From positions 41,766-105,765 of the forward strand of contig CAJFTT010000044.1 in the NCBI GenBank assembly GCA_904420005.1: a stretch of 64,000 nt of DNA. Direction: 5' to 3'. This DNA comes from Candidatus Tabaqchalia intestinavium. GTDB lineage: Bacteria > Bacillota > Clostridia > Oscillospirales > CAJFTT01. Below, piece after piece: positions 1-64,000 of the stretch. The position numbers and the translations under genes were made by a program. Positions within the stretch are counted from its first letter, which is position 1; each line of letters starts with the position of its first letter. Below the pieces are notes generated by a model. It ran no database searches and was not told where the DNA came from. It was given only the letters and a program-made list of their open reading frames with translations.

Positions 1-1257
1 TTCTTCATGGGGGCTGTCATCACGATCGCCGAGCCGGACCTGCAGGTGCTGGCCAACCAGGTGGCCTCCATCCCCAATCAGGTGCTCATCTGGACGGTGG
101 CGGTCGGCGTGGGCCTGTTCCTCGTCGTGGCGGTTCTGCGGATCCTGTTCCATATCAGCCTGTCGAAAATGCTGCTGGTATTTTATATCCTGCTGTTCGT
201 GCTGTCCTTCTTCTCGCCGGATTCGTTCACTGCGGTGGCGTTCGACTCCGGCGGCGTCACGACCGGGCCGATGACGGTCCCGTTCATCATGGCGATAGGC
301 GTCGGCCTGTCGGCCGCCCGCAGCGACCGCGAGGGCGCCGACGACAGTTTCGGCCTCGTCGCGCTGTGCAGCGTGGGGCCCGTCATGATGGTCCTGCTGC
401 TGGGCATCTTCTATAATCCCAGCGACGCGGCCTATACCGCGGCCGAAATCCCCACGATCGCCACCACCACCGACGTGGCCCGGCAGTTTGTCTCGGCCCT
501 CCCCCAATACGGCAAGGAGGTGCTCATCAGCATCCTGCCCGTCGCCGGCGTGTTTGTGCTGTTTCAGCTGTTCACCCGCAGCTACCACAAGCGGCAGGTG
601 CTGCGTATGGTGGTGGGCTTTGTCTATACCATCCTGGGGCTGATCCTGTTCCTCACCGGGGTCAACGTCGGCTTCTCCCCGATCGGCAGCCTGCTGGGCA
701 GCGGCCTGGCGGACGGCATGCTCAAGTGGCTGCTCATCCCCATCGGCATCATCATCGGCTATTACATCGTCAAGGCGGAGCCTGCGGTGCAGGTCCTCAA
801 CAAGCAGGTCGAGGACCTGACCGGCGGCACCATTTCCCGGAAAATGATGAACTCGGCGCTTTCCGCCGGCGTGGCCTGCGCGGTGGCGCTCGCCATGGTT
901 CGGGTCTTGACAGGAATCAATATTTATTGGATTATTATACCGGGCTATGCGATCGCGCTGGTGCTCAGCCGGTTCGTCCCTTCGGTATTCGTGGGCATCG
1001 CCTTTGACTCCGGCGGCGTGGCCAGCGGCCCGATGGCTTCGACCTTCCTGCTGCCGCTGGCGATGGGCGCCTGCGCGGCGGTCGGCGGGAACGTCGTCAC
1101 CGACGCGTTCGGCGTGGTCGCCCTGGTGGCGATGGCGCCGCTGATCGCCATCCAGGTCATGGGCCTGATCTATAAGCACAAATCCAAGTCCGTGGCCCAG
1201 ACCCCGCAGGCGCTGCCGGAGGAAACTGTCGTTGATATTGAGGAGGATTTTGAATGA
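1..1257 (+). CDS. DUF1538-family polytopic membrane protein (5' end probably outside the window)
   Basis: Frame is open from base 1 with no stop before 1257. The translation is very hydrophobic and multi-TM. It has an internal duplication (AFDSGGVTTGPMTVPF in the first half, AFDSGGVASGPMASTF in the second), the two-repeat layout I associate with DUF1538. Confidence 0.7.
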   Translation, partial: FFMGAVITIAEPDLQVLANQVASIPNQVLIWTVAVGVGLFLVVAVLRILFHISLSKMLLVFYILLFVLSFFSPDSFTAVAFDSGGVTTGPMTVPFIMAIGVGLSAARSDREGADDSFGLVALCSVGPVMMVLLLGIFYNPSDAAYTAAEIPTIATTTDVARQFVSALPQYGKEVLISILPVAGVFVLFQLFTRSYHKRQVLRMVVGFVYTILGLILFLTGVNVGFSPIGSLLGSGLADGMLKWLLIPIGIIIGYYIVKAEPAVQVLNKQVEDLTGGTISRKMMNSALSAGVACAVALAMVRVLTGINIYWIIIPGYAIALVLSRFVPSVFVGIAFDSGGVASGPMASTFLLPLAMGACAAVGGNVVTDAFGVVALVAMAPLIAIQVMGLIYKHKSKSVAQTPQALPEETVVDIEEDFE

Positions 1258-1973
1258 GCGTTCCACAGGAAGGAAAGCTCTCCGCGCCGCGGATGTTCAT
1301 CTTCGTCACGCGGGTGGAGGATGAAAAAAAACTGGAGGAAATTTTTGATTCCATGCATGTTCCCATCAGCTATCAATGCCGGGGCCAGGGCACCGCGCCG
1401 TCGGAATTCATGGACATTCTCGGGCTGGGGGGAACCACCCGGCTGATCACGATCGGCTTTCTGCCCAAGTTCGCGGTGACCGAGCTGTTCGAGAAAACAG
1501 GGAAGCAGTTCGCGTTCCATCAGAAGGGCGGGGGCATCGTCATCACCATCCCGATCACGGGCCTGCAAAGCCCGCTGTTTGACATGCTCAACGAGGAATC
1601 CCGCACCCTTGTGAAAAAACGAATCAAAGAAAGGACCGAAAGCGATATGGAGGAGATCCGGGAAAAGTCAGGCTACAACGTCATATGGGCGTCCGTCGCC
1701 GCCGGCTACAGCGACGACGTGATCGACACGGCGCGCGCGGCCGGCGCAAAGGGCGCGACCATTCTGCGCGGACGCCGGCGCAATTCCGAGCGCGTAAGCC
1801 ACCATTTCGGCATTTCCCTGCAGGAAGAACAGGATTTTGTCATGATCGTGGCGCCCCGGGCGAAGAAAAGCGAAATCATGGCGGCCATCTGCGGTAAGTG
1901 CGGCCTGCATACGCCCGCGCACGGCACCGTGTTCGCGCTGCCCATCGACGAGGCCATCGGCCTGGAGGAGTAA
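1254..1973 (+). CDS. P-II-like signal-transduction family protein (tandem P-II-sized halves), partner of the DUF1538 protein
   Basis: ATGA start/stop overlap with the upstream gene at 1254-1257. The 239-aa soluble protein forms two halves of about 110 aa. Pairing of DUF1538 with a P-II-like gene is family knowledge. Confidence 0.55.
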   Translation: MSVPQEGKLSAPRMFIFVTRVEDEKKLEEIFDSMHVPISYQCRGQGTAPSEFMDILGLGGTTRLITIGFLPKFAVTELFEKTGKQFAFHQKGGGIVITIPITGLQSPLFDMLNEESRTLVKKRIKERTESDMEEIREKSGYNVIWASVAAGYSDDVIDTARAAGAKGATILRGRRRNSERVSHHFGISLQEEQDFVMIVAPRAKKSEIMAAICGKCGLHTPAHGTVFALPIDEAIGLEE

Positions 1974-2012
1974 AACGCGTCGCCCCGATCGGCGCACGCT
2001 TTTTCGCGGGTC

Positions 2013-2053
2013 GCCGCGGACCCCGCTGGGGGTCCGCGGCGGCCCGTTTTGTT
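2013..2053 (+). terminator. Rho-independent terminator after the P-II-like gene
   Basis: Perfect 12-bp stem GCCGCGGACCCC / GGGGTCCGCGGC with loop GCTG, then GGCCCGTTTTGTT. Confidence 0.7.
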
Positions 2054-2605
2054 ACCGTTGCCGGCCGGTTTGCCCACGAGGAAGGCGGCGCGGCGCGCCG
2101 CGGGGCCCGGCGGCCCGCCTGCCCCGTTGCAGACGGTCCGATCCTGATGATAGAAATGCATGTTGCCATTTTTTATGTAAGTCCAGCAGCATGGCAGGAA
2201 AGGGGCGCACGCCGCGCGCAGAGAAGCCTTCAGCCCGCCCGCGCCCGCTGTGTGCGCCCGGCCTGCGCAGCAGGACGATCCCACGGGGATCCCTGCGCCG
2301 CCGACACCGCAGGGAATCCGGGACCTGGCTTGAGCAAACGCCCCGCGCAGCGGTGCGCCGCCCGCACCCGCAGGCAGACCGGGGCGCGGCGCCGGCTGGC
2401 CGGCCCTTTCTGCGGGCCGCGCGTTCGACCACGCTTCGCAAAATCGCGCGTCAAAAGCCGGGCGCGCAACCGCAGAACCAAACATTTTGTTGTCTGCGCC
2501 GCACCTGAATCAAATAAAGCCGGCGTTCGCGGCAATAATAAATCCAGCGCAAAAATTGCCGTTGCCGGCCCGCAATGCCGGCAATAAAACAGGGGGCGGT
2601 GGCTT

Positions 2606-3286
<681 letters not shown>

Positions 3287-3353
3287 GCGCCGGCTGGTGG
3301 GGAAAATTGGAATACTCCGATCCTTTCGAAGAAGGATTCGCGATGCGCGCCGT

Positions 3354-3384
3354 GCCGGTGGGAAACGTCCCACCGGCTTTTTTG
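3354..3384 (+). terminator. Rho-independent terminator after the ABC ATPase gene
   Basis: Stem GCCGGTGGGA / TCCCACCGGC with loop AACG, followed by TTTTTTG. Confidence 0.75.
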
Positions 3385-3437
3385 TCTCCGCCCCGCGTGG
3401 GGCGCTGCTTTTTGCCGCGGTGCGCCTTTGGTCCGGG

Positions 3438-3466
3438 TCGACAGCGCGCGGGAAATATGGTATACT
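3438..3466 (+). promoter_or_regulatory. Sigma-70-type promoter candidate for the FAD-protein gene
   Basis: TCGACA, 17-nt spacer, TATACT with TGG just upstream of the -10. It lies about 200 nt upstream of the ATG at 3670. Confidence 0.5.
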
Positions 3467-3669
3467 CAAATTCACAGGGAAGATATCGGTTTGCATAGCG
3501 GCGAAGCCGGCGGAAATGCGTTTCGGCCTTGCCGGCCGCCCCCCCGGCGAGCAGCCCGGCCAAAGGGCGCGCCGGCCGACCCCAGCGCGGGGACGGCCCG
3601 CAGGGAAGGCAGGCGCGCTGCTGGCGCTTGCCCTGGGGCCGACACGAAAGGGAAGAAGGAGGCAGCGGC

Positions 3670-5055
3670 ATGGAGCGAGCGGACAACATAGACGTCGCGA
3701 TCGTCGGCGGCGGCGCGGCGGGCCTCGCGGCGGCGGTGCATCTTGCCCGCCTGGCGCCGGCGCTGCGGGTGGCGGTGCTGGAGAAGGCCGACCGCTGCGG
3801 CAGGAAGCTGCTGACGACGGGCAGCGGTACATGTAATATTTCCAATCTCGCGGCCGCCCCGCGGCACTATCACGGCGCGGCCCCCGCTTTCGTGGCGCCG
3901 GCGCTGGCGCTGCATCCACCGCGGGCCGCCATGGACTTTTTCTCCTCCATCGGCCTGCCCTGCGCTCCGCGCGCGGATGGGCGGGTGTATCCCGTTTGCC
4001 TGAGCGCGGCCGCCACGCTCGATTGCCTGCGCCTTTCGCTCGCGGAGGCGGGCGTCGCGGAGCGCTGCGGTTGTGCGGTGACGGGCCTCACCCGGGAGAA
4101 GGATGGATTCCTGCTTTCGACGGCGCAGGGGCCGGTGCGCGCGCGGGCCGTGCTGGTCACAGCCGGCGGCGCGGCGTCTCCAGCCGTGGGCGGATGCCTC
4201 GATGGCTATACCTTGCTCGCCGCGGCGGGACACAGCCGAACGCCGCTGTTTCCCTCCCTCGTGCAGCTGAAAACGGAGACGACTTTCCTGCGGGCAGCGC
4301 AAGGGGTGCGGCTGGACGTCGGCTTGGCGCTCCAGCTGGATGGACGAACGGTCGCCGCGGGCGAGGGCGAGCTGCTCTTCACCGAATACGGCCTGTCGGG
4401 CCCTGTCGCGCTGCAGGTGTCCCGCGCGGCGGCGGACTGGGAGCGCCGCAAGAAAGGGAAACTCGAGGCTGTTATCCGGTTATTGCCCAGTTTCCCGGCG
4501 GCGTCGCTCGAGCCGTTGCTCGCCGCGCGGCGGGCAGCGCTGGGCAGTCGGGCGCTGGAGGATTTTCTCACCGGCCTGCTGCAGCGCCGGCTGGGCCAGA
4601 CCGTGCTGCGCGCCTGCGGCTTGACGCCGCTGACGCGCCGGGCGCATACGCTGACCGACGGAGAGCTGCGCATGTTGTCCGACGCGCTGGCCGGCTGGCG
4701 TATTCCCGTGCTGGGCACCACCGGGTTCGCGCAAGCGCAGGTCACGGCCGGCGGCGTGCCGACGGCGGAGTTTGACCCCGGCAGCTTGCAGTCGCGTCTG
4801 CTTCCTGGGCTTTATGCCGCGGGCGAGGTGCTGGACATCGACGGAGACTGCGGCGGCTTCAATCTGCAATGGGCCTGGTCGTCAGCCTATACAGCCGCGC
4901 GGGCCATCGCCGCCGCGCTCACGGGAGCGCCCGCGGGCCGCGCGCCCGCCAGCCCCACGCGCGCACCGGCTGCCGGCGGGCCCAAACCGCGCGGCCAGCA
5001 GCGGCGGCAGAGCGGCCGGCAGGGAAACGCGGGCGGGGCGCGGCGGAGGTCGTGA
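3670..5055 (+). CDS. HI0933/BaiN-like (aminoacetone-oxidase family) FAD-binding oxidoreductase
   Basis: Start taken at MERADNIDVAIVGGGAAGLAAA (GxGxxG) with a GGAGG-like site upstream. C-terminal GEVLDIDGDCGGFNLQWAWSS is typical of the family. The last ~45 aa are a Pro/Arg/Gly-rich tail running into repeat DNA. The track ORF start at 3529 looks like a spurious extension. Confidence 0.8.
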   Translation: MERADNIDVAIVGGGAAGLAAAVHLARLAPALRVAVLEKADRCGRKLLTTGSGTCNISNLAAAPRHYHGAAPAFVAPALALHPPRAAMDFFSSIGLPCAPRADGRVYPVCLSAAATLDCLRLSLAEAGVAERCGCAVTGLTREKDGFLLSTAQGPVRARAVLVTAGGAASPAVGGCLDGYTLLAAAGHSRTPLFPSLVQLKTETTFLRAAQGVRLDVGLALQLDGRTVAAGEGELLFTEYGLSGPVALQVSRAAADWERRKKGKLEAVIRLLPSFPAASLEPLLAARRAALGSRALEDFLTGLLQRRLGQTVLRACGLTPLTRRAHTLTDGELRMLSDALAGWRIPVLGTTGFAQAQVTAGGVPTAEFDPGSLQSRLLPGLYAAGEVLDIDGDCGGFNLQWAWSSAYTAARAIAAALTGAPAGRAPASPTRAPAAGGPKPRGQQRRQSGRQGNAGGARRRS

Positions 5056-5505
5056 CGTTTCGCACAGGCGTTTGACGTGAAACAGGGCGCATGCACAGGC
5101 GAGGCTGCCGACACCGGCGGGACCGCTTTCCTGGACAGAGGAGGCTTCAAGCGATCGGCTGATCGACAACGCGATCTATAGCCGTCCTCCCGCGCGGATG
5201 GAGGCGCCCGCGCTTGCCCGTATCCAATATCCTCGCATGCGTCCTCCTGCACGGGTGGAGCCGCTTCCCCGTTGTGTTTTTTCTGTAATGCGGTATGGCC
5301 GTCGCGAATTCGCGCGCCTGCCGCCTGTTTCATTTTATCGGGATTTCTCCCTTCTCCGGGCCGCTTTCCTCGAGGAAGCAAGCACCCCGTCCGCTCGTGA
5401 ACGCTTTCGTGACACGACGGGCCACGCTGCAGATCCTTTTGCGTAATGGGCGTGCCAGCGGGTTCTGGCCGGCGCCTTTTTCGCAGCTGCTGTTTGCTGA
5501 CAGAG

Positions 5506-5546
5506 ATCGAAAACTCCCGCTTGCATCCTTTAGATGCAAGCGGGAG
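5506..5546 (-). terminator. Orphan intrinsic terminator-like hairpin (minus-strand sense)
   Basis: Perfect 14-bp stem CTCCCGCTTGCATC / GATGCAAGCGGGAG at 5514-5546. On the minus strand it is followed by TTTTCG. No annotated minus-strand gene lies upstream of it. Confidence 0.45.
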
Positions 5547-5631
5547 TGGAAAGCAGATCCATTTGATCGTGAAATTATGAAACGCTACCCTCGGTGAACA
5601 AGGGGCAACGCGCCCGGCGGTGGCTGGAACA

Positions 5632-5790
5632 GGCGCGCCCGCGCACTCGGCAGACACCTCGTTTTGTGAAAAAACCGGAAGGACTCATTCTGGCGCGCCC
5701 GCACACTCGGCGGGCATCGGCACGCCGTCCGGCTGCGGCCTTGTCCGTGCCCCTTCCCTTCCACCGCTGGGGCCATAGAGTTTTTCGGGA
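5632..5790. repeat. Degenerate CRISPR-like units, period about 60 nt
   Basis: GGCGCGCCCGCGCACTCGGCAGAC at 5632 and GGCGCGCCCGCACACTCGGCGGGC at 5692 match at about 21/24. A weaker unit CCCTTCCCTTCCACCGCTGGGGCCATAGAG lies near 5750. Further decayed units run across 5120-5900. Confidence 0.35.
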
Positions 5791-6014
5791 GGAAACCGGG
5801 CGCAGGCCCTGCTGACGAGGAGCCCGGGCGCTCGCCCGCGAGAGAAAAAACGCGGCCGGGCGTCTGCTTGCCCCCGAAAAACCGTGGTTCCCTTGCGTCC
5901 GCCGAGGGTATGAAATTCCGATACCATAAGAAAAGCGCGGTGATGCGGTTCATACGTCCGCACGATCGTTAAAAGTTTTTTACCTGCGGAGAAATGAAAA
6001 TTCCGGTCGGTTGC

Positions 6015-6059
6015 GACAAAAACAGTCTGATTTTATGAATAAAATCAGACTGTTTTTGT
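6015..6059. terminator. Near-perfect long palindrome, bidirectional terminator-like
   Basis: ACAAAAACAGTCTGATTTTA tga ATAAAATCAGACTGTTTTTGT, with T-runs after the stem on both strands. It sits at the left edge of a low-GC islet. Confidence 0.55.
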
Positions 6060-6081
6060 TTGTAAAATGATTTTTACATAA

Positions 6082-6110
6082 TTGACAAATTTGATCGCGC
6101 GGCTTATACT
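6082..6110 (+). promoter_or_regulatory. Consensus sigma-70 promoter for the 6195 gene
   Basis: TTGACA (6082-6087), 17-nt spacer, TATACT (6105-6110). Confidence 0.65.
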
Positions 6111-6194
6111 GTGTTTGTACAGGCGTGTGCCTGCGCCGATTATCAGAAAGGAATCGTGGAATAACCGAAAGACAAGGAAGGGAGAAAAATCGCT

Positions 6195-6935
6195 ATGAGA
6201 GACCGATATCCGTTTGAAACGAAGTTGCCCAAGACATTGCTTTTGCGGAAGACTGCCCATTTCCACCTATACTATTACCCGGCCTCCACGGCAGAAAAAG
6301 AAATCGAGTCTATCGCGGCGCAGCGGGAAAAGGCCTACGCCGATATTGCAGATTTTCTAAACACTACGGCCTCCATTCCAATCGACCTGTATTTGTTTCC
6401 GGACGCGGAAACGAAGGAGCAGGAAACGCATCATCGCGGCGCAGGATGGGCGTTTGATACCGTTATGGTGGAGATTTACAGCGAAACCGTGAAGTGCCAC
6501 CCCTATCATGAATTGGTTCATGTTTTTGCCGACCTGCTTTACGGAACGACTGTTTCCTGTTTCAGCGAAGGGCTGGCTGTTTTTGTCAGCGAACACGCGT
6601 ACGACCGGGATTTTGGGGACTCCGTCAATTATAATACGGATGAAAAAGTAAAAGAATTTTATAAGGAGGGACGATTGTTCTCCTTAAAAGACCTGTTCTC
6701 CCTGCAGATTGGGGAGAGCAGTTCGATCCCGCCGATCAGCTACCCCCAAGCAGCGTCGCTGATCGGGTACTTATACGAGACTTTAGGCAAAGCTGCATTT
6801 TTTGCCCTGTATCGGGATTTGCAGGATGTATATAGCGCGGAGGGAGCCGCGCAAAACATAGCCACGTTCGAGTCGCATCTGGGAGCGTCGATCGAGCAGG
6901 TCAATCGGGACTGGCTGGCCTCTATATCCGGTTGA
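6195..6935 (+). CDS. Peptidase_MA-like (gluzincin HExxH...E) hypothetical protein in a low-GC islet
   Basis: HELVH followed about 18 aa later by SEGLAVF, the HExxH plus downstream Glu of MA-clan metallopeptidases. No signal peptide. The gene is visibly much less GC-rich than its neighbours. Confidence 0.6.
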   Translation: MRDRYPFETKLPKTLLLRKTAHFHLYYYPASTAEKEIESIAAQREKAYADIADFLNTTASIPIDLYLFPDAETKEQETHHRGAGWAFDTVMVEIYSETVKCHPYHELVHVFADLLYGTTVSCFSEGLAVFVSEHAYDRDFGDSVNYNTDEKVKEFYKEGRLFSLKDLFSLQIGESSSIPPISYPQAASLIGYLYETLGKAAFFALYRDLQDVYSAEGAAQNIATFESHLGASIEQVNRDWLASISG

Positions 6936-7068
6936 GAAAAAGGGATGCAAGCGGCGAAAGACAGCAACGAGGAACAGCTCCGCCGGAACGGTTTATACCA
7001 CGTGATCCCATGCGAGCGTGCAAGGCGCTTGCGAGAAATATACGGTTAGGCTTTTCTGCCTTCCTACG

Positions 7069-7102
7069 CCGGCGCAAAATGGACTTGCGCCGGTTTGCTT
7101 TT
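7069..7102 (+). terminator. Rho-independent terminator after the 6195-6935 gene
   Basis: Stem CCGGCGCAA / TTGCGCCGG with loop AATGGAC, followed by TTTGCTTTT. Confidence 0.6.
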
Positions 7103-7291
7103 ACCCTCGGCAGGAAAAGGGCCGGCCGCCGGCGGCCTTGGCAGACCCGCCCTGTCGCGCTGGCTCGGCCAGTGGCGGGGCAACTGCCTTGCCTGCAAGC
7201 CGGCCACAGCGGAGGTTCCGGCCGCCGCTGGGCGCGTTGCTTCTGTCCGCCGCCGGCGCTGCTTTGCCTGCCGAGAGGCGCGGTACGGATC

Positions 7292-8887
7292 TTATCCCTG
7301 CCGCGCCGCGAGCACCCATTCCGCGCAGCGCATGCCGTCCACCGCGGCGGAAACGATGCCGCCGGCGTAGCCCGCGCCCTCGCCGCAGGGGTAGAGCCCC
7401 GCGACGGAGGACTGGCCCGCCGCGTCGCGCAGGATGCGCACAGGGGAGGAGCTGCGCGATTCCACGCCGGTGAGCACGGCGTCCGGCCGGTCGAAGCCGC
7501 GCAGCCGCCGGCCCAGCAGCGGCAGGGCCGCCCGCAGGGCGGCCGCCACCGCGGCGGGCAGGCACTCCTGCAGGTTGCACAGCGTCACGCCCGGCCGGTA
7601 AGACGGCGCGACGCTCCCCAGCCCTGTGGAGGCGACCCCCTGCAGGAAATCGCCCACCAGCTGCGCCGGCGCGCGATAACCGCCACCGCCGAGGCGGAAG
7701 GCCGCGCGCTCCATGTCCCGCTGCAGCTCCACGCCCGCGAGCGGATGCGCCGAAGGGAAATCCGCCGGCCCCACGCCCGCGAGCAGCGCGCTGTTGGAGT
7801 TTTCCGCGTCGCGCGCGAATTCGCTCATGCCGTTGACCGCGACGCCGCCCGGTTCGGATGCGGCCGCCATGACCACGCCGCCCGGACACATGCAGAACGT
7901 GTAGACCCCGCGCCCGCCCGCCGGCGTGCAGGACAGGCGGTAATCCGCCGCCCCGAGCGCCGGATGTCCGGCCGCCGCGCCGTACTGGCTCCGGTCGATC
8001 ATGGCGCGCGGATGCTCGATGCGCACACCCACGGCGAAGGGCTTCTGCTCCATCTGCACGCCGCGCCGATGCAGCATGGCGAACGTATCGCGCGCGCTGT
8101 GGCCGATGGCGAAAACCGCCTGCGTACAGGCGAGCGTTTCCCCATTCTGCAGGCGCAGCGCGGCCAGCCGTCCCTGCTCGAGCGCAATATCATCCACACG
8201 GCAGCCGAAGCGGATCTGCGTTCCCAAGGAAAGCAACTCTTGCCGGATGGCGCGCAGCATGACGCGCAGCCGATCGGTGCCGGCGTGCGGCCGCGCCTGC
8301 CAGAGCAGATCCTCGGCGTCGCCCTTCTCCGCGAGCGTCGCGAGCACGAAGCGGCAGCGGGGATCGTGGATACCCGTGTTGAGCTTGCCGTCGGAGAATG
8401 TCCCCGCGCCTCCTTCGCCGAACTGCACATTGGATTCCGGATCCAGCACGCCTTCCGCGCGCAGCCGCGCGACCGCAGCCGTGCGCGTGTCCACGTCCTG
8501 CCCCCGCTCGAGCAGCAGGGGCGGGCGGCCCGCCCGCGCGAGCACCAGCGCGGCGAACAGGCCGGCGGGGCCGCTGCCCACGATGACGGGCCGGCCGCCT
8601 GCGTCCCGGGACGCGGCGGAGATTGCGTAGGGCGCGTCTGTGACGAGCCGGACCTGCGGAGAGGCGCAGCGCTGCACGGCCGCGGCTTCCCCGCGGGAAA
8701 GCGCCACCGCCGCTGTGGCTGTGAAGGCAACCCGCCCATGCCGCGCGTCCACCGCCCGACGGACAAGGCGGCAGCGCTGCAGCGCGCCGGGAGCAACGCC
8801 CAGCGCCCGCGCCGCCGCGCGCCGCAGATCCTCCTCGGTATAGGAGAGCGGCAGTTGCAGTCCGGAAACATGAATCATGGGATGCAT
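7292..8887 (-). CDS. FAD-dependent protein (COG2509-type NAD(P)/FAD-dependent oxidoreductase)
   Basis: 531 aa. Contains VIVGSGPAGLFAALVLARAG (GxGxxG) and FGEGGAGTFSDGKL, typical of this family. GGAG-like RBS upstream. Confidence 0.8.
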   Translation of the reverse strand: MHPMIHVSGLQLPLSYTEEDLRRAAARALGVAPGALQRCRLVRRAVDARHGRVAFTATAAVALSRGEAAAVQRCASPQVRLVTDAPYAISAASRDAGGRPVIVGSGPAGLFAALVLARAGRPPLLLERGQDVDTRTAAVARLRAEGVLDPESNVQFGEGGAGTFSDGKLNTGIHDPRCRFVLATLAEKGDAEDLLWQARPHAGTDRLRVMLRAIRQELLSLGTQIRFGCRVDDIALEQGRLAALRLQNGETLACTQAVFAIGHSARDTFAMLHRRGVQMEQKPFAVGVRIEHPRAMIDRSQYGAAAGHPALGAADYRLSCTPAGGRGVYTFCMCPGGVVMAAASEPGGVAVNGMSEFARDAENSNSALLAGVGPADFPSAHPLAGVELQRDMERAAFRLGGGGYRAPAQLVGDFLQGVASTGLGSVAPSYRPGVTLCNLQECLPAAVAAALRAALPLLGRRLRGFDRPDAVLTGVESRSSSPVRILRDAAGQSSVAGLYPCGEGAGYAGGIVSAAVDGMRCAEWVLAARQG

Positions 8888-9652
8888 CTCCTCCTGTCAG
8901 GCACCTTGGCGGATCCTCGCCGCGGCGCTGGTATCTCAATAATGGCAAGAGCGGGCACTTCTCCCCCACGCGGCGACATGGCCGATCCGCGCCACTTTCA
9001 GCCAGGACGGAAATTGCGCGTAAGTTCCTGGGCGGCAGGAAGTTTCAGCCCGCTTTGCGGCATCTTTAGCGGACAAGGGCGTATTCCTCCATTGCGAGAT
9101 GCGCTCTACTGTGGCGGCGCAGGGGCAAAATTAGGGCGCGCTTCCTGCGCCTGCGTCGCCCATGACGGCCAGCTGCACGTTTCCCGCGGCACGGGGCGTT
9201 GCCCGAAGCGTTAGCCAAGAAGCAGATGCCGCCGCGGGGGGCTTTTCGCTGGGAGCGCTCTTCTGGGTGCAAAACCCATAGTGTACCGATTCTCAGCAGG
9301 AAACGCCAATTTCGGCTCGCCCAGCCCGTCCCCGGAGGAATCCAATTGCCTCCGCTTGGCGGAGATGGTGTCGGTGTTGTGCGCTTCCGATAGACCGAAT
9401 CAGTCGCATTCCGTCGCCGCTTTCAGTATAAGCTCCCGCCGCGCGGCTGGATCGCGCGGCCGCCTGCAAGCGGGCAGGCCCCGGCTTGTCTCTGCGCGCC
9501 CGCGGATCTGCGTTTGTCATACAGCGCCAGCAGCCAGCCCTATATGGTCTGCCGCCGCGCGCAGGCCCGAGAGGGGCGCAGCGCTTCCGGCGCGCCATCG
9601 CGCACTGCGGGGGAGGGAGGACGGAAGCGCCTGTGCATGCGCGTACATAACG

Positions 9653-10040
9653 GCAGTTCCGTCCCGCACCGCGGGGCAGACTTTACCATGACAGCTACAG
9701 CGCCAAATATCGGGTTTCCTCCCCGCGCCGCGGGGCATAATAAAGGTTTGCCACAGATAAGGCGGGGACGGGTTCCATCCCCGCGCCGCGGGGGCAGACC
9801 GGTTCCGTCTACGCCATGGATTCGTGTGCCCGGTTTCCTCCCCGCACGGCGGTGACAGACTCGTATGCAGCAACGGCTGCACCGGACGAACCAATTCCAT
9901 CCCCGTGTTACAGGGGGCATAACCTTAGAACCCACGACAGCGCCGTTGACAGGTTCCCTCCCCGCGTTGTGTGGGGCAGACTTCCGGCTCTTTTTTTCCG
10001 TTGGCGAGTGAGTAATTCCTTCCTCGCGCCGCGTGGACAC
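9653..10040. CRISPR. Degenerate orphan CRISPR-like array, 7 units, type I-E-like geometry
   Basis: Units end at 9681, 9740, 9799, 9860, 9921, 9981 and 10040, a spacing of 59-61 nt. Approximate consensus is GGTTYCCTCCCCGCGCCGCGGGGCAGAC. The minus strand reads GTCTGCCCCGCGGCGCGGGGATGGAACC, close to the canonical I-E repeat. Spacer-like segments are AT-richer (for example 9682-9711). Weaker units extend back to about 8950. Confidence 0.5.
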
Positions 10041-10123
10041 CTCCTCAGCAAGGACCGGCCGAACCTGTCGGGCGATCCTTGCACCGCCGGGGCGGGGCCT
10101 GCCGGCGCACAGCGCGGGCCACC

Positions 10124-10160
10124 GACAAAATAAGGCTGGGGAAATCCTTCCCCAGCCTTT
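10124..10160 (-). terminator. Rho-independent terminator of the MsmK-like gene
   Basis: Stem AAGGCTGGGG / CCCCAGCCTT at 10132-10159, followed on the minus strand by ATTTTGT. Confidence 0.7.
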
Positions 10161-10176
10161 GTGTCAATGGAAATCT

Positions 10177-11319
10177 TCAGCAGACGATGGTCTCTTCCGT
10201 TTCCTTATCGAACAGCAGGATCTTGCTGGTGTCGAGCGCCATGCGGATATGGTCGCCCGGACGGGAGATGGTGTTCGGCGAGACGCGCGCGGTGAAGGAC
10301 TGGCCTTCGCAGTTGACGTAGAGATACGTCTCGGCGCCCATCAGCTCGGCAACTTCCACGTCCGCCTCGATGATGCCGTCGGTCATCTCCATGAGATAAT
10401 GCTCTTCGTCATGCACGTTCTCCGGACGGATGCCCATGATGACTTCCTTGCCGATGTATTCCTTCAGGTCGGCCTGCTTGAGCTTGGATTCCGGAATGCG
10501 GATGTCAAACTTGATACCGCGGCGATCCTTCTGATCCTCGGAACCGAACCGGCAGTACAGACCGCCGCTCTCCTCCACCAGCTCGCAGTTGATGAAGTTC
10601 ATCTGCGGCGAACCGATGAAGCCCGCGACAAACAGGTTGCAGGGCTTGAGGTAGAGGTTCGTCGGGCTGTCCACCTGCTGGATGAAGCCATCCTTCATGA
10701 CGACGATGCGGTCGCCCATGGTCATAGCTTCCGTCTGGTCATGGGTAACGTAGACGAACGTCGTCTTGAGACGATGATGCAGCTTGGAAAGCTCGGTGCG
10801 CATCTGGGCACGCAGCTTGGCGTCGAGGTTGGACAGCGGCTCGTCGAGCAGGAAGACCTTCGGCTCACGGACGATGGCGCGGCCGAGGGCGACACGCTGC
10901 TTCTGACCGCCGGACAACGCCTTCGGCTTGCGGTCGAGCAGATGCTCGATGTCGAGGATGCGGGAGGCTTCCTCCACGCGGCGCTTGATCTCGTCCTTCG
11001 GCGTCTTGCGCAGCTTCAGGCCGAACGCCATGTTCTCGTATACCGTCATATGCGGGTACAGCGCGTAGTTCTGGAACACCATCGCGATGTCTCTGTCCTT
11101 CGGCGCGACGTCGTTGACCAGACGGTCGCCGATGTACAGCTCGCCCTCGGTGATCTCTTCCAGACCCGCGATCATGCGCAGCGTCGTGGACTTACCGCAG
11201 CCGGAAGGGCCGACCATGATGACGAACTCGGTGTCGCGGATCTCCAGGTTGAAATCCGACACAGCGACAACGCCACCGGGGTACTTCTTATAAATTTTCC
11301 TCAGCGATACACTTGCCAT
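10177..11319 (-). CDS. Sugar ABC transporter ATP-binding protein (MsmK/UgpC/MalK family), stand-alone
   Basis: Walker [10 protein letters not shown], signature [14 protein letters not shown], Walker [13 protein letters not shown], plus a C-terminal TOBE-like regulatory region. GGAGG RBS. Confidence 0.9.
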
Positions 11320-11613
11320 TCGATGAACCTCCAGTGTTGATCAAGATTTGCCTTTTATACGATAAGCAGCGGAAATTTGCATGCCAAAAAACACTCCTAC
11401 TCCGCATTACCGCCTTATTATATCAGATAAAAAACGGTTTGCAAATCGGATGATTAAACAATTTTTTCCCGCGACATTTATTCAATTTCACCAACGAGTC
11501 AATCTACCGCCGGAAAAACCCGGTTTTTTGTGCAATTTGCCCCCGGTTTCAGGCCGGATTTTCCCGCTTTCGCCCGAATCCGGCCCGCGCCCCGGCGGAC
11601 GTTCATAAAAATA

Positions 11614-12354
11614 TTACAATTGAGCAGATGCGTCGTCCGATTCGGCGTTTTTCTGCAAAAAACCGGCCGCTTCAGCAGGGGACAGCAGCCGGTATTCCCC
11701 CGGCGCCAGATCGGGCGGCAGGCAGACGCCGCCGATGCGTTCCCGGCGCAGATACGTCACGGTGCAGCCCACTGTGCGCAGCATCAGCTTGACCTGGTGA
11801 TATTTCCCCTCGGTGATGGTCAGGCGCGCTTCCCGCGGCGCGAGCAGCGTCAGCCGCGCGGGGCGCGTGTGATAGCCGCCCTCGATGGTCACGCCGGCGC
11901 GCATCGCCTCGACTGCGTGCGGCGGGATGTCGCGGTCGGTGCGCAGGTAATAGGTCTTTTCCACGTGGCTCGCGGGGGACAGCATACGGTGGGCGAACGG
12001 ACCGTCGTCCGTGACGAGCAGCAACCCTTCGGTATCCCGGTCGAGCCGGCCGGCGGGGAACAGCCCGCCGCGGCGGCGCAGCGATTCGTCAAGCAGGTCG
12101 AGCACCGTGCGCTCCCTGCGGTCGGCGGAGGCGGAGAGCACGCCCTGCGGCTTGTGCAGCAGGATATAGACATGCGCCTGATAGCACAGCGGGCGGCCGT
12201 GCACGGCGATGACCTGCGACGCAGGGTCGGCCTTGTCCGCGGGCGAGCGCACCGGCGCGCCGTCCACCGTGACGGCGCCGGCCCGCACCAGCGCGGCGGC
12301 CTCCCGCCGGGAACACAGCCCCTGGCTGGAGAGGATTTTGTCGATGCGCTCCAT
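11614..12354 (-). CDS. Pseudouridine synthase, RsuA/RluB family
   Basis: N-terminal S4 domain (RIDKILSSQGLCSRREAAALVRAGAVTVDG) and catalytic motif GRLDRDTEGLLLVT. Confidence 0.85.
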   Translation of the reverse strand: MERIDKILSSQGLCSRREAAALVRAGAVTVDGAPVRSPADKADPASQVIAVHGRPLCYQAHVYILLHKPQGVLSASADRRERTVLDLLDESLRRRGGLFPAGRLDRDTEGLLLVTDDGPFAHRMLSPASHVEKTYYLRTDRDIPPHAVEAMRAGVTIEGGYHTRPARLTLLAPREARLTITEGKYHQVKLMLRTVGCTVTYLRRERIGGVCLPPDLAPGEYRLLSPAEAAGFLQKNAESDDASAQL

Positions 12355-12795
12355 CGGCGCGCCTCCTTTTGTGCTTTATGCGGACAGCTGTCCGCTCGAG
12401 AGCCTGGAGATTCCAAAAATACGTCTGTGCCAGATCGCCCGCGCTGCGCGTCCTCGACGGTATGCGCGCGGGGCGGGGAGCCGAATACGCGGCAGCCTGC
12501 GACTGCGCCGCCCGCGCGGCAGCACGGGGGAAGATGCGCTGATACGCCGGCCGCTTGGGCAGAAACGCGCTGCTGCTTGCTAACTCCCTTCCATTGCGGC
12601 AAGCAGCGAGGCTGGCCGGGAAGGTCTGCGCCGTACTTCGAGAGGCGGCGCACTTGCAGGCGGCTGCCTCGGCTGGGGAAGCGCGCTTCTCAGGCAGTTG
12701 CTTTCCCGGCGGGGAAGCGCCCTGCGCTCCGCCCCCGGGGGAATCTGCGCCCTGCCGGGCGAAATTTGAGCACGCCCCGGCCCCGGGGAAAAACC

Positions 12796-14601
12796 CTACA
12801 GCGGCAGCGGCGCGCCGTCCGGGCCGAGCAGCAAAAACCCCTTCGCCGGCAGCGTCCGGCCCTGCCAGCCCCGCGGCTCCCCGCTGCCGTTGGCCGCGAC
12901 GGTCAGGCAGCCCGCCGCGCTTTCCCGGCGATATACCAGCAGGCCGTCTGCCTCCTCCAGCAGGAGAAAGCGGCCGTCTCGCAGGCAGGGCGACGCCGCG
13001 CGCAGCCGGCCGAGCGCGCGGTACCATTCCAGCAGCGTCGCGTCCTCCCGGCCCCAGGGATAGGTGCCGCGGTTGAAGGGGTCGCCATAGCCCTGCAGGC
13101 CCGCCTCGTCCCCGTAATACAGGCTCGGCACGCCCGGCAGCGTATATTGCAGCAGCGAAGCCAGCCGCAGCAGACGCACGCCCGCGGCGTACTGCTCGGG
13201 CGAGAGCCGCTGCGCGCTTTGCCAGTCCCGGCCGCGACCCGCCGCGTCCTCCCCCACGAGGGCGGTGAGGGCGCGCGGCGTGTCGTGCGTGTCCAGCAGG
13301 TTCATCAGGATATGCGTCACGCAGTCGGGATAATGCGCCTGCAGCGAGAGCACCGTATCGGCCAGCGTCCGCCCGTCCCCCTCCCGGCAGAAACGCAGGA
13401 TCGCGTTGCCGACGGGGTAGTTCATCACGCTGTCCAGCTGCCGCCCCAGCAGATACCGCCGGCGCGCGCCGTAGGAAATCTTGTTCGACGCATCCTCCCA
13501 GACCTCCCCCAGGATGACGGCGTCGGGGTTCTCCTCCTTCGCGGCGGCGCGCAGCGCGTCGAGGAAGCCGTCGGGCAGCTCGTCGGCCACGTCCAGGCGC
13601 CAGCCGTCCGCGCCGAGCCGGAGATATTTGCGCACGATGCCGTCCGGTCCGGTGATATAGCGCAGGAAATCCTCGTTGGTCTCCCGCACGCAGGGCAGCG
13701 AGGGCACGCCCCACCAGCAGGTGTAGCGGTCGGGGAAATGCTGGAATTCATACCAGGAGAAATACGGCGACTGCTGCGACTGGTACGCGCCCGGTCCCGG
13801 ATAGGTGCCGTAGCGGTTGAAATAAACCGAGTCGCTGCCGGTGTGGGAGAACACGCCGTCGAGCAGCACGCGGATACCCAGCGCATGCGCCGCGCGGCAC
13901 AGAGAGACAAAATCCGCCTCTTCGCCGAGCAGCGGGTCGATGCGGCTGTAGTCGCCGGTATCGTACCGGTGGTTGGAAAACGCCTCGAAAATGGGGTTGA
14001 GATACAGGCAGGTGACGCCGAGCGAATGCAGATAGGGCAGCTTTTCCTCGATGCCGCGCAGGTTGCCGCCGAAGAAATCATCGTTCCTGGTCTCCTCCGG
14101 CACGGCGGAGAAATCCGGCTGCTCGTCCCAGCGCGCGTGCAGCCGCCGCCCGCGGTCCGGCTGCTTCCCGGCTCCCGCGCGGCAGAAGCGGTCGGGGAAA
14201 ATCTGGTAGATCACGCCGCCGCGCAGCCAGGCGGGCGTGGTGAAGTCCGAAGAGAAAACCGTCTGCTGAAACGCCGCGCCCGGCTGCGCGGACAGCCGCG
14301 CGCCCCGCCCGTCCGGCAGCACATAGCGCGTGCCGTCCGCCGTCTCCAGCCGGAAATAATACCAGTAAAGCCCGACGTCGGCAAACGGCACGGCGCATTC
14401 GTAAACGTCGCATCCGCCCGACAGGGCGCGCCAGCACATCTCCAGGGTCTGCTGCTGCGGCTGCCCGTCGGGCCGGAAGCAGACAAACGCGGCCGCCACG
14501 CCGAGCGTGCGCGGCGGCGTGAGGCGCAGACGCAGCGTTCCCCCCTGCGCGTGCGCGCCGGCCGGCGCGTGGAAAAATTCCTGGTTTTCATCAAACAGCA
14601 T
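12796..14601 (-). CDS. GH13 alpha-amylase-family glycosidase (neopullulanase/cyclomaltodextrinase-like)
   Basis: All four GH13 regions are present: DGVFSHTG, GADGWRLDVADE, ILGEVWED, NLLDTHDTPR. Confidence 0.85.
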   Translation of the reverse strand: MLFDENQEFFHAPAGAHAQGGTLRLRLTPPRTLGVAAAFVCFRPDGQPQQQTLEMCWRALSGGCDVYECAVPFADVGLYWYYFRLETADGTRYVLPDGRGARLSAQPGAAFQQTVFSSDFTTPAWLRGGVIYQIFPDRFCRAGAGKQPDRGRRLHARWDEQPDFSAVPEETRNDDFFGGNLRGIEEKLPYLHSLGVTCLYLNPIFEAFSNHRYDTGDYSRIDPLLGEEADFVSLCRAAHALGIRVLLDGVFSHTGSDSVYFNRYGTYPGPGAYQSQQSPYFSWYEFQHFPDRYTCWWGVPSLPCVRETNEDFLRYITGPDGIVRKYLRLGADGWRLDVADELPDGFLDALRAAAKEENPDAVILGEVWEDASNKISYGARRRYLLGRQLDSVMNYPVGNAILRFCREGDGRTLADTVLSLQAHYPDCVTHILMNLLDTHDTPRALTALVGEDAAGRGRDWQSAQRLSPEQYAAGVRLLRLASLLQYTLPGVPSLYYGDEAGLQGYGDPFNRGTYPWGREDATLLEWYRALGRLRAASPCLRDGRFLLLEEADGLLVYRRESAAGCLTVAANGSGEPRGWQGRTLPAKGFLLLGPDGAPLPL

Positions 14602-14843
14602 GGCGCGCCTCCTTCCTTCTTTCCCTGCGCCGCGCAGGGCTTGGGTTCCGATCGACTTGGCGGGGCAGGGCGAAGCGCCGCGCCCGGCAGGGCGGCCGCG
14701 CGCCGCCGCGCATGCCCCGGGGGGTAAACGTCCCCGAACCGCCGGCGTTTACCCGCGAAACGCCCGCCGGCGCCAAAACCGCGATCCCCCGCAGGGCAAT
14801 CGGCAGCGTTCGTCTGCAGGAAGCCCGCCGGCGTCCCCGCGGG

Positions 14844-15554
14844 TCACCAGCGGTCGATATGGCCGCGCTGCAGCGCGCCGAGAATGCGCTGGCGCACGCC
14901 GTGATACTGCCGGTTGATGTCGTCGAGCAGCACCTTCATCTCCTGCCGCGCGGTGCCGCCGTCGACGGGGCAGGCGGATTTGACGGTGGGGATCTCCAGC
15001 CGCCGCGCCGCGGAGACGATCTTCGACTCCGGCAGCAGGCAGAACGGACGCACGACGGTGATATCCTTGCGCGAGAGGTAGGTCACGGGCGAGAAGCACC
15101 CCACGCGCCCCTCAAACAGCAGGTTGAGAAAGAACGTCTCCGCCGCGTCGTCGGCGTGGTGCCCCAGCGCGAGCTTGTTGCAGCCGTGCTCCTTGGCGAA
15201 GTCGTGCAGCGCGCCGCGGCGCATTTTGGCGCACAGAGAGCAGGGGTTCTTTTCCTGCCGCGCCTCGAACACGACCGGCCCGATGTCCGTGCGCCGCACG
15301 AAGTATTCTATGCCGTGCGCGGCGCAAAAAGTCTCGATCGCGCCGTAATCGGTCGGCGTGCCGCCGAAGCGGGGATCGAGTGTCAGCCCCACCACGGTGA
15401 ACGGCCGCGGGAAAAACTGCGCCAGCTTGGCGAGCGCGAGCAGCAGCAGGACGCTGTCCTTGCCGCCCGACACCCCCACGCCGACCCGGTCGCCGGCCTC
15501 GATCATGGCGTATTGTTCCACGGCTCGCCGGGTGAAGGAAAGAATTTCCTGCAC
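14844..15554 (-). CDS. PP-loop ATPase, TtcA-like tRNA thiolation family
   Basis: Contains SGGKDS PP-loop, CSLCAKMRRG and LGHHADD. I place the start at the GTG at 15554, preceded by GAAAGGGGG 7 nt upstream. The track ORF to 15848 overlaps ptsH and is an extension. Confidence 0.75.
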   Translation of the reverse strand: MQEILSFTRRAVEQYAMIEAGDRVGVGVSGGKDSVLLLLALAKLAQFFPRPFTVVGLTLDPRFGGTPTDYGAIETFCAAHGIEYFVRRTDIGPVVFEARQEKNPCSLCAKMRRGALHDFAKEHGCNKLALGHHADDAAETFFLNLLFEGRVGCFSPVTYLSRKDITVVRPFCLLPESKIVSAARRLEIPTVKSACPVDGGTARQEMKVLLDDINRQYHGVRQRILGALQRGHIDRW

Positions 15555-15663
15555 GAGGGCGCCCCCTTTCTTACGCAAAAAGCTCCCGGACTGCCGCTCC
15601 CTGGGGAGAATCCCCACCGCAGGGAGCGGGCCCGCGAGCCTTGCCATTGTTGCGTTCGCCGCG

Positions 15664-15927
15664 TTATTCCGCGAAACCGGACTGCACCAGCGCCACCAGC
15701 GCGTCCACCGCCTGGGTCTCGTCCGCGCCGTCGGCCAGAATTTTGATGGGGGTGTTCCCCGTGATGCCGAGCGAGAGCACGCCCAGCAGGCTCTTGGCAT
15801 TGACGCGGCGGTCTTCGCGCTCAATCCAAATGGAGGATTTGTACTCATTGGCCTTCTGAATGAAGAAAGTTGCCGGCCGCGCGTGCAGCCCTACCTGGTT
15901 CTGAACAACAACCTCTTTGATATACAT
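15664..15927 (-). CDS. ptsH: Phosphocarrier protein HPr
   Basis: MYIKEVVVQNQVGLHARPA carries His15 and NAKSLLGVLSLG carries Ser46. 87 aa from the internal ATG at 15927. Confidence 0.9.
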   Translation of the reverse strand: MYIKEVVVQNQVGLHARPATFFIQKANEYKSSIWIEREDRRVNAKSLLGVLSLGITGNTPIKILADGADETQAVDALVALVQSGFAE

Positions 15928-16977
15928 TCCACTATCTCTCCCACAATCTTGATTCGTCGTGTTTGTCCTGATTCCCCAGCGACCATTTGCTATTAGAATA
16001 CTAAAATTGGCCCGTTTCGTCAACGCCTTCCCCCGAGGAAAAATGCCATTTGGGGAAACTTTGTCGCTTTTGCCAAACCGGCTTGGACTTTTTCTCCGGC
16101 CGCCTGTCTATTTTTACCGCGGCATTTTGTCGAGTTTTTGGGGCGTTTTTGGAAAGACGAACAATCTTTTTCCGTAGTGTTTCCAAAACTTCAGCAGGTT
16201 ATCCGTTTTCCCAGGAGGATTCTGGAAAGAAGACGACCGGCCGTCCGCCGGATGGGGGAAAACCATGCCGCAGGCGGCGTACCCGCGGCGAGGGCGGGCC
16301 TGCTCCCGCCGCGGCGGCATTTCTCCGCCGGCGACCGCCATGCATGCGTTGCCCGCGCGGCGCTCGCCCCGGCATTGGCCGTTTTCGGGGATGCGGCTCG
16401 TCCCCGCTTTTCCAGGAAAGGGCCGCGTTGCGGGCGAGAAAGCGCGCGGTGATGCCGCGCGTCTCCGTTTTCCGGGAAAGAGCGGGAAAGCCATGCCGAA
16501 AAAGCCGGAAGGAATCGCCGCGCCGGACAGTCAGAATTCCACCTTGCTCGCCGCGCCGGAAAAAGCCCGCCAATACCATTATATTGATGGGCCGGCTTTG
16601 CGGGAACCGCGGCGCGGCGAATTTCTGGTAGAGCCAGCTGCATTTTCTGAATCGCCGGGGCAATCGGGCCGCCTCCCGCTGCCTCCGCGGCGTCCGGCAG
16701 CGCACGGGCCGGCGCTGCCGGACGCCATGGGAAGGGAAGGATGTCCAGCGGCGCGGGGCGGTTTGCCGCTTTGCAGGCCGCCCAAAGATTTTTTACCGTC
16801 CTGTGCGCAGGTTGGCCAAAATTGCGCGTCAATGCCGCGATTTCCCCTGGGAATCGTTAAACGCTGTATATAATGATTTCATAAACAGTTAATTATTTAC
16901 AAATTATTCATACAGTTTGCTTCCAGACATGCTATTCTTTATGGGAAGAGAATGTGGGTTCGGGGGAGGAACGGTCT

Positions 16978-17268
16978 ATGACAATCACAGACATCAAAAT
17001 TCGCAAGCTGTTTCATGGGGGAAACGTGCTTGCGCTGGTCTCCATTGCGCTGGATGACGAGTTCGCCGTGCATGACATCAAGGTCATCCAGGGGGCAGAG
17101 CGGATGTTCGTCGCGATGCCCAGCCGCCGCGGGAATGACGGCGTGTTCCGCGACGTTGCGCATCCGATCTCCGCGCAGACGCGCCAGCGGATGGAGCAGC
17201 AGATTTTGGAAGCCTATCAGCGTTATGTGGCGGAGCAGGCCGCGCAGGAGGTTCCGGCGGCGCAGTGA
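16978..17268 (+). CDS. spoVG: SpoVG family protein
   Basis: MTITDIKIRKL... is a typical SpoVG N-terminus. GGAGG lies 7 nt upstream of the ATG at 16978. Confidence 0.85.
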   Translation: MTITDIKIRKLFHGGNVLALVSIALDDEFAVHDIKVIQGAERMFVAMPSRRGNDGVFRDVAHPISAQTRQRMEQQILEAYQRYVAEQAAQEVPAAQ

Positions 17269-17657
17269 AGCCCGCCGGGCAGCCGGCAACTGCCAGAAAG
17301 GGACCGCGGCGCAGCGCCGGGTCCCTTTTTCCGTTGGTATGCCGGCGGCGGGGCGGAGTCTGGCCCGTGTGCGGCTTTGGCCGCGGCCCCGCTGCGCCCG
17401 CGCGGCGGGGGGCAAGCGTGCGGTCAGTTCTGTGGCCTGCCGTGAGCGCTATCCCCTGTCCGGCCTCACGCCGGATCAGGGGATAGCGCGTGCTTACATC
17501 GGGACAGGACGCGCTTTTCTCCGTTGGGGGAATGGGGCCGCGATGCGCTTCGCCGCTGTGAGGCCCCGCCTGAACGGGCGCGCGGATGGGGAGCTGCGTT
17601 CGTGTCTGCAGGGGTGCGCATTTGCCGGCTGCGCACTGCCTCTGCCGCGCGCAGCTC

Positions 17658-18180
17658 TGTTTTCCCCGCGCTTGCAGGGGGGCGGCGCGCGGCATTCTCC
17701 ATTTACAAAGCCTGCGGCGCTTTCTCCTGCGCCTGCGGGGGCGGATTTCTTTGCACCCTACCGTGTGGCGGTCGTTACTTACTTTCCCCTGCGCCTGCAG
17801 AGGAGATTACAACTCCTTCGTTCTGCCATCCTTCGACGCTTACTTTCTCCGCGCCTGCGGAGGAGATTGCAGCGCCGCCCCGCGAGCGGCGGCGCTGATC
17901 CTTTCCTGCTTTTTCACCCGGCGCGCAACGGCTCGCCCGCGCAGGCTTTCCTGGCAGCAAGGTTCCGCGGCCTCCTGCCCGGACGCGCTATGTCTGCCCG
18001 CGCAGGCTCCGCCGGGGCAGGGCAATGGAAAAAAGCCGGGCGCTGGTTGACCCCGCCCGCCGCGCTGCCGAGGTCGATGCGGGGAAAGCGGTTGTCTCCA
18101 CCCGCGCGGCGGCGCCGGGTCTTTTGGTAGAACGCCGCCATCTGAGCTGGTTTCCTCCAGCCGCACGCGGCGGCGCCCAG
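17658..18180. CRISPR. Degenerate CRISPR-like cluster (about 9 units, 58-62 nt period)
   Basis: TTT(C/T)C motifs lie at 17660, 17721, 17783, 17844 and 17902. Units include GTTTTCCCCGCGCTTGCAGGGGGGCGGC, CTTTCTCCTGCGCCTGCGGGGGCGGAT, CTTTCCCCTGCGCCTGCAGAGGAGATT and CTTTCTCCGCGCCTGCGGAGGAGATTG. Later units are progressively decayed. Confidence 0.4.
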
Positions 18181-18239
18181 ATCCGCATCGCTGCAGGATG
18201 GCCGCTGTTGGTTGCCGCCGGCCCGTTGCGCGGCGGGCG

Positions 18240-18380
18240 TCAGCGCTCCTTCAGCCTGCGCGCCTGCGCTTCGCGCTCCTGCCGCGCCTGATGGAGAATA
18301 TGCCGGATCCAGCCCGCGCCGAGCACGAGCATCCCGATGCAGCAAAAGGCAGCGTTCCAGCCGCTTGTCAAAAAATCCAT
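18240..18380 (-). CDS. Small (46 aa) single-TM protein candidate
   Basis: MDFLTSGWNAAFCCIGMLVLGAGWIRHILHQARQEREAQARRLKER has one hydrophobic helix and a basic tail. A strong GGGAGG lies 7 nt upstream of the ATG at 18380. Confidence 0.45.
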   Translation of the reverse strand: MDFLTSGWNAAFCCIGMLVLGAGWIRHILHQARQEREAQARRLKER

Positions 18381-18594
18381 AGTGATTCCTCCCACTTCCC
18401 GCGCCGGCCAGGGTCGGCGGCGTTTGGTTTCTGCCGGCCGCAGGGCCGGCTGCCTGTTTCTGTATTTTATTATAATGCATTGCCTGTCCCAAAAATGTCC
18501 CTGTGCCCGGCAAACGGCAAAATTTTTTCGCGGCGCGCGGCGACGCTTCTCCCCGGGCAGGAAAAATATGCGCCGGATCCACGGCAAGAAACGC

Positions 18595-18623
18595 TTGACG
18601 CTGTGTCCGGCATGCTTTAGAAT
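18595..18623 (+). promoter_or_regulatory. Sigma-70 promoter candidate for aroF
   Basis: TTGACG, 17-nt spacer, TAGAAT. Confidence 0.55.
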
Positions 18624-18664
18624 AAAGATAGATTTGTAGAAAATCCGGGAAAGGGGAGAGAATT

Positions 18665-19678
18665 TTGGTCATCCTGATGAAGCGCACCGCCACGGAAAAG
18701 GACGTCGCGGCGGTGGCGGAATTCCTCAAAAACAAAGGGCTGGGCACGCATATCTCCAAGGGCCAGGACGCGACGATCATCGGCGTGATCGGCGACAAGA
18801 GCTGCCTTGCGCAGACGCCGCTGGAGATGCTGCCGGGCGTGGAGAAAGCCGTTCCCATCATGCAGAGCTATAAGCTGGCCAGCCGCGCCTTCGCGCCGGA
18901 GGGCCGCGTTTGCCACGTCGGCGAGGAGGAGATCGGCGGCAAAAAGCTCGCGCTCATCGGCGGTCCCTGCGCGGTCGAAAGCGAGGAGCAGATTTTCGAG
19001 GCGGCGCGCGGCGTCGCGGCGGCGGGCGCGCGCTTCCTCCGGGGCGGCGCGTACAAGCCCCGCACTTCGCCGTATTCCTTCCAGGGCCTCGAGGAGAAGG
19101 GCCTGCCCCTGCTGCGCCAGGCGGCCGACGCTTACGGCCTGAAGGTGGTCAGCGAGATCATCAGCGAGAATCTCATCGAGTCGGAAGGGCAATATGTCGA
19201 TATGTTCCAGGTCGGCGCGCGCAATATGCAGAATTTCCGCCTGCTGCGGGAGCTGGGGCGCTGCAAGATCCCCGTGCTGCTCAAGCGCGGCATCGCCTCG
19301 ACCATCGACGAATGGCTCGACGCGGCTGAATATATCATGGCGGGCGGCAACTATAACGTCGTGCTGTGCGAGCGCGGCATCCGCACCTTCGAGACAGCCA
19401 CGCGCAACACGCTGGACATCTGCGCGGTGCCGGTGGTCAAGGAGCGCTCCAACCTGCCGATCATCGTCGATCCCAGCCACGCGGCGGGCAAGGCCGCCTA
19501 TATCCGTTCGCTTTCCCTGGCGGGCATCGCCGCGGGCGCGGACGGCATCATCGTGGAGGTCCATCCCGACCCCATGAACGCCAAGAGCGACGCGGCGCAG
19601 CAGATCAAGCCCGACGCGTTCTGCGCGCTGGCGGAGGACATCCGCCGCATCGCCCCGGTGCTAGGCCGCGAGGCCTGA
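18665..19678 (+). CDS. aroF: 3-deoxy-7-phosphoheptulonate (DAHP) synthase, type I-beta with N-terminal regulatory domain
   Basis: An ACT/FL-like N-terminus ([30 protein letters not shown]) is followed by GGPCAVES and [18 protein letters not shown] start about 9 nt downstream of GGGGAG. Confidence 0.85.
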
Positions 19679-19860
19679 CGCGCCCGGCGCGCGCGGGGAA
19701 AGGGGCTTCAAGTTCTTCAGCGATTTCTCCCAGGTGGGCTGCCGTGCCCTGCGCGCAGGGAGGAGAGGTCGCAGGCGCGCTCATTACGCTGTGTCCCCTT
19801 TCCGCGCCCGGTGCGCGGAGAAGGGGCGGCGTGATTTGACGCAGGAAGGAGGCAGAGGAT

Positions 19861-21342
19861 ATGGTGAAAAAACGGCTGTGGGCGCTGGCCCTTGCGCTGG
19901 CGGTGGCGCTTTCCATGGCCGCCTGCACGCCTGCCGGCCCGGACGGGCCGCAGAGCGGCGGGACGGGCGGGGCTTCCGTCCTTTCGCAGGCGTCCGAGGC
20001 GCCGTCCGCGGGGCAGGATGCGCCGTCCGGGGGACAGTCCGCCTCGGAGAAGCCGGCGTCGTCCGAGGCGGAGAGCGGCGCGCCGTCCGCGACGGCTTCG
20101 TCTTCCTCCGGCGCGTCGCAGCCGTCGCCGTCGGGCACGCAGAGCGCGGACCGGGCCTCCTCTGCCGCCGCGTCCTCCCGTCCGTCCTCGGCGGGGGCCG
20201 TCTCCGGCGCGTCCTCGTCCGGCGCGACGTCCTCCGGCGCGGTGATCGATCTCAGCTCGCCGCTCGCGCTGTCGGATTATTATTACCGCGGCCGGCTCAA
20301 CGAGAACCAGCGCCGGCTTTACGACGCGCTGTCCGTCGCGGCGCAGGGGCTGAAAACCGAAGCGTGGGTCGCTGGCTGCCGATTGACGCAAAAGGAATGC
20401 AATGACGCAATTACGGCCTATTTGCTGGATCATCCGGAAACCTTCTTCTGGAACCTGGAAAAAATGATGATCACCTCAGGGGCAAATGTGAAGGTTGAAA
20501 TTGTTCTGCGCGCGGAGCCGGCGGAGATCCAGCAGATGCAGATCGCCATCCAGGAGCGGACGCGCGCGGCGCTCGCGCTGCTCGACGACGGCATGACGGA
20601 ATTCGAGGCGGAATGCATCCTGCACGACTGGATCATCGACCAGACCGATTACCAGCTGGGCGAGGGGGACGACGCCTGGCGCGCGCATTCCATCGTCGGC
20701 GTGCTCCTTGACGGCGCGGCCGTGTGCGAGGGGTACGCCAACGCGTTCCAGTATCTGCTCAATCTCGCGGGCATCCAGGCGTTCGGCGTCACGGGCGTGG
20801 CGACCTCCGGCAGCGGGAGCGAGAACCATAAATGGAACATCGTGCGCATCGACGGGGAATATTATCAGGTGGACGTGACCTGGGACGATCCCATTTCCCA
20901 GACTGACCCGTCGGAAAAGATCCGCACCTACCGCTATTTCAACTGCACCACGCAGGAGATGGCGCGCGATCATACGCTGGACGGCGCGTTTTCGCTCCCC
21001 AACTGCACGGCGGTGCAATATAATTATTATGAAAAAAACGGCCTGACCTGCACCCAGGAGGATTACGAAAGCCGGTTCATCCGCGCGGTCGAATTCTTCG
21101 CCGCACGGGCGCGCGAGGAAGGCCGGCGCGACTTCACGATGGAGCTCAAGTGCGTGCAGGAGCCGGCGCAGTACCTCGCGCTGGCCGAGACGCTGTTTGG
21201 CGGGGAGAAGCACTGCTTCGCGCTGCTCGCGCAATACAATCGCCTCTATCCTGCGCTCGCTGTGGAGAGCGGCGCCGTGCGGTATGTCGCCGGAGAAGAC
21301 AGCTACCCCGTCCTCCGCGTGTATCTGCGGCTGGCGGCGTGA
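19861..21342 (+). CDS. Transglutaminase-like domain lipoprotein
   Basis: Signal peptide with a lipobox-like LSMAAC, then a long Ser/Ala/Pro-rich linker. Cys-His-Asp core motifs are CEGYANAF and HKWNIVRIDGEYYQVDVTWDD. Confidence 0.75.
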   Translation: MVKKRLWALALALAVALSMAACTPAGPDGPQSGGTGGASVLSQASEAPSAGQDAPSGGQSASEKPASSEAESGAPSATASSSSGASQPSPSGTQSADRASSAAASSRPSSAGAVSGASSSGATSSGAVIDLSSPLALSDYYYRGRLNENQRRLYDALSVAAQGLKTEAWVAGCRLTQKECNDAITAYLLDHPETFFWNLEKMMITSGANVKVEIVLRAEPAEIQQMQIAIQERTRAALALLDDGMTEFEAECILHDWIIDQTDYQLGEGDDAWRAHSIVGVLLDGAAVCEGYANAFQYLLNLAGIQAFGVTGVATSGSGSENHKWNIVRIDGEYYQVDVTWDDPISQTDPSEKIRTYRYFNCTTQEMARDHTLDGAFSLPNCTAVQYNYYEKNGLTCTQEDYESRFIRAVEFFAARAREEGRRDFTMELKCVQEPAQYLALAETLFGGEKHCFALLAQYNRLYPALAVESGAVRYVAGEDSYPVLRVYLRLAA

Positions 21343-21384
21343 GGGCCGCGCAGGGACGAAAGAAAGGAAGGAAACAGCAAGACC

Positions 21385-21942
21385 ATGGTGGATAAACAAC
21401 GCATTCAGGCGGCGGTCCGGGAGATCCTGGAGGCCATCGGGGAGGATCCCGACCGCGAGGGGCTGGCCGAGACGCCGCGGCGGGTGGCGGATATGTACGC
21501 CGAGATCTTTTCCGGCCTCTCGAGCGATCCGTGCCGGCACGTCAAGACCTTTGAAACGCAGCACGAGGAGCTGATTCTCGTGCGCGATATCCCGCTGTAT
21601 TCGATGTGCGAGCATCATCTGCTGCCCTTTATCGGGCGCGCGCATGTGGCGTATATCCCGCGCGACGGGCGCGTGGCGGGCCTGTCGAAGATCGCGCGCA
21701 TCGTGGAGGACTTTGCGCGCCGGCCGCAGCTGCAGGAGCGGCTGACCGGGCAGATCGCCGACTTCATCATGGAGCAGTTCGATCCCCTCGGCGTGGCGGT
21801 CATTCTTCACGCCGAGCACCTGTGCATGACGATGCGCGGCGTGCGCGCGGCGGGCAGCCAGACGCGCACCTCCGCGCTGCGGGGGACGCTGCGCTCGGAC
21901 GCGCGCACGCGCGGCGAGGTCATGGCGCTGCTGCGCGACTGA
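21385..21942 (+). CDS. folE: GTP cyclohydrolase I
   Basis: Contains [15 protein letters not shown] and the CEHHLLPF motif. 185 aa. Confidence 0.9.
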
Positions 21943-21952
21943 CCGAATGCAG

Positions 21953-22000
21953 AGGAGGGCGGCGCACCGGGAAAAGGTGCGCCGCCCTCCTGCGCTTTTC
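21953..22000 (+). terminator. Rho-independent terminator after folE
   Basis: 16-bp stem AGGAGGGCGGCGCACC / GGTGCGCCGCCCTCCT with loop GGGAAAA, followed by GCGCTTTTCC. Confidence 0.7.
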
Positions 22001-22140
22001 CCGGGAAATCGGCGCGCCCGGCAGCCGCGCCGGCGGGGTATACGGCGCTTGCCCGGCCGGCCGCCCGCGGAAGCGCCGCGGCGCGCCGGTCCCGGGGGTT
22101 CGCCAGCCGTCCGCGCCCCGCCGCCCGGGTGCAAAAAACG

Positions 22141-22169
22141 TTGCACTTTTTTCCTGCCTTTGGTATAAT
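22141..22169 (+). promoter_or_regulatory. Sigma-70 promoter candidate for purA
   Basis: TTGCAC, 17-nt spacer, TATAAT. Confidence 0.6.
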
Positions 22170-22213
22170 GAAATTGTTGTGCGGCGGGGCGGCCTGCCGC
22201 ACGGAATTGATGA

Positions 22214-23503
<1,290 letters not shown>

Positions 23504-23580
23504 GGCGCGCCGGAGAGCCGGGGCGGTCCGCCGCGGCGCATGATTGATTCTAAAAATAAAAACGGAAAGGCGGGAATCGT

Positions 23581-24837
23581 ATGTCGATGACCATGACGCA
23601 GAAAATCCTGGCGCGCGCCGCCGGGCTGGAGACGGTGGAAGCCGGCCAGCTCGTGATGGCCAAGCTCGACCTCGTGCTCGGCAACGATATCACCGCGCCC
23701 GTGGCGATTCGGGAATTCGAGAAGCTGGGCGGCCGGGTGTTCGACCGGCGCAAGATCGCGCTGGTGCCCGATCATTTCACGCCCAACAAGGACATCAAAA
23801 GCGCCGTGCAGGCCAAGGCGCTGCGCGATTTCGCCGTCCGGCAGGAGATCGAGCATTATTTCGAGGTCGGCCGCATGGGCATCGAGCACGCGCTGCTGCC
23901 CGAGCAGGGGCTCGTCACGGCGGGCGACTGCGTCATCGGCGCGGACAGCCATACCTGCACCTACGGCGCGCTGGGCGCGTTCTCCACGGGCGTGGGCAGC
24001 ACCGACATGGCCGCGGGCATGGCGACGGGGCAGTGCTGGTTCCGCGTGCCGGAGGCCATCGGCGTGCACCTGACCGGCGCGCTGCCGGCGCACGTCAGCG
24101 GCAAGGACCTCATCCTCACCCTCATTGGGCGTATCGGCGTGGACGGCGCGCGTTACTGCTCGCTGGAGTTTTTCGGCGAGGGGGTCGGCGCGCTGACGAT
24201 GGACGACCGCTTCACCGTCGCGAACATGGCGGTCGAGGCGGGCGCCAAGAACGGCATCTTCCCCGTGGACGCGGCGACGCGGGCCTATCTCGCGGCGGCG
24301 GACGCCCGCGCGCCGGCGGAGGTTTCCGCCGATGCGGACGCGCCTTACCGGGAGATCGTGGAGATCCGCCTCGATGCGCTCACGCCGACGGTGGCGTTCC
24401 CTCATCTGCCCTCCAACGCGCGCCCCGTGCGCGAGGCGGGGGAAGTGCCGATCGACCAGGTGGTCATCGGCTCCTGCACCAACGGGCGGCTCAGCGACAT
24501 GCGCGCCGCGGCCGAGGTGCTGCGCGGCCGGCGCGTGCATCCGCGCGTGCGGTGCATCGTCATCCCCGCGACCCAGGCGGTGTGGATGGCCTGCGTGCGG
24601 GAGGGGCTGATGGACGTGTTCGTGCAGGCGGGCGCAGCGGTTTCCACGCCGACCTGCGGGCCCTGTCTCGGCGGGCATATGGGGATCCTCGCGCCGGGCG
24701 AGCGCTGCGTCGCGACGACCAACCGCAACTTCGTCGGCCGTATGGGCGACCCGACGAGCGAGGTCTATCTCGCGTCGCCTGCTGTCGCGGCGGCATCCGC
24801 CGTCGCGGGGCGCATCGTCGGGCCGGACAGCCTGTGA
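23581..24837 (+). CDS. leuC: 3-isopropylmalate/homoaconitate dehydratase-family large subunit (no small-subunit gene adjacent)
   Basis: 418 aa of the aconitase family. Fe-S ligand motifs GADSHTC, GSCTNGR and CGPCLG are present. Confidence 0.8.
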
Positions 24838-25208
24838 GAAAAAGGAGACTGGCGCCGCTTTCCCGGAGATCCCGGGCCGGGCGGCGCTTTGCATTTGCCT
24901 GCCCGTGGGCCGTGGAAAGAGGCGCGGGCCGAACCGCGTTTGTCCAGCGCCCTTCTCTGCTTCCGCGGGGATGCTTTCTCCTCCCTGTCCCGGGGCGGGG
25001 ATGTTGTACTTTTCCGCATGCATACGCGGCGGCGCGCCGGGCTCAGGGCCCGCGCCGCCCCTTTTTGCACTGCGGAAGCAGGAAGCGCCGTCCTCTCGCC
25101 CGTACCCGGCGCGGCGGCGGTAAAATTCGGATGAATACGGCAAGCCCACGCCCGGCACAGCCATTCCCGGCAGCCGGCGAACGGGGCGCGAAGGAAGGAG
25201 GGCACAAG

Positions 25209-25799
25209 ATGAAGGAACTGACCGCGCGGCAAAAGCGCGTGCTGGACTATCTCACCGCCCGCGCGGCGGAAGGCGTTTCCCCCACGGTGCGGGAGATCGG
25301 CGCGGCGCTGGGCATCGCGTCCACCTCCACCGTGTCGCGCGACCTGCGCGCGCTGCAGGAGCGCGGCTGCCTGACGAAAACCGGCCGCGTCAGCCGCGGG
25401 ATCTCCCTGCCGCTGCCGGCTGTCGCGCTGGTGCCGGTGTATGCCTATTACAACCCGGAAACGGGCGTCGGCAGCGGCCTGACGGGGGACCGGGTTCCCT
25501 TCCCCGCCCCGCGCGAGGCGCGGCCGGAATATTTCGCGCTGCGTCTGCCGGCCCCGGTGCGGGAGATCCCCGACGCGCAGGCGGGCGACGTGCTCGTGTT
25601 CGAGAAGCTGTACCGGGCGCGGCACGGACAGGTTGTCGCGGCTTCGGTGGGCGGCGTGCTCGTCGCGGGGGTGATGCAGCGGCAGGCGCGCGGCGCGTGG
25701 GTGCTTTCGGACGGCTGGCGGCATTCGCTGGCCGGCGAGGAGGACGTCGCGCTGGTCGGCGTGCGCGTGGGCCTGCTGCGGCAGTATCCGGCCGACTGA
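25209..25799 (+). CDS. LexA-like transcriptional regulator with degenerate (apparently non-catalytic) S24 domain
   Basis: The N-terminus MKELTARQKRVLDYLTARAAEGVSPTVREIGAALGIASTSTVSRDLRALQERG is a classic LexA DNA-binding domain. The C-terminal half aligns loosely to S24 but has no Ala-Gly site, no GDSM serine and no conserved Lys. Strong GGAGGG RBS. The track ORF from 23544 is a spurious extension. Confidence 0.7.
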   Translation: MKELTARQKRVLDYLTARAAEGVSPTVREIGAALGIASTSTVSRDLRALQERGCLTKTGRVSRGISLPLPAVALVPVYAYYNPETGVGSGLTGDRVPFPAPREARPEYFALRLPAPVREIPDAQAGDVLVFEKLYRARHGQVVAASVGGVLVAGVMQRQARGAWVLSDGWRHSLAGEEDVALVGVRVGLLRQYPAD

Positions 25800-25861
25800 G
25801 GCGCGCGCGGCGCTGCGTGCCGCGGTACCCTCGGCGGACCAGAGGCGGCGCGCGTCAGGGC

Positions 25862-26012
25862 CGGAACGACCCCTGGCGTGCGGGTGTACCTTTCCCAGCT
25901 GGTTCGCCCGGCGCAGCCATTGCGGAACGACCCCTGGCGTGCGGGTGTACCCCAAGGAGCGCAGGAATCGGTGGACAAATCCAAGGAACGGCCCCGGATG
26001 TGCGGGCGCACC
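25862..26012. CRISPR. Mini CRISPR-like array: 3 repeats of 29 nt and 2 spacers of 32 nt
   Basis: CGGAACGACCCCTGGCGTGCGGGTGTACC occurs identically at 25862-25890 and 25923-25951. A third unit, AGGAACGGCCCCGGATGTGCGGGCGCACC (25984-26012), matches at 22/29. All are exactly 61 nt apart. More decayed units follow to about 26300. No cas genes in the window. Confidence 0.6.
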
Positions 26013-26536
26013 AGGCAGGCGTGTGCCCGCACGCCCTGCTGCGGCCTTGCCTCACGTCCATTGCCGCTTGCCCCGGGCCTGGGATCCGGGCATCCGCGCG
26101 GATCGCTGACACCAAGCCCCTCGTCTGCCTTTTGCGCCGGGGGCTGTGAGGGAAGACCGCAGAGAAAGGCGCCCCTCCGTATCTGCCCTGCCTTTGCGGG
26201 AGTCCGTGGCGGATCGTAGGCCGTTGTGGAAGCCATGCAGGTACTTCCCTTTTCTGGCGCGAGGCCGTGGCCTTTGAGGCTATCCTGGAACCCAACGGCT
26301 CCTCCCGTGGGGAATTCAGGAGGCAAACGGGCGGCCGGCAGGGCGGACGCGGCAAGCAGACGCGCCCGGCGGGCGATCGGGGATCCCGCCGGCCTTCCCC
26401 GGCTCGGGGCAAGCCGGCGCATGGGTGCTTTCGGGCGGCTGGCGGCATTCGCTGGCCGCTGAGGAAAACACGGCTGCCGATTTGCCGCCGCCCAAGCCGC
26501 AATTCCCTTTGCCCACCGAGCCGGCCGCCTGCAAGA

Positions 26537-26572
26537 AAAAGCGCCGCCGCCCGAAGCGGGCAGCGGCGGGAC
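26537..26572 (-). terminator. Terminator-like hairpin downstream of trxA
   Basis: The minus strand reads CGCCGCTGCCCGC ttcg GGCGGCGGCG, followed by CTTTTTCTT. Confidence 0.5.
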
Positions 26573-26627
26573 GAAGCCTGGCGGAGACTGCCGCGAAGCG
26601 CGGACATCCGCGGCGGCGGGCAGCGCG

Positions 26628-26945
26628 TCAGGGACGCAGCAGACGCACCAGCGTGGCCTTGTCCTGCACGCCGACGAGGCGGCCGCCCGGCCGCCCCTCG
26701 CGGAAAACGAGCACCGTCGGCACGGAGAGCACGCCGAAGCGGCTGGCAAGCTCCGGCTGCTCGTCGATGTTGACCTTGCCGATGACGGCGCTGTCTCCCA
26801 GCTCGCGCGCGGTTTCCTCCAGGACGGGCGCGAACATGCGGCAGGGGCCGCACCAGGCGGCCCAGAAGTCCAGCAGCACCGGCACGGCGCTCTGCTCGAC
26901 GGTCTGGGTGAAATTTTCCTTTGTCACGGTGATGGGCATCGTCAT
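26628..26945 (-). CDS. trxA: Thioredoxin
   Basis: WCGPC active site. 105 aa. Confidence 0.9.
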   Translation of the reverse strand: MTMPITVTKENFTQTVEQSAVPVLLDFWAAWCGPCRMFAPVLEETARELGDSAVIGKVNIDEQPELASRFGVLSVPTVLVFREGRPGGRLVGVQDKATLVRLLRP

Positions 26946-27193
26946 TCTCCTTCCTTCCCGGCGACCGACCCTCGACGGGATTCGCGCCGTTTTGGTTGCG
27001 TTTTTTTCAGCCTTGTGCTAGCATGGATGGGGATGGGCGCGGCCTTGGAGGGCGCGCGGCTGTGCCCGCGGCGCGCCGGGCGTTTCCCGGCGGCGAGCTG
27101 CGCCGACAGGGCGGGACGCCGCGAACCGCGCTGCCTGTAGTTTTCCCCGAATGCAGCCAAATTTACCTGAATTTACGGAAAGAAGGGCTTTTC

Positions 27194-28117
27194 ATGCAAC
27201 AGCAGCAGGATCTGATCATCGCGGGATCCGGCCCGGCCGGCCTTGCCGCCGCGGTCTATGCCGCGCGGGCGCGCATGCGCTTTTTCGTGCTGGAGGAGAA
27301 CGACTTCAGCGGCGGGCAGATCATCAATACCTATGATGTGGACAATTATCTCGGCCTGCCGGGGATCGGCGGCTTTGACCTCGCGATGAAATTCCGCGAA
27401 CACGCCGACAAATTCGGCGCGCAGTTCGTGCAGGACCGCATGACGGCGGCGCGCCGCGAGGACGGGCAGATCGTCGTGCAGGGAGAGAAGGCGCAATACC
27501 GCGCCCGCGCGCTGCTGGTGGCGACCGGCGCGCGGCACCGCAGGCTTGGCTGCCCGGGCGAGGCGGAATTCTCCGGGCGCGGCGTGAGCTATTGCGCGAC
27601 CTGTGACGGCGCGTTTTTCCGCGGGAAGGACGTCGCGATGGTCGGCGGCGGGGACACGGCGCTCGAGGAGGCGGCCTTCCTGGCGAACCTGTGCGCGCGG
27701 GTTTATCTGCTGCACCGGCGCGACGCGCTGCGCGCTTCCAAGCATCTGCAGGAGCGGGTGCTGGCCCTGCCCAATGTCGAGGTGCTGTATGAGACGACCG
27801 TGCAGGAGATCTTCGGCGGCGAGGCGGTCGAGGGCATCCGTGTGCTGCGGCGCGGCCGGGCGGAGGAGATCCCGCTCTCCGGCGTGTTCATCGCGGTGGG
27901 GATGGAGCCTAACAGCGAGCCGCTGCGCGGCGTGACGGCGCTCGACAGCGCAGGCTTCATCGTCGCGGGGGAGGACGGGGCGACCTCCGTCCCCGGTATT
28001 TTCGCCGCCGGCGACGTGCGCACCAAGGCGCTGCGCCAGATCCTCACGGCGGCGGCCGACGGCGCGAACGCCATCCGCTCGATCGAGCGGTACCTGCTCG
28101 GCGGCCCGGCCCGCTGA
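27194..28117 (+). CDS. trxB: Thioredoxin-disulfide reductase
   Basis: Contains IIAGSGPAGLAAA, the redox-active CATCDG motif and GGGDTALEEA. Start taken at ATG 27194 (MQQQQDL). The track ORF start at 26996 is an extension. Confidence 0.9.
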   Translation: MQQQQDLIIAGSGPAGLAAAVYAARARMRFFVLEENDFSGGQIINTYDVDNYLGLPGIGGFDLAMKFREHADKFGAQFVQDRMTAARREDGQIVVQGEKAQYRARALLVATGARHRRLGCPGEAEFSGRGVSYCATCDGAFFRGKDVAMVGGGDTALEEAAFLANLCARVYLLHRRDALRASKHLQERVLALPNVEVLYETTVQEIFGGEAVEGIRVLRRGRAEEIPLSGVFIAVGMEPNSEPLRGVTALDSAGFIVAGEDGATSVPGIFAAGDVRTKALRQILTAAADGANAIRSIERYLLGGPAR

Positions 28118-28339
28118 GCGCTTTCGCCGGCGGAGGCGAGGACGCGTCCGGCGTCCCGCGATGGATACAGGCGCAAAACAACCGTTGGAGGAAAACAGAC
28201 GGGCGCTTTCGCCAGTGCAGCGGCGGACAATGGAAAGCAGAAGCGGGCGCAGCCGTTGCCGGCGCGTCTGCTTTTTTTGCAGAAGAGGACCCCACGCGGC
28301 GGGCGCGCGGGGTCCTCTTCGCGGTGGCGGCGGCCGGCG

Positions 28340-28830
28340 AAGCGCGAAATCCGCCGGTGCGGGATGCTTCCGGGCACAGCGCATCTCCGCCTCCTGCGCA
28401 ACGGACGAAATCCGCCCGGGAGGGATACCTCCGCGGCGGTTCGTCCCGGCAGGCACCGGTGGGGAACCAGCCCGCGCGGCCAGCCAGGGCGGACGGTGCG
28501 GGGCCATCCCGTCGCCCTGACCGGCACCTGGATGCCGGCCAGAGCGGCTTTTCTTTTCCCCGGACGCGGCATGCCGGCCGGCACCGGAGAACCGCAGCGC
28601 CGATCCTGCCACTGTGCCAGTCCCCGCGCCGCGGCTGCGGGCCGGCCTCATGCATGCTTTCCGCCGCACCGGGGCATGCTATGGTTGGAACGGCGGCGAG
28701 AAGCGGCCTTCGGCCCCGCGGGCAGCGTATGGTCGCCGTCCCGCCGGAATACAGCCGTCATCCCCAACGATACAGCTGCCGGCCCCGCCCGCCGGAACAC
28801 AGACATCCTCCCCGCCTGCCGGAGGACGCG
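28340..28830. repeat. Degenerate CRISPR-like units (about 8-9, period about 60 nt)
   Basis: Units include CGAAATCCGCCGGTGCGGGATGCTTCC (28347), CGAAATCCGCCCGGGAGGGATACCTCC (28407), GGTTCGTCCCGGCAGGCACCGGTGGGGAACC (28438), CCAGTCCCCGCGCCGCGGCTGCGGG (28618) and others. Confidence 0.3.
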
Positions 28831-28879
28831 GCGGCCGTGCGTGGGGGGAAGAAAAACGAAAATTTTGCCCGCCCGGGGC

Positions 28880-28908
28880 TTGACAAAGCTTCACCAAAGC
28901 GGTATACT
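28880..28908 (+). promoter_or_regulatory. Consensus sigma-70 promoter of the Fur-family/rubrerythrin operon
   Basis: TTGACA (28880-28885), 17-nt spacer, TATACT (28903-28908). Confidence 0.7.
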
Positions 28909-28909
28909 C

Positions 28910-28938
28910 AAAATAGAAATGAGAGTCATTCCTATTTT
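28910..28938 (+). promoter_or_regulatory. Inverted-repeat operator (Fur/PerR-box-like) just downstream of the -10
   Basis: AAAATAGAAATGA gag TCATTCCTATTTT has 13-bp arms with one mismatch. It lies between the -10 and the RBS of the Fur-family gene. Confidence 0.6.
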
Positions 28939-28950
28939 GAGGCGAGGACA

Positions 28951-29370
28951 GTGAAGCATTATTCCAAACAGCGGGAGATGATCCTGCGGGCGGTGCGCGA
29001 GCATCCGGTGCATCCCACGGCGGAGGAAGTGCTCGCCATCCTGCGGGCGCAGGGGAGCACTGCCAGCCTGAGCACCGTATACCGCAACCTGCAGCTGCTG
29101 AGTGAAAAGGGCCTGCTGCGCAAGATCTCCGTTCCCGGCGGCAGCGACCGGTTCGACGGGGAGCTGCATGAGCATTTCCATGCGCTCTGCCGGGGGTGCG
29201 GCCGGGTGGCGGACGTGCAGTACCCGCTGCCGGGCCTGGCGGAAGCCGTGCGCGCGCAGACGGGGATGCAGGCCGACGCCGTGCATCTGACCGTGCGGGG
29301 GCTTTGTCCCCGGTGCGCGGCCGCGCAGGCGGAGGGCAGCCGGACGCAGCCGCCCCATCCCGCGCAGTAA
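28951..29370 (+). CDS. Fur-family transcriptional regulator (PerR-like by context)
   Basis: Winged-helix N-terminus ([37 protein letters not shown]). Metal sites are [12 protein letters not shown] and CPRC. Provisional GTG start at 28951; the internal ATG (MILRAV) is the alternative. Confidence 0.75.
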
Positions 29371-29432
29371 AGGGGGTTACGCCGCCGGGTACGGCGGAGG
29401 TAATACATGTTAATAAACAGGAGGTAAAAACG

Positions 29433-29975
29433 ATGAAAGAGCTCAAGGGGACCAAAACGGAAGCCAATCTGATGGCGGCGTTCGCCGGGGAATCCCAGGC
29501 GCGCAACAAGTATACCTATTATGCCAGCAAGGCCAAGAAGGACGGCTACGAGCAGATCGCGGCCATCTTCACCGAGACGGCCAACAACGAGAAGGAACAC
29601 GCCAAGATCTGGTTCAAGCTCCTGCACGGTGGGGAAATCCCCTCCACGGCGGACAACCTCGCGGACGCGGCGGCCGGCGAGAATTACGAGTGGACGGACA
29701 TGTACGCCCAGTTCGCCAAGGAAGCCAAGGAAGAGGGCTTCGACCATATCGCCTACCTGTTCGAGGCGGTCGGCGCGATCGAGAAGGAGCATGAGGAGCG
29801 GTACCGCAGGCTGCTCGCCAACGTGGAGGGCGGCCTGGTCTTCTCCAAGGACGGCGACGCGATCTGGCAGTGCATGAACTGCGGCCATATCCACATCGGC
29901 AAGCAGGCGCCGCAGGTGTGTCCTGTCTGCGCGCACCCGCAGTCCTATTTCCAGCTGGTGTCGAAGAATTACTGA
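29433..29975 (+). CDS. rbr: Rubrerythrin
   Basis: Diiron ExxH motifs ([16 protein letters not shown]) and a C-terminal rubredoxin-like CMNCGH..CPVC. AGGAGG RBS. Confidence 0.9.
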
Positions 29976-30005
29976 TGACCGTTCCCCGGCGGCGCGCCGG
30001 GAGAT

Positions 30006-30041
30006 AAACGGGCCGGGAAGCGGAGGCTTCCCGGCCCGTTT
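30006..30041. terminator. Bidirectional terminator between convergent rbr and the activase-fusion gene
   Basis: 16-bp stem AAACGGGCCGGGAAGC / GCTTCCCGGCCCGTTT with loop GGAG. A/T runs lie on both sides. Confidence 0.7.
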
Positions 30042-30302
30042 GCATTGCCTGCGCCGGGGAAAAAGCGGCCCCGGCTGCGGGCGGCGGGTTGTCGGCTTCC
30101 GCGGCGACGCCCATCTTGTATGCGCGCGGTCCGGCGCCCGCCCTGCCGAGTCAAAAGCCGCCGGGGACGCAGGCGCTGCCTGTGTCCCCGGCGGCTGTAT
30201 AGAGCGGCGAAAAATGCGGCGCGCGGGCGGCTCCCCCGCAGCGGAGGGAGCGAAAAACGCGGGCGGCTCCCGCAGCGCGGCGGGCGGCAACGGCTTGCCG
30301 CG

Positions 30303-33300
30303 TCACGACTCCTGCTCGCTGCTCGCGAGCGGGGCCGCCTGGAGCGTGACCGGGCGCATGGCCGCCGCGCCGGGCAGCGCCAGCGCCTCTTCGGCGCGCA
30401 GGTTCTTTTTGGCGGAGGAGATCATCAGCTTGATGCGGTTGAGCTGGTTGACCTCGCTCGCGCCGGGATCGTAATCGACAGGCATGATGTTGGCCAGCGG
30501 ATATTGCCGGCGCAGCTCCTTGATCATGCCCTTGCCGGTGACGTGATTGGGCAGGCAGGAGAAGGGCTGCGTGCAGACGATGTTCGGCGCGCCCGACTCG
30601 ATCAGCTCCACCATCTCGGCGGTCAGCAGCCAGCCCTCGCCGCAGACGTTGCCCAGCGACAGCACGCCCTTGGCCTTCTCGCTCAGGCGGCGGATGGGCA
30701 GCGGCGGCTCGAACCGGCGGGAGGCCGCCAGCGCGCGGCGCATGGGCTCGCGGTATTTCTCGATCAGCCAGACGCCCGCGTTGCCGGCGAGCTTGGTCTT
30801 CCAGGACATGCCCAGCACGTCGTGCTTGAAGTTGCCGTTATACATCGAATAAAGGAAGAAATCCAGCAGCCCGGGCACGACGGCCTCGCACCCCTCCTGC
30901 TCGATGACGTCGACGACGTGGTTGTTCGCGTCGGGATGGAATTTGACGAGGATCTCGCCCACGACGCCGACGCGCGGCAGCCGCTTGTCCTCGTCGATGG
31001 GCAGCGTGTCGAATTCCTCCACCATCTCGCGCAGGATGCGGCGGTAGGCATAGCGGTTCCTGCCGTCAAAATGGTCCTTGATGATGCCGCGCCATTTTTC
31101 ATACAGCGCGTCCGCCGCGCCGGGGACGTGCTCGTAGGGCCGCACGCGCAGCAGCATGTTCTGGATGGCGTCGCCGAGCACGATGGCCTTGATCACGCGG
31201 TCGACGACGGGCAGCGTCAGCTTGAAGCCCGGGTTTTTCTCCATGCCGGAGAGGTTGACCGACAGCACCGGCACGTTGGGGAAGCCGGCGTCGCGCAGCG
31301 CCTTGCGCAGGAAGGCGATGTAATTGGTCGCGCGGCAGCCGCCGCCGGTCTGGGTGATGAGCACGGTCGTGTTGTCGGGATCGCACGCGCCGCTGGTCAG
31401 CGCGTGCACGAGCTGGCCGACGACGATGATGGAGGGATAGCAGGCGTCGTTGTTGACGTAGCGCAGCCCGGTTTCGATGTCCTCCGGCGTCGCGGTCTCC
31501 AGCAGGTGGATCTTGTAATCGGTCGATTGCAGGGAGGCAACGACGAGGTCGAAATGGATCGGCGACATCTGCGGCGCGATGAGCGTGTGTTTGTCGCGCA
31601 TCTCCTTGGTGAAGGGGATGCGCCGCTGCACATAGCCGCCGCGGTCGCCGTCGGCCGTGTGCCCCTCGCGCTCCTCCAGCACCACCGCGAGCGAGCGCAT
31701 GCGGATGCGCGCCGCGCCGAGGTTGCTGATCTCGTCGATCTTCAGGCAGGTATAAAGCTGGCCGTTGGACTCAAGGATCTCCTGCACCTGGTCGGTCGTC
31801 ACCGCGTCGAGCCCGCAACCGAAGGAATTGAGCTGCACCAGCTCGAGCTGCGGGTTGCCGCAGGTATAGGCCGCGGCGTTATACAGCCGGGAATGATACA
31901 CCCACTGGTCGACGACGCGCAGCGGCCGCCGCACGGGCGTAAGGTGGGAGACGCTGTCCTCCGTCAGCACCGCGAAGCCCAGCGACTGGATCATCTGCGG
32001 GATGCCGTGATTGATCTCGGGGTCGACGTGATAGGGCCGGCCGGCCAGCACGATGCCCCGCCGCCCGCTCTCCTTCAGCTGCGCGACGACCGCCTCGCCC
32101 TGCAGGCGCATATCCTGCCGGAAGGCCTCCTGCTCGCGCACGCCCGCCGTGAGCGCAGCGAGCGCCTCCTGTTTCGTTACGCCGAATTCTTCGAAGGCCG
32201 CCGCCAGCTGCTCGGCGGCTTTCGGCAGGTTCTCCAGGCTGAGGAAGGGCTTCTTGAAGGCGATGTTCCGCTCGCGCAGCACCTCCATGTTGTTCTCGAT
32301 CACCTCGGGATAGGAGGTGACGATGGGGCAGTTGAAGTGATTGTTCGCCTCGGGGTTCTCCTTCGTCTCGTAGGGCATGCAGGGCATGAAAATGGTTTTC
32401 ACCCCGCGGTCGACGAGATCCATGATGTGCCCGTGCGCGAGCTTCGCGGGATAGCATACGCTCTCGGACGGGATGGTCGACATGCCGCGCTCAAAGAGCG
32501 CGTGGTCGCTGCGGCGGCTGAGCACGACCGAGAAGCCCAGGGCCGTGAGCGTCGTAAACCACAACGGGTATTTATCGTACATATTCAGCGCGCGCGGCAC
32601 GCCGATCTGCCCGCGCGGCGCCTGCGAAGCGGGCAGGGGCTTGTAGGAGAACAGCCGGCGGTATTTATATTCCACGAGGTTGGGCAGGGCGTCTTTGGCC
32701 TTCGTCTCGCCCGCGCCGCGCTCGCAGCGGTTGCCGCTGACGAGCCGGCGGCCGTCGAGCGTGGTGATGGTCAGCTTGCAGTGGTTGGCGCAGCGGCCGC
32801 AGATCTCGGAGGAGGTTTCCGGATGGATGCCGGCGGCCAGCTCCTGCGCGGTCACGAGCGTCGAGCGCGCGCCCGCGGCGCAGCGCTCCGCCGCGATGAT
32901 CGCGGCGCCGAACGCGCCCATCAGCCCGGCGATGGAGGGCCGGATGACTTCCCGCCCGCTCACCAGCTCGAAGCAGCGCAGGATGGCGTCGTTATAAAAC
33001 GTGCCGCCCTGCACGACGACATGCCGCCCCATCTGCTCGGGATTTTTGAGTTTGATGACCTTGTAGAGCGCGTTGCGCACGACGGAATAAGCGAGGCCCG
33101 CCGAGATGTCGCCGACGCTCGCGCCCTCCTTCTGCGCCTGCTTGACGCGGCTGTTCATGAACACGGTGCAGCGCGTGCCGAGGTCGACGGGGCGCTCCGC
33201 CTCCATGGCCGCCTGCGCGAGGCCGGCCGGCGTCAGGCCCAGCGACTTCGCGAAGGTCTGGATGAACGAGCCGCAGCCGGAGGAGCAGGCTTCGTTTAAC

Positions 33301-34610
33301 ATGATGGAGTCGACGACGCCGTTTTTGATATGCATGCATTTCATGTCCTGGCCGCCGATGTCGATGATGAAATCGACCGCCGGGTCGAAATACCGCGCCG
33401 CCTTGTAATGGGCGAGCGTCTCGATCTCCCCGTGATCGAAGCGGAAGACCATCTTGAGCAGCTGCTCGCCGTAGCCCGTCGTGCAGGCCGAGGCGATGTA
33501 AGCGCCCGCCGGCAGCGCGGCGTAGACCTCCTTGAGGATGCCTTCGGCCGTCTGCACGGGGTTGCCGTTGTTGGAGGAATAATAGGAATAGAGGATCTCG
33601 CGGCGGCTGTTGATGAGCACCGCCTTGATGGTGGTGGAGCCGGCGTCGAGCCCGAGGAAGCAGGCGCCTTCGTCCTCGCGGGGCGCGCGCTGCGTGACGG
33701 CGGCTTTCGCGTGGCGGGCGAGGAAAGCCGCGCGGTCGTCCGGCGTCTCGAACAGGCGCGGCATACGCTGCACCTCGCTGCCGGTGTCGCGCACGGCCGC
33801 GAGCCGCTCGGCGAGCGCCCGGATGGGCATCGTGCGCGCCGGGTCGGCCAGCTGCGCCGCGCCGAGCGCGACGAACAGGTGCGCGTTCTCCGGCAGCGTG
33901 AAGGAGGTCGCGTCCTTCTCCAGCGCCGTCTCGAAGGCGGCGCGCAGCTCGCTGAGGAAATGCAGCGGCCCGCCGAGAAAGACGATGTTGCCGCGGATGG
34001 GCTGCCCGCAGGCCAGCCCCGCGATGGTCTGGTTGACCACGGCGGCGAGCACCGAAGCGGCGAGGTCCTCGCGCTTCGCCCCGTCGTTGAACAGCGGCTG
34101 CATGTCGCTTTTGGCGAACACGCCGCAGCGCGACGCGATGGAATAGATCATCGTGTGATGCTTGGCCAGCTCGTTGAGCCCCGCGACGTCGGTCTGCAGC
34201 AGGGAGGCCATCTGGTCGATGAAAGCGCCCGTCCCGCCGGCGCAGGAGCCGTTCATGCGCTGGGACAGCACCGGCTTCATGAAGGTGATCTTCGCGTCCT
34301 CGCCGCCCAGCTCGATGACCACGTCCGTCTCCGGCAGCTGCCGCTCGACCGCGGCCGTCGCGGCGACGACCTCCTGCACGAACGGCACGCCGATCCAGCC
34401 CGCGCAGGCCATGCCCGCCGAGCCCGTGATCTGCACGCTGGCCGGCGCGTCGCCGAACTGCTCCGCCATCTCCGAAAAGAGCGCCTGCATGCCGCCGCGC
34501 ACGTCGGACATGTGCCGCCGGTAGCTCTGATGGACGATCCTGTCGTTTTCGTCGAGTAATACGGTTTTTACCGTCGTGGACCCCACGTCCACGCCCAGTC
34601 TGTATTGCAT
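30303..34610 (-). CDS. Giant fusion: two BcrAD/BadFG (HgdC-type) activase ATPase domains plus 2-hydroxyacyl-CoA-dehydratase-like/DUF2229 region
   Basis: 1435 aa from the ATG at 34610 (MQYRLGVDVGSTTVKTVLL). A second ASKHA module starts at CFLGLDAGSTTIKAVLI. The long C-terminal part resembles dehydratase D-component-like domains. The track ORF start at 34769 is an extension. Confidence 0.8.
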   Translation of the reverse strand: MQYRLGVDVGSTTVKTVLLDENDRIVHQSYRRHMSDVRGGMQALFSEMAEQFGDAPASVQITGSAGMACAGWIGVPFVQEVVAATAAVERQLPETDVVIELGGEDAKITFMKPVLSQRMNGSCAGGTGAFIDQMASLLQTDVAGLNELAKHHTMIYSIASRCGVFAKSDMQPLFNDGAKREDLAASVLAAVVNQTIAGLACGQPIRGNIVFLGGPLHFLSELRAAFETALEKDATSFTLPENAHLFVALGAAQLADPARTMPIRALAERLAAVRDTGSEVQRMPRLFETPDDRAAFLARHAKAAVTQRAPREDEGACFLGLDAGSTTIKAVLINSRREILYSYYSSNNGNPVQTAEGILKEVYAALPAGAYIASACTTGYGEQLLKMVFRFDHGEIETLAHYKAARYFDPAVDFIIDIGGQDMKCMHIKNGVVDSIMLNEACSSGCGSFIQTFAKSLGLTPAGLAQAAMEAERPVDLGTRCTVFMNSRVKQAQKEGASVGDISAGLAYSVVRNALYKVIKLKNPEQMGRHVVVQGGTFYNDAILRCFELVSGREVIRPSIAGLMGAFGAAIIAAERCAAGARSTLVTAQELAAGIHPETSSEICGRCANHCKLTITTLDGRRLVSGNRCERGAGETKAKDALPNLVEYKYRRLFSYKPLPASQAPRGQIGVPRALNMYDKYPLWFTTLTALGFSVVLSRRSDHALFERGMSTIPSESVCYPAKLAHGHIMDLVDRGVKTIFMPCMPYETKENPEANNHFNCPIVTSYPEVIENNMEVLRERNIAFKKPFLSLENLPKAAEQLAAAFEEFGVTKQEALAALTAGVREQEAFRQDMRLQGEAVVAQLKESGRRGIVLAGRPYHVDPEINHGIPQMIQSLGFAVLTEDSVSHLTPVRRPLRVVDQWVYHSRLYNAAAYTCGNPQLELVQLNSFGCGLDAVTTDQVQEILESNGQLYTCLKIDEISNLGAARIRMRSLAVVLEEREGHTADGDRGGYVQRRIPFTKEMRDKHTLIAPQMSPIHFDLVVASLQSTDYKIHLLETATPEDIETGLRYVNNDACYPSIIVVGQLVHALTSGACDPDNTTVLITQTGGGCRATNYIAFLRKALRDAGFPNVPVLSVNLSGMEKNPGFKLTLPVVDRVIKAIVLGDAIQNMLLRVRPYEHVPGAADALYEKWRGIIKDHFDGRNRYAYRRILREMVEEFDTLPIDEDKRLPRVGVVGEILVKFHPDANNHVVDVIEQEGCEAVVPGLLDFFLYSMYNGNFKHDVLGMSWKTKLAGNAGVWLIEKYREPMRRALAASRRFEPPLPIRRLSEKAKGVLSLGNVCGEGWLLTAEMVELIESGAPNIVCTQPFSCLPNHVTGKGMIKELRRQYPLANIMPVDYDPGASEVNQLNRIKLMISSAKKNLRAEEALALPGAAAMRPVTLQAAPLASSEQES

Positions 34611-34847
34611 ATGCACAAATTCCTTTCTCCGAAAAGGGCTGGGCCGTCCGGCGCGGGTCCCCGCGGCCGCGGCGGCCGTTTCGCGCCGGCGGCTCCCCCG
34701 GCCCGCCCGAATGCGTGCAGGGCCGCGCGGCGCTTCCTTTATCTTACCTTTTTTTGCGCGCCGCGTCAAGGCGGCGCGCGCCGCTTGGCCGGTATTTCCG
34801 GCTGGTATTTTGCGGCGGATTTTCCAGCGGCGGACGGGGAGGAAAAT

Positions 34848-34880
34848 TTGACAAGCGAAATAAAATAGTGTACACTATTT
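34848..34880 (+). promoter_or_regulatory. Sigma-70 promoter with an 18-bp perfect palindrome over the -10
   Basis: TTGACA (34848-34853), 17-nt spacer, TACACT (34871-34876). AAATAGTGTACACTATTT (34863-34880) is a perfect palindrome spanning the -10. Confidence 0.6.
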
Positions 34881-34934
34881 ACTGATTAGGTTTTTGACCT
34901 AAAATTTTGAAAAGGAAAGAAAGGGAATCACTTC

Positions 34935-36302
34935 ATGGACTCTGACGGTAGTCTGCTTTTGCAGATCGTAGGGCTCATCATTCTCATCGGGATCAACGCA
35001 TTTTTCGCGGCTTCGGAGATCGCGATCCTGCAACTCAACGAAGCCAAGCTCAACCGGCTCGCGGAGGAGGGCAACAAAAAGGCCATCCGATTGGTCAAGC
35101 TGACCCAGCAGCCCAGCCGGTTCCTCGCGACCATCCAGGTCGGCGTGACCTTCGCCGGGTTCTTCGCCTCGGCGGTCGCGGCCTCGAGCTTCACCGGCCG
35201 GATCATGGCGCTGTTTGACCCGGCGTCGTTGTCGGCCACGGCCTACAGCGCGATCAGCACGGCGGTGCTGGTGGTCATCACGCTGCTGCTGTCCTATTTC
35301 ACGCTGGTGTTCGGCGAGCTGGTGCCCAAGCGGGTCGCCATGGAGAAGCCGGACGGCATCGCGATGCGGGTGGCCGGCATCCTCAACGCCTTCTCCAAGA
35401 TCACGCGTCCGTTCGTCGCGTTTCTGGCCTTCTCCACCAACGGCATCTGCCGCCTGCTGGGCATCAACGGCGAGCGGCAGGAGGAGCAGGTCACGGAGGA
35501 AGAGATCCGTATGCTCGTCGACGTCGGGGAAGAGCGCGGCATCATCGACCGGGCGGAAAAGCACATGATCAACAACATCTTCGAGTTTGACGAGCGCAGT
35601 GTGGAGGAGGTCATGACCCACCGCACCAACATCACGGCGGTGTCGCTGGACACCCCGCCGGAGCAGGTGGTGGCGCTCGCGGTGGAGATGGGATATTCCC
35701 GCATCCCGGTGTATAAAGACGACATTGATTCCATCGAAGGGATCCTGTATGTCAAGGACCTGCTGCCGTTTGTGGGCAAGCCGCTGCCGGAGGATTTCCG
35801 CCTCGAGAAGATCGCGCGGCGGCCGCATTTCGTTCCGGAGTCCAACAGCCTCAGCGAGCTGTTCTCCGAAATGAGCCAGCTCAAGCTGCAGATGGCCATC
35901 GTGGTGGACGAATACGGCGGCACGTCGGGCCTTGTGACGATGGAGGACCTGCTGGAGGCCATCGTGGGCAATATCCAGGACGAATACGACGAGGAGGAAG
36001 AGGAGATCGAGAAGATCGGGGAGGACACCTTCGAGATCGAAGGCACCACCTCGCTCGACGACGTCGAGGAAATGCTCGAGACCAAATTCCCGGAAGGCGA
36101 TTACGACACGCTGGGCGGCCTGGTGCTGGATATCCTCGGCCGGATCCCGTCCGAGCAGGAGCACCCCGCCGTGGAGGTGGGGGGATACCGCTTCCTCGTG
36201 CAGGAGGTCGCGGACAACCGCATCGTCACCATCATCGCCACCAAGCTGCAGGAGGCGCCGGCGGAAGCGGCCGCCGCGCAGCAGGGCAAAGAAGGCGCGT
36301 GA
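34935..36302 (+). CDS. CNNM/TlyC-family protein (DUF21 membrane domain, CBS pair, CorC_HlyC domain)
   Basis: The N-terminal DUF21-like TM region (LQIVGLIILIGINAFFAASEIAI) is followed by a CBS-pair region and a C-terminal CorC/HlyC-like domain. 455 aa. Confidence 0.85.
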   Translation: MDSDGSLLLQIVGLIILIGINAFFAASEIAILQLNEAKLNRLAEEGNKKAIRLVKLTQQPSRFLATIQVGVTFAGFFASAVAASSFTGRIMALFDPASLSATAYSAISTAVLVVITLLLSYFTLVFGELVPKRVAMEKPDGIAMRVAGILNAFSKITRPFVAFLAFSTNGICRLLGINGERQEEQVTEEEIRMLVDVGEERGIIDRAEKHMINNIFEFDERSVEEVMTHRTNITAVSLDTPPEQVVALAVEMGYSRIPVYKDDIDSIEGILYVKDLLPFVGKPLPEDFRLEKIARRPHFVPESNSLSELFSEMSQLKLQMAIVVDEYGGTSGLVTMEDLLEAIVGNIQDEYDEEEEEIEKIGEDTFEIEGTTSLDDVEEMLETKFPEGDYDTLGGLVLDILGRIPSEQEHPAVEVGGYRFLVQEVADNRIVTIIATKLQEAPAEAAAAQQGKEGA

Positions 36303-36339
36303 TGCAGGCGGACCTGCCTTATAGATTTCATCATCCCAG

Positions 36340-36374
36340 AAAGCGGAGCGTCGTTTGGGCGCTCCGCTTTTTTG
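36340..36374 (+). terminator. Rho-independent terminator after the CNNM-family gene
   Basis: Stem AAAGCGGAGCG / CGCTCCGCTTT with loop TCGTTTGGG, followed by TTTTTTG. Confidence 0.75.
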
Positions 36375-36415
36375 CGCCGGGCGGCGCGGGACGGGCATAA
36401 ATGCGCCGCGAGGAA

Positions 36416-36444
36416 TTGACACCTTCTCCCGGGTATGCTACGAT
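36416..36444 (+). promoter_or_regulatory. Sigma-70 promoter candidate (extended -10) about 430 nt upstream of the glutaminase-like gene
   Basis: TTGACA, 17-nt spacer, TACGAT with TGC immediately upstream of the -10. The predicted leader runs through CRISPR-like repeat units. Confidence 0.5.
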
Positions 36445-36874
36445 GACCTTATTCCCGGCGGACAAGGGGCAACACGGTTTTTCGCGTCCAAGCAGCGACC
36501 GGCTGGGTTTTCCTCGCCCGCGGGCGAGCGCTCGGCTCCTCGTCAGCGAGCCCTGCGCCCGTTTCCCTCCCGAAGAACGCCATAGACCCGGCGGCGAGAG
36601 GGAACGGACACGGGCGCGGCAGAGCGGCGGGCGTGCCGTTTTGCGGAAGAAATCGGAATGGCGCGCGCCCGCGCCCGGCGGCCGCCAGTCTGCCGCGATC
36701 CTGCCCAGAGCGATCTCCCTTCCGCCGCCAGGCCCGCGGCGGCTGCAATGGACGCGGGCGGCGCTAACACGATCGGCGGGCGGGCCTTGATCGCGCCGCG
36801 GCAGAGCGCGCTTCCCCTTCCCGCCCGCGCCGCCGGGAGAAAAAACGAAATGCAAACAGAAAGAAGGAATCGTC

Positions 36875-38935
36875 ATGCAACTGCGCCCCGCGGCTGTGCC
36901 GCTTGTCAACATGGATCCTTATACCAGCGTCTGGTCGATGGCCGACCGCGCGACCGACGACTTCACCCGCCACTGGACGGGCCGCCGCCAGGCGTTGACC
37001 GGCCTCGCGGAGATCGACGGCAGGCTCTACCGCTTCCTGGGCAGGACGAGCCTCGACAGCCGCCTGTATGCCCCGGAGCCGCCTGCCATGGCGCAGAGAT
37101 CCGTCACGGTCGCCGCGCTGACGACTGATTACGTCCTGGAGGCCGACGGCGTCCGCCTGACGCTGACCTTTTTCTCCCCGCATTTCCTCGACGACCTGCC
37201 GCTGCTCTCCCGCCCCGTCTGCTTCGTGCAGCTCGCCCTGGAGGCGCTGGACGGGCGCTCGCACCGCGTGCGCGTGTGGTTCGACGCGTCGGCCGAGCAC
37301 TGCGTCAACCGGGACGACGCCGAGATCACCATCCGCCGGGAGAGCAACGCGGTCTATGACGCGCTCGTCATGGGCAACGCCGAGCAGAAGCCGCTGTGCG
37401 AGCAGGGGGACACCGTCACCATCCATTGGGGCTACCTGCATCTTATCGCCGGCAAGGGCAGCGGCTGGGAGCTGTTCACCTGGAACGACAACGCGCGCTA
37501 CGATCATTTCCGCTGGACCAAAGAGGACAAAGCGCGCTACAGCTTTCTCGACTATTTCTTCCCCAACAGCGGGGAATACGAGGAAGGCAAGCCCTACCGC
37601 GTGGACGAATCCTTCCCCATGCTCGCGGCGCGCGCCGACGTGGCGCTCGCGGCGGGGGAGACGCGCGTGCTGCGGCTGTGCCTGCTGTATGACGACGGAA
37701 AAGCCATCAACTATTTCGGCACCCCGCGCGATGCTTACTGGAAAAAGGACGGCGCGACGGCGGCGGACATCGCGGCGGACAGCGTGACGCGGTTCGACGA
37801 ATATCTCACGCGCGCGCGGCAGTTCAGCCGGGCGGCTTACGCCGACGCCTGCCGCGCCGGTGGGGAGCAATACGCGCAGCTGACGGCGCTCGCTTTCCGC
37901 CAGGCGGTCAACGCCCACAAGCTCATCGCCGACGAGAACGGCGAAGCGGTGTTCCTGTCCAAGGAATGCAACTCCAACGGCTGCATCGGCACCGTCGACA
38001 TCAGCTATCCGTCGATGCCGATGTTCGTGCTGTACAATCCCGAGCTGGTGCTGGGCATGATGCGCCCCATCCTGCGCTACGCCGCGTCCGACGCCTGGCC
38101 GCATCCGTTCTCCCCGCACGACGTGGGCGTGTACCCCAACGCGGTGGGGCAGGTTTACAGCGGCACCAGCCCCGAAGGGCAGATGCCGGTCGAGGAATGC
38201 GGCAATATGCTGCTGATGACGGCGGCCGCGACGTTCGCCACGGGCGATCTCGCGTTCTTCCGCCAGCATTACGCCACCCTGCGGCAATGGTGCGACTATC
38301 TGCTCGCGCACGCGCAGGATCCGGAGAACCAGCTGTGCACCGACGACTTCACCGGCCACCTCGCGCACAACGCCAATCTCGCCGTCAAGGGCATCTGCGC
38401 CATCGGCGCGTTCGGCCGCCTGTGCGGCATGGACGGGCGGCGGGAGGAGGAGACGCAGCTGCTCTCCCGCGCGCGGGAAATGGCGGAGACCTGGCGCACG
38501 CTCGCGCGCGACGAGGCCGGGCATTACCGGCTGGCCTACGACCTGCCCGGCAGCTGGAGCCTCAAATATAACCTCGTCTGGGATCAGGTCTTCGGCCTGG
38601 GGCTGTTCGATGCGGAGGTGTACCGCACGGAGGCGGCGCTCTATCAGCGGAAGCTCCATCGTTACGGCGTGCCGCTCGATTCGCGCGCCGACTTCACGAA
38701 AGTGGATTTCCTGCACTGGGCGTCCATGCTCGGCGGCGATCCCGCACATTTCTCGCGCATCACGGCGCGCATCTGGGACATGGTCAACGAGACGCCCGAC
38801 CGCTATGCCTTCAACGACTGGTACATGACCTCCACGGCCCGCCGGTGCTATTTCATCAACCGCGCGGTCATCGGCGGCCTGTTCCTGCGCCAGCTGGAGG
38901 CCGACGGCAGGCTCTACCGCGCCTGGGAGCGCTGA
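36875..38935 (+). CDS. Glutaminase-A-like protein (DUF4964/DUF5127/DUF4965/DUF1793 architecture)
   Basis: 686 aa. The N-terminus LRPAAVPLVNMDPYTSVWSMADRATDDFTRHWTG and the overall length match this family as I recall it. AGAAGGAA RBS. Confidence 0.7.
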   Translation: MQLRPAAVPLVNMDPYTSVWSMADRATDDFTRHWTGRRQALTGLAEIDGRLYRFLGRTSLDSRLYAPEPPAMAQRSVTVAALTTDYVLEADGVRLTLTFFSPHFLDDLPLLSRPVCFVQLALEALDGRSHRVRVWFDASAEHCVNRDDAEITIRRESNAVYDALVMGNAEQKPLCEQGDTVTIHWGYLHLIAGKGSGWELFTWNDNARYDHFRWTKEDKARYSFLDYFFPNSGEYEEGKPYRVDESFPMLAARADVALAAGETRVLRLCLLYDDGKAINYFGTPRDAYWKKDGATAADIAADSVTRFDEYLTRARQFSRAAYADACRAGGEQYAQLTALAFRQAVNAHKLIADENGEAVFLSKECNSNGCIGTVDISYPSMPMFVLYNPELVLGMMRPILRYAASDAWPHPFSPHDVGVYPNAVGQVYSGTSPEGQMPVEECGNMLLMTAAATFATGDLAFFRQHYATLRQWCDYLLAHAQDPENQLCTDDFTGHLAHNANLAVKGICAIGAFGRLCGMDGRREEETQLLSRAREMAETWRTLARDEAGHYRLAYDLPGSWSLKYNLVWDQVFGLGLFDAEVYRTEAALYQRKLHRYGVPLDSRADFTKVDFLHWASMLGGDPAHFSRITARIWDMVNETPDRYAFNDWYMTSTARRCYFINRAVIGGLFLRQLEADGRLYRAWER

Positions 38936-39136
38936 ATACGAATGCGCCGCGCCGGCGGCCCCCGCCGAACGGAAGCGCGCAGGGCGGCCGCCTGCCGCCC
39001 CCCAGCGGGCGAATCTGCCCCGGCCGGGCGGAAGGCCACGCCGGGGGGTAGGTACCGTCAGTCGTCGCGTCCACAGGCGCAGCCGGGACAGCGCGTGCAT
39101 GGTTCGCGGGCGCGGCCGGGGCTGCGGCGACAGCTC

Positions 39137-39400
39137 GGTTCCCGGACCTGCGGGGGCACGCATCCCGCCGTTCTTGAACGCCTTGTAAAACTGGTTCATT
39201 CCCCAGACCTGCGGGGGCACGGCGATCCGCCGCACGCCTCATTCATACGCGTTCGATCCCCAGGCCCGCGGGAAACGGGCTTTGCCGGCTCTGGCCGTCG
39301 GAAAGCAAGCGCATCGGTCCCCGAACCTGCGGGGGACGGGCGTACAGCTATCGCCTTTGCAAAGGCATATGTTTCTCGCTCCCCGGCCATAAAGGCGGGC
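39137..39400. CRISPR. Degenerate orphan CRISPR-like array (5 clear units)
   Basis: Units are GGTTCCCGGACCTGCGGGGGCACG (39137), CATTCCCCAGACCTGCGGGGGCACG (39197), CGATCCCCAGGCCCGCGGGAAACGG (39254), CGGTCCCCGAACCTGCGGGGGACGG (39315) and CGCTCCCCGGCCATAAAGGCGGGCGG (39377). Spacing is 58-61 nt. Spacer-like segments have ordinary mid-GC composition, for example CATCCCGCCGTTCTTGAACGCCTTGTAAAACTGGT. Confidence 0.5.
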
Positions 39401-39509
39401 GGCGTTCCCGCCTCCCGCCCCGTTTTCCCCGCGGCAGACCCGGCCCGCCGCCCCGGCAAAATGCCGGATTTTCCCCGCCCCGGCAACGAAAAATTTACAG
39501 CCCCCGCCC

Positions 39510-39539
39510 TTGATTCCGGCGGGGGCTTTGGTATATAAT
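39510..39539 (+). promoter_or_regulatory. Sigma-70 promoter candidate for the NifU-like/GGGtGRT pair
   Basis: TTGATT, 18-nt spacer, TATAAT. Confidence 0.55.
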
Positions 39540-39587
39540 GAATGCGCAACGAAAAGCCTGTCGATTTCATACGAAAGGGGTTCTCTC

Positions 39588-40280
39588 ATGAATTATTCAC
39601 ATGAAGTGGAAAGAATGTGTCCCATCACCAAGGGACCCAACCACGGCCCTGCTCCCATCCCGGAAGAGGGGAAATGGGTCAAGGCCTATCAGATCAGCGA
39701 CATCAGCGGCCTGTCCCACGGCGTGGGCTGGTGCGCGCCGCAGCAGGGCGCCTGCAAGCTGACGCTCAACGTCAAAAACGGCGTCATTGAAGAGGCGCTG
39801 GTCGAGACGCTGGGCTGCTCCGGCATGACGCATTCCGCGGCCATGGCGGCGGAGATCCTGCAGGGCAAGACCATTCTCGAAGCGCTCAACACCGACCTCG
39901 TGTGCGACGCGATCAACGTCGCCATGCGCGAGATCTTCAAGCAGCTGGTTTACGGCCGCACGCAGACGGCCTTCTCGGAGGACGGCCTGCCCATCGGCGC
40001 GTCGCTCGAGGACCTGGGCAAGGGCCTGCGCAGCCAGGTCGGCACGATGTTCGGCACCCGCGCCAAGGGCGTGCGGTATCTGGAAATGGCGGAGGGCTAT
40101 GTGCTCAACATCGCCGTGGACGAAAACGACGAGGTCGTGGGCTATAAGTTCGTCCATCTGGGCAAGATGATGGAGCAGATCCGCAAGGGCGTCGACCCGA
40201 AGGAAGCGTATGAGAAGAATATCGGCACCTACGGCCGGTACGACGGCGCCGCCAAGTACATCGATCCGCGGCAGGAATAA
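39588..40280 (+). CDS. NifU/IscU-N-terminal-like iron-sulfur scaffold-family protein
   Basis: Contains GWCAPQQGACKLTLNVKNGVIEEALVETLGCSGMTHSAAMAAEILQGKTILEAL, with the Cys spacing and helix typical of the NifU_N fold. ATG at 39588 after GAAAGGGG. Confidence 0.65.
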   Translation: MNYSHEVERMCPITKGPNHGPAPIPEEGKWVKAYQISDISGLSHGVGWCAPQQGACKLTLNVKNGVIEEALVETLGCSGMTHSAAMAAEILQGKTILEALNTDLVCDAINVAMREIFKQLVYGRTQTAFSEDGLPIGASLEDLGKGLRSQVGTMFGTRAKGVRYLEMAEGYVLNIAVDENDEVVGYKFVHLGKMMEQIRKGVDPKEAYEKNIGTYGRYDGAAKYIDPRQE

Positions 40281-40302
40281 TCAGGAAGGAGGCGTAATGT
40301 AG

Positions 40303-41301
40303 ATGATTACATTTGAAGGATACGACAGAAGAATCGACAAGATCAACAAATGCATGAAGGAATACGGCATCGGTTCGCTGGAGGAGGCCCGCGAGATCTG
40401 CCTCGCGAAGGGCGTCGACTGCGAGGCCATCGTCAAGGGCGTGCAGCCCATCGCGTTCGAGAACGCGGTCTGGGCGTATACGCTCGGCGCGGCGGTCGCC
40501 ATCCAGAAGGGCGCGAAGAACGCCGCCGACGCGGCGGAAGCCATCGGCATCGGCCTCAACGCGTTCTGCATCCCCGGCTCGGTCGCCGAGCAGCGCGACG
40601 TCGGCCTTGGCCACGGCAACCTCGGCGCGATGCTGCTGCGTCCGGAGACCAACTGCTTCTGCTTCCTCGCGGGGCATGAGTCCTTCGCGGCGGCGGAGGG
40701 CGCGATCGGCATCGCCCGCACGGCCAACAAGGTGCGCAAGAACCCGCTGCACGTCATCCTCAACGGCCTGGGCAAGGACGCGGCGTATATCATCAGCCGC
40801 ATCAACGGCTTCACCTATGTCGAGACCGATTACGACTTCAAGACCGGCGAGCTGAAGATCGTGCGGGAGAAAGCGTTCTCCGACGGCGAGAAGGCCAAGG
40901 TCAAGTGCTACGGCGCGAACGACGTGCTCGAGGGCGTGGCCATCATGAAGCAGGAGAACGTGGACGTTTCCATCACCGGCAACTCCACCAACCCCACGCG
41001 CTTCCAGCACCTGGTCGCCGGCACCTATAAGAAATGGTGCATCGAGAACGGCAAGAAATATTTCTCCGTGGCCTCCGGCGGCGGCACGGGCCGCACGCTG
41101 CACCCGGACAACATGGCGGCCGGCCCGGCTTCTTACGGCCTGACCGACTCCATGGGCCGCATGCACGGCGACGCGCAGTTCGCCGGCTCCTCCTCCGTGC
41201 CTGCGCATGTGGAGATGATGGGCCTGATCGGCATGGGCAACAACCCCATGGTTGGCGCGACCGTCGCGGTGGCCGTCGCGGTCGAAGAGGGCATGAAATA
41301 A
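40303..41301 (+). CDS. GGGtGRT-family protein (function unknown)
   Basis: Carries the family-naming motif in VASGGGTGRTLHPDN. 332 aa, 22 nt downstream of the NifU-like gene. Confidence 0.75.
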   Translation: MITFEGYDRRIDKINKCMKEYGIGSLEEAREICLAKGVDCEAIVKGVQPIAFENAVWAYTLGAAVAIQKGAKNAADAAEAIGIGLNAFCIPGSVAEQRDVGLGHGNLGAMLLRPETNCFCFLAGHESFAAAEGAIGIARTANKVRKNPLHVILNGLGKDAAYIISRINGFTYVETDYDFKTGELKIVREKAFSDGEKAKVKCYGANDVLEGVAIMKQENVDVSITGNSTNPTRFQHLVAGTYKKWCIENGKKYFSVASGGGTGRTLHPDNMAAGPASYGLTDSMGRMHGDAQFAGSSSVPAHVEMMGLIGMGNNPMVGATVAVAVAVEEGMK

Positions 41302-41337
41302 GACCGGGCGAGCTGCATAAAGCCCGGCTACGCGGAC

Positions 41338-41377
41338 GGGGCGTCTGGTGCTCGCAGCACCAGACGCCCCGTTTTTG
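41338..41377 (+). terminator. Rho-independent terminator after the GGGtGRT gene
   Basis: 15-bp stem GGGGCGTCTGGTGCT / AGCACCAGACGCCCC with loop CGC, followed by GTTTTTG. Confidence 0.8.
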
Positions 41378-41686
41378 CCGTCACACAGCCTGACGGGCCT
41401 TCTGCCGATCGTGGGCGCAAGCTGCCGGGGCGTTTGGACGCGCGGCAGATAAGGCGCTTTTCGTCCTTTCGGCCCGGGCTTGCCGGGTTTGCCGGCGATT
41501 GCGGTGGGCGCTGCAAGTCGCAGGGAGCGCCTGCCGCCTCAGTCGTGCCGGGGGGCGGCGCTTCGCTTTCCGTGGATTCGATGCGATCGCTTTTCCGTTT
41601 CTATAGGGGGAGGCGCCGGCAAGCCAGGGCTCCCAGGGCGCAGCTATTTTACAGAGCCGGTTGCGGGACTTGTGCGGATACATCTC

Positions 41687-41715
41687 TTGCAATTTGCAGG
41701 GGGATCGTATATAAT
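41687..41715 (+). promoter_or_regulatory. Sigma-70 promoter of the thi operon
   Basis: TTGCAA, 17-nt spacer, TATAAT. Confidence 0.65.
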
Positions 41716-41726
41716 AAATAAGACAA

Positions 41727-41878
41727 CTGAACAGACGGGAGCTTGTAAGACAGGCTGAGAGGAAGGTGTGACCTTCGACCGGTAACCTGATTTGGATAAT
41801 GCCAACGTAGGGAAAGCTGCGCATAAAGGGAATGCTTGCGGGAAGCTGCCAGATCGGTGGCTTCCCGCATTTGTTTTG
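41727..41878 (+). ncRNA. TPP (THI-box) riboswitch with terminator expression platform
   Basis: The aptamer carries GGGAGC...GCTGAGA...ACC...AACCTGATTTGGATAATGCCAACGTAGGGAA. The terminator stem GCGGGAAGC / GCTTCCCGC (41838-41868) is followed by ATTTGTTTTG. It lies directly upstream of thiS. Confidence 0.85.
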
Positions 41879-41894
41879 TACGGAGGGGACAAAC

Positions 41895-42089
41895 ATGGTC
41901 AAAATCAATGGGCAGAGTCTGGATATTGCCGGCAGGACCATAGCGGAATATCTGGAGGCTACCGACTATGATCCAAAGCGGATCGCCGTGGAGCGCAACG
42001 GAGAGATTGTGCCGAAAGCACGGTACGGCGAAACCATGCTGGTGGATGGCGACCGTGTGGAGGTTGTCAGCTTCGTGGGAGGTGGGTGA
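41895..42089 (+). CDS. thiS: Sulfur carrier protein ThiS
   Basis: 64 aa ending in ...VSFVGGG (C-terminal Gly-Gly). GGAGGGG RBS before the ATG at 41895. Confidence 0.85.
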
Positions 42090-42111
42090 ACTGATTCCGA
42101 CGAAAGAGGAA

Positions 42112-42726
42112 ATGGCAGAAGCGCTGGCGATGCGCCAGGGGAGGCAGCTGCAGGCGAGATTCTCTGCCGCTACGGTTGCCGTATGCGGTCTGGGCGGCCT
42201 GGGCTCCCATATCGCCATGGCGCTTGCGCGGGCGGGAATCGGCAAGCTCATTTTGTTGGATTTTGACCGGGTGGACGTCACCAATCTGCACCGCCAGCAA
42301 TATAAAGCGTCCCAGGTCGGCCAATACAAGACGCAGGCGCTCTCCGAAAATCTCAAGGAAGCAGCGCCCTATGTCGAGCTGGAAGCACATGCGGTGCGTA
42401 TCACCGAAAAGAATGCCGTGCAACTGCTCAAAGAAGCGGACATCATATGTGAAGCGTTTGATTGTCCGGAAGCGAAGGCCATGCTCGCGAATATCGTTTT
42501 GGAAGCGATGCCGGAGCAATTTTTGGTGGCGGCCTCCGGCATGGCGGGGCTTGACAGCGCCAACGGCATCCGGACGCGAAAGGTGACCGGGCGCTTTTAT
42601 CTGTGCGGGGATGAGGTCAGCGAAGTGGCGGCGGGGGCCGGCCTTGTGTCGTCCCGCGTGATGCTGTGCGCCGCGCACCAGGCTCATATGGTGCTGCGCA
42701 TCTTGGCAGGAAAATTGGAACCATAA
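42112..42726 (+). CDS. thiF: ThiF-type sulfur-carrier adenylyltransferase
   Basis: Contains VAVCGLGGLGSHIAMALARAGIGKLILLDFDRV (Rossmann/E1-like). Start is uncertain: ATG at 42112 or GTG at 42082. Confidence 0.8.
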   Translation: MAEALAMRQGRQLQARFSAATVAVCGLGGLGSHIAMALARAGIGKLILLDFDRVDVTNLHRQQYKASQVGQYKTQALSENLKEAAPYVELEAHAVRITEKNAVQLLKEADIICEAFDCPEAKAMLANIVLEAMPEQFLVAASGMAGLDSANGIRTRKVTGRFYLCGDEVSEVAAGAGLVSSRVMLCAAHQAHMVLRILAGKLEP

Positions 42727-42744
42727 AGAAAGAAGGAAACGGAA

Positions 42745-43515
42745 ATGAACAACGACAAATTGGTCATCGGCGGGCATGCGTTTCATTCCAGATTCATTCT
42801 CGGATCTGGCAAATATTCTTTGAATCTCATCGAAGCGGCCGTTCAGGATGCGGGCGCGGAAATCATCACCCTTGCCGTGCGCCGCGCCAATACCAAGGAG
42901 CAGGAGAACATCCTCGATTTCATTCCCCAGGGAGTCACCCTGCTTCCCAACACCAGCGGAGCGAGAGATGCGCAGGAAGCCGTTCGGATCGCAAGGCTGG
43001 CGCGCGAACTGGGATGCGGGGATTTTGTGAAAATCGAAATTATGCGCGATTCGAAATATCTGCTCCCCGACAACCAGGAAACGATCAAAGCCACGGAAAT
43101 TCTCGCCAAAGAAGGCTTCGTCGTCATGCCGTATATGTACCCGGATCTGAACGTCGCCCGCGACCTGGCGAACGCCGGTGCCGCCGCCGTGATGCCGCTG
43201 GCCGCCCCCATCGGCTCCAACAAGGGGCTGGCGACCAGAGATTTTATTCAGATCCTCCTGGATGAAATCGATCTGCCCATTATTGTGGACGCCGGTATCG
43301 GCAGGCCGTCCCAGGCGTGTGAAGCCATGGAGATGGGCGCCGCGGCGATCATGGCCAATACCGCGCTTGCGACCGCCGGCGATCTTCCCATGATGGCGGC
43401 CGCGTTCCGCCAGGCCATCGAGGCGGGCCGAAAGGCTTACCTCGCAGGGCTTGGCCGCGTCCTCACCCGTGGGGCCTCTGCGTCTGATCCGCTGACCGGC
43501 TTCCTTCGGGACTGA
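42745..43515 (+). CDS. thiG: Thiazole synthase
   Basis: 256 aa. [19 protein letters not shown] is a typical ThiG N-terminus. Operon context supports the call. Confidence 0.9.
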
Positions 43516-43527
43516 GGGGGTGGATGT

Positions 43528-44781
43528 ATGGAAAATCAATTTTTTGTGGATTCGGGCCATCTGTCTGCCGAAGCGCTGGCCAGAAAGCACCGGCTGGAAA
43601 ACGACCCGGCCTCTCGGACCAGCCCGATGGAATATTTGCCGGGGATGGAAAAGATCGAATCGGAGGTTTGCGCCAATGTCATCAAACAGATGCAAGCCTT
43701 TGATTATTCGGTCTATACGGCAAAAGATGTAAAAGCCGCGCTGGATCACGAGACCTGCACTCTGGAGGATTTCAAAGCCTTGCTGTCGCCTGCGGCGGAG
43801 CCTTTCCTCGAGCAGATGGCGCAGAGGGCGAGGATAGAAACAGGCAAGCATTTCGGCAATACCGTCTATCTGTTCACCCCGCTCTATATTGCCAATTACT
43901 GTGAGAATTATTGCGTTTATTGCGGCTTCAACTGCTATAACCATATTCATCGCATGAAACTGACGATGGAGCAGATCGAGCACGAAATGAAAGTGATCGC
44001 GGACAGCGGCATGGAGGAGATCCTGATTCTCACCGGGGAGAGCCGCGCGCAGAGCGATGTGCCTTATATCGGAGAAGCCTGCAAGCTGGCGAGAAAATAT
44101 TTCCGCATGGTCGGCCTGGAGATCTATCCGGTCAACACGGACGAATACCGGTTCCTCCATGAATGCGGCGCGGACTATGTTACCGTTTTCCAGGAGACCT
44201 ACGATGTGGAGAAATACGAGCAACTGCATCTTTCGGGCCACAAGCGCGTATGGCCTTATCGCTTTGACGCGCAGGAGCGCGCGCTGCGGGGCGGTATGCG
44301 CGGCGTAGCGTTTTCGGCGCTGCTCGGCCTTTCGGATTTCCGCAAGGATGCCCTGGCCAGCGCGCTGCATGTGTACTACTTACAGCGGAAATATCCTTAC
44401 GCGGAAATGTCGCTGTCCTGTCCACGCCTTCGCCCGATCATCAACAACGACAAGATCAATCCCCTGGACGTCCATGAAAAGCAGCTTTGCCAGATTCTTT
44501 GCGCTTACCGGATTTTCCTGCCCTTTGTCGGCATTACCGTTTCTTCCCGCGAGAGCGCCGCGTTCCGCAACGGGATTGTGAAGATTGCCGCGACAAAAGT
44601 TTCCGCCGGCGTGTCGACGGGCATCGGCGATCATGAGAGCAAATACAGCGGAAAGGAGTCGGACGGGATGCAGGGCGACGAGCAATTTGAAATCGACGAC
44701 AGCCGCAGCCTTGAAAGCATGTACCGCGATATCGCCGAAGAAGGTTTGCAGCCCGTTTTGAATGATTACCTGTATGTCTGA
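43528..44781 (+). CDS. thiH: 2-iminoacetate synthase (radical SAM)
   Basis: CENYCVYCGF (CxxxCxxC motif). 417 aa. Operon context supports the call. Confidence 0.9.
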   Translation: MENQFFVDSGHLSAEALARKHRLENDPASRTSPMEYLPGMEKIESEVCANVIKQMQAFDYSVYTAKDVKAALDHETCTLEDFKALLSPAAEPFLEQMAQRARIETGKHFGNTVYLFTPLYIANYCENYCVYCGFNCYNHIHRMKLTMEQIEHEMKVIADSGMEEILILTGESRAQSDVPYIGEACKLARKYFRMVGLEIYPVNTDEYRFLHECGADYVTVFQETYDVEKYEQLHLSGHKRVWPYRFDAQERALRGGMRGVAFSALLGLSDFRKDALASALHVYYLQRKYPYAEMSLSCPRLRPIINNDKINPLDVHEKQLCQILCAYRIFLPFVGITVSSRESAAFRNGIVKIAATKVSAGVSTGIGDHESKYSGKESDGMQGDEQFEIDDSRSLESMYRDIAEEGLQPVLNDYLYV

Positions 44782-45364
44782 TATTCTCTGCGTGACCAAT
44801 CGGAAGCTCTGCGCGGAAGACTTCCGGACCCGCATCGAGAAAATCGCCCGCGCGAAGCCCGCGGGGATTATCCTGCGGGAGAAAGATCTGTCCGAGACCG
44901 AATACAGAACGCTGGCGGCAGACGTGCTGTCTATCTGCAGGCGATATGACGTACCGTGCATCCTGCACAGCTTTGTCCGTGTGGCGATCGCCTTGGAGGC
45001 GCCGGCCATTCATCTGCCGCTGCCGCTGCTTTCGCAGCTCGGGGAGGACGACAAGGCGCGCTTTTCCGTCATCGGCGCTTCTTGCCATTCGGTCGAAGAG
45101 GCGCAGGCGGCCGCGCGCATGGGCTGCACCTATGTGACTGCCGGCCACGTGTTTGAAACCGGATGCAAAGCCGGTCTGCCGGGGCGGGGGCTGGATTTCC
45201 TGAAGGCGGTATGCGGGAGCGTCTGTGTTCCCGTATATGCCATCGGCGGCATCCGGGCCGAAAAGATCGCCGCGGTCCGGCAGTGCGGAGCAGAAGGCGC
45301 CTGCGTGATGAGCGGCGCCATGACGTGTGACGATGTCCAGGAATATTTGGGAGCGTTTGTATGA
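44774..45364 (+). CDS. TMP-TenI family protein (ThiE paralog; possible TenI-like thiazole tautomerase)
   Basis: MSDILCVTNRKLC... and ILREKDL are typical of the ThiE/TenI fold. It overlaps the thiH stop (ATGTCTGA). The alternative start is the ATG at 44762. Confidence 0.7.
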   Translation: MSDILCVTNRKLCAEDFRTRIEKIARAKPAGIILREKDLSETEYRTLAADVLSICRRYDVPCILHSFVRVAIALEAPAIHLPLPLLSQLGEDDKARFSVIGASCHSVEEAQAAARMGCTYVTAGHVFETGCKAGLPGRGLDFLKAVCGSVCVPVYAIGGIRAEKIAAVRQCGAEGACVMSGAMTCDDVQEYLGAFV

Positions 45365-46020
45365 AATTTAGCAAAGACATGCTGCTGCTTTATGCGGTCA
45401 CCGACCGCAGCTGGGCGGGCGGACAAACTTTCTATGCGCAGCTGGAGGCCGCGCTGCGGGGCGGCGCGACTCTCGTCCAGCTTCGCGAAAAAACGCTGGC
45501 AGAGGACGCGTACCTGGCGGAAGCGGTGCAGGTAAGGGCGCTTTGCCATCGATACGATGTACCTCTGATCGTCAATGACAATGTGGACGTGGCGCTCAAA
45601 AGCGGCGCGGACGGCGTGCATGTCGGTATGGAGGATACGCCCGTTTCCGAGATCCGCAGGCGAGCGCCAAGGGAATTCATCATCGGCGCGACCGCAAAAA
45701 CGGTAGCGCAAGCGCGCGCCGCGGAAAAAGCGGGGGCGGATTATATTGGCGTTGGCGCCGTTTTCCCATCTCCGACGAAGAAAAATGCGATTCGCATCAC
45801 CACGCAGCAGCTCAAAGAAATCTGTTGCTCGGTTTCCATCCCCGCCGTTGCGATCGGGGGGATCTGCCTTGAAAATATGATGGAGATAGAAGGCGGCGGT
45901 ATGGCGGGGATTGCCGTTGTATCTGCGATCTTTGCCGCCGACGATATACAGCAGGCGACTGCCCAGCTCAAAGAAAAGGCAAAAGCGGTGGTGCGGCAGG
46001 ATCGAGGGGGAATCCTTTGA
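45361..46020 (+). CDS. thiE: Thiamine-phosphate diphosphorylase
   Basis: Contains LLLYAVTDRSW and LVQLREK. ATGA overlap with the previous gene. 219 aa. Confidence 0.85.
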   Translation: MKFSKDMLLLYAVTDRSWAGGQTFYAQLEAALRGGATLVQLREKTLAEDAYLAEAVQVRALCHRYDVPLIVNDNVDVALKSGADGVHVGMEDTPVSEIRRRAPREFIIGATAKTVAQARAAEKAGADYIGVGAVFPSPTKKNAIRITTQQLKEICCSVSIPAVAIGGICLENMMEIEGGGMAGIAVVSAIFAADDIQQATAQLKEKAKAVVRQDRGGIL

Positions 46021-46216
46021 CCCGGCCGGGGCGCGGTGGAGATCGGAGGCACGCCGATTCGCGCAATCCAGTATTGGCGGGGGATTAAGTTGGAAAGTGA
46101 TTGCAATGGGAGGGGCTTTGGGAGTAAGATAAAGCCATAGCAACCAAGCGGCAGACCGGGGGCACCACTCTCTGTCGCTCTATAAAAGTAATGCGATACC
46201 ATCAGAAAGGAGCAAA

Positions 46217-47023
46217 ATGATGAGAACAGCATTATCCATCGCGGGCAGTGACTCCTGCGGAGGCGCCGGCATTCAGGCGGACATCAAAACCATGACGATG
46301 CATGGCGTCTATGCCATGAGCGCGATCACAGCCCTCACGGCGCAAAACACGACCGGCGTTCGGGGCGTGCAGGAGTCCTCTCCGGCCTTCTTAAAAGCGC
46401 AGATCGACGCTGTTTTTGAGGACATTTTCCCCGATGCAGTCAAGATCGGCATGGTTCCTTCGGCAGCGCTGATCCGGGTGATCGCCGACCGGCTCCGGTT
46501 CTATGCGGCGAGCAATATTGTGGTCGATCCCGTTATGGTGTCCACCAGCGGCGCAAAGCTGATGGAAACCGATGCGGTATCCACGCTGACGCGGGAACTG
46601 TTGCCCTTGGCGACCCTCGTTACACCCAATATTCCCGAAGCGGAGGTTCTATCTGGCATCCCTGTCTGCGACAAAGAAGAGATGCAAACAGCGGCCAGAC
46701 GGATTGGCGATGCCTATGGCTGCGCTGTGCTGGTCAAAGGCGGGCACAGCGTCAGCGACGCCAGCGATTTTCTGTATGCAAACGGGGAATGCCGCTGGCT
46801 GGAAGGGCGGCGCATTGCCAATCCCAACACACACGGTACGGGCTGCACGCTGTCTTCCGCCATCGCCGCCAACCTTGCCAAGGGGTTTGACCTTGCTGAA
46901 TCCGTAAAAAGAGCCAAGGATTATCTATCCGGCGCGCTGGCCGCGATGCTGGATCTGGGGAAGGGTTCAGGACCGATGCAACATAACTTTGATCTGAACA
47001 GCCGCTTTGCCGATGAGGCGTAA
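46217..47023 (+). CDS. thiD: Hydroxymethylpyrimidine/phosphomethylpyrimidine kinase
   Basis: ALSIAGSDSCGGAGIQADIKT motif. 268 aa. AAGGAG RBS. Confidence 0.9.
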   Translation: MMRTALSIAGSDSCGGAGIQADIKTMTMHGVYAMSAITALTAQNTTGVRGVQESSPAFLKAQIDAVFEDIFPDAVKIGMVPSAALIRVIADRLRFYAASNIVVDPVMVSTSGAKLMETDAVSTLTRELLPLATLVTPNIPEAEVLSGIPVCDKEEMQTAARRIGDAYGCAVLVKGGHSVSDASDFLYANGECRWLEGRRIANPNTHGTGCTLSSAIAANLAKGFDLAESVKRAKDYLSGALAAMLDLGKGSGPMQHNFDLNSRFADEA

Positions 47024-47053
47024 TACGATCGGATGAGAAAGGAGATCGACAGG

Positions 47054-48358
47054 ATGAGAAATTATACAACGCAAATGGACGCTGCAAGAAGAGGCATCAT
47101 CACGCCGGAAATGAAGGCCGTTGCCGCCAAGGAGTACCGTTCGGAAGAAGAAATACGGGATCTTGTTTCCAGGGGCCAGGTTGTGATCTGCGCCAACAAG
47201 CTGCACACCTGCATCGAGCCCAACGGCGTAGGCTCCATGCTTCGCACCAAGATCAATGTTAACCTCGGCGTATCCCGTGACTGCAAGGATTACGACGTCG
47301 AAATGCAGAAGGTCATGGCGGCGGTGCATATGGGCGCGGAGGCGATCATGGATCTTTCCTCCCACGGCGATACCCGGCCCTTCCGCCGCAAGCTCACAAG
47401 CGAATGCCCCGCCATGATCGGGACCGTCCCGGTTTACGACAGCGTTATCCATTATCAGAGGGATCTGGCCACCCTGACGGCCAAGGACTTTATCGATGTC
47501 GTCCGGCTTCATGCGCAGGACGGCGTGGACTTTGTCACCCTGCATTGCGGCATCACGCGCAAGACCATTGAGCAGATCCGGAAACATAAGCGGAAAATGA
47601 ATATCGTGTCTCGCGGCGGCTCGCTCGTTTTTGCCTGGATGTGCATGACTGGCGAGGAAAACCCCTTTTACGAATATTTCGACGAGATTCTGGACATTTG
47701 CCGCGAATATGACGTCACCATTTCCCTCGGAGACGCCTGCCGGCCCGGCTGCCTGGCCGATGGCAGCGATGTCTGCCAGATCGAAGAGCTCGTCCGCCTC
47801 GGCGAGCTGACCAAGCGCGCCTGGGAGAAAGATGTGCAGGTTATGGTGGAGGGGCCCGGCCACATGCCGATGGATCAGATCGAGGCGAATATGAAGTTGC
47901 AGCAGACCATTTGCATGGGGGCGCCCTTCTATGTCCTCGGGCCGATCGTGACGGATATTGCGCCCGGCTATGATCATATCACATCGGCGATCGGCGGCGC
48001 GATCGCGGCGGCCGCGGGCGCGGCGTTCCTCTGCTATGTGACGCCCGCGGAGCATCTGGCGCTTCCCAATGTGGAGGATGTCAAGCAGGGCATCATCGCT
48101 TCCAGGATTGCGGCCCACGCGGCGGATATCGCCAAAAAGGTTCCCCATGCGAGGGATCTCGACGATGCGATGGCCGACGCCCGCAGAACCTTCGACTGGG
48201 AAAAGCAATGGGCGTGTTCCCTGGATCCGGAAACGGCCAAACGTATCCGCGAGGACAGGGCGCCGGAGCATGAGGACAGCTGCTCGATGTGCGGCAAGTT
48301 CTGCGCGGTGAGAAGCATGAATAAAGCGCTCAGCGGTGAATATATCGATATTTTGTAA
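47054..48358 (+). CDS. thiC: Phosphomethylpyrimidine synthase
   Basis: [20 protein letters not shown] is a typical ThiC N-terminus. C-terminal CSMCGKFC cluster motif. Start taken at ATG 47054 after GGAG; the track ORF starts at 47033. Confidence 0.9.
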
Positions 48359-48443
48359 TAGACGCGGGAAAGAGACAGGCGGTATCCCCGGCGCGGCAAA
48401 CGTCCGGGAAGCGGGCGCAGCGCCGCGAGCCCTCTGCAAGAAA

Positions 48444-48492
48444 ACGCCGCAGCCGTCGCACTTTACCATACGGGACTGCGGCGCTTTTTGCA
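48444..48492 (+). terminator. Terminator-like hairpin after thiC
   Basis: GCCGCAGCCGT...ACGGGACTGCGGC is an imperfect stem, followed by GCTTTTTGC. Confidence 0.5.
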
Positions 48493-48617
48493 CCGAGGGC
48501 GGGAAACCTGGCGATCGCGACGCGACGAAACGCCCCAGCAGGCGCGGGCAGATCGCACAGGTCCTGCAAATGACACAGGATCCCCGGGCCGCGGCAGGGA
48601 AGCCGGACCCGCGGACT

Positions 48618-49451
48618 TCAGCGCAGCCAGACCTCGAACACCAGATAGCACAAGCCGAACACAACTGGCTGATGCAGCAGGTAGATCAGCAGCGTATGCC
48701 GGCCGACGAAATCAAACACCGGCAGCCGCGCCGTATACACCCAGCGCGGGAACCGTCCGGCGCGCAGGTATTTGCCGGCCCAGGCGCCGAAAAAGAACAG
48801 CAGCGTCCAGGGCAGCAGCGGGAAATAATCCGCCGAAAAGAAACTCGGATGGGCAAAGCCCAGCCAGTACAGCCCCTGCACATCCCAGCTGCGTTCAGAC
48901 AGGACGTAAAACACACCAAAGCCGATGAGCAGCAGGCAGGGGACCACGACGCCCATCACGCGGTTGGCGGTCAGCCGGTCGAACAGCCCGCCCAGCAGAC
49001 CCCACAGCAGCATCGAGCAGCCGAGCATGTGCAGGATGCCAAAGCGGATCTGCACGCCGGAGAACAAAACAGGATCCATCGCGGGCAGCACGACGCAGGT
49101 CACGAACGTCAGCAGACAGCCGAACAGGAGCACCCGCGCGCCGCGCCGCAGATTGCTGCGCGAATAGCGGCAGGCCATGCCGGAGATGAGCACAAACAGG
49201 CACTGAAAGGCCGGCTGCAGGATATCGTTGAGCAGAAACGACCCGGAAAAGTCCCGGCACCAGTGCAGCAGGGTCAGCATCCAGTCCGGCACATTCGTGC
49301 GGTAAAAGACCTCCGTCAGATCAAACAGCAGGTGCTGCAGCACCATAGCGACGATGGCGACGCCGCGCAGCCCATCGAGCAGATGCACGCGGGGCGGGCG
49401 GGGCTGCGCCGCCTCCTGCGGCGCGGAAGAAATTTCGATCGTATTGTCCAA
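48618..49451 (-). CDS. DUF1624/heparan-alpha-glucosaminide N-acetyltransferase-like membrane protein
   Basis: RVHLLDGLRGVAIVAMVLQHL opening motif and about 9 hydrophobic helices. 277 aa. Confidence 0.65.
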   Translation of the reverse strand: MDNTIEISSAPQEAAQPRPPRVHLLDGLRGVAIVAMVLQHLLFDLTEVFYRTNVPDWMLTLLHWCRDFSGSFLLNDILQPAFQCLFVLISGMACRYSRSNLRRGARVLLFGCLLTFVTCVVLPAMDPVLFSGVQIRFGILHMLGCSMLLWGLLGGLFDRLTANRVMGVVVPCLLLIGFGVFYVLSERSWDVQGLYWLGFAHPSFFSADYFPLLPWTLLFFFGAWAGKYLRAGRFPRWVYTARLPVFDFVGRHTLLIYLLHQPVVFGLCYLVFEVWLR

Positions 49452-50213
49452 AGGGCGCCTCCGTTCCTTGAAAATGATGCCGCCGGGCCGCGCGGCGGGA
49501 AAAGCAGGAAACCAGACGGCCAGGCAGGCACAGCGGCGGACACGGCAGCCGGAGAAATCTCCTCAGACGCAGCCTGGCCGGCGCAGCAGCGCCGCATGAC
49601 CGTTCAGGCCCGCAGGACTCCACCGTGGTCCGATGTCGGCGCGCTGTTGTCGCGCGGCAGTCGCCGGCTTGGCAGGGTTCCAGCCCGCGCCGTTTCACCG
49701 TTCCGGTTGTGTGGAAAAACGCGCCGTGGTCATCGGTGCATGCGTAGCCAGGCGATATATCTGCCGCCTGATGTCCAGCACAACAAGCCTGCCGCAGGGT
49801 AGCTCGAGACACGGCTGCCGGGCGGGCAGCTTTGGCATGGGCGCGCCGCCCCGACCAGCCGCGGCCCTGCCGCCCGCCTCAAGAAGGCATACTGCCAGGT
49901 TCGCGCAAATTACAAACCCATTCTTTCATAACCGCCCGGCTCTTTTGCGACCGGCGACCGTATCCGCCGCCTTGCCGCCCGATCCGCTCCGGCTGGCCGC
50001 GGGCGGCGGCAGCCGGGGGAATCCCGCCGGTGCAGCCTGGCCGGCGCAGCGGCGCCGAACACGCAGCTTCCCGTTCGGCACGGATTTTCCGCCGCGCACG
50101 CAGGCCACCGGATTCCTGCCGCCCACGGGGCGCTTTCCCTCCCGCGCAGCGCGCCGCTCGAATCCGGCAACATCGGCCAGCGGGCGGCATATATTGCTGT
50201 AACCGCCGGCGCG

Positions 50214-50840
50214 TCAGCGAAAACGCGGGCGCGCGCGGTCGGCTTCGTCAAGATGGGACGCGTCCCCCGTATACACCACACGGCGCAGCGCGCCGCCGTC
50301 ATATTCCAGCAGGCTGACCGAAGTATTGGGGCTCCAGCCCACCTCCTGTCCGCACAGCTGCGTCAACAGCGTGCGCAGCGCACAGCCATGGGAAACCGCT
50401 GCCACTGTCTCGCCCGGGTGGTGCGCGGCGATCTCGCTGACGACGGCCTGCATGCGCGCCGCCACCTCCGCGAGGCTCTCTCCGCCGCCCGGCCGGCAGG
50501 CAAGGTCGCCCGCCTCGAACGAGTCATAGGCTTCCGGGTCGCGCGCGGCGATTTCCCAGAAATGCATCCCTTCCCAGTCGCCGGCGTGGATCTCCCGCAG
50601 CCGGGGCGTCGTGATGATGGGCAGCGCGGGATGGAAGCGCCCCACCGCCTGCGCCGTGCGCACGGCGCGCGTCAGGTCGCTGGAATAAATAGCCGCCAGC
50701 GGCACCTCGCGGAACCGCTCCGCCAGCCGCTCGAGCTGCGCAAGCCCGTGCGGGGTCAGCTGCCCGTCGGTGTGCCCGTGGAACGCGCGCTGCAGATTGC
50801 CCTCCGCTTGCGCGTGGCGAACGAGGTAAATTGTCGTCAT
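50214..50840 (-). CDS. Histidine phosphatase (phosphoglycerate mutase-like) family protein
   Basis: IYLVRHAQAEGN (RHG motif) and a downstream SHG. 208 aa. Confidence 0.85.
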   Translation of the reverse strand: MTTIYLVRHAQAEGNLQRAFHGHTDGQLTPHGLAQLERLAERFREVPLAAIYSSDLTRAVRTAQAVGRFHPALPIITTPRLREIHAGDWEGMHFWEIAARDPEAYDSFEAGDLACRPGGGESLAEVAARMQAVVSEIAAHHPGETVAAVSHGCALRTLLTQLCGQEVGWSPNTSVSLLEYDGGALRRVVYTGDASHLDEADRARPRFR

Positions 50841-51121
50841 GGAAACGCCCGCTTTCCTGTTTTGCTCGGCGGCGGGTCTCCCGCCCGCCAGCCTCTTTCT
50901 GCTTCAAATTATACAATGTGCCGCCGCGTTTGGCAAGTCGGCGGGGCCGCTCTTGGTCAATTTGCTGCATTTTGGACTTGCGAAATTGTATAATACAACA
51001 AAATCGCAGCGTTGTGCAGCAAAATCATCAAAGAATAATTGACTTTTTTTATAATATTTGTTCTAATAGTATATGGATTTCATGCGGATCGGATTTTCGC
51101 GTAATAAAGGAGGTTTTTGCA

Positions 51122-52717
51122 TTGCGGACTCGGTTCAAACGGTTGAGCGCGCTCGCCGCGGCGGCCGCCATGGTGGCGACGGCCGCGCTGACGACGGCTT
51201 GCCAGCGGCAACAGGAAGTGGACATCATGCAGCCGATCACCTTCCCGCTCGAGGAGCAGGTGACCCTGTCGTGGTGGTTCCCGTGGGACAATACCTACAC
51301 GCCGGAATATTCTACGGTAGGGGACCATCCCTTCATGCAGGAGTTGCAGGCACGCACAAACGTGCAGTTCGAATTCATCCATCCCACCTCGGCGGATTTC
51401 GGGCAGCAAAAGACAGAATATATGAACCAGCTGGCCGCCGGCAACATCCCCGACATGGTCACGCACGGCATTTATTTCCCCGACCACAGCGGCAGCACCA
51501 TCGACGGCGCGATTGACGACGGTATTTATATTCGTCTCAATGAACTGGTTGACGTGCATATGCCGAATTTCAAGACCATCCTCAATTCCAATTCCATTAT
51601 TTCCCGGCAGGTTTATACCGAGCAGGGCAATTTGATTTACATCCCGAAGATCCTGCTGTTCGACGTCAACGACAGCCTTCAAGGATCGGGCGGCCTCGTC
51701 ATCCGCAAAGATATGCTCGACGAGCTGCAGCTCGATGTGCCGGAGACAGTCGCCGACTGGTATAACGTGCTGACGCGGCTGAAGATTTCCGGCAGCGTGC
51801 CCTACCCGCTGGAATTCGGCGATATGCGTTTCGGCCCCTGGACGGGGCTGGCCTTCTTCACGGGCTACGGCACCTATAACAGCTATTACCTCGGCGACGA
51901 CGGCAAGATCCGCTTTGGTCTGCTGGACGATGCAATGCGTGATTACGTCCAGGAAATGGCCAAATGGAACGCCGAGGGTCTGCTCGCGCTGGAGTATTTC
52001 GACGAGACGGTGCGCGCCAGCGACGACGTGGCTGCCTGGGTGGGCGGTCCCGACGAGCTGGAGAGCCTGCCGCTCATCGCGCAAAACCCGAATTATGAGC
52101 TCATCGGGGTGAAATACCCCACGTTGGAGGCGGGCAAGGACATCGAGTTTCTCAGCACCTCCTATCCTCTGGGCTCGGATGTGTGGCGTAATCTGCTCAT
52201 CTCCGCGGATTGCCAGCGGCCGGACGTCGCGCTGGCCGTGATTGACCAGTTCTATACGGAAGAATCCTTCTACCGCACCTCTTACGGCGTGGAGGGCGAG
52301 GATTACACGATCGATGCGGACGGCAACGTGCAGTTCACCGACAAGATCAAGAACGATCCCGACGGCATGCGTTTCGCCATCGCCCACACTGCGTTCCTCG
52401 ATTCGTTCTGGTATGACTCGGAAGTGTTCCTCAAGTACACCTATTCCGAAAAGACGCAGGAATCCATCGAGCAGTGGGCGCGCGGCACGCGCGATCGTGT
52501 GGTGCCGTTCGGCAAGCTCACCGACGAGGAATCGGAGGCCATCGCGCAGCTGGGCGACCGCTACGGCACGCAGGTCGGCGGGCTCAACGGCTTCGTCCGC
52601 GGCGACCGGCCGATGACCGAATGGGATGCCTGGAAGCGTGATATGGCCGACGCGGGCGTGATGGATGAGCTCGCGATTTATCAGCAGGCCTACGACCGGT
52701 ATCTCGAGTCCATGTGA
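51122..52717 (+). CDS. Extracellular solute-binding lipoprotein (large family-1 sugar ABC SBP), no permease genes adjacent
   Basis: TTG start 9 nt after AAGGAGG. The signal peptide ends in lipobox LTTAC. About 530 aa, typical of large carbohydrate SBPs. The track ORF start at 50831 is an extension. Confidence 0.75.
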   Translation: MRTRFKRLSALAAAAAMVATAALTTACQRQQEVDIMQPITFPLEEQVTLSWWFPWDNTYTPEYSTVGDHPFMQELQARTNVQFEFIHPTSADFGQQKTEYMNQLAAGNIPDMVTHGIYFPDHSGSTIDGAIDDGIYIRLNELVDVHMPNFKTILNSNSIISRQVYTEQGNLIYIPKILLFDVNDSLQGSGGLVIRKDMLDELQLDVPETVADWYNVLTRLKISGSVPYPLEFGDMRFGPWTGLAFFTGYGTYNSYYLGDDGKIRFGLLDDAMRDYVQEMAKWNAEGLLALEYFDETVRASDDVAAWVGGPDELESLPLIAQNPNYELIGVKYPTLEAGKDIEFLSTSYPLGSDVWRNLLISADCQRPDVALAVIDQFYTEESFYRTSYGVEGEDYTIDADGNVQFTDKIKNDPDGMRFAIAHTAFLDSFWYDSEVFLKYTYSEKTQESIEQWARGTRDRVVPFGKLTDEESEAIAQLGDRYGTQVGGLNGFVRGDRPMTEWDAWKRDMADAGVMDELAIYQQAYDRYLESM

Positions 52718-52757
52718 CCGTGTGACGCCGGCGGCTGGCTTTCAAGCTTACGCAGGC

Positions 52758-52793
52758 GGCCCGGCGGGGGAATTCCCCGCCGGGCCGTTTTTC
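52758..52793 (+). terminator. Rho-independent terminator after the SBP gene
   Basis: Stem GGCCCGGCGGGG / CCCCGCCGGGCC with loop GAATT, followed by GTTTTTC. Confidence 0.75.
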
Positions 52794-52812
52794 TTGCCCC
52801 GCTTGCAGCCTG

Positions 52813-53096
52813 GACAAAAAAGCCTTTCGCCCCCAAGCGGGCGAAAGGCTTTCCCAACGCGGGCCGGCCGCGCAGCAGCATGAAAGGAGACGGCTTCGCC
52901 CGCCGGCCCGCGCGCATCCGGCCGGCGCAAACGCAGGCAACCAAAACGACAGAGCACGAAATACCGCCCCGCGCGCGTCCGGGCCGCGCTGATATTTTGG
53001 GGCCAAGGCAGTCCAGTATGGATGCCGCCCCGCGCTGCGCGGTCACTGCACGCCGCGGTAATACAGCCCGCGCGTATACGACGCAGGCGGGGTGGC
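52813..53096. repeat. Direct repeat copy 1 (about 284 bp) of the U32 peptidase 3' end plus its downstream region
   Basis: About 95% identical by eye to 57221-57509. It includes a minus-strand terminator (perfect stem AAAGCCTTTCGCCC / GGGCGAAAGGCTTT at 52819-52852, then TTTTTTGTC on the minus strand) and two CRISPR-like units. Confidence 0.85.
53043..53096 (-). pseudogene. Duplicated 3'-terminal fragment of the U32 peptidase gene
   Basis: Encodes ...TPPASYTRGLYYRGVQ*, identical to the C-terminus of the intact U32 gene ending at 57456. No upstream coding continuity. Confidence 0.7.
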
Positions 53097-53260
53097 ATAG
53101 AATCCCCGTCGGCGGCTGCCCCAGCCTCCTGGCGAATCGCGCGCAGAGGCCCTTCCTGAAAAGGCGGGCCGCCAGCGCCATCGCCCTAACGCGCATCCGG
53201 AATGGGCCGGCGGCGCGGCGATTCCGGCATGGCAGACACAGCGTGCGCCGGGCAAGCAGA

Positions 53261-53302
53261 GAAGAAGGGCCTTTCCCCCGCAAAGGGGAAAGACCCTTCT
53301 TC
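53261..53302 (-). terminator. Hairpin 16 nt downstream of the 53318 gene stop
   Basis: 18-bp stem GAAGAAGGGCCTTTCCCC / GGGGAAAGACCCTTCTTC with one mismatch. There is only a weak pyrimidine tract after it on the minus strand. Confidence 0.4.
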
Positions 53303-53317
53303 CGCGTGGTCCCCGCT

Positions 53318-53983
53318 TCAGCGGAAACGCAGCGCGAACCGGTTGACCGCCGCGCCCGCGCCGGCCAGCAGCAGGCCGAGCGCCAGCAGCGGCAGGTACG
53401 TCTCCAGCAGCAGCGGCAGCGTGAGGGGCGACGTGCGGATATACTGCAAGAACAGGCCGCCCGCATCCTGCGCCAGCAGGGCCAGCAGCGTATACGCCAG
53501 CGCGGCGAGCAGCGTGAGGATGATCGAGCCGGTCAAAAACGCCAGCAGGTAGACCAGCCCGAAATAGAACACGCTCACGCACAGCAGCCGGAAAAATTCC
53601 AGCTGCATCCCCGGCAGAACCGCCCCGCCAAGGCACAGCAGCAGCGCCGCGTTGAGCTGATACAGCACGAACAGCGCCAGCATATCCGGCAGCTTCCCCC
53701 TGCTGCGGCTGACGAACAGCAGCTCGTTGCCGTCGGCTTCGACATATTCGCGCAGTGTGAACAGCACCCACCATATGGAGAAAAACGGCACCAGATACTG
53801 CACAAACTCCAAAACATGAAAATACAGCGCCGAACCCAGCCCTTCCTGCCGATAGAACAGATAGCTGACAAACGGCAGCAGCACATTGAGCACCAGCGGC
53901 GGCGCCAGCGCCAGCGCGCGCAGGTTCTTCAGATGCAGCCACATCCGCCGCATGAGCAGCCTCACAGACCCCTGAGCGCGCAT
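53318..53983 (-). CDS. Polytopic membrane protein (ABC-2-permease-like), last gene of a 3-gene ABC cassette
   Basis: 221 aa with about 6 hydrophobic helices. It overlaps the stop of the upstream ABC ATPase gene by 22 nt. Confidence 0.6.
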   Translation of the reverse strand: MRAQGSVRLLMRRMWLHLKNLRALALAPPLVLNVLLPFVSYLFYRQEGLGSALYFHVLEFVQYLVPFFSIWWVLFTLREYVEADGNELLFVSRSRGKLPDMLALFVLYQLNAALLLCLGGAVLPGMQLEFFRLLCVSVFYFGLVYLLAFLTGSIILTLLAALAYTLLALLAQDAGGLFLQYIRTSPLTLPLLLETYLPLLALGLLLAGAGAAVNRFALRFR

Positions 53984-54807
53984 ATGTACCCGTCCTCCAG
54001 CGTCGCCTCCGCCGCAGGGAAGGCCTGCGGCTGCCCGGACAGCACCTTGAGCATGATCCGGCCGTCGGCTTCAAACTGATCCTGCACGACATAGTCCCCC
54101 TGCAGCCCGGCGGCGTCGGTCTGCGGCACAAGATAGGTTTTCCCCGCCGCCCGCCGGCGAAGGGCCTCGCTGGGGCCGGACGTCACGATGCGGCCGGCGT
54201 CGAGCACGACGACTGTGTCGCAGCTGGCCTCCACGTCGCTGACGATATGGGTGGAGATGAGAACCGTGCGGCCGGGCCGCACCTCGGCGATCACCCGCTT
54301 GAAGCGCAGGCGCTCCTCGGGGTCAAGCCCCGCCGTCGGTTCGTCGAAAATGAGGATCTCCGGGTCGCCCAGCAGCGCCTGCGCAATGCCCAGCCGGCGG
54401 ACCATCCCGCCGGACAGCGTGCGCACCTTGCTGTGCAGATGCTCGGAGAGATTGACCTGCGCCACACAGCGCTCAATATTTTCCCGCACGCCCGGCCCGC
54501 GCATTCCCTTGAGGTTGGCGAGCATCTCCAGCATTTCATACACGCGCAGCTCCCGGAACAGGCCGAATTTCTGCGGCAGATAGCCGATATGGCGCAGATA
54601 ATCGCGGTCATCCTGCACCGAAACGCCATTCAGCTGGACAGCGCCCGCCGGCACCGGGTAAAGCCGGGTCAGGCAGCGCATGAGCGTGGTTTTCCCCGCG
54701 CCGTTGGGGCCGAGCAGGCCGTAGACGCCTTCGTCAAAGCGGATGGACAGGTCGCGGAGAACGGTCTTTCTCCCAAAGCGTTTGTTGAGTCCCTGCACTG
54801 TCAGCAA
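53962..54807 (-). CDS. ABC transporter ATP-binding protein (ABC-2/DrrA-like)
   Basis: Walker A GPNGAGKTT, signature LSGGMVRRLGIAQAL, Walker B ILIFDEPTAGLDP. I place the start at TTG 54807, 5 nt after AGAAGGG. The track ORF to 55014 is an extension. Confidence 0.85.
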   Translation of the reverse strand: MLTVQGLNKRFGRKTVLRDLSIRFDEGVYGLLGPNGAGKTTLMRCLTRLYPVPAGAVQLNGVSVQDDRDYLRHIGYLPQKFGLFRELRVYEMLEMLANLKGMRGPGVRENIERCVAQVNLSEHLHSKVRTLSGGMVRRLGIAQALLGDPEILIFDEPTAGLDPEERLRFKRVIAEVRPGRTVLISTHIVSDVEASCDTVVVLDAGRIVTSGPSEALRRRAAGKTYLVPQTDAAGLQGDYVVQDQFEADGRIMLKVLSGQPQAFPAAEATLEDGYICALRGL

Positions 54808-54829
54808 AATATCCCTTCTTTCTCTTTGG

Positions 54830-56746
54830 TCAACAGAGGCCTTCGAGGAATTCCCGCGAATCGCGCCGGTCTGCGGCATCGGCAAGATAGGCGTCCACCC
54901 GCGCGAGCGCTTCTTCCTCGCCCAGCGTTTCCACCGCGGCCTGCAGCAGCATGGCCATGCCGGTTTCGCCCGTGCTTTGGTAGGCCGTTTGTTCCGCCGC
55001 CAGCCGGTTTTCAAAATTCTCCGGGTCGTCCCGATACGTTTTCAGCAGGTTGAACGCCTCCTGCTTCTGCGGCGCGATGAAGCTGCGCTCATAATACGAC
55101 GCCAGCCCGCGCAGCTGCATGCATACCAGCGTCCCGTCAGAATACAGATGGCACCGCGCGTGCAGCTCCATCTGGGCGCCGGGCAGGATCATGACTTTCC
55201 GGATTTCCCGGCCGTCGGTCTTCGACGCGAGGAATCCATTGAGGTCGGCCGCCAGCTGCTCCGGGCGGAACTGCTCGGTGTCCAGATAAGGGTAAACGAC
55301 CTGCACGCCGTTCACCGTCTCCTCGGTCAGGAACCCGGCGAGCAGCGTCACGCCGTCCGTCCGGCCCGCGAAGGTGTTGCGGCCCGTCTGCGGCAGGTCG
55401 CAGAAAACCGTTTTGCCGTACTGCACCCGCAGCGTGACGTCGACCGGCTGCTCCGTCAGCAGCTTGTAAAAGCTCTGGTTCTCCACGTCGTACAGCGCAT
55501 GGTAGCCGCTGTGCGGATAATACGCGAAATGCCCCGGCAGGTTGATCCCCTGCGCATGCGCGTAATACGTCGGGTTGTCGCCCGCATAGGTGAAGGTCAG
55601 GCTGTCCACGCGGCCCGCGGCGCCGTTCTCTACGGCGAGCGTGTCGCCCTGCTGCGTGAAGCGCAGCGGCGTGCCGTCCTGGTCCGTGACCTGCGAAACC
55701 TGATACCCGTGGTAGAGCGTGAATTTATAGCAGGGCAGGGCCGGCTGATCCACCTGCGCCGTCACGCGGGCCGACAGCTGCAGCCCGACCGTCAGGTCCA
55801 TGTCATAGCCCGTGACGGAAAAGCCGCCGTCCTCCTCCTTCTGCTCGGCAAACTGGTAATAATCCAGATCCCACACATACCCGCTGCGCGCGCTGCGGTC
55901 GCTCGCCGTCCTGGCCATCGGCAACAGATACACCGCCAGACTGCCCACGCACAGCACGGCGCAGGCCAGCGCCGCGGCGCGCCGCGCCCGCCGGCGGTCG
56001 CACAGCGTTTTCCACAGCACCGGGACGGCGAACAGCGCCAGCCAGAACACCGTCGCGCTGATGCGGTCGGGCAGCAGCGAATAGCCGACGCTGTGCTGCG
56101 GCAGGCTCTCCAGCCCCCGCGGGAACAGGCAGAGGAATTCATACACGGGGAACACGTCGATCCACAGCGCATAGTAGAGCGCCTGCGCCACATAAAGCGC
56201 CAGCGGGGAACCCAGCAGGATGAACAGCACCAGCACCAGACAGGCGGCGAACCGGTTGAGCGTCAGCGCCGCCGCCATACCCAACAGGATGCCGGCCAGA
56301 GAGACGAGGAAAATGTACAAAAGCACACAACCCAAAATATGCAGCACCGCCTCCGCGCGCCCAATTTGCAGCGCGAAGCAGGCATACGCATTATAGCCCG
56401 CCGCGACAAGCGTGAAAAGCAGATCCAGCGCGAGCAGCAGCAGGAACTGGCTGCCGTAAAGCCGGGGCAGGCCGTGCCGGGTCACCCGCGCGCACTCGAG
56501 CAGCGCGTCATGCCGCGGCTTATCGGCAAAATAATAGGAAACGAACGTGAAAAAGACGAAGCACAGCATCGACAGCGGCAGCGTCGCCCGCAGCATCGCG
56601 AGATCGCCAAGCAGCCGATCCCCCGGCAGGGTCCTCGCCTCGTCAAACAGGACGTAATGAAAGTAAAGAAAAAACAGGCCGGTAAAGGCCGGCAGGACCC
56701 AGTCCTTGCAAAACAGCCGGATCGTCAGCGACATCTGCCTGCGCAT
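54830..56746 (-). CDS. Large membrane protein: N-terminal multi-TM permease-like region fused to a soluble beta-rich domain
   Basis: 638 aa. About 8 TM helices lie in the first ~290 aa. The C-terminal ~340 aa recall the N-terminal beta domain of M1 aminopeptidase-type ABC permease fusions, but I see no HExxH. Confidence 0.55.
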   Translation of the reverse strand: MRRQMSLTIRLFCKDWVLPAFTGLFFLYFHYVLFDEARTLPGDRLLGDLAMLRATLPLSMLCFVFFTFVSYYFADKPRHDALLECARVTRHGLPRLYGSQFLLLLALDLLFTLVAAGYNAYACFALQIGRAEAVLHILGCVLLYIFLVSLAGILLGMAAALTLNRFAACLVLVLFILLGSPLALYVAQALYYALWIDVFPVYEFLCLFPRGLESLPQHSVGYSLLPDRISATVFWLALFAVPVLWKTLCDRRRARRAAALACAVLCVGSLAVYLLPMARTASDRSARSGYVWDLDYYQFAEQKEEDGGFSVTGYDMDLTVGLQLSARVTAQVDQPALPCYKFTLYHGYQVSQVTDQDGTPLRFTQQGDTLAVENGAAGRVDSLTFTYAGDNPTYYAHAQGINLPGHFAYYPHSGYHALYDVENQSFYKLLTEQPVDVTLRVQYGKTVFCDLPQTGRNTFAGRTDGVTLLAGFLTEETVNGVQVVYPYLDTEQFRPEQLAADLNGFLASKTDGREIRKVMILPGAQMELHARCHLYSDGTLVCMQLRGLASYYERSFIAPQKQEAFNLLKTYRDDPENFENRLAAEQTAYQSTGETGMAMLLQAAVETLGEEEALARVDAYLADAADRRDSREFLEGLC

Positions 56747-56945
56747 TGGCCCCTCCCCTTTCTGTATGCGGCGGCCTCCCTCGGCGAAAGGGAAGCCGCC
56801 GCTGTCTCTTATGGGTCCGAACAGATGCAGTTTTCACGCGGACACGGCGCGCCATACGCCGGAGCACCCGTTGTGACCAGCCGGCGATCCGGCCGTCCGC
56901 CCATACCCGCACTTATAGAAAAAAACGCACTAAACATGCATTGCT

Positions 56946-56974
56946 ATTGTACTATACCAAATCCTGCCTGTCAA
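56946..56974 (-). promoter_or_regulatory. Consensus sigma-70 promoter of the ABC cassette (minus strand)
   Basis: The minus strand reads TTGACA, 17-nt spacer, TACAAT. It lies in an AT-rich tract about 190 nt upstream of the ATG at 56746. Confidence 0.6.
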
Positions 56975-57220
56975 TATTTGTATTCTATTTCTGGTCAAAA
57001 AACCAGCATTAAAAAGTAACATCCTTGCTCAAGCGCCTGAAGATATGATATTTTTTTGAATGTAATTCCCAATTTCAGCTTCAAAAGCAGCATATTCCGC
57101 AAAAGGTTATTTGTAGAACCAAAATCCTCCGCCAGGATAGCGGGGCACGCAATTCTGCTCCCATATTTTCCAGCGCTTTTTAGCCCCCGGCAGAGCCGCG
57201 GGCAGGATCCTGCTCCAAGC

Positions 57221-57509
57221 GACAAAAAAGCCTTTCGCCCCCAAGCGGGCAAAAGGCTTTCCCAACGCGGGCCGGCCGCGCAGCAGCATGAAAAGGAGAC
57301 GGCTTCACCCGCCGGCCCGCGCGCATCCGGCCGGCGCAAACGCAGGTAACCAAAACGACAGAGCACAAAATGCCGCCCCGCGCGCGTCCGGGCCGCGCTG
57401 ATATTTTGGGTCCAAGGCAGTCCAGTATGGATGCCGCCCGCCCCGCGCTGCGCGGTCACTGCACGCCGCGGTAATACAGCCCGCGCGTATACGACGCGGG
57501 CGGGGTGGC
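57221..57509. repeat. Direct repeat copy 2 (about 289 bp): native 3' end of the U32 gene plus downstream region and terminator
   Basis: Matches 52813-53096. It contains the U32 stop at 57456 and the minus-strand terminator hairpin at 57227-57260. Confidence 0.85.
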
Positions 57510-59552
57510 GCCCGTCTCATACTGCGCGATGACGCGCGCCGCCTCCTGCGCGCTTTCTGTCGTGAAATACAACCGGCCGAAGCGCAGCCCCGCCGCGGCG
57601 AACGCCTCCAGCCGGTCGGCGAGGAACAGCGCGCGGCAGTTGAGCAGCTCGGCATAGCCGTGATGGCAGACAAGCGGGAAACGCTCTCCGCGCCGGTCGG
57701 TGAGGGCCTTCGGCCCGTCGCCCGCCCGGCAGCCGGCGCAGCCCGCCTCGCCGGAGAAGGGGCAATTGCGCAGCAGCATCGCGGGCAGCCGGCCATAGAC
57801 GATGGCCCCGCATTCGCCCTCGACGCAGTCGGCCAGCTGCGGCAGCGTCAGCTCAAACGACAGCAGCGCGCGCTCCAGTCCCATCGCGCGGTAAGCCCGC
57901 AGCGCGGCGAGGTTGACCAGATTGAGGCCGTAATCGCCGTCCGGCGCCAGTCCTGCGGCGCGCACGGCCTCAATCTGGCCGAGATTGCCGCAGACGGCGC
58001 GGGTCACGCCCAGCCCCGCGACGGCTTCCAGCGCCCGCGCCTGGCGCGCCGCGTCGGCCTCCCCGAGGCACAGCGGCGGCAGCTCGGCGGCGAGCGTGAC
58101 CCCCTGCGCCGCGAGCGCGCGCGTCTTTTCCGCCTCGCGGGCCAGCGCCTCGAGCGGAAGGAGCACCCGCGCGCCGGCTGGCAATGCATCCGGGACGCCG
58201 CGCCAGTCGGCGAAGCGATATTCCAGCGCAAGCGGCGCGGCTGCGCGTCCCTTTTCCGGCTTCGGGAGCGCAGCGTCCCGCCAGGGCCGGGACTGCGGCT
58301 GCGCCCGCCGGGCCTGCAAGGCTTCGAGCGCTTCCCGCCGCAGGGCGTTGAGCGCAGACAAACGCAGGGCGAGCCCGTCGTCCAGCGCGACCTGCATTTC
58401 CCGGGCAAAGAAGGGCGTGCCGCCCGTTTTCGCCAACGCCTCCCGCACGCGGCCGGGCTCGGTCGCCCGCTCGCGCGCCGGCTCCGGCGCTTCGCCCTCC
58501 GCCCGCGCGGCAAAGCCCGTCTCCCCATCCGTCGCCGTGAGGGCGACCGGCTCCCCCCGCCGCGCCGTCAGGGAGAAATCCACCGGAATGCGCGGCAGCT
58601 CGCCGCGCAGGTAGGTATTGACCTTGCCGAACGCCGCCTTCGCGCCGGCCGCGTCCTCCTCCCGGCGCACGCCGAACATCGTGCCGCCGCGCCGTCCCTC
58701 GAAATAGCCGTCGGTGAACCCCTGCCGGGAGAACACCGCGCGCAGCAGGGCCTGCTCCTCCTCGGTGATCTCCTCCCCGCGCAGCGCCTTGCGGCACAGC
58801 AACGTCGCCGCCGCGACATATTCCGGGCGTTTCATGCGTCCCTCGATCTTGCAGCTCGCGACGCCCAGCGCCGCCAGCTCCGGCAGCCGGCGCACGAGGG
58901 AGAGGTCCTTGAGGCTGAGCGCATGCTCGCGGCCGCCGGCGGAAAACGGCAGGCGGCAGGCCTGCGCGCACAGGCCGCGGTTGCCGCTGCGCCCGCCGAT
59001 GAGGGCGCTGAGATAGCACCGGCCGCTGACCGACATGCACAGCGCGCCGTGCACGAACACCTCCAGCTCCATCTCCGGCACGGCGGCGTGGATCTCCGCG
59101 ATCTCCGCCCGGCTGAGCTCCCGCGCCAGCACCACGCGGCGCATCCCCAGCGCGGCGGCCGCCCGCGCGCCCGCCGCGTTATGCACCGCCATCTGGGTGG
59201 ATGCGTGCAGCGGCAGCGACGGCGCGCGCTCGCGCACGCAGGCCGCGAGCCCCAGATCCTGCACGATCAGCCCGTCCACGCCGCACTCGGCGCACAGGCG
59301 CGCCAGGCGCAGCGCCTCCGGCAGCTCGCGCTGCCGCACGAGGGTATTGAGCGTAACAAAAAGCCGGACGCCCCTGCCATGGCAAAACGCCACCGTGTCC
59401 GGCAAATTCTGCGATGTGAAATTCTCCGCGCTGCGGCGCGCGTTGAAGCCCTCCAGGCCGAGATAGACCGCGTCTGCCCCCGCGCGCACCGCCGCCTGCA
59501 GCGAAGCGGGCCCGCCGGCCGGCGCGAGGATCTCCGGCCGCGCCGCCGTCAT
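57456..59552 (-). CDS. U32 family peptidase (long form)
   Basis: Starts MTAARPEILAPAGGPASLQAAVRAGADAVYLGLEGFNARRSAENF, a typical U32 N-terminus. ATGA overlap with the zapA stop. The track ORF to 60311 is an extension. Confidence 0.85.
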   Translation of the reverse strand: MTAARPEILAPAGGPASLQAAVRAGADAVYLGLEGFNARRSAENFTSQNLPDTVAFCHGRGVRLFVTLNTLVRQRELPEALRLARLCAECGVDGLIVQDLGLAACVRERAPSLPLHASTQMAVHNAAGARAAAALGMRRVVLARELSRAEIAEIHAAVPEMELEVFVHGALCMSVSGRCYLSALIGGRSGNRGLCAQACRLPFSAGGREHALSLKDLSLVRRLPELAALGVASCKIEGRMKRPEYVAAATLLCRKALRGEEITEEEQALLRAVFSRQGFTDGYFEGRRGGTMFGVRREEDAAGAKAAFGKVNTYLRGELPRIPVDFSLTARRGEPVALTATDGETGFAARAEGEAPEPARERATEPGRVREALAKTGGTPFFAREMQVALDDGLALRLSALNALRREALEALQARRAQPQSRPWRDAALPKPEKGRAAAPLALEYRFADWRGVPDALPAGARVLLPLEALAREAEKTRALAAQGVTLAAELPPLCLGEADAARQARALEAVAGLGVTRAVCGNLGQIEAVRAAGLAPDGDYGLNLVNLAALRAYRAMGLERALLSFELTLPQLADCVEGECGAIVYGRLPAMLLRNCPFSGEAGCAGCRAGDGPKALTDRRGERFPLVCHHGYAELLNCRALFLADRLEAFAAAGLRFGRLYFTTESAQEAARVIAQYETGATPPASYTRGLYYRGVQ

Positions 59553-59917
59553 TCGGAAACTTCGCCCAGGCGCGCGAGCTTGACCTTGAGCACCTGGATC
59601 TGCTGATTGAGGCGGTTGATCTCCCGCCGCGCCTCGTCGACCTCCATGCGGGCGCGCCCCGCTTCCTCGACATAGCCCTTGATCTGCGCGCGCAGGTTGT
59701 CCGCGCCGCTCTCCGCCTTCTTGCTGCGGTCGCAGAATTCCAGCGCCGCGAACACCGCCGCGACGGTCGTGGAAATCTGCTCGTTGGACTGCATCATTTT
59801 GGTGATGTACGCGTCGACCTCCTCGCCGATGCTGAGGATATAGGACGTCTCCTCGTCCGCGGACACGGCGTATTCCGCGCCGCCGATCACCATCGTCACG
59901 CGATTTTTCTCCTGCAT
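59549..59917 (-). CDS. zapA: Cell division protein ZapA
   Basis: NRVTMVIGGAEYAVSADEETSYI is followed by a C-terminal coiled coil. AGGAGG lies 9 nt upstream of the ATG at 59917. Confidence 0.8.
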   Translation of the reverse strand: MQEKNRVTMVIGGAEYAVSADEETSYILSIGEEVDAYITKMMQSNEQISTTVAAVFAALEFCDRSKKAESGADNLRAQIKGYVEEAGRARMEVDEARREINRLNQQIQVLKVKLARLGEVSE

Positions 59918-60180
59918 GCTGCGCATCCTCCTTGCTGCTATCATCAGCCCGCCGGGGCCATCCCCACGGGCGTTGTTTCTGTCTTTTATTATATACTGTT
60001 TTCCGGGGAAAGAAAAGAGGTATTTTTATCTTTTTCGACAGAATCGGGCGCCGGGCGGCGGCGTTATTTCCCCCTCCGGGCGGCCGGCGCGCAGCCTTGG
60101 GCAAAGGGCCGCTGCGCCCCGGCGGGCGCATCTCCGCGCCGCCGGGGCGGGCCGGCGGAACCGCATCCGGCGGCAAGCGG

Positions 60181-60390
60181 GCCGCAATCCCACGCGGGCG
60201 CGGGCAGGGGGAGCAGGCCCGGTCCGGGGAACGCACGGAAATCGCGCAAGCCCAAGCGGGCGGGCGCGCCTGGTGCTTTCCCCGCCCGGATGGAGGGAGG
60301 CGCAATCCCACACAGGCGGGGCAGGCCGCCGCTCCTCAAAGGCAAGTTTGCCCTCAACCGGCGCAATCCCGTACGGGCGGGGTGGGCTGC
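60181..60390. CRISPR. Degenerate CRISPR-like units upstream of the GNAT gene
   Basis: GCAATCCC-type units lie at 60184, 60245 (GCAAGCCC), 60302 and 60363, a spacing of 57-61 nt. Examples are GCGCAATCCCACACAGGCGGGGCAGG and GCGCAATCCCGTACGGGCGGGGTGGG. Confidence 0.4.
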
Positions 60391-60619
60391 CGGGCGGCGC
60401 GCGAATACCGCCCGGCCCGCAGGGAAGAGCATGCCTTGTCCCGATCCACCCTTGCGGCCCTTGCGCGTGGTGGGCGCGCCCTGCATAGCCGCAAGGGAAC
60501 GCGCCCGGACACAGAAGGCGCGGGAAAAACCGCAGCGCCCCCTGTTCGGCGCGGGCCGGGTGTGGTATAATACCCCCAAAGCCCGCCGCGCAGCCGGCGG
60601 GAAGAAAGGACCGGTTGCC

Positions 60620-61159
60620 ATGCAGTTCACCCTTGTTCCCTGGCGGGAGGAATTCATCGACGACATCGCGCACTTTGCCGACAACCCGCGCATCGCGCAG
60701 AACCTGCGGGACGTGTTCCCCTATCCCTATACCCGCGCCGACGCCGAAGGCTATATCCGCGAGTGCATCGCGCACGGCGACGAAGGGCAGCTGTGCCGCG
60801 CCATCGTCATCGACGGGCGCGCGGCGGGCAGCGTGGGCCTGTTCCGGCAGACGGACGTCGCGCGCTGCAGCGCCGAGCTGGGATACTGGCTGGCGGAGGA
60901 TTATTGGGGCCGGGGCGTGATGACCCAAGCGGTGCGGCAGATCACAGCCGCGGGATTTGCGCAGCTGGGGGTCGTTCGCGTGTTCGCGACGCCCTTCGCC
61001 ACCAACCGCGGCTCGCAGCGCGTGCTGGAGAAAGCGGGCTTCCGTCTCGAGGGCGTGCTGGAAAAAAGCGTCTATAAAAACGGTCGGCTGCTGGACAGCT
61101 GCCTTTATGCCCGCATTGCGCCGGGCGCGCAGGAGATGCCGGAACGCGGGCGTGGATAG
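60620..61159 (+). CDS. GNAT family N-acetyltransferase (RimJ/RimL-like)
   Basis: Contains ELGYWLAEDYWGRGVMTQAV and NRGSQRVLEKAGFRLEG, the acetyl-CoA-binding region typical of this subfamily. 179 aa. Confidence 0.85.
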   Translation: MQFTLVPWREEFIDDIAHFADNPRIAQNLRDVFPYPYTRADAEGYIRECIAHGDEGQLCRAIVIDGRAAGSVGLFRQTDVARCSAELGYWLAEDYWGRGVMTQAVRQITAAGFAQLGVVRVFATPFATNRGSQRVLEKAGFRLEGVLEKSVYKNGRLLDSCLYARIAPGAQEMPERGRG

Positions 61160-61181
61160 AGCGTCCGGCGGGAAGCGGGCC

Positions 61182-61430
61182 GCAATCCCACGCGGGCGCG
61201 GGCAGGGGAGAAGCCGGCCTCGGCCCCTCGCTCCGGCGGCGGGCATGCGGCAGCCGGGCGGAACGCGGGATACCAAAGAGGGACGCCGTCTTCCTCCGGG
61301 CGTGCGCAATAGGATGCACGTGCCGGGCCAGCGCAGCGTGGCCAGGCCCACGCGGGCGTGGGCTAACGCTGCACGGCGCTCCATCCCCGGCAACACGTGG
61401 GGGTATTCCCCGGCAGCGCGGGCAAAACAT
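61182..61430. repeat. Degenerate CRISPR-like units downstream of the GNAT gene
   Basis: GCAATCCCACGCGGGCGCGGGCAG (61182) is identical to the unit at 60184. Weaker units follow, for example GGCCAGGCCCACGCGGGCGTGGGCT (61341) and TATTCCCCGGCAGCGCGGGCAAAAC (61404). Confidence 0.3.
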
Positions 61431-61552
61431 CTTCCTCCTGTCTCCTGCATCCCAAAAGTCCGGCCGAGTCCAAACAGCGCGGCCGCCCCGTCCGCCGGTC
61501 TCTCGGATGCTCTATCCCCAGCCGCGAGACGGAGCGCTTTTACACGCGCAGA

Positions 61553-61597
61553 GGCGGCTTAGGAGGCGCGTGCTTTATCCAACTGAGCTGCGCAGAC
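61553..61597 (-). other. tRNA-like 5' fragment (D-arm plus CCU-type anticodon-loop-like sequence), not an intact tRNA
   Basis: The minus strand reads GTCTGCGCAGCTCAGTTGGATAAAGCACGCGCCTCCTAAGCCGCC. The D-arm GCTCAGTTGGATA and loop CTCCTAA look like tRNA, but the anticodon stem pairs poorly and no T-arm or acceptor 3' strand follows. Confidence 0.3.
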
Positions 61598-62299
61598 ATC
61601 TATAAATATTCAGTTTTTGACGGCCACCTGCTGAGCGGAGTTGATTGTTATAACGCCGCAGCGCGAAACGTCTTTACACACTGGGGCCGCTTCCAAATCA
61701 TTTGTGCAGATGCCGTCTGCACAAACGCACGCCTTCCTGCGCCGGGGCGCTTTGACCACGCTTTTCCACTCACCCCGTTGCGCGCAGAGGCGCTTATACC
61801 AGACGGTCGGGTGCGCACCCCGGCAGGGGCGGTTTACCTCTCCTTTCAGAGAGGGAGGCGGGCGGTCGGGCACCTATCCGTGCAAAGAAAGGACGCGCGC
61901 CCCAACCGGCGTCCACCGTCTCTTCTCTGGCGCCGCCAAGGCGGAGCAGGCCGCATATGTAGGCGACCGAGCGGCGTTTGGGCACGGTTGCGTTAACGCC
62001 AACAGCGCATATGGGGCAGGGGCAGCAGGCAGTTCCGGATATCCACCGGCTGTGCGCCGAGCGCGCATGGATGGGGAAGGGCAGCGCGCGGCGGTCATAT
62101 TCGCCGGCCAGGTGCCGGGTGCGCATAGGAAGACTTTTGCCGTCAAGGATAGTGGGATCCTTGTTAAGGCCGGGGATTGGGCGCACATGGTTGGGATAGC
62201 CTCCCCTTTGCCCGCTCCGGCGGCGGGCATGCGGCAGCCGGGCGGAACGCCGGCGCGGCGACCGAACCCGCTCCCTGGTCTGGCGCGCGGCCAGCAGGA

Positions 62300-62335
62300 A
62301 AGCGGCCCCGGGCAAATTTTTGCCCGGGGCCGCTT
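62300..62335 (-). terminator. Hairpin downstream of the DUF4340 gene
   Basis: 15-bp stem AAGCGGCCCCGGGCA / TGCCCGGGGCCGCTT with loop AATTTT. The U-tract on the minus strand is weak. Confidence 0.45.
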
Positions 62336-62347
62336 GGCTTTTACGAT

Positions 62348-63799
62348 TCAGTTGAGCGTGAAGGTGACGGTTTCGTTGTGAATCACTTTGTCGAGATCGC
62401 GCACGACCTTCTCGATGCGCGTGGCCAGGACATAGAACCCGCCTTCGCCGTTGGTCTCCATGAAATACCGCCGCTCGTTGATCGGATAGAATTTCACGAC
62501 GTCCTCGGCTTTTTCCTTATCGGCGCGATAGGTATAGGTGATGGTGAGGTACGGCTCGGCGCCCTCCGGCTTGTCGGCGTAATCGACGATGCCGGTGGAA
62601 ATGAGCACCTGATAAAACCGCTGGAAATTGGCGAAGTCCAGCTCGCCGCCCCGGAAGGTCACGCCGGAGGCCGTCGTGCCGTCGGACTGGACATAAAAGC
62701 GGTATTCCTCGCCTTCGACATTAATGGTCACGTGATCGATCCACGAAAGCATCGGCTGGAACGGGATATCCAGGCTGATGCTCCGGGGCGTCCAGTCAAG
62801 GTAGGTACAGATGTCCTTGGACAGCAGGTAAATCAGCGGCACGCCCTCGCGCATGACATAATACTCGTTGTCCTCCGTCAGCGTACCGAAATACAGCGTA
62901 ATCTGCTGCGCTTCGTCGTCCTCCTCTTCCTGGTAGGTGAACTCCAGCGTGAACTGCGGATTATCCAGGCCGTACTGCGACAGGTCGGTGGTCTCGTCCG
63001 TCAGGGTGACAACGTCGCTGGCCGCGATGGAGCACAGATCCTCCAGCCCGTCAGTCATGTTGCTTTCATTGGCGATCATGTAGAACGGCTTCTGGATGGA
63101 GAAAGTGTTGTTGAGCGCCTCGGCGGTGCCTTCCGTAAGATTCTGCTCCAGCAGCAGCTCGCGGTCGTTGGGTTCCTCCGCGCCGGGATGGAGCAGCCGG
63201 ATGGACTGGAACCCCGCCTGTGTGCCGGTGAAAACGCTGCGGCTGATGAAGGTGGTCTTGCCGGTGATGAAATAGGACCGAATGCCGGTCGTCGCCTTAT
63301 ACACCGTGCCCGACCCGCGCAGCGTGACGTAGAAATACCCGTCGTCGGTCTCGTCGCCCACGTCGATGGTATAGCTCTTGCCGCCCTCGAAATTCACCAC
63401 GCCCGAGCCGTCCGGCTCGTCGAGGCCGTACTCGCTGAAGTCCTCCACGCCGTCGGCCACCTTCTCATAGCCCTCAAAGCGGGAGAGGCGCTCGACCATG
63501 GTGGACACCATCGTGTCATACTGCGTGACCCCCGAAAGCTCCGGCACGGTCCAGCCGTCGCCGCTGGTTTCGACCGTATAGGCGCCGCCGTTTTTCGGCG
63601 TGATGGAAGCGCTGACGAAATCTTCCTTGGCCTCCTCATAGATGACGACGACCTGCTTGGCCTCGGAGGAGGTGGCGACGGAGGAGGTTTCCTCCGTCGG
63701 CGTCTCCTGGCCCCAGACGGCGCGCACGGCGAAATAGCCGCCGACCGCCACCACGAGGCAGGCCGCCGCGATCACGAGCTTCTGCATGCCGCTGTTCAT
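62348..63799 (-). CDS. DUF4340 domain-containing protein
   Basis: N-terminal TM anchor, then a repetitive beta-rich soluble region. It lies immediately downstream of, and overlaps by 4 nt, a GldG-like gene, which is the usual DUF4340 context. Confidence 0.65.
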   Translation of the reverse strand: MNSGMQKLVIAAACLVVAVGGYFAVRAVWGQETPTEETSSVATSSEAKQVVVIYEEAKEDFVSASITPKNGGAYTVETSGDGWTVPELSGVTQYDTMVSTMVERLSRFEGYEKVADGVEDFSEYGLDEPDGSGVVNFEGGKSYTIDVGDETDDGYFYVTLRGSGTVYKATTGIRSYFITGKTTFISRSVFTGTQAGFQSIRLLHPGAEEPNDRELLLEQNLTEGTAEALNNTFSIQKPFYMIANESNMTDGLEDLCSIAASDVVTLTDETTDLSQYGLDNPQFTLEFTYQEEEDDEAQQITLYFGTLTEDNEYYVMREGVPLIYLLSKDICTYLDWTPRSISLDIPFQPMLSWIDHVTINVEGEEYRFYVQSDGTTASGVTFRGGELDFANFQRFYQVLISTGIVDYADKPEGAEPYLTITYTYRADKEKAEDVVKFYPINERRYFMETNGEGGFYVLATRIEKVVRDLDKVIHNETVTFTLN

Positions 63800-64000
63800 A
63801 AGTGCCTCCTTCTGACGAATACCACGATGCCCACAATCACCACCGCGACCGGCAGAACGATGATGAAGATGACCGCCATCCAGGCGCCCTGCGCCTGCGT
63901 GATGTCCAGCGTGGCGGTGGTCATATCCTTGGCCTGCACGAGCAGCTCGTTCGGGTCGCGCTGGGCGAGGTAATTGATCATGGAGATCAGCCCGCTGTCA
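63796..64000 (-). CDS. GldG-like ABC-type auxiliary protein, C-terminal part (gene continues beyond the window end)
   Basis: The reading frame is open to base 64000. It ends with a TM helix and a basic tail (WMAVIFIIVLPVAVVIVGIVVFVRRRHL), typical of GldG-family C-termini. Confidence 0.5.
   Translation of the reverse strand, partial: DSGLISMINYLAQRDPNELLVQAKDMTTATLDITQAQGAWMAVIFIIVLPVAVVIVGIVVFVRRRHL

Follow-up and report, generated by a model that had tools for sequence, protein, structure and literature searches.

A candidate orphan CRISPR-type mini-array of type I-E geometry and a separate 51-nt direct repeat at a lexA-like gene in Candidatus Tabaqchalia intestinavium

The analysed window comprises 64,000 nt of the Candidatus Tabaqchalia intestinavium contig CAJFTT010000044.1 (positions 41,766 to 105,765, forward strand), of which about 26% is non-coding according to a rough gene map. 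The region described here lies between two convergent genes. On the forward strand, a lexA-like gene (25209-25799, stop codon TGA at 25797-25799) encodes a protein of 196 amino acids, which consists of a LexA DNA-binding domain (Pfam LexA_DNA_bind, E 2e-14) and a LexA-like C-terminal barrel and aligns over its full length to the solved LexA 8s7g_A (E 5e-9). No Ser/Lys catalytic motif was recognisable in this protein, Pfam Peptidase_S24 gave no match to it, and its TIGR00498 score fell under the cut-off. The GC contents at codon positions 1, 2 and 3 of the gene amount to 0.78, 0.52 and 0.89. On the reverse strand, a thioredoxin gene (26628-26945; Pfam Thioredoxin, E 1.4e-28) is followed by an intrinsic-terminator-like hairpin with 12 pairs and a T-run (26542-26568, reverse strand), which forms the far boundary of the non-coding region. 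Open reading frames in 25800-26627 showed neither a Pfam match nor a coding signature. The neighbourhood is redox-related, comprising trx, trxB, a Fur-family regulator and rubrerythrin.

Immediately downstream of the lexA-like gene, a mini-array extends from 25801 to 26012 (the focal array). Its core is formed by the 29-mer CGGAACGACCCCTGGCGTGCGGGTGTACC, which is found with 29/29 matching positions at 25862-25890 (R1) and 25923-25951 (R2), followed by a third copy with 22/29 matches at 25984-26012 (R3). Since the start-to-start distances from R1 to R2 and from R2 to R3 are 61 and 61 nt, the two spacers S1 (25891-25922) and S2 (25952-25983) comprise exactly 32 nt each, which confirms the anatomy given in a preliminary description of this DNA. 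In addition, a fourth unit was newly recognised at 25801-25829 (R0), which lies in the exact 61-nt register and matches the 29-mer at 16/29 positions (13/16 in the 3' half), a score of at least 16 being reached by just 0.17% of the window positions. R0 begins 2 nt past the TGA of the lexA-like gene (gap of 1-2 nt) and is separated from R1 by the spacer S0 (25830-25861, 32 nt, 81% GC). Altogether, the focal array is made up of four repeats with three unique spacers of 32 nt between them, with the arrangement of 29+32 nt three times running. Two of the units are identical and the others match at 22/29 and 16/29 positions, the identical pair R1/R2 being flanked by degenerate units on both sides. 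The identity of R1 and R2 ends sharply, as the bases just outside the 29 nt differ. No further copy of the 29-mer with up to 3 mismatches was found in the window, and two matches were observed in 0/100 shuffles.

The focal 29-mer matched none of the Rfam CRISPR-DR families and was not found with a profile made from the I-E-like arrays of the window (see below), while its likeness to the E. coli I-E repeat corresponds to the 95th percentile of window 29-mers. Its fold showed z values of +0.28 and -0.90 compared to shuffles, the E. coli repeat reaching -3.59. The 3' half of R3 is complementary to 26020-26031 (a 12-bp inverted repeat including one G-T); a hairpin at R3 was rejected, since its fold is no better than that of shuffles. 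No AT-rich leader was found beside the focal array, the flanks of which are GC-rich, and no promoter-like site in 24800-27250. Further downstream, a GC-rich hairpin unit, TCCCCGGCTCGGGGCAAGC (26396-26414, forward strand), has an inverted copy matching at 17/19 positions at 26066-26084 (reverse strand). Together with its flanks (26390-26418), this unit shows a weak likeness to the E. coli I-E repeat (98.5th percentile).

The spacers S0 to S2 are mutually unrelated, S1 and S2 are unique in the window, and Tandem Repeats Finder reports no repeat in 25800-26020. A tandem repeat of the MIRU/VNTR type can be ruled out, because the spacers are unique. Since slippage or tandem duplication would have copied the spacers as well, the 29+32 geometry counts for an integrase product. 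The preliminary description had envisaged a comparison of S1 and S2 with sequence databases. In phage, plasmid and viral-contig collections, only chance-level matches (E 0.5) were obtained, and no self-targets of the spacers were found in the window. The virome of the organism is probably absent from the sampled collections.

The geometry of the focal array recurs in the window. When 25-nt blocks were scanned for at least 20 matching positions at lags of 30 to 129, lags 57-62 yielded 13 matches in 11 intergenic loci, 7 of them at the peak lag of 61, compared to 0-2 matches for each of the other lags and about 1 match per lag in a control of 770 kb of unrelated bacterial loci. All matches at lags 57-62 fall in non-coding DNA. 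Accordingly, about a dozen mini-arrays are located within the 64 kb, and their repeat sequences differ from locus to locus. In the I-E-like class, the arrays 9655-10040, 17657-17870 and 39137-39400 have units similar to the E. coli I-E repeat; 14/16 of these units reach the 96th percentile of window 29-mers or more, with values of up to the 100th. These three arrays are decaying, their units being 70-90% alike, and their spacers showed a mean GC content of 56% compared to 65% for the non-coding DNA. The geometry-only class comprises the arrays at 5182, 5631, 16386, 25801, 28345, 52896/57304 and 60176, which have in common just a block of 26-33 nt and a lag of about 61 nt. At six loci besides the focal one, such 26-33-nt blocks are found at lag 60-61 with distinct sequences. 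Searches of the window with the Rfam CRISPR-DR families at gathering and relaxed thresholds gave no match, except for one with E 3.7 at 9893. That the window also contains I-E-like arrays hints indirectly at a Cas1-Cas2, active now or in the past, in this organism. A derivation of all intergenic DNA from old arrays does not follow from the data, as little 61-nt periodicity was found outside the called arrays (z of 2.7 for the bulk non-coding DNA with the arrays counted in). An integron-cassette reading of a repeat-flanked GNAT gene was discarded, as no attC core motifs were seen by eye.

The second feature of the region is a direct repeat of 51 nt. Copy 1 (25691-25741, forward strand) lies inside the lexA-like gene and covers codons 162-178, while copy 2 (26415-26465, forward strand) is non-coding, directly abuts the hairpin unit at 26396-26414 and is offset from copy 1 by 724 nt. 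The pair, which had been noticed before as a repeat of about 50 nt with one genic and one intergenic copy, is real and matches at 47/51 positions (BLAST E 9e-14 in a self-comparison of the window). A weaker likeness continues to about 25750 at copy 1 and to 26475 at copy 2. The two copies share their reading frame over about 20 codons, and at the protein level 16/20 positions are identical over residues 162-181 (26416-26475), where the likeness ends. The flanks of the two copies align no better than shuffles. The earlier assignment of copy 1 to the 3' end of the gene was wrong, since the gene continues for 58 nt (19 codons and stop). This tail (25742-25799) aligns to the terminal strand of LexA 8s7g_A, retains the codon signature of the gene with a GC3 of about 0.84-0.9, and is native. 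The sequence past copy 2 showed neither a coding signature nor LexA similarity, and nothing LexA-like was found beyond 26475. Copy 2 thus represents a short stretch of the intact gene, codons 162-178 (181), duplicated ectopically about 0.7 kb downstream.

A decayed whole-gene tandem copy at the offset of 724 nt was rejected, as tblastn and local flank alignment show nothing past residues 162-181. The same holds true for a diversity-generating retroelement: the differences between the copies are G/A, A/G, G/C and C/T, with only one at an adenine of the intergenic copy, and no reverse transcriptase was found among the window ORFs scanned. At least four other places in the non-coding DNA of the window show patch duplications, which measure 41-52 nt and in one case about 285 nt. 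The duplicated copy of about 285 nt ends at the T-run of a terminator. Because patch duplications occur at four other places, the 51-mer is one of a class and not specific to the focal array. The pair does not represent attachment sites and is a matter separate from the mini-array. By exclusion, it would be the product of short-patch templated repair or illegitimate recombination, as would the other patch duplications in the repeat-rich intergenic DNA. Of the options in the preliminary description, the second, an origin by recombination or duplication, is the most likely for the 51-mer.

Nine contigs from independent metagenome assemblies, all of the same species, are 99.8-100% identical to the window over the parts covered, and the focal array is identical in all nine. 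Four contigs from different samples (L053, L055, L056 and L057) span both 51-mers and, in this small sample, show the same structure in 4/4 cases. The repeats and the 51-mer are not an assembly artefact. In strain L054 (95% identical), S1 is present and R1 differs at position 8 only (A to G); the contig of this strain ends inside the focal array. At the sister array 17657-17870, strains L064 and L065 (98% identical) showed one extra 61-nt unit of repeat and spacer and one missing 60-nt unit. As both differences can be explained as deletions, they give no evidence of recent acquisition. Contig ends clustering at 26023 and 26383-5 were considered as strain variation and rejected; the sites lie in local palindromes, so assembly breaks are more likely. 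Contigs reached through TrxB cover only 26711 and beyond. In the source annotations, the thioredoxin gene may be overlaid by a spurious long ORF.

No cas genes were found among the window ORFs scanned, and none were called in the 7 kb beyond the window (L075). Comparison with Pfam revealed no integrase, transposase or reverse transcriptase in the 674-nt segment between the 51-mers or among the window ORFs scanned. For the lexA-like protein, the contigs of the genome collection contained distant LexA genes only (21-46% identity), and none of 5.8 billion proteins exceeded 32% identity outside its own cluster. The lineage has no representative in the genome collection and the JGI metagenomes searched, and the metagenome contigs scanned for a shared 23-mer gave one chance match. 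The best LeuC relatives, about 73% identical, are not syntenic, are compact and are without lag-61 arrays.

Type I-E Cas1-Cas2 makes staggered cuts about 29 bp apart, between which a spacer of about 32 nt is placed, whereby the 29 bp are duplicated. Judged from its sequence, the segment 25801-26012 is probably an orphan, partly decayed CRISPR-type mini-array that would stem from a type I-E-like Cas1-Cas2 integrase acting partly at non-canonical sites. At the focal locus, a duplicated block of the integrase repeat length surrounds a spacer-sized unique insert, and the sequence is non-canonical (29/32/29). Since the focal repeat is not of the I-E type, forms a poor hairpin, and about ten loci combine the same geometry with repeats of their own, integration is suggested to have occurred at off-target sites or at drifted repeats. 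In the proposed course of events, insertion of a spacer by the type I-E-like Cas1-Cas2 would duplicate a 29-bp target around the spacer of about 32 nt, the target being such a non-canonical ('neo-CRISPR') site or a repeat changed by earlier drift. At the focal locus, the series may have begun directly behind the stop codon of the lexA-like gene. Of the units, the identical pair R1/R2 would represent the youngest event and R0 and R3 older, decayed ones, and the arrays would at present be shrinking, as single repeats are deleted and point mutations accumulate. An identical pair with degenerate neighbours is not the polarity expected from leader-proximal acquisition, and short-patch gene conversion could be an alternative source of the identity. 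The anatomy and register of the focal array, the scatter of similar loci, the unit-wise strain difference at the sister array and the native nature of the gene tail are direct observations; a part of Cas1-Cas2, integration at off-target sites and an origin of the 51-mer by repair are inferred.

In STAR and REP families, the same motif recurs throughout the genome. An origin of the focal array as a 'false-CRISPR' dispersed repeat (STAR-like, REP/BIME-like or an array of protein-binding sites), in which GC-rich palindromic motifs cluster without Cas1-Cas2, is regarded as unlikely. It would agree with the lack of cas genes in the window, of a leader and of spacer matches, and with a focal repeat that is not among the known CRISPR repeats and makes no good hairpin; false-CRISPR repeats are documented, many of them unexplained in GC-rich genomes (PMC5294841). 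Against this, the 29-mer is unique to the focal locus and the cluster motifs differ, and conservation is confined to a period of 61 nt and a block length of about 29 nt, while three arrays resemble the verified I-E repeat. Furthermore, the spacers are unique, with Tandem Repeats Finder silent there, and the scan of window ORFs revealed no transposase, RAYT included. Even less can be said for a descent of all arrays from canonical I-E arrays by drift only, without any off-target integration, with the 51-mer as the final remnant still recognisable of an old, more extensive duplication, either tandem or segmental. The decay of the I-E-like arrays at 9.7, 17.7 and 39.2 kb and the loss of whole units between strains would be expected from drift, and slippage or recombination suits the sharp edges of the 51-mer. 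Independent drift, however, cannot yield two identical units that are unlike the I-E consensus; as R1 equals R2 and both differ from this consensus, duplication must have continued after divergence. This reading also needs about ten separate canonical arrays within 64 kb, which to our knowledge is unprecedented, and no residual likeness beside the 51-mer and no whole-gene copy at the 724-nt offset can be detected.

For the 51-mer, the preliminary description had favoured a site-specific insertion with target reconstitution. In this case, an element of about 674-724 bp would have entered the 3' part of the lexA-like gene and brought a replacement tail and the mini-array, the 51-mers being attL and attR. 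Such an event is very improbable, although a direct repeat of 47/51 with one copy in the gene and the other 724 nt downstream, in the same frame for about 20 codons, would be compatible with it. Inside the bracket, the gene ends in its native LexA terminal strand and retains its codon bias, the sequence past copy 2 is non-coding and unlike LexA, no recombinase was found among the window ORFs scanned, and comparable patch duplications occur elsewhere without this gene. No empty site was seen among the contigs of this species that extend across the whole structure, since both 51-mers are present in 4/4 of them, each from another sample. Moreover, the focal array is not centred in the supposed insert but runs in register from 2 nt past the stop codon. 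The description as an insertion-like process is fair for the mini-array itself, in which a 29-nt duplication flanks a 32-nt insert, but not for the 51-mer bracket. Scarcely credible is a function of copy 2, by which read-through RNA of trx, putatively antisense to codons 162-178 of the lexA-like gene, would tie redox stress to the LexA-like regulator. On the strand transcribed from trx, copy 2 does follow the terminator at a distance of about 75 nt, shows 92% identity to the gene with flanks lacking similarity, and has the redox-related neighbours named above. Yet the trx terminator is strong with its 12 pairs, similar patches are found elsewhere without such a logic, and no related species with the lexA-like gene was found.

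For the way in which new CRISPR arrays come into being, the only direct evidence reported stems from over-expression in the laboratory, natural cases being circumstantial. If the proposed origin of the mini-array by Cas1-Cas2 integration is true, about a dozen I-E-geometry mini-arrays of mixed age and with differing repeats within 64 kb would constitute a natural record of array origin, in which integration-site preference, array birth and array death are readable from the sequence. On a larger scale, we tentatively consider it possible, though doubtful, that this phylogenetically isolated, uncultured Clostridia-like bacterium is a case of natural large-scale off-target integration, with an I-E module repeatedly seeding neo-CRISPR mini-arrays just downstream of genes chromosome-wide, and with array growth and decay as well as patch duplications (the 51-mer, the 285-nt copy) having built much of the non-coding DNA, which is unusually long. 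In that event, CRISPR adaptation would give rise to intergenic DNA and to new arrays in nature. CRISPR finders will miss such loci or label them as low-confidence or false arrays. As a filter, a constant period without a constant motif tells integrase products from compositional artefacts.

Compared to known systems, the closest geometry is that of type I-E arrays. In the CRISPR-I array of E. coli K-12 (NC_000913), a 29-mer recurs with a spacing of 61-62 nt, and the focal array is alike in its 29-nt repeat, its unique 32-nt spacers and its 61-nt period. A degenerate terminal repeat is likewise present at the focal array, and whole-unit loss between strains at the sister array 17657-17870. In contrast to the E. 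coli array, the focal repeat has no stable Cas6e-type hairpin and no Rfam CRISPR-DR match, the array has just two identical units and neither leader nor promoter, no cas genes are found in the window, and a dozen arrays with differing repeats lie within 64 kb.

Some integrative elements, among them islands and prophages that target tRNA genes or gene ends, leave a second copy of the 3' end of the gene entered. The 51-mer pair is similar to these in its direct repeats, of which one is genic and the other lies at the far side of the 'insert'. Here, however, no integrase is found, the insert measures less than 0.7 kb, the repeat stems from within the gene and not from its end, a displaced old tail is missing, and an empty site did not turn up. 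Orphan arrays usually number one or few per genome. Both orphan arrays and false-CRISPRs share with the present loci the lack of nearby cas genes, the degenerate repeats and the GC-rich intergenic direct repeats, and likewise the focal locus showed no spacer turnover in the contigs compared. Zhang & Ye 2017 (PMC5294841) describe false-CRISPRs, among them STAR-like direct repeats of high GC content. STAR-like elements have one signature motif, whereas only the period is in common here.

Off-target Cas1-Cas2 integration is reported to have spawned new arrays in E. coli (Nivala, Shipman & Church 2018, cited after bioRxiv 10.1101/148544, PMC7054753 and PMC6698737). Compared to these neo-CRISPR loci, the focal array is alike in being a mini-array at a non-CRISPR site, with a 'repeat' that consists of duplicated local sequence, a geometry set by the integrase and one to few spacers. 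Their loci originate from laboratory over-expression of Cas1-Cas2, the natural cases reported being circumstantial only. Here, in contrast, the loci attributed to an inferred integrase would be located in a natural genome, in large number and with different ages.

The 29-mer CGGAACGACCCCTGGCGTGCGGGTGTACC occurs as an exact repeat at 25862-25890 (R1) and 25923-25951 (R2), and a third copy at 25984-26012 (R3) matches it at 22/29 positions. The start-to-start distances are 61 and 61 nt, and the coordinates and spacing of the preliminary description, including its two 32-nt spacers, were reproduced. Identity starts and stops sharply at the edges of the 29-mer, and the two spacers are mutually unrelated. 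With up to 3 mismatches allowed, the 29-mer was not found elsewhere in the window (64.8% G+C), and two matches occurred in no shuffle. When every 61-nt register position around the array was checked for further units, a fourth, degenerate unit was found at 25801-25829 (R0), which begins two bases 3' of the TGA of the lexA-like gene and matches the 29-mer at 16/29 positions (13/16 in the 3' half), a score reached or exceeded at just 0.17% of the window positions. Since nine contigs from independent metagenome assemblies showed 99.8-100% identity across the focal region, these structures are not regarded as an assembly artefact. Contig ends from five independent assemblies cluster within 3 nt of 26023 and 26383-26385; both points fall within local GC-rich inverted repeats, so that breaks in the assembly, and not junctions between strains, are the probable cause.

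A scan of the window for 25-nt blocks with at least 20 matching positions at a fixed lag (lags 30-129) yielded 13 hits at lags 57-62, 7 of them at exactly 61, compared to 0-2 at any other lag. In 770 kb of unrelated bacterial loci, used as a control, about 1 hit per lag was obtained and the peak was absent. The 13 hits represent 11 loci (starting at 5182, 5627, 9656, 16386, 17719, 25856, 28345, 39133, 52902, 57310 and 60297), all of them in non-coding DNA, which comprises about 26% of the window according to a rough gene map. Several mini-arrays lie directly 3' of stop codons.

Three loci are plainly degenerate arrays once wrapped at 61 nt, with seven units at 9655-10040, four at 17657-17870 and five at 39137-39400. 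All units were scored against the E. coli K-12 CRISPR-I repeat CGGTTTATCCCCGCTGGCGCGGGGAACTC (NC_000913, spacing 61-62). In these I-E-like arrays, 14 of the 16 units reached at least the 96th percentile of the window 29-mers, and up to the 100th, the remaining two lying at the 90th (unit C5, 9892) and 56th percentile (unit H5, 39377). The focal repeat reached the 95th percentile and was not detected by a profile derived from the three I-E-like arrays, while the other arrays corresponded to background. These other arrays comprise the same anatomy, namely unique sequence enclosed by a 26-33-nt block that recurs at a lag of 60-61 (57 in the case of the locus at 5182). It is the period, acting as a ruler, and not a motif that is conserved between the loci. 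The spacers of the I-E-like arrays (9684-10011, 17684-17841 and 39164-39376) showed a mean GC of 56% compared to 65% for non-coding DNA overall, which is a mild hint of a foreign origin.

Two contigs of a 98%-identical strain (L064 and L065), found via a look-up of SpoVG, carry the array at 17657-17870 (2499-2760 in L064) with one extra 61-nt unit, consisting of a unique spacer between two similar, non-identical repeats, and without the 60-nt unit at 17791-17850 of the window. Both differences can be explained by repeat-by-repeat deletions from a longer ancestor. Since the strains differ by whole units, as is the case for CRISPR arrays, with deletions sufficing, the arrays behave as repeat-spacer units. 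A single diverged contig (L054, 95% identical) covers part of the focal array: its spacer S1 (25891-25922) is that of the window, R1 differs by one substitution, and the contig breaks off where the second repeat begins.

To our knowledge, spacer integration by type I-E Cas1-Cas2 is the only process that places a unique sequence of about 32 nt between duplicated copies of a target of about 29 bp; this geometry was checked on E. coli CRISPR-I (NC_000913). Slippage or unequal crossing-over is disfavoured, since the spacers would be copied too. A derivation of the mini-arrays from a CRISPR integrase is considered more probable than not. Since the focal repeat lacks both I-E likeness and a good hairpin (fold z of about 0 compared to -3.6 for the E. 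coli repeat) and many loci carry their own repeat, integration at non-canonical sites, or else into repeats after these had drifted, is favoured. R1 and R2 would represent the youngest integration event at the focal array, probably earlier than the split from the 95%-identical strain, which also carries S1, and R0 and R3 would be older units; the identity of R1 and R2 could equally be due to homogenisation by gene conversion. Likeness to the E. coli repeat weakly suggests the minus strand as the transcribed one, and R0, the most degenerate unit, might be leader-distal, abutting the gene. A Pfam scan of 38 ORFs of the window, 5 of which matched no family, did not reveal any cas gene, integrase, transposase or reverse transcriptase. 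The missing integrase argues against an origin by CRISPR integration, as do the lack of a leader or promoter at the flanks of the focal array and the atypical polarity, with degenerate units on both sides of the identical R1/R2 pair. The same holds true for the spacers: the search proposed in the preliminary description gave no match for either 32-nt spacer in phages, plasmids or viral contigs, nor for those of the sister arrays.

The neighbouring lexA-like gene (25209-25799, +) matched the LexA DNA-binding domain of Pfam (E 2e-14), and its protein could be aligned from end to end with LexA proteins of solved structure (8s7g_A, E 5e-9). Since Peptidase_S24 was not matched in the Pfam scan and no Ser nucleophile motif or Ser/Lys dyad is visible in the 8s7g_A alignment, the protein is, judged by its sequence, probably non-cleavable. 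The gene has a strong codon signature (GC by codon position 0.78/0.52/0.89). It follows leuC (23581-24837) after a gap of 370 nt; in the nearest relatives (L060 and L062), leuD and leuB come next. Downstream lies a convergent thioredoxin gene (26628-26945, -) with a strong terminator (26568-26542, -), followed by trxB, a Fur-family regulator and rubrerythrin. The interval 25800-26627 showed no coding signature, and its ORFs had no Pfam match. An ordinary TPP riboswitch (41725-41830; 59 bits in Rfam, exceeding the gathering score) is located close to thiamine-biosynthesis genes (44762-48358).

In the preliminary description, the array was taken for an insert with a duplicated gene end on both sides. 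The bracketing direct repeat is real and comprises 51 nt (25691-25741 and 26415-26465, 47/51 matching), but copy 1 corresponds to codons 162-178 of the lexA-like gene and is followed by 58 nt, so that it is not the end of the gene. On the protein level, similarity reaches residue 181 (16/20) and no further, and the similarity score of the flanks on both sides was not above shuffles. Since the 58 nt 3' of copy 1 encode DVALVGVRVGLLRQYPAD, which aligns to the final LexA strand and keeps the codon bias of the gene, copy 1 is regarded as native and copy 2 as ectopic. Downstream of copy 2, neither LexA-like sequence nor codon bias was found. A 19-nt hairpin-motif inverted pair (26066-26084 and 26396-26414, 17/19) encloses 311 nt; its right arm abuts copy 2 and shows a weak likeness to the I-E repeat (98.5th percentile).

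The arrangement is unchanged in all four contigs spanning both 51-mers (L053, L055, L056 and L057, from four different samples), and the empty site expected in related strains did not appear. Site-specific insertion with target reconstitution is unsupported, given the native gene tail inside the bracket, the lack of a LexA-like tail past copy 2 and of a recombinase among the scanned ORFs, the uniform contigs and the other patch duplications in the window. A diversity-generating retroelement was ruled out by the mismatch pattern and the absence of a reverse transcriptase from the scanned ORFs. Altogether, the bracketed insert is largely explained away, and a recombination or repair duplication of the 51-mer is favoured as the most economical explanation; its exact mechanism is one that we infer, with low confidence in every specific proposal.

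Self-comparison of the window revealed further direct patches of 52, 48 and 41 nt and one of about 285 nt. The 52-nt patch (49543-49594 and 50007-50057, 85% identical) lies within a 762-nt intergenic region. The two copies of the 48-nt patch (60163-60210 and 61161-61208), which includes a mini-array repeat, lie on either side of a GNAT acetyltransferase gene (60620-61159), the second copy beginning 2 nt past the stop codon. The 41-nt patch (61229-61269 and 62213-62253), 20 nt beyond the 48-mer, encloses a non-coding stretch of about 0.94 kb. The layout of both around the GNAT gene is the same in a contig from another sample (L075). The duplication of about 285 nt (52813-53096 and 57221-57509, 96-99% identical, 4.4 kb apart) carries a hairpin resembling a terminator, a mini-array of three 61-nt units and the final 54 nt of a U32-peptidase gene (57456-60311, -). 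One edge coincides with the end of the terminator T-run on the strand of this gene, as expected if an mRNA 3' end had been copied. Two copies of a roughly 190-nt element occur in inverted orientation (5718-5904, +, and 36638-36456, -; 78% identical); the element had no Rfam match, and the consensus fold predicted from just these two sequences contains a few compensatory pairs.

The lineage is called isolated, since identity to the best LeuC relative amounts to 73%, and a search of 5.8 billion proteins with the LexA-like protein yielded no homologue exceeding 32%. In the literature searched, no isolated lineage was found with about a dozen intergenic mini-arrays in a 61-nt register, with locus-specific repeats, in 64 kb. 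If the genome contains an I-E adaptation module, the window would offer a natural view of array birth through off-target integration.

Compared to known systems, the focal locus has the geometry that defines a type I-E array but differs from it in repeat family, hairpin and leader. Because of these differences, it is not counted among the functional I-E arrays; it works in the manner of an orphan or neo-CRISPR mini-array, which is also the most fitting description. The locus further differs from tandem repeats and lacks three of the four features that define an integrative element reconstituting its target gene. While STAR-like and REP elements have one motif common to all (PMC5294841), the arrays of the window have locus-specific repeats. 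Neo-CRISPR loci were reported in E. coli over-expressing Cas1-Cas2 (Nivala et al. 2018, as described in citing papers), and, going by those accounts, the arrays of the window are proposed as their natural counterpart.

Follow-up and report, generated by a model that had tools for sequence, protein, structure and literature searches.

A three-gene ABC transporter cassette between direct repeats of a U32 peptidase gene end: the probable scar of an old insertion in a chicken-gut bacterium

Introduction

In the chicken-gut bacterium Candidatus Tabaqchalia intestinavium, a three-gene ABC transporter unit lies behind a peptidase gene, between two near-identical copies of that gene's 3' end. How such a cassette came to be bracketed in this way, whether it still moves and what it carries are the questions raised by this locus. 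A preliminary description, made from the sequence of the present window (the whole 64-kb stretch of DNA analysed here), regarded it either as a cassette inserted at the end of the U32 peptidase gene or as a unit poised for excision. Insertions flanked by a duplication are a known kind of structure, of which this cassette is a further example. The reading favoured here, with a probability of roughly 0.6, is that a single old insertion, made by Campbell-type integration, left a scar that is now fixed and passed on vertically, and that its cargo is an orphan export or immunity pump.

Repeat pair and native neighbours

The two repeats, copy 1 (52813-53096, 284 nt) and copy 2 (57221-57509, 289 nt), both lie on the minus strand and are 95.8% identical over the 289 columns of an end-to-end alignment (E = 3e-135), which confirms the near-identical direct repeats of about 285 bp described earlier around the three-gene cassette. 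They differ by seven substitutions and two indels of 1 and 4 nt. Their identity falls to background at either border, and no other direct repeat longer than 60 nt exists within the 64-kb window. The substitutions are G/A (three), A/G (two), C/T and G/T, that is, six transitions and one transversion. As these are not adenine-specific and no reverse transcriptase was found among the neighbouring genes, a template/variable-repeat pair of a diversity-generating retroelement is ruled out, as had already been argued. A transposon or insertion sequence with target-site duplication is also ruled out, since there are no terminal inverted repeats (a repeat search of the window sequence found none linking the insert ends) and no transposase in the cassette or within about 10 kb of it. 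To our knowledge, a duplication of 285 bp greatly exceeds the sizes known for target-site duplications.

Copy 2 is the genuine end of the U32 family peptidase gene (57456..59552, minus strand), which is intact and encodes 698 aa (Pfam Peptidase_U32 8e-72, DUF3656 1e-20); a 698-aa protein from an independent sample (P0017) is 99% identical to it. The start of this gene shares 4 nt with the stop of zapA (59549..59917, minus strand; 122 aa; Pfam ZapA 3.7e-16), which is also a gene call in contigs L087 and L089. Copy 2 contains the final 17 codons of the U32/DUF3656 gene, a 3' UTR of about 195 nt and a terminator made of a hairpin and a T-run. It can be divided at a border set by strains that diverge there: part A (57427-57509) covers the 17 terminal codons with their stop and 26-30 nt beyond it, and part B (57221-57426) comprises the 3' UTR spacer, the hairpin (57227-57260) and the T-run.

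Copy 1 is an orphan, and the earlier assignment of the true U32 end to copy 2 and of a fragment to copy 1 is upheld by the sequence. Its part A' (53017-53096), at the end of the insert away from U32, carries 17 dead codons and a stop (...ATPPASYTRGLYYRGVQ*), the gene in front being absent. Part B' (52813-53016) holds the spacer and a terminator hairpin (52819-52852) that now ends the cassette transcript, and copy 1 now serves solely as this terminator. Beyond it lies the convergent gene for an SBP-like lipoprotein of 531 aa (51122..52717, plus strand), recognised as an open reading frame with a lipobox and with one homologue having PF01547. In the native arrangement this gene stands next to the U32 terminator on its right; a terminator hairpin belonging to the gene itself was read from the sequence at about 52757-52797.

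Parts of the cassette

Between the copies lie the three genes described earlier, preceded by an AT-rich leader, P (56747..57220, minus strand; 47-51% GC). A promoter scan of P bears out the consensus promoter noted before on the minus strand at 56974-56946, a sigma-70-type TTGACA-17-TACAAT with 11 of 12 matches, followed by a 5' UTR of about 190 nt. The first gene (54830..56746, minus strand) encodes a membrane protein of 638 aa that belongs to a family of 1059 clusters at 50% identity; sequence searches of Pfam, NCBIfam and the PDB gave no match. In its AlphaFold model (pLDDT 78), the N-terminal ~280 aa are predicted to form a multi-helix membrane domain and the C-terminal ~340 aa an M1-aminopeptidase-like fold. 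A Foldseek search with this model matched 85 PDB chains at E <= 1e-3, the best being 6a8z (E = 5e-9), and the best 50 of the 85 were all M1 enzymes. The two-domain fold of M1 zinc aminopeptidases is thus recognisable, whereas the zinc-site motif HExxH(+E) and the exopeptidase motif GxMEN are missing; both HExxH and GxMEN are absent from 13 of 13 family members, namely the window protein and 12 relatives. The protein is therefore not a catalytic member of M1, and its M1-like domain is, judging by these motifs, catalytically dead.

The second gene (53962..54807, minus strand, TTG start) encodes an ABC ATPase of 281 aa (Pfam ABC_tran 1.9e-29, above its cut-off). Its best NCBIfam matches are GldA (188.6 bits), PQQ_ABC_ATP (177.1), DrrA (170) and NodI, all under the curated equivalog cut-offs, and it would accordingly be described as an ABC-2-type ATPase resembling DrrA, GldA and NodI. 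The third gene is a 221-aa open reading frame (53318..53983, minus strand), for which gene callers start at the ATG at 53953 and give 211 aa. It encodes a small polytopic membrane protein with about 5-6 hydrophobic segments and no Pfam or NCBIfam match, which is presumed to be a second permease subunit.

The final part of the insert, u (53097..53317, minus strand), is the 3' untranslated segment of the cassette and contains a GC-rich hairpin (53245-53316). These 221 nt directly upstream of copy 1 were searched for resemblance to U32 and none was found (local score 24, shuffles 20.9 +/- 2.9). The junction between u and A' is identical in the strains of X12, X18 and X26. The earlier statement that no integrase or transposase is present holds for the cassette and for about 10 kb around it.

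Evidence for insertion and its probable route

At 64% GC the cassette hardly differs from the window mean (64.8%), and composition therefore gives no mark of foreign origin. Its relatives, however, reveal a foreign and mobile family. The conserved three-gene unit occurs at another chromosomal site (L081), directly after tRNA-Pro (L091) and on plasmid-like contigs with Rep3, resolvase, ParE and transposase genes (L082-85), where it stands beside an agrB/D-LytTR-histidine kinase module; the third gene is conserved in L081-L086 and L091. Additionally, a homologue of the large subunit (31% identity) occurs alone on contig L092, beside a relaxase, MobC/NikA and a large serine recombinase, and no ABC ATPase gene was found next to it. 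Among the relatives found, none adjoins U32, and the cassette is therefore an inserted unit. The proposal of an insertion at the U32 3' end is further sustained by the unit's own AT-rich promoter and the intact U32 frame.

On this reading, some 4.1 kb of foreign DNA (P-C-u: promoter, three ABC-transporter genes and 3' tail) would have been inserted into the space between U32 and the SBP gene, which converge, and the insertion would have duplicated the 285-bp segment R, made up of the 17 terminal codons of U32 together with its 3' UTR and terminator. Campbell-type integration would be the simplest route: a circular DNA with the cassette and one R recombines once with the chromosomal R. The product of such a crossover would be U32-R-P-C-u-R'-SBP, in which U32 would stay intact with its own terminator (copy 2) and copy 1 would retain the native position by the SBP terminator. 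The observed order agrees with this: the duplication brackets the insert, copy 2 is contiguous with U32 and copy 1 with the SBP terminator. As in the integration of suicide or integrative plasmids or of lambda, a shared segment is duplicated at the flanks, each copy belongs to one native flank, the target gene is intact and recombination between the repeats could in principle reverse the event. In contrast to these systems, a circular donor, a replication gene and a recombinase are all missing here, and the event is old, with one copy eroding. The contigs showed neither a donor circle nor an empty site nor a donor/recipient mosaic, and the route is therefore deduced from the end product alone; we infer a circular intermediate, a single crossover and RecA, rather than a site-specific recombinase, as the agent.

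Alternative explanations

The same end product would result from a duplicative illegitimate insertion or a local duplication with no circular intermediate. In one version, microhomology linked linear foreign DNA to the chromosome at two places separated by 285 bp, for example on sister chromosomes or at a fork, and the interval was thereby doubled as in a giant target-site duplication; in the other, R was duplicated in tandem before the cassette landed between the copies. Such events would suit a locus with neither terminal inverted repeats nor a recombinase, in a GC-rich region prone to microhomology-mediated rearrangement (deletions of ~301-305 nt and 61 nt). However, they need two coordinated joins or a landing exactly at the duplication junction, both rarer than one homologous crossover, and inspection of the insert borders disclosed no convincing microhomology, which makes this origin improbable. 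Somewhat more credible, though still unlikely, is a decayed site-specific element, with part A as attB and the repeats as attL and attR of an ICE/IME remnant, its integrase lost or acting in trans and other elements stacking at the U32 end by accretion. Such remnants of decayed ICEs or IMEs, bounded by attL and attR, are known as cis-mobilizable elements (CIMEs; Guedon et al. 2017, PMC5704250). Like them, and in keeping with the published definition (PMC5704250), the cassette has direct repeats holding the target-gene 3' end and no integrase or transfer genes, and a variable neighbour in some strains recalls accretion. In the strain group of runs X7/X8, X12 and X13, U32 and part A are followed by unrelated DNA (X), which starts 26-30 nt past the U32 stop codon and replaces B and P. 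These strains retain u-A'-B', and the repeated length is then only ~79 nt (A), for which an att-type, site-specific event accounts no less well than a Campbell-type one. Contig L088 (96% identity) diverges at the same point into a different sequence (Y), so that B in the window, X and Y all abut U32 within 4 nt of one point; this hints at a possible recombination hotspot just after the U32 stop. The ICE-like contig with a relaxase and serine recombinase (L092) also encodes a protein distantly related to the large cassette subunit, although an ICE/IME ancestry of the cassette itself is not demonstrated. Against a site-specific origin, the window repeat spans the whole 3' UTR and the terminator, and its 285 nt, far above a typical short att core, are explained by plain homologous recombination. 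Moreover, no cognate integrase is known (none within 10 kb), contigs of 19 distinct runs include neither an empty attB, that is, a cassette-free allele, nor an excised form, X and Y (readable for 30-33 nt only) gave no similarity match over these short stretches, and conservation ending just past the stop codon may only mark where selection stops.

The Campbell-type scar must also be weighed against an active excision or phase-variation unit, in which RecA would regularly delete and re-insert the cassette between the 96%-identical repeats and thus maintain mixed populations. Direct repeats of 285 bp that are 96% identical suffice as a RecA substrate, rare excision between the repeats is mechanically possible, and the copy-2 bases in copy 1 of X26 and X18 would fit gene conversion between the copies. 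This reading is nevertheless very doubtful, because no SBP-R-U32 (empty site) or u-R-P (circle) contig was found in the 19 distinct runs, the only candidate, in X18, is accounted for as that strain's copy 1, and copy 1 is being lost by strains that retain the cassette. One could suspect that the duplication was created by the assembly or by the fusion of two strains into a chimera, as the source is a metagenome-assembled contig and a same-strain ENA scaffold (L090) turns to unrelated DNA inside the 638-aa gene. This suspicion is effectively refuted. The copies differ at 9 sites and therefore do not represent a collapsed or duplicated repeat, and one 5.5-kb contig of X1 joins SBP, terminator, cassette and copy 2. 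Furthermore, all four junctions recur in independent assemblies (Logan and ENA) from independent runs of several studies: SBP flank/copy 1 in X1 and X18; copy 1/cassette 3' region in X18, X12 and X26; promoter/copy 2 in L086, L090, X9, X11 and X15; and copy 2/U32 in L087, L089, L090 and X3. The duplication, which the preliminary description had allowed might be artefactual, is real.

Fixation of the cassette and erosion of copy 1

Strains were compared through contigs mapped to the locus from 19 distinct runs; contigs, rather than raw reads, lose rare variants, and the absence of empty sites and circles among them does not cover low-frequency excision. The cassette is present in every run containing the species, no cassette-free site was found at the U32 locus in the contigs of the 19 runs, and the word shares of cassette and flanks move together in the runs listed for both. 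The divergence of the X1 contig from the window is also similar in the cassette (39 differences in 4265) and in U32 (10 in 1492). The suggestion that the cassette is currently excising or moving was not sustained, in view of the missing empty sites, the co-divergence with the flanks and the deletion of the orphan copy in some strains. As a picture that would speak against its proposal, the preliminary description had named a cassette present everywhere, with no empty sites and equally diverged copies; this is nearly what is seen, as empty sites are indeed lacking, but the copies are unequally preserved.

Copy 1 is a decaying scar, eroding through deletions that spare the terminator. For instance, the X15 allele has lost 61 nt (52906-52965) through internal 22-nt repeats. 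The X1 and L086 alleles have two slightly different deletions of ~301-305 nt, which use a single imperfect 15-nt repeat and take out 52866/70-53170/74 with the terminator retained. Copy 1 is also polymorphic among strains, with a window type (H1) and a copy-2-like type (H2); in X26 and X18 it carries copy-2 bases at the diagnostic sites covered by their contigs. The H2 alleles would fit either a donor/recipient mosaic or gene conversion between the copies.

Cargo of the cassette

From its sequence and the modelled fold, the cargo may be an ABC-2-type exporter or immunity pump whose large subunit would display an inactive M1-like domain outside the membrane; this function is proposed from gene neighbourhood and fold only. 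The ABC-2 (type V) exporters DrrAB, NodIJ and GldAFG resemble it in that the ATPase is closest to GldA, DrrA and NodI and the polytopic permease subunits are separate. Unlike in these exporters, the permeases match no ABC2_membrane model and the large subunit has an M1-like ectodomain lacking the two motifs.

Lactococcin 972-type clusters comprise a secreted bacteriocin together with a large membrane protein and an ABC ATPase for immunity (PMC4055356). The relatives of the cassette share the order of a small Sec-signal protein, a ~640-aa membrane protein and an ABC ATPase, and their location on plasmids or mobile elements, in one case beside an agr-type regulator. Identity with the lactococcin 972 immunity/export system is, however, ruled out, since the cassette ATPase scores 110 bits with TIGR03608 (cut-off 254.85) and the large and secreted proteins match no NCBIfam or Pfam model; for the large protein this covers TIGR01654, provided that the library contains it. 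The large cassette protein also has its transmembrane domain first and its extracellular domain second, and there is an additional small permease gene.

Immediately upstream of the unit in the closer relatives L081 and L083-85 lies a gene for a secreted protein of ~130 aa (~110 aa mature), 52% identical between the two contexts and with no match to a known bacteriocin family or to an NCBIfam or Pfam model. The gene is absent from the window, upstream of whose cassette none was found, and the putative pump would therefore be an orphan. In holding transporter genes only, the window resembles orphan immunity ('immune mimicry') genes, and by this analogy the pump probably protects against a related secreted toxin from other bacteria. 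We tentatively extend this, as a possibility to which we give rather less than even odds, to the view that the cassette represents the orphaned immunity/export half of a widespread but so far undescribed system (about 1,000 clusters), in which a dead M1 domain would bind a secreted ~110-aa toxin handled by an ABC-2 pump, and that the last 79 nt of the U32 unit are a recurrent attachment point. If so, different elements would have landed at these 79 nt in different strains. Among the relatives, L082 has the upstream gene split into two open reading frames, and in L091 only the final ~51 codons of it are left.

Architecture of the repeat-flanked cassette

The long direct repeats noted in the preliminary description are real, as an end-to-end alignment of copy 1 (52813-53096) with copy 2 (57221-57509) gave 95.8% over 289 columns (E = 3e-135), the differences being 7 substitutions, one 1-nt indel and one 4-nt indel. 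Similarity between the copies ends abruptly on both sides, and no further direct repeat above 60 nt is found in the 64-kb window. On the minus strand, zapA (59549-59917) is followed by the gene for a 698-aa U32/DUF3656 peptidase (57456-59552), whose last 17 codons and stop form copy 2 together with about 195 nt and a hairpin with a T-run. Next on the same strand come P, a 474-nt AT-rich stretch with the promoter TTGACA-17-TACAAT at 56974-56946, and the genes for a 638-aa protein (54830-56746), an ABC ATPase of 281 aa (53962-54807) and a membrane protein of 211/221 aa (53318-53983). A 221-nt tail with a hairpin, termed u, separates the membrane-protein gene from copy 1, which is last in the minus-strand order and is directly abutted by the terminator of a convergent gene for an SBP-like lipoprotein (51122-52717, plus strand). 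This gene layout bears out that copy 2 is the genuine end of the U32 gene and copy 1 an orphan fragment. The coding remnant of copy 1 (...ATPPASYTRGLYYRGVQ*) has no gene ahead of it, and the 221 nt preceding it carry no residual U32 similarity (score 24 versus 20.9 +/- 2.9 for shuffles).

The neighbours within 10 kb comprise a thiamine operon and genes for an acyltransferase, a histidine phosphatase, a GNAT protein and a DUF4340 protein. As had been stated before, integrases and transposases are missing, and a reverse transcriptase was likewise not found within 10 kb of the cassette. Rfam returned two sub-threshold matches to miRNA models, both on hairpins, and RNA folding of the 3' UTR was unremarkable (z = -1.33). 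Shorter repeats also occur in the window. Each copy holds two 22-nt direct repeats, CCCGCGCGCRTCCGGSCSGCGC, 61 nt apart (52907-52928/52968-52989 and 57316-57337/57377-57398). Two families of GC-rich intergenic repeats of 41-48 nt, 96-98% identical and REP-like in appearance, surround the GNAT gene (60163-60210/61161-61208 and 61229-61269/62213-62253), and a related motif lies upstream of zapA. Additionally, a 51-nt direct repeat of 92% identity has its copies 724 nt apart (25691-25741/26415-26465).

Occurrence of the locus and support for its junctions

The host, an uncultured bacterium of the chicken gut, lacks close relatives among the GTDB representatives, and the nearest other U32 homologue reaches no more than 53% identity. 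The GTDB representative genomes contain no relative of the cassette protein. Their best match to U32 has 49% identity, which leaves the locus without a syntenic outgroup. Scans of the JGI metagenomes and GTDB genomes for exact occurrences of the repeat core gave 0 matches, exact-protein look-ups of the 638-aa protein, zapA and a 69-aa U32 tail gave no match, and the SBP search returned the window's own protein alone.

The locus was nevertheless found in sequencing runs from at least 10 studies. All four repeat junctions were seen again in independent assemblies, namely two contigs from one Logan sample (L086, L087), two from ENA (L089, L090) and Logan contigs of runs X1, X3, X9, X11, X12, X15, X18 and X26; in X1, a single 5.5-kb contig spans the SBP gene, the cassette and copy 2. 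This recurrence speaks strongly against the duplication being an assembly artefact, a possibility that had been raised at the outset. The ENA scaffold L090 (L090:1734-3136, with a junction at window position 56281) matches the window at 100% identity between the U32 gene and about codon 156 of the 638-aa gene and continues into unrelated 52%-GC DNA with an AraC-type regulator gene. Contigs of X1-X3 run unbroken through this breakpoint, so the junction is unsupported; one X4 contig begins at 56283. The switch is probably a scaffold chimera and possibly a rare rearrangement.

The cassette is present in every run that holds the flanks, and the word shares of cassette and flanks track together in the runs listed for both. 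Differences between X1 and the window amount to 39/4265 in the cassette, 10/1492 in the U32 gene and 33/1167 in the SBP gene, which indicates that the cassette has diverged along with the genome. Among the assembled contigs of the runs, neither empty sites nor circle junctions are represented. One X18 contig, in which a copy-2-type repeat adjoins the SBP flank, was considered as an empty site and rejected; it represents copy 1, as an X26 contig anchored in u shows copy-2-type bases in copy 1 of some strains. The preliminary description had offered two pictures, an insertion by which the end of the gene is rebuilt and a unit poised to move. The former holds, whereas the latter finds no backing in view of the co-divergence and the lack of empty-site or circle contigs, and active excision today is unsupported by the contigs. 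Within the SBP gene, which has a GC content of 52-64%, below that of its neighbours, clusters of synonymous-looking SNPs with 3-nt periodicity at 51823-51898 and 52417-52495 stand out from the otherwise near-identical sequence of X1, X7 and X14, suggesting short recombination tracts.

Variable DNA behind the U32 gene and origin of the locus

Strains differ in what follows the genuine U32 end. In X7/X8, X12 and X13, which belong to a single study, an unrelated sequence (X) starts 30 nt past the stop; the rest of copy 2 and P are without coverage, yet u is present and joined to an orphan of the copy-1 type. A 96%-identical strain (L088) diverges into a third sequence (Y), 4 nt from the breakpoint of X. 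These divergence points define a two-part repeat, in which part A (last 17 codons, stop and 26-30 nt) is common to all strains and part B comprises the 3' UTR spacer and terminator. The border between A and B is a recurrent breakpoint. At this border (57426-57430 in copy 2; L088:1762-1794), three different sequences are thus seen after the U32 stop plus 26-30 nt, namely B in the window, 'TTTGTGATATACGTGTGGTTGTTAATGTAA' in X7/X8/X12 and 'GGGGTAAGAGAACGAAAAATTCACAAACGAGAC' in L088. The palindrome CCGCGCAGCGCGG adjoins this border, which is a possible hotspot of integration or recombination. The readable 30-33 nt each of X and Y had no match, and an exact-pattern scan for X gave 0 matches in the JGI metagenome, GTDB genome and viral contig collections. 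Copy 2 of X1 and X9 is longer by about 20-30 nt (…CCGCCGCCCGGGGAGGGCCAC…) immediately behind the U32 stop, at the equivalents of window positions 57452-57455, and the window's copy 2 has a 4-nt CCGC insertion of its own nearby, at 57434-57437.

Single-crossover integration is the preferred account of the locus. A circle carrying the repeat and the cassette would recombine once with the chromosomal repeat behind the U32 gene, leaving U32, copy 2, P, the three ABC-transporter genes, u, copy 1 and the SBP gene in this order. The preference rests on the length of the repeat, on its extension over non-coding DNA dispensable for a site-specific core, and on the absence of a recombinase. The same features count against a site-specific, CIME-like origin (for the definition of CIME, see PMC5704250), which is kept alive by the A-only repeat of the strains with sequence X and by the breakpoint common to different strains. 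A duplicative illegitimate insertion may also have produced the arrangement. The locus is a fresh example of an already known kind of structure, and for genome structure it offers a clean natural case of a small cargo unit stitched behind a housekeeping gene with the gene left undamaged.

Erosion of copy 1

Copy 1 is polymorphic among strains. In X15 it has lost 61 nt between its two internal 22-nt repeats, and in X1 and L086 about 301-305 nt are gone, a loss that takes away its orphan codons and spacer and shortens u by 68-78 nt. The latter two deletions have slightly different junctions inside one imperfect 15-nt repeat (GCGGGCCG[G/C]C[C/A]GCGC), and both retain the terminator hairpin. Deletions sparing the terminator suggest that it is now the only useful part of copy 1. 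Full, 61-nt-deleted and ~301-305-nt-deleted copies form a time series of duplicate decay. In annotation, the orphan 17-codon fragment with its second terminator should be taken neither for a gene nor for the boundary of a mobile element.

The cargo and its relatives

The cassette is foreign cargo. Its 638-aa protein, ATPase and small membrane protein recur in other bacteria as a conserved three-gene unit, each time in another genomic setting. The unit occurs at a different chromosomal site in contig L081 (51% identity), on plasmid-like contigs with Rep3, resolvase, ParE and transposase genes in L082-L085 (47% identity), where it adjoins an agrB/agrD-like/LytTR/histidine-kinase module, and directly after a tRNA-Pro gene (CGG) in L091, whose cassette has no flanking repeats. 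In L092, a remoter relative of the large subunit (31% identity) adjoins a relaxase, MobC/NikA, a primase and a large serine recombinase; as its 300-aa neighbour gives no ABC_tran match, the three-gene unit is not established there. None of these related units lies next to a U32 gene, and members of the family travel on plasmids and integrative elements. The large-protein family is itself large and uncharacterised, with 1059 clusters at 50% identity, nearly all of 620-670 aa, in a profile search, and no match in Pfam, NCBIfam or PDB sequences.

The ATPase is nearest to the ABC-2 exporter group of GldA, DrrA and NodI (NCBIfam), and PADLOC found generic P-loop similarity only. In an AlphaFold model of the large protein (pLDDT 78), a helical membrane domain forms the N-terminal part, and the C-terminal domain is structurally most similar to M1 zinc aminopeptidases (6a8z, E = 5e-9). 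Since HExxH and GxMEN are missing from the window's protein and from 12 relatives, the C-terminal domain is a dead peptidase fold, which would plausibly serve as a binding module. A literature search on permeases with a fused M1-like domain returned nothing relevant.

Just upstream of the unit in L081 and L083-85 lies a gene for a protein of 131-136 aa that carries a signal peptide, shares 52% identity across these two unrelated contexts and is without a match to known families. This gene is broken into two ORFs on the plasmid-like contig L082 (L082:4844-5254), and its last ~51 codons persist in L091 right after the tRNA-Pro(CGG) gene (L091:5560-5936). The presumed toxin gene has thus suffered damage or loss repeatedly, with retention of the ABC genes. 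The corresponding upstream position in L092 is taken by an unrelated secreted protein of 126 aa, and the window holds no trace of the secreted-protein gene. The lactococcin 972 cluster encodes a secreted bacteriocin and a two-gene putative ABC immunity transporter (PMC4055356). The relatives' arrangement of secreted protein and ABC genes works alike, whereas the cassette fails every membership test for the lactococcin 972 family. Owing to this context and likeness, and to the fold, we infer that the window's cassette is an orphan export/immunity pump. If it belongs to a toxin/immunity system, orphan copies would mark resistance within the chicken-gut community. The cargo is the more useful lead, with the secreted-protein gene directly upstream in the closer relatives examined, one set of which lies beside an agr-type quorum-sensing module, and the family deserves a functional test. 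In the 5' leader of the 638-aa gene (56770-56805, minus strand), a strong hairpin without a T-run, GCGGCGGCTTCCCT...AGGGAGGCCGCCGC, lies just upstream of the ribosome-binding site and may be a regulatory leader.
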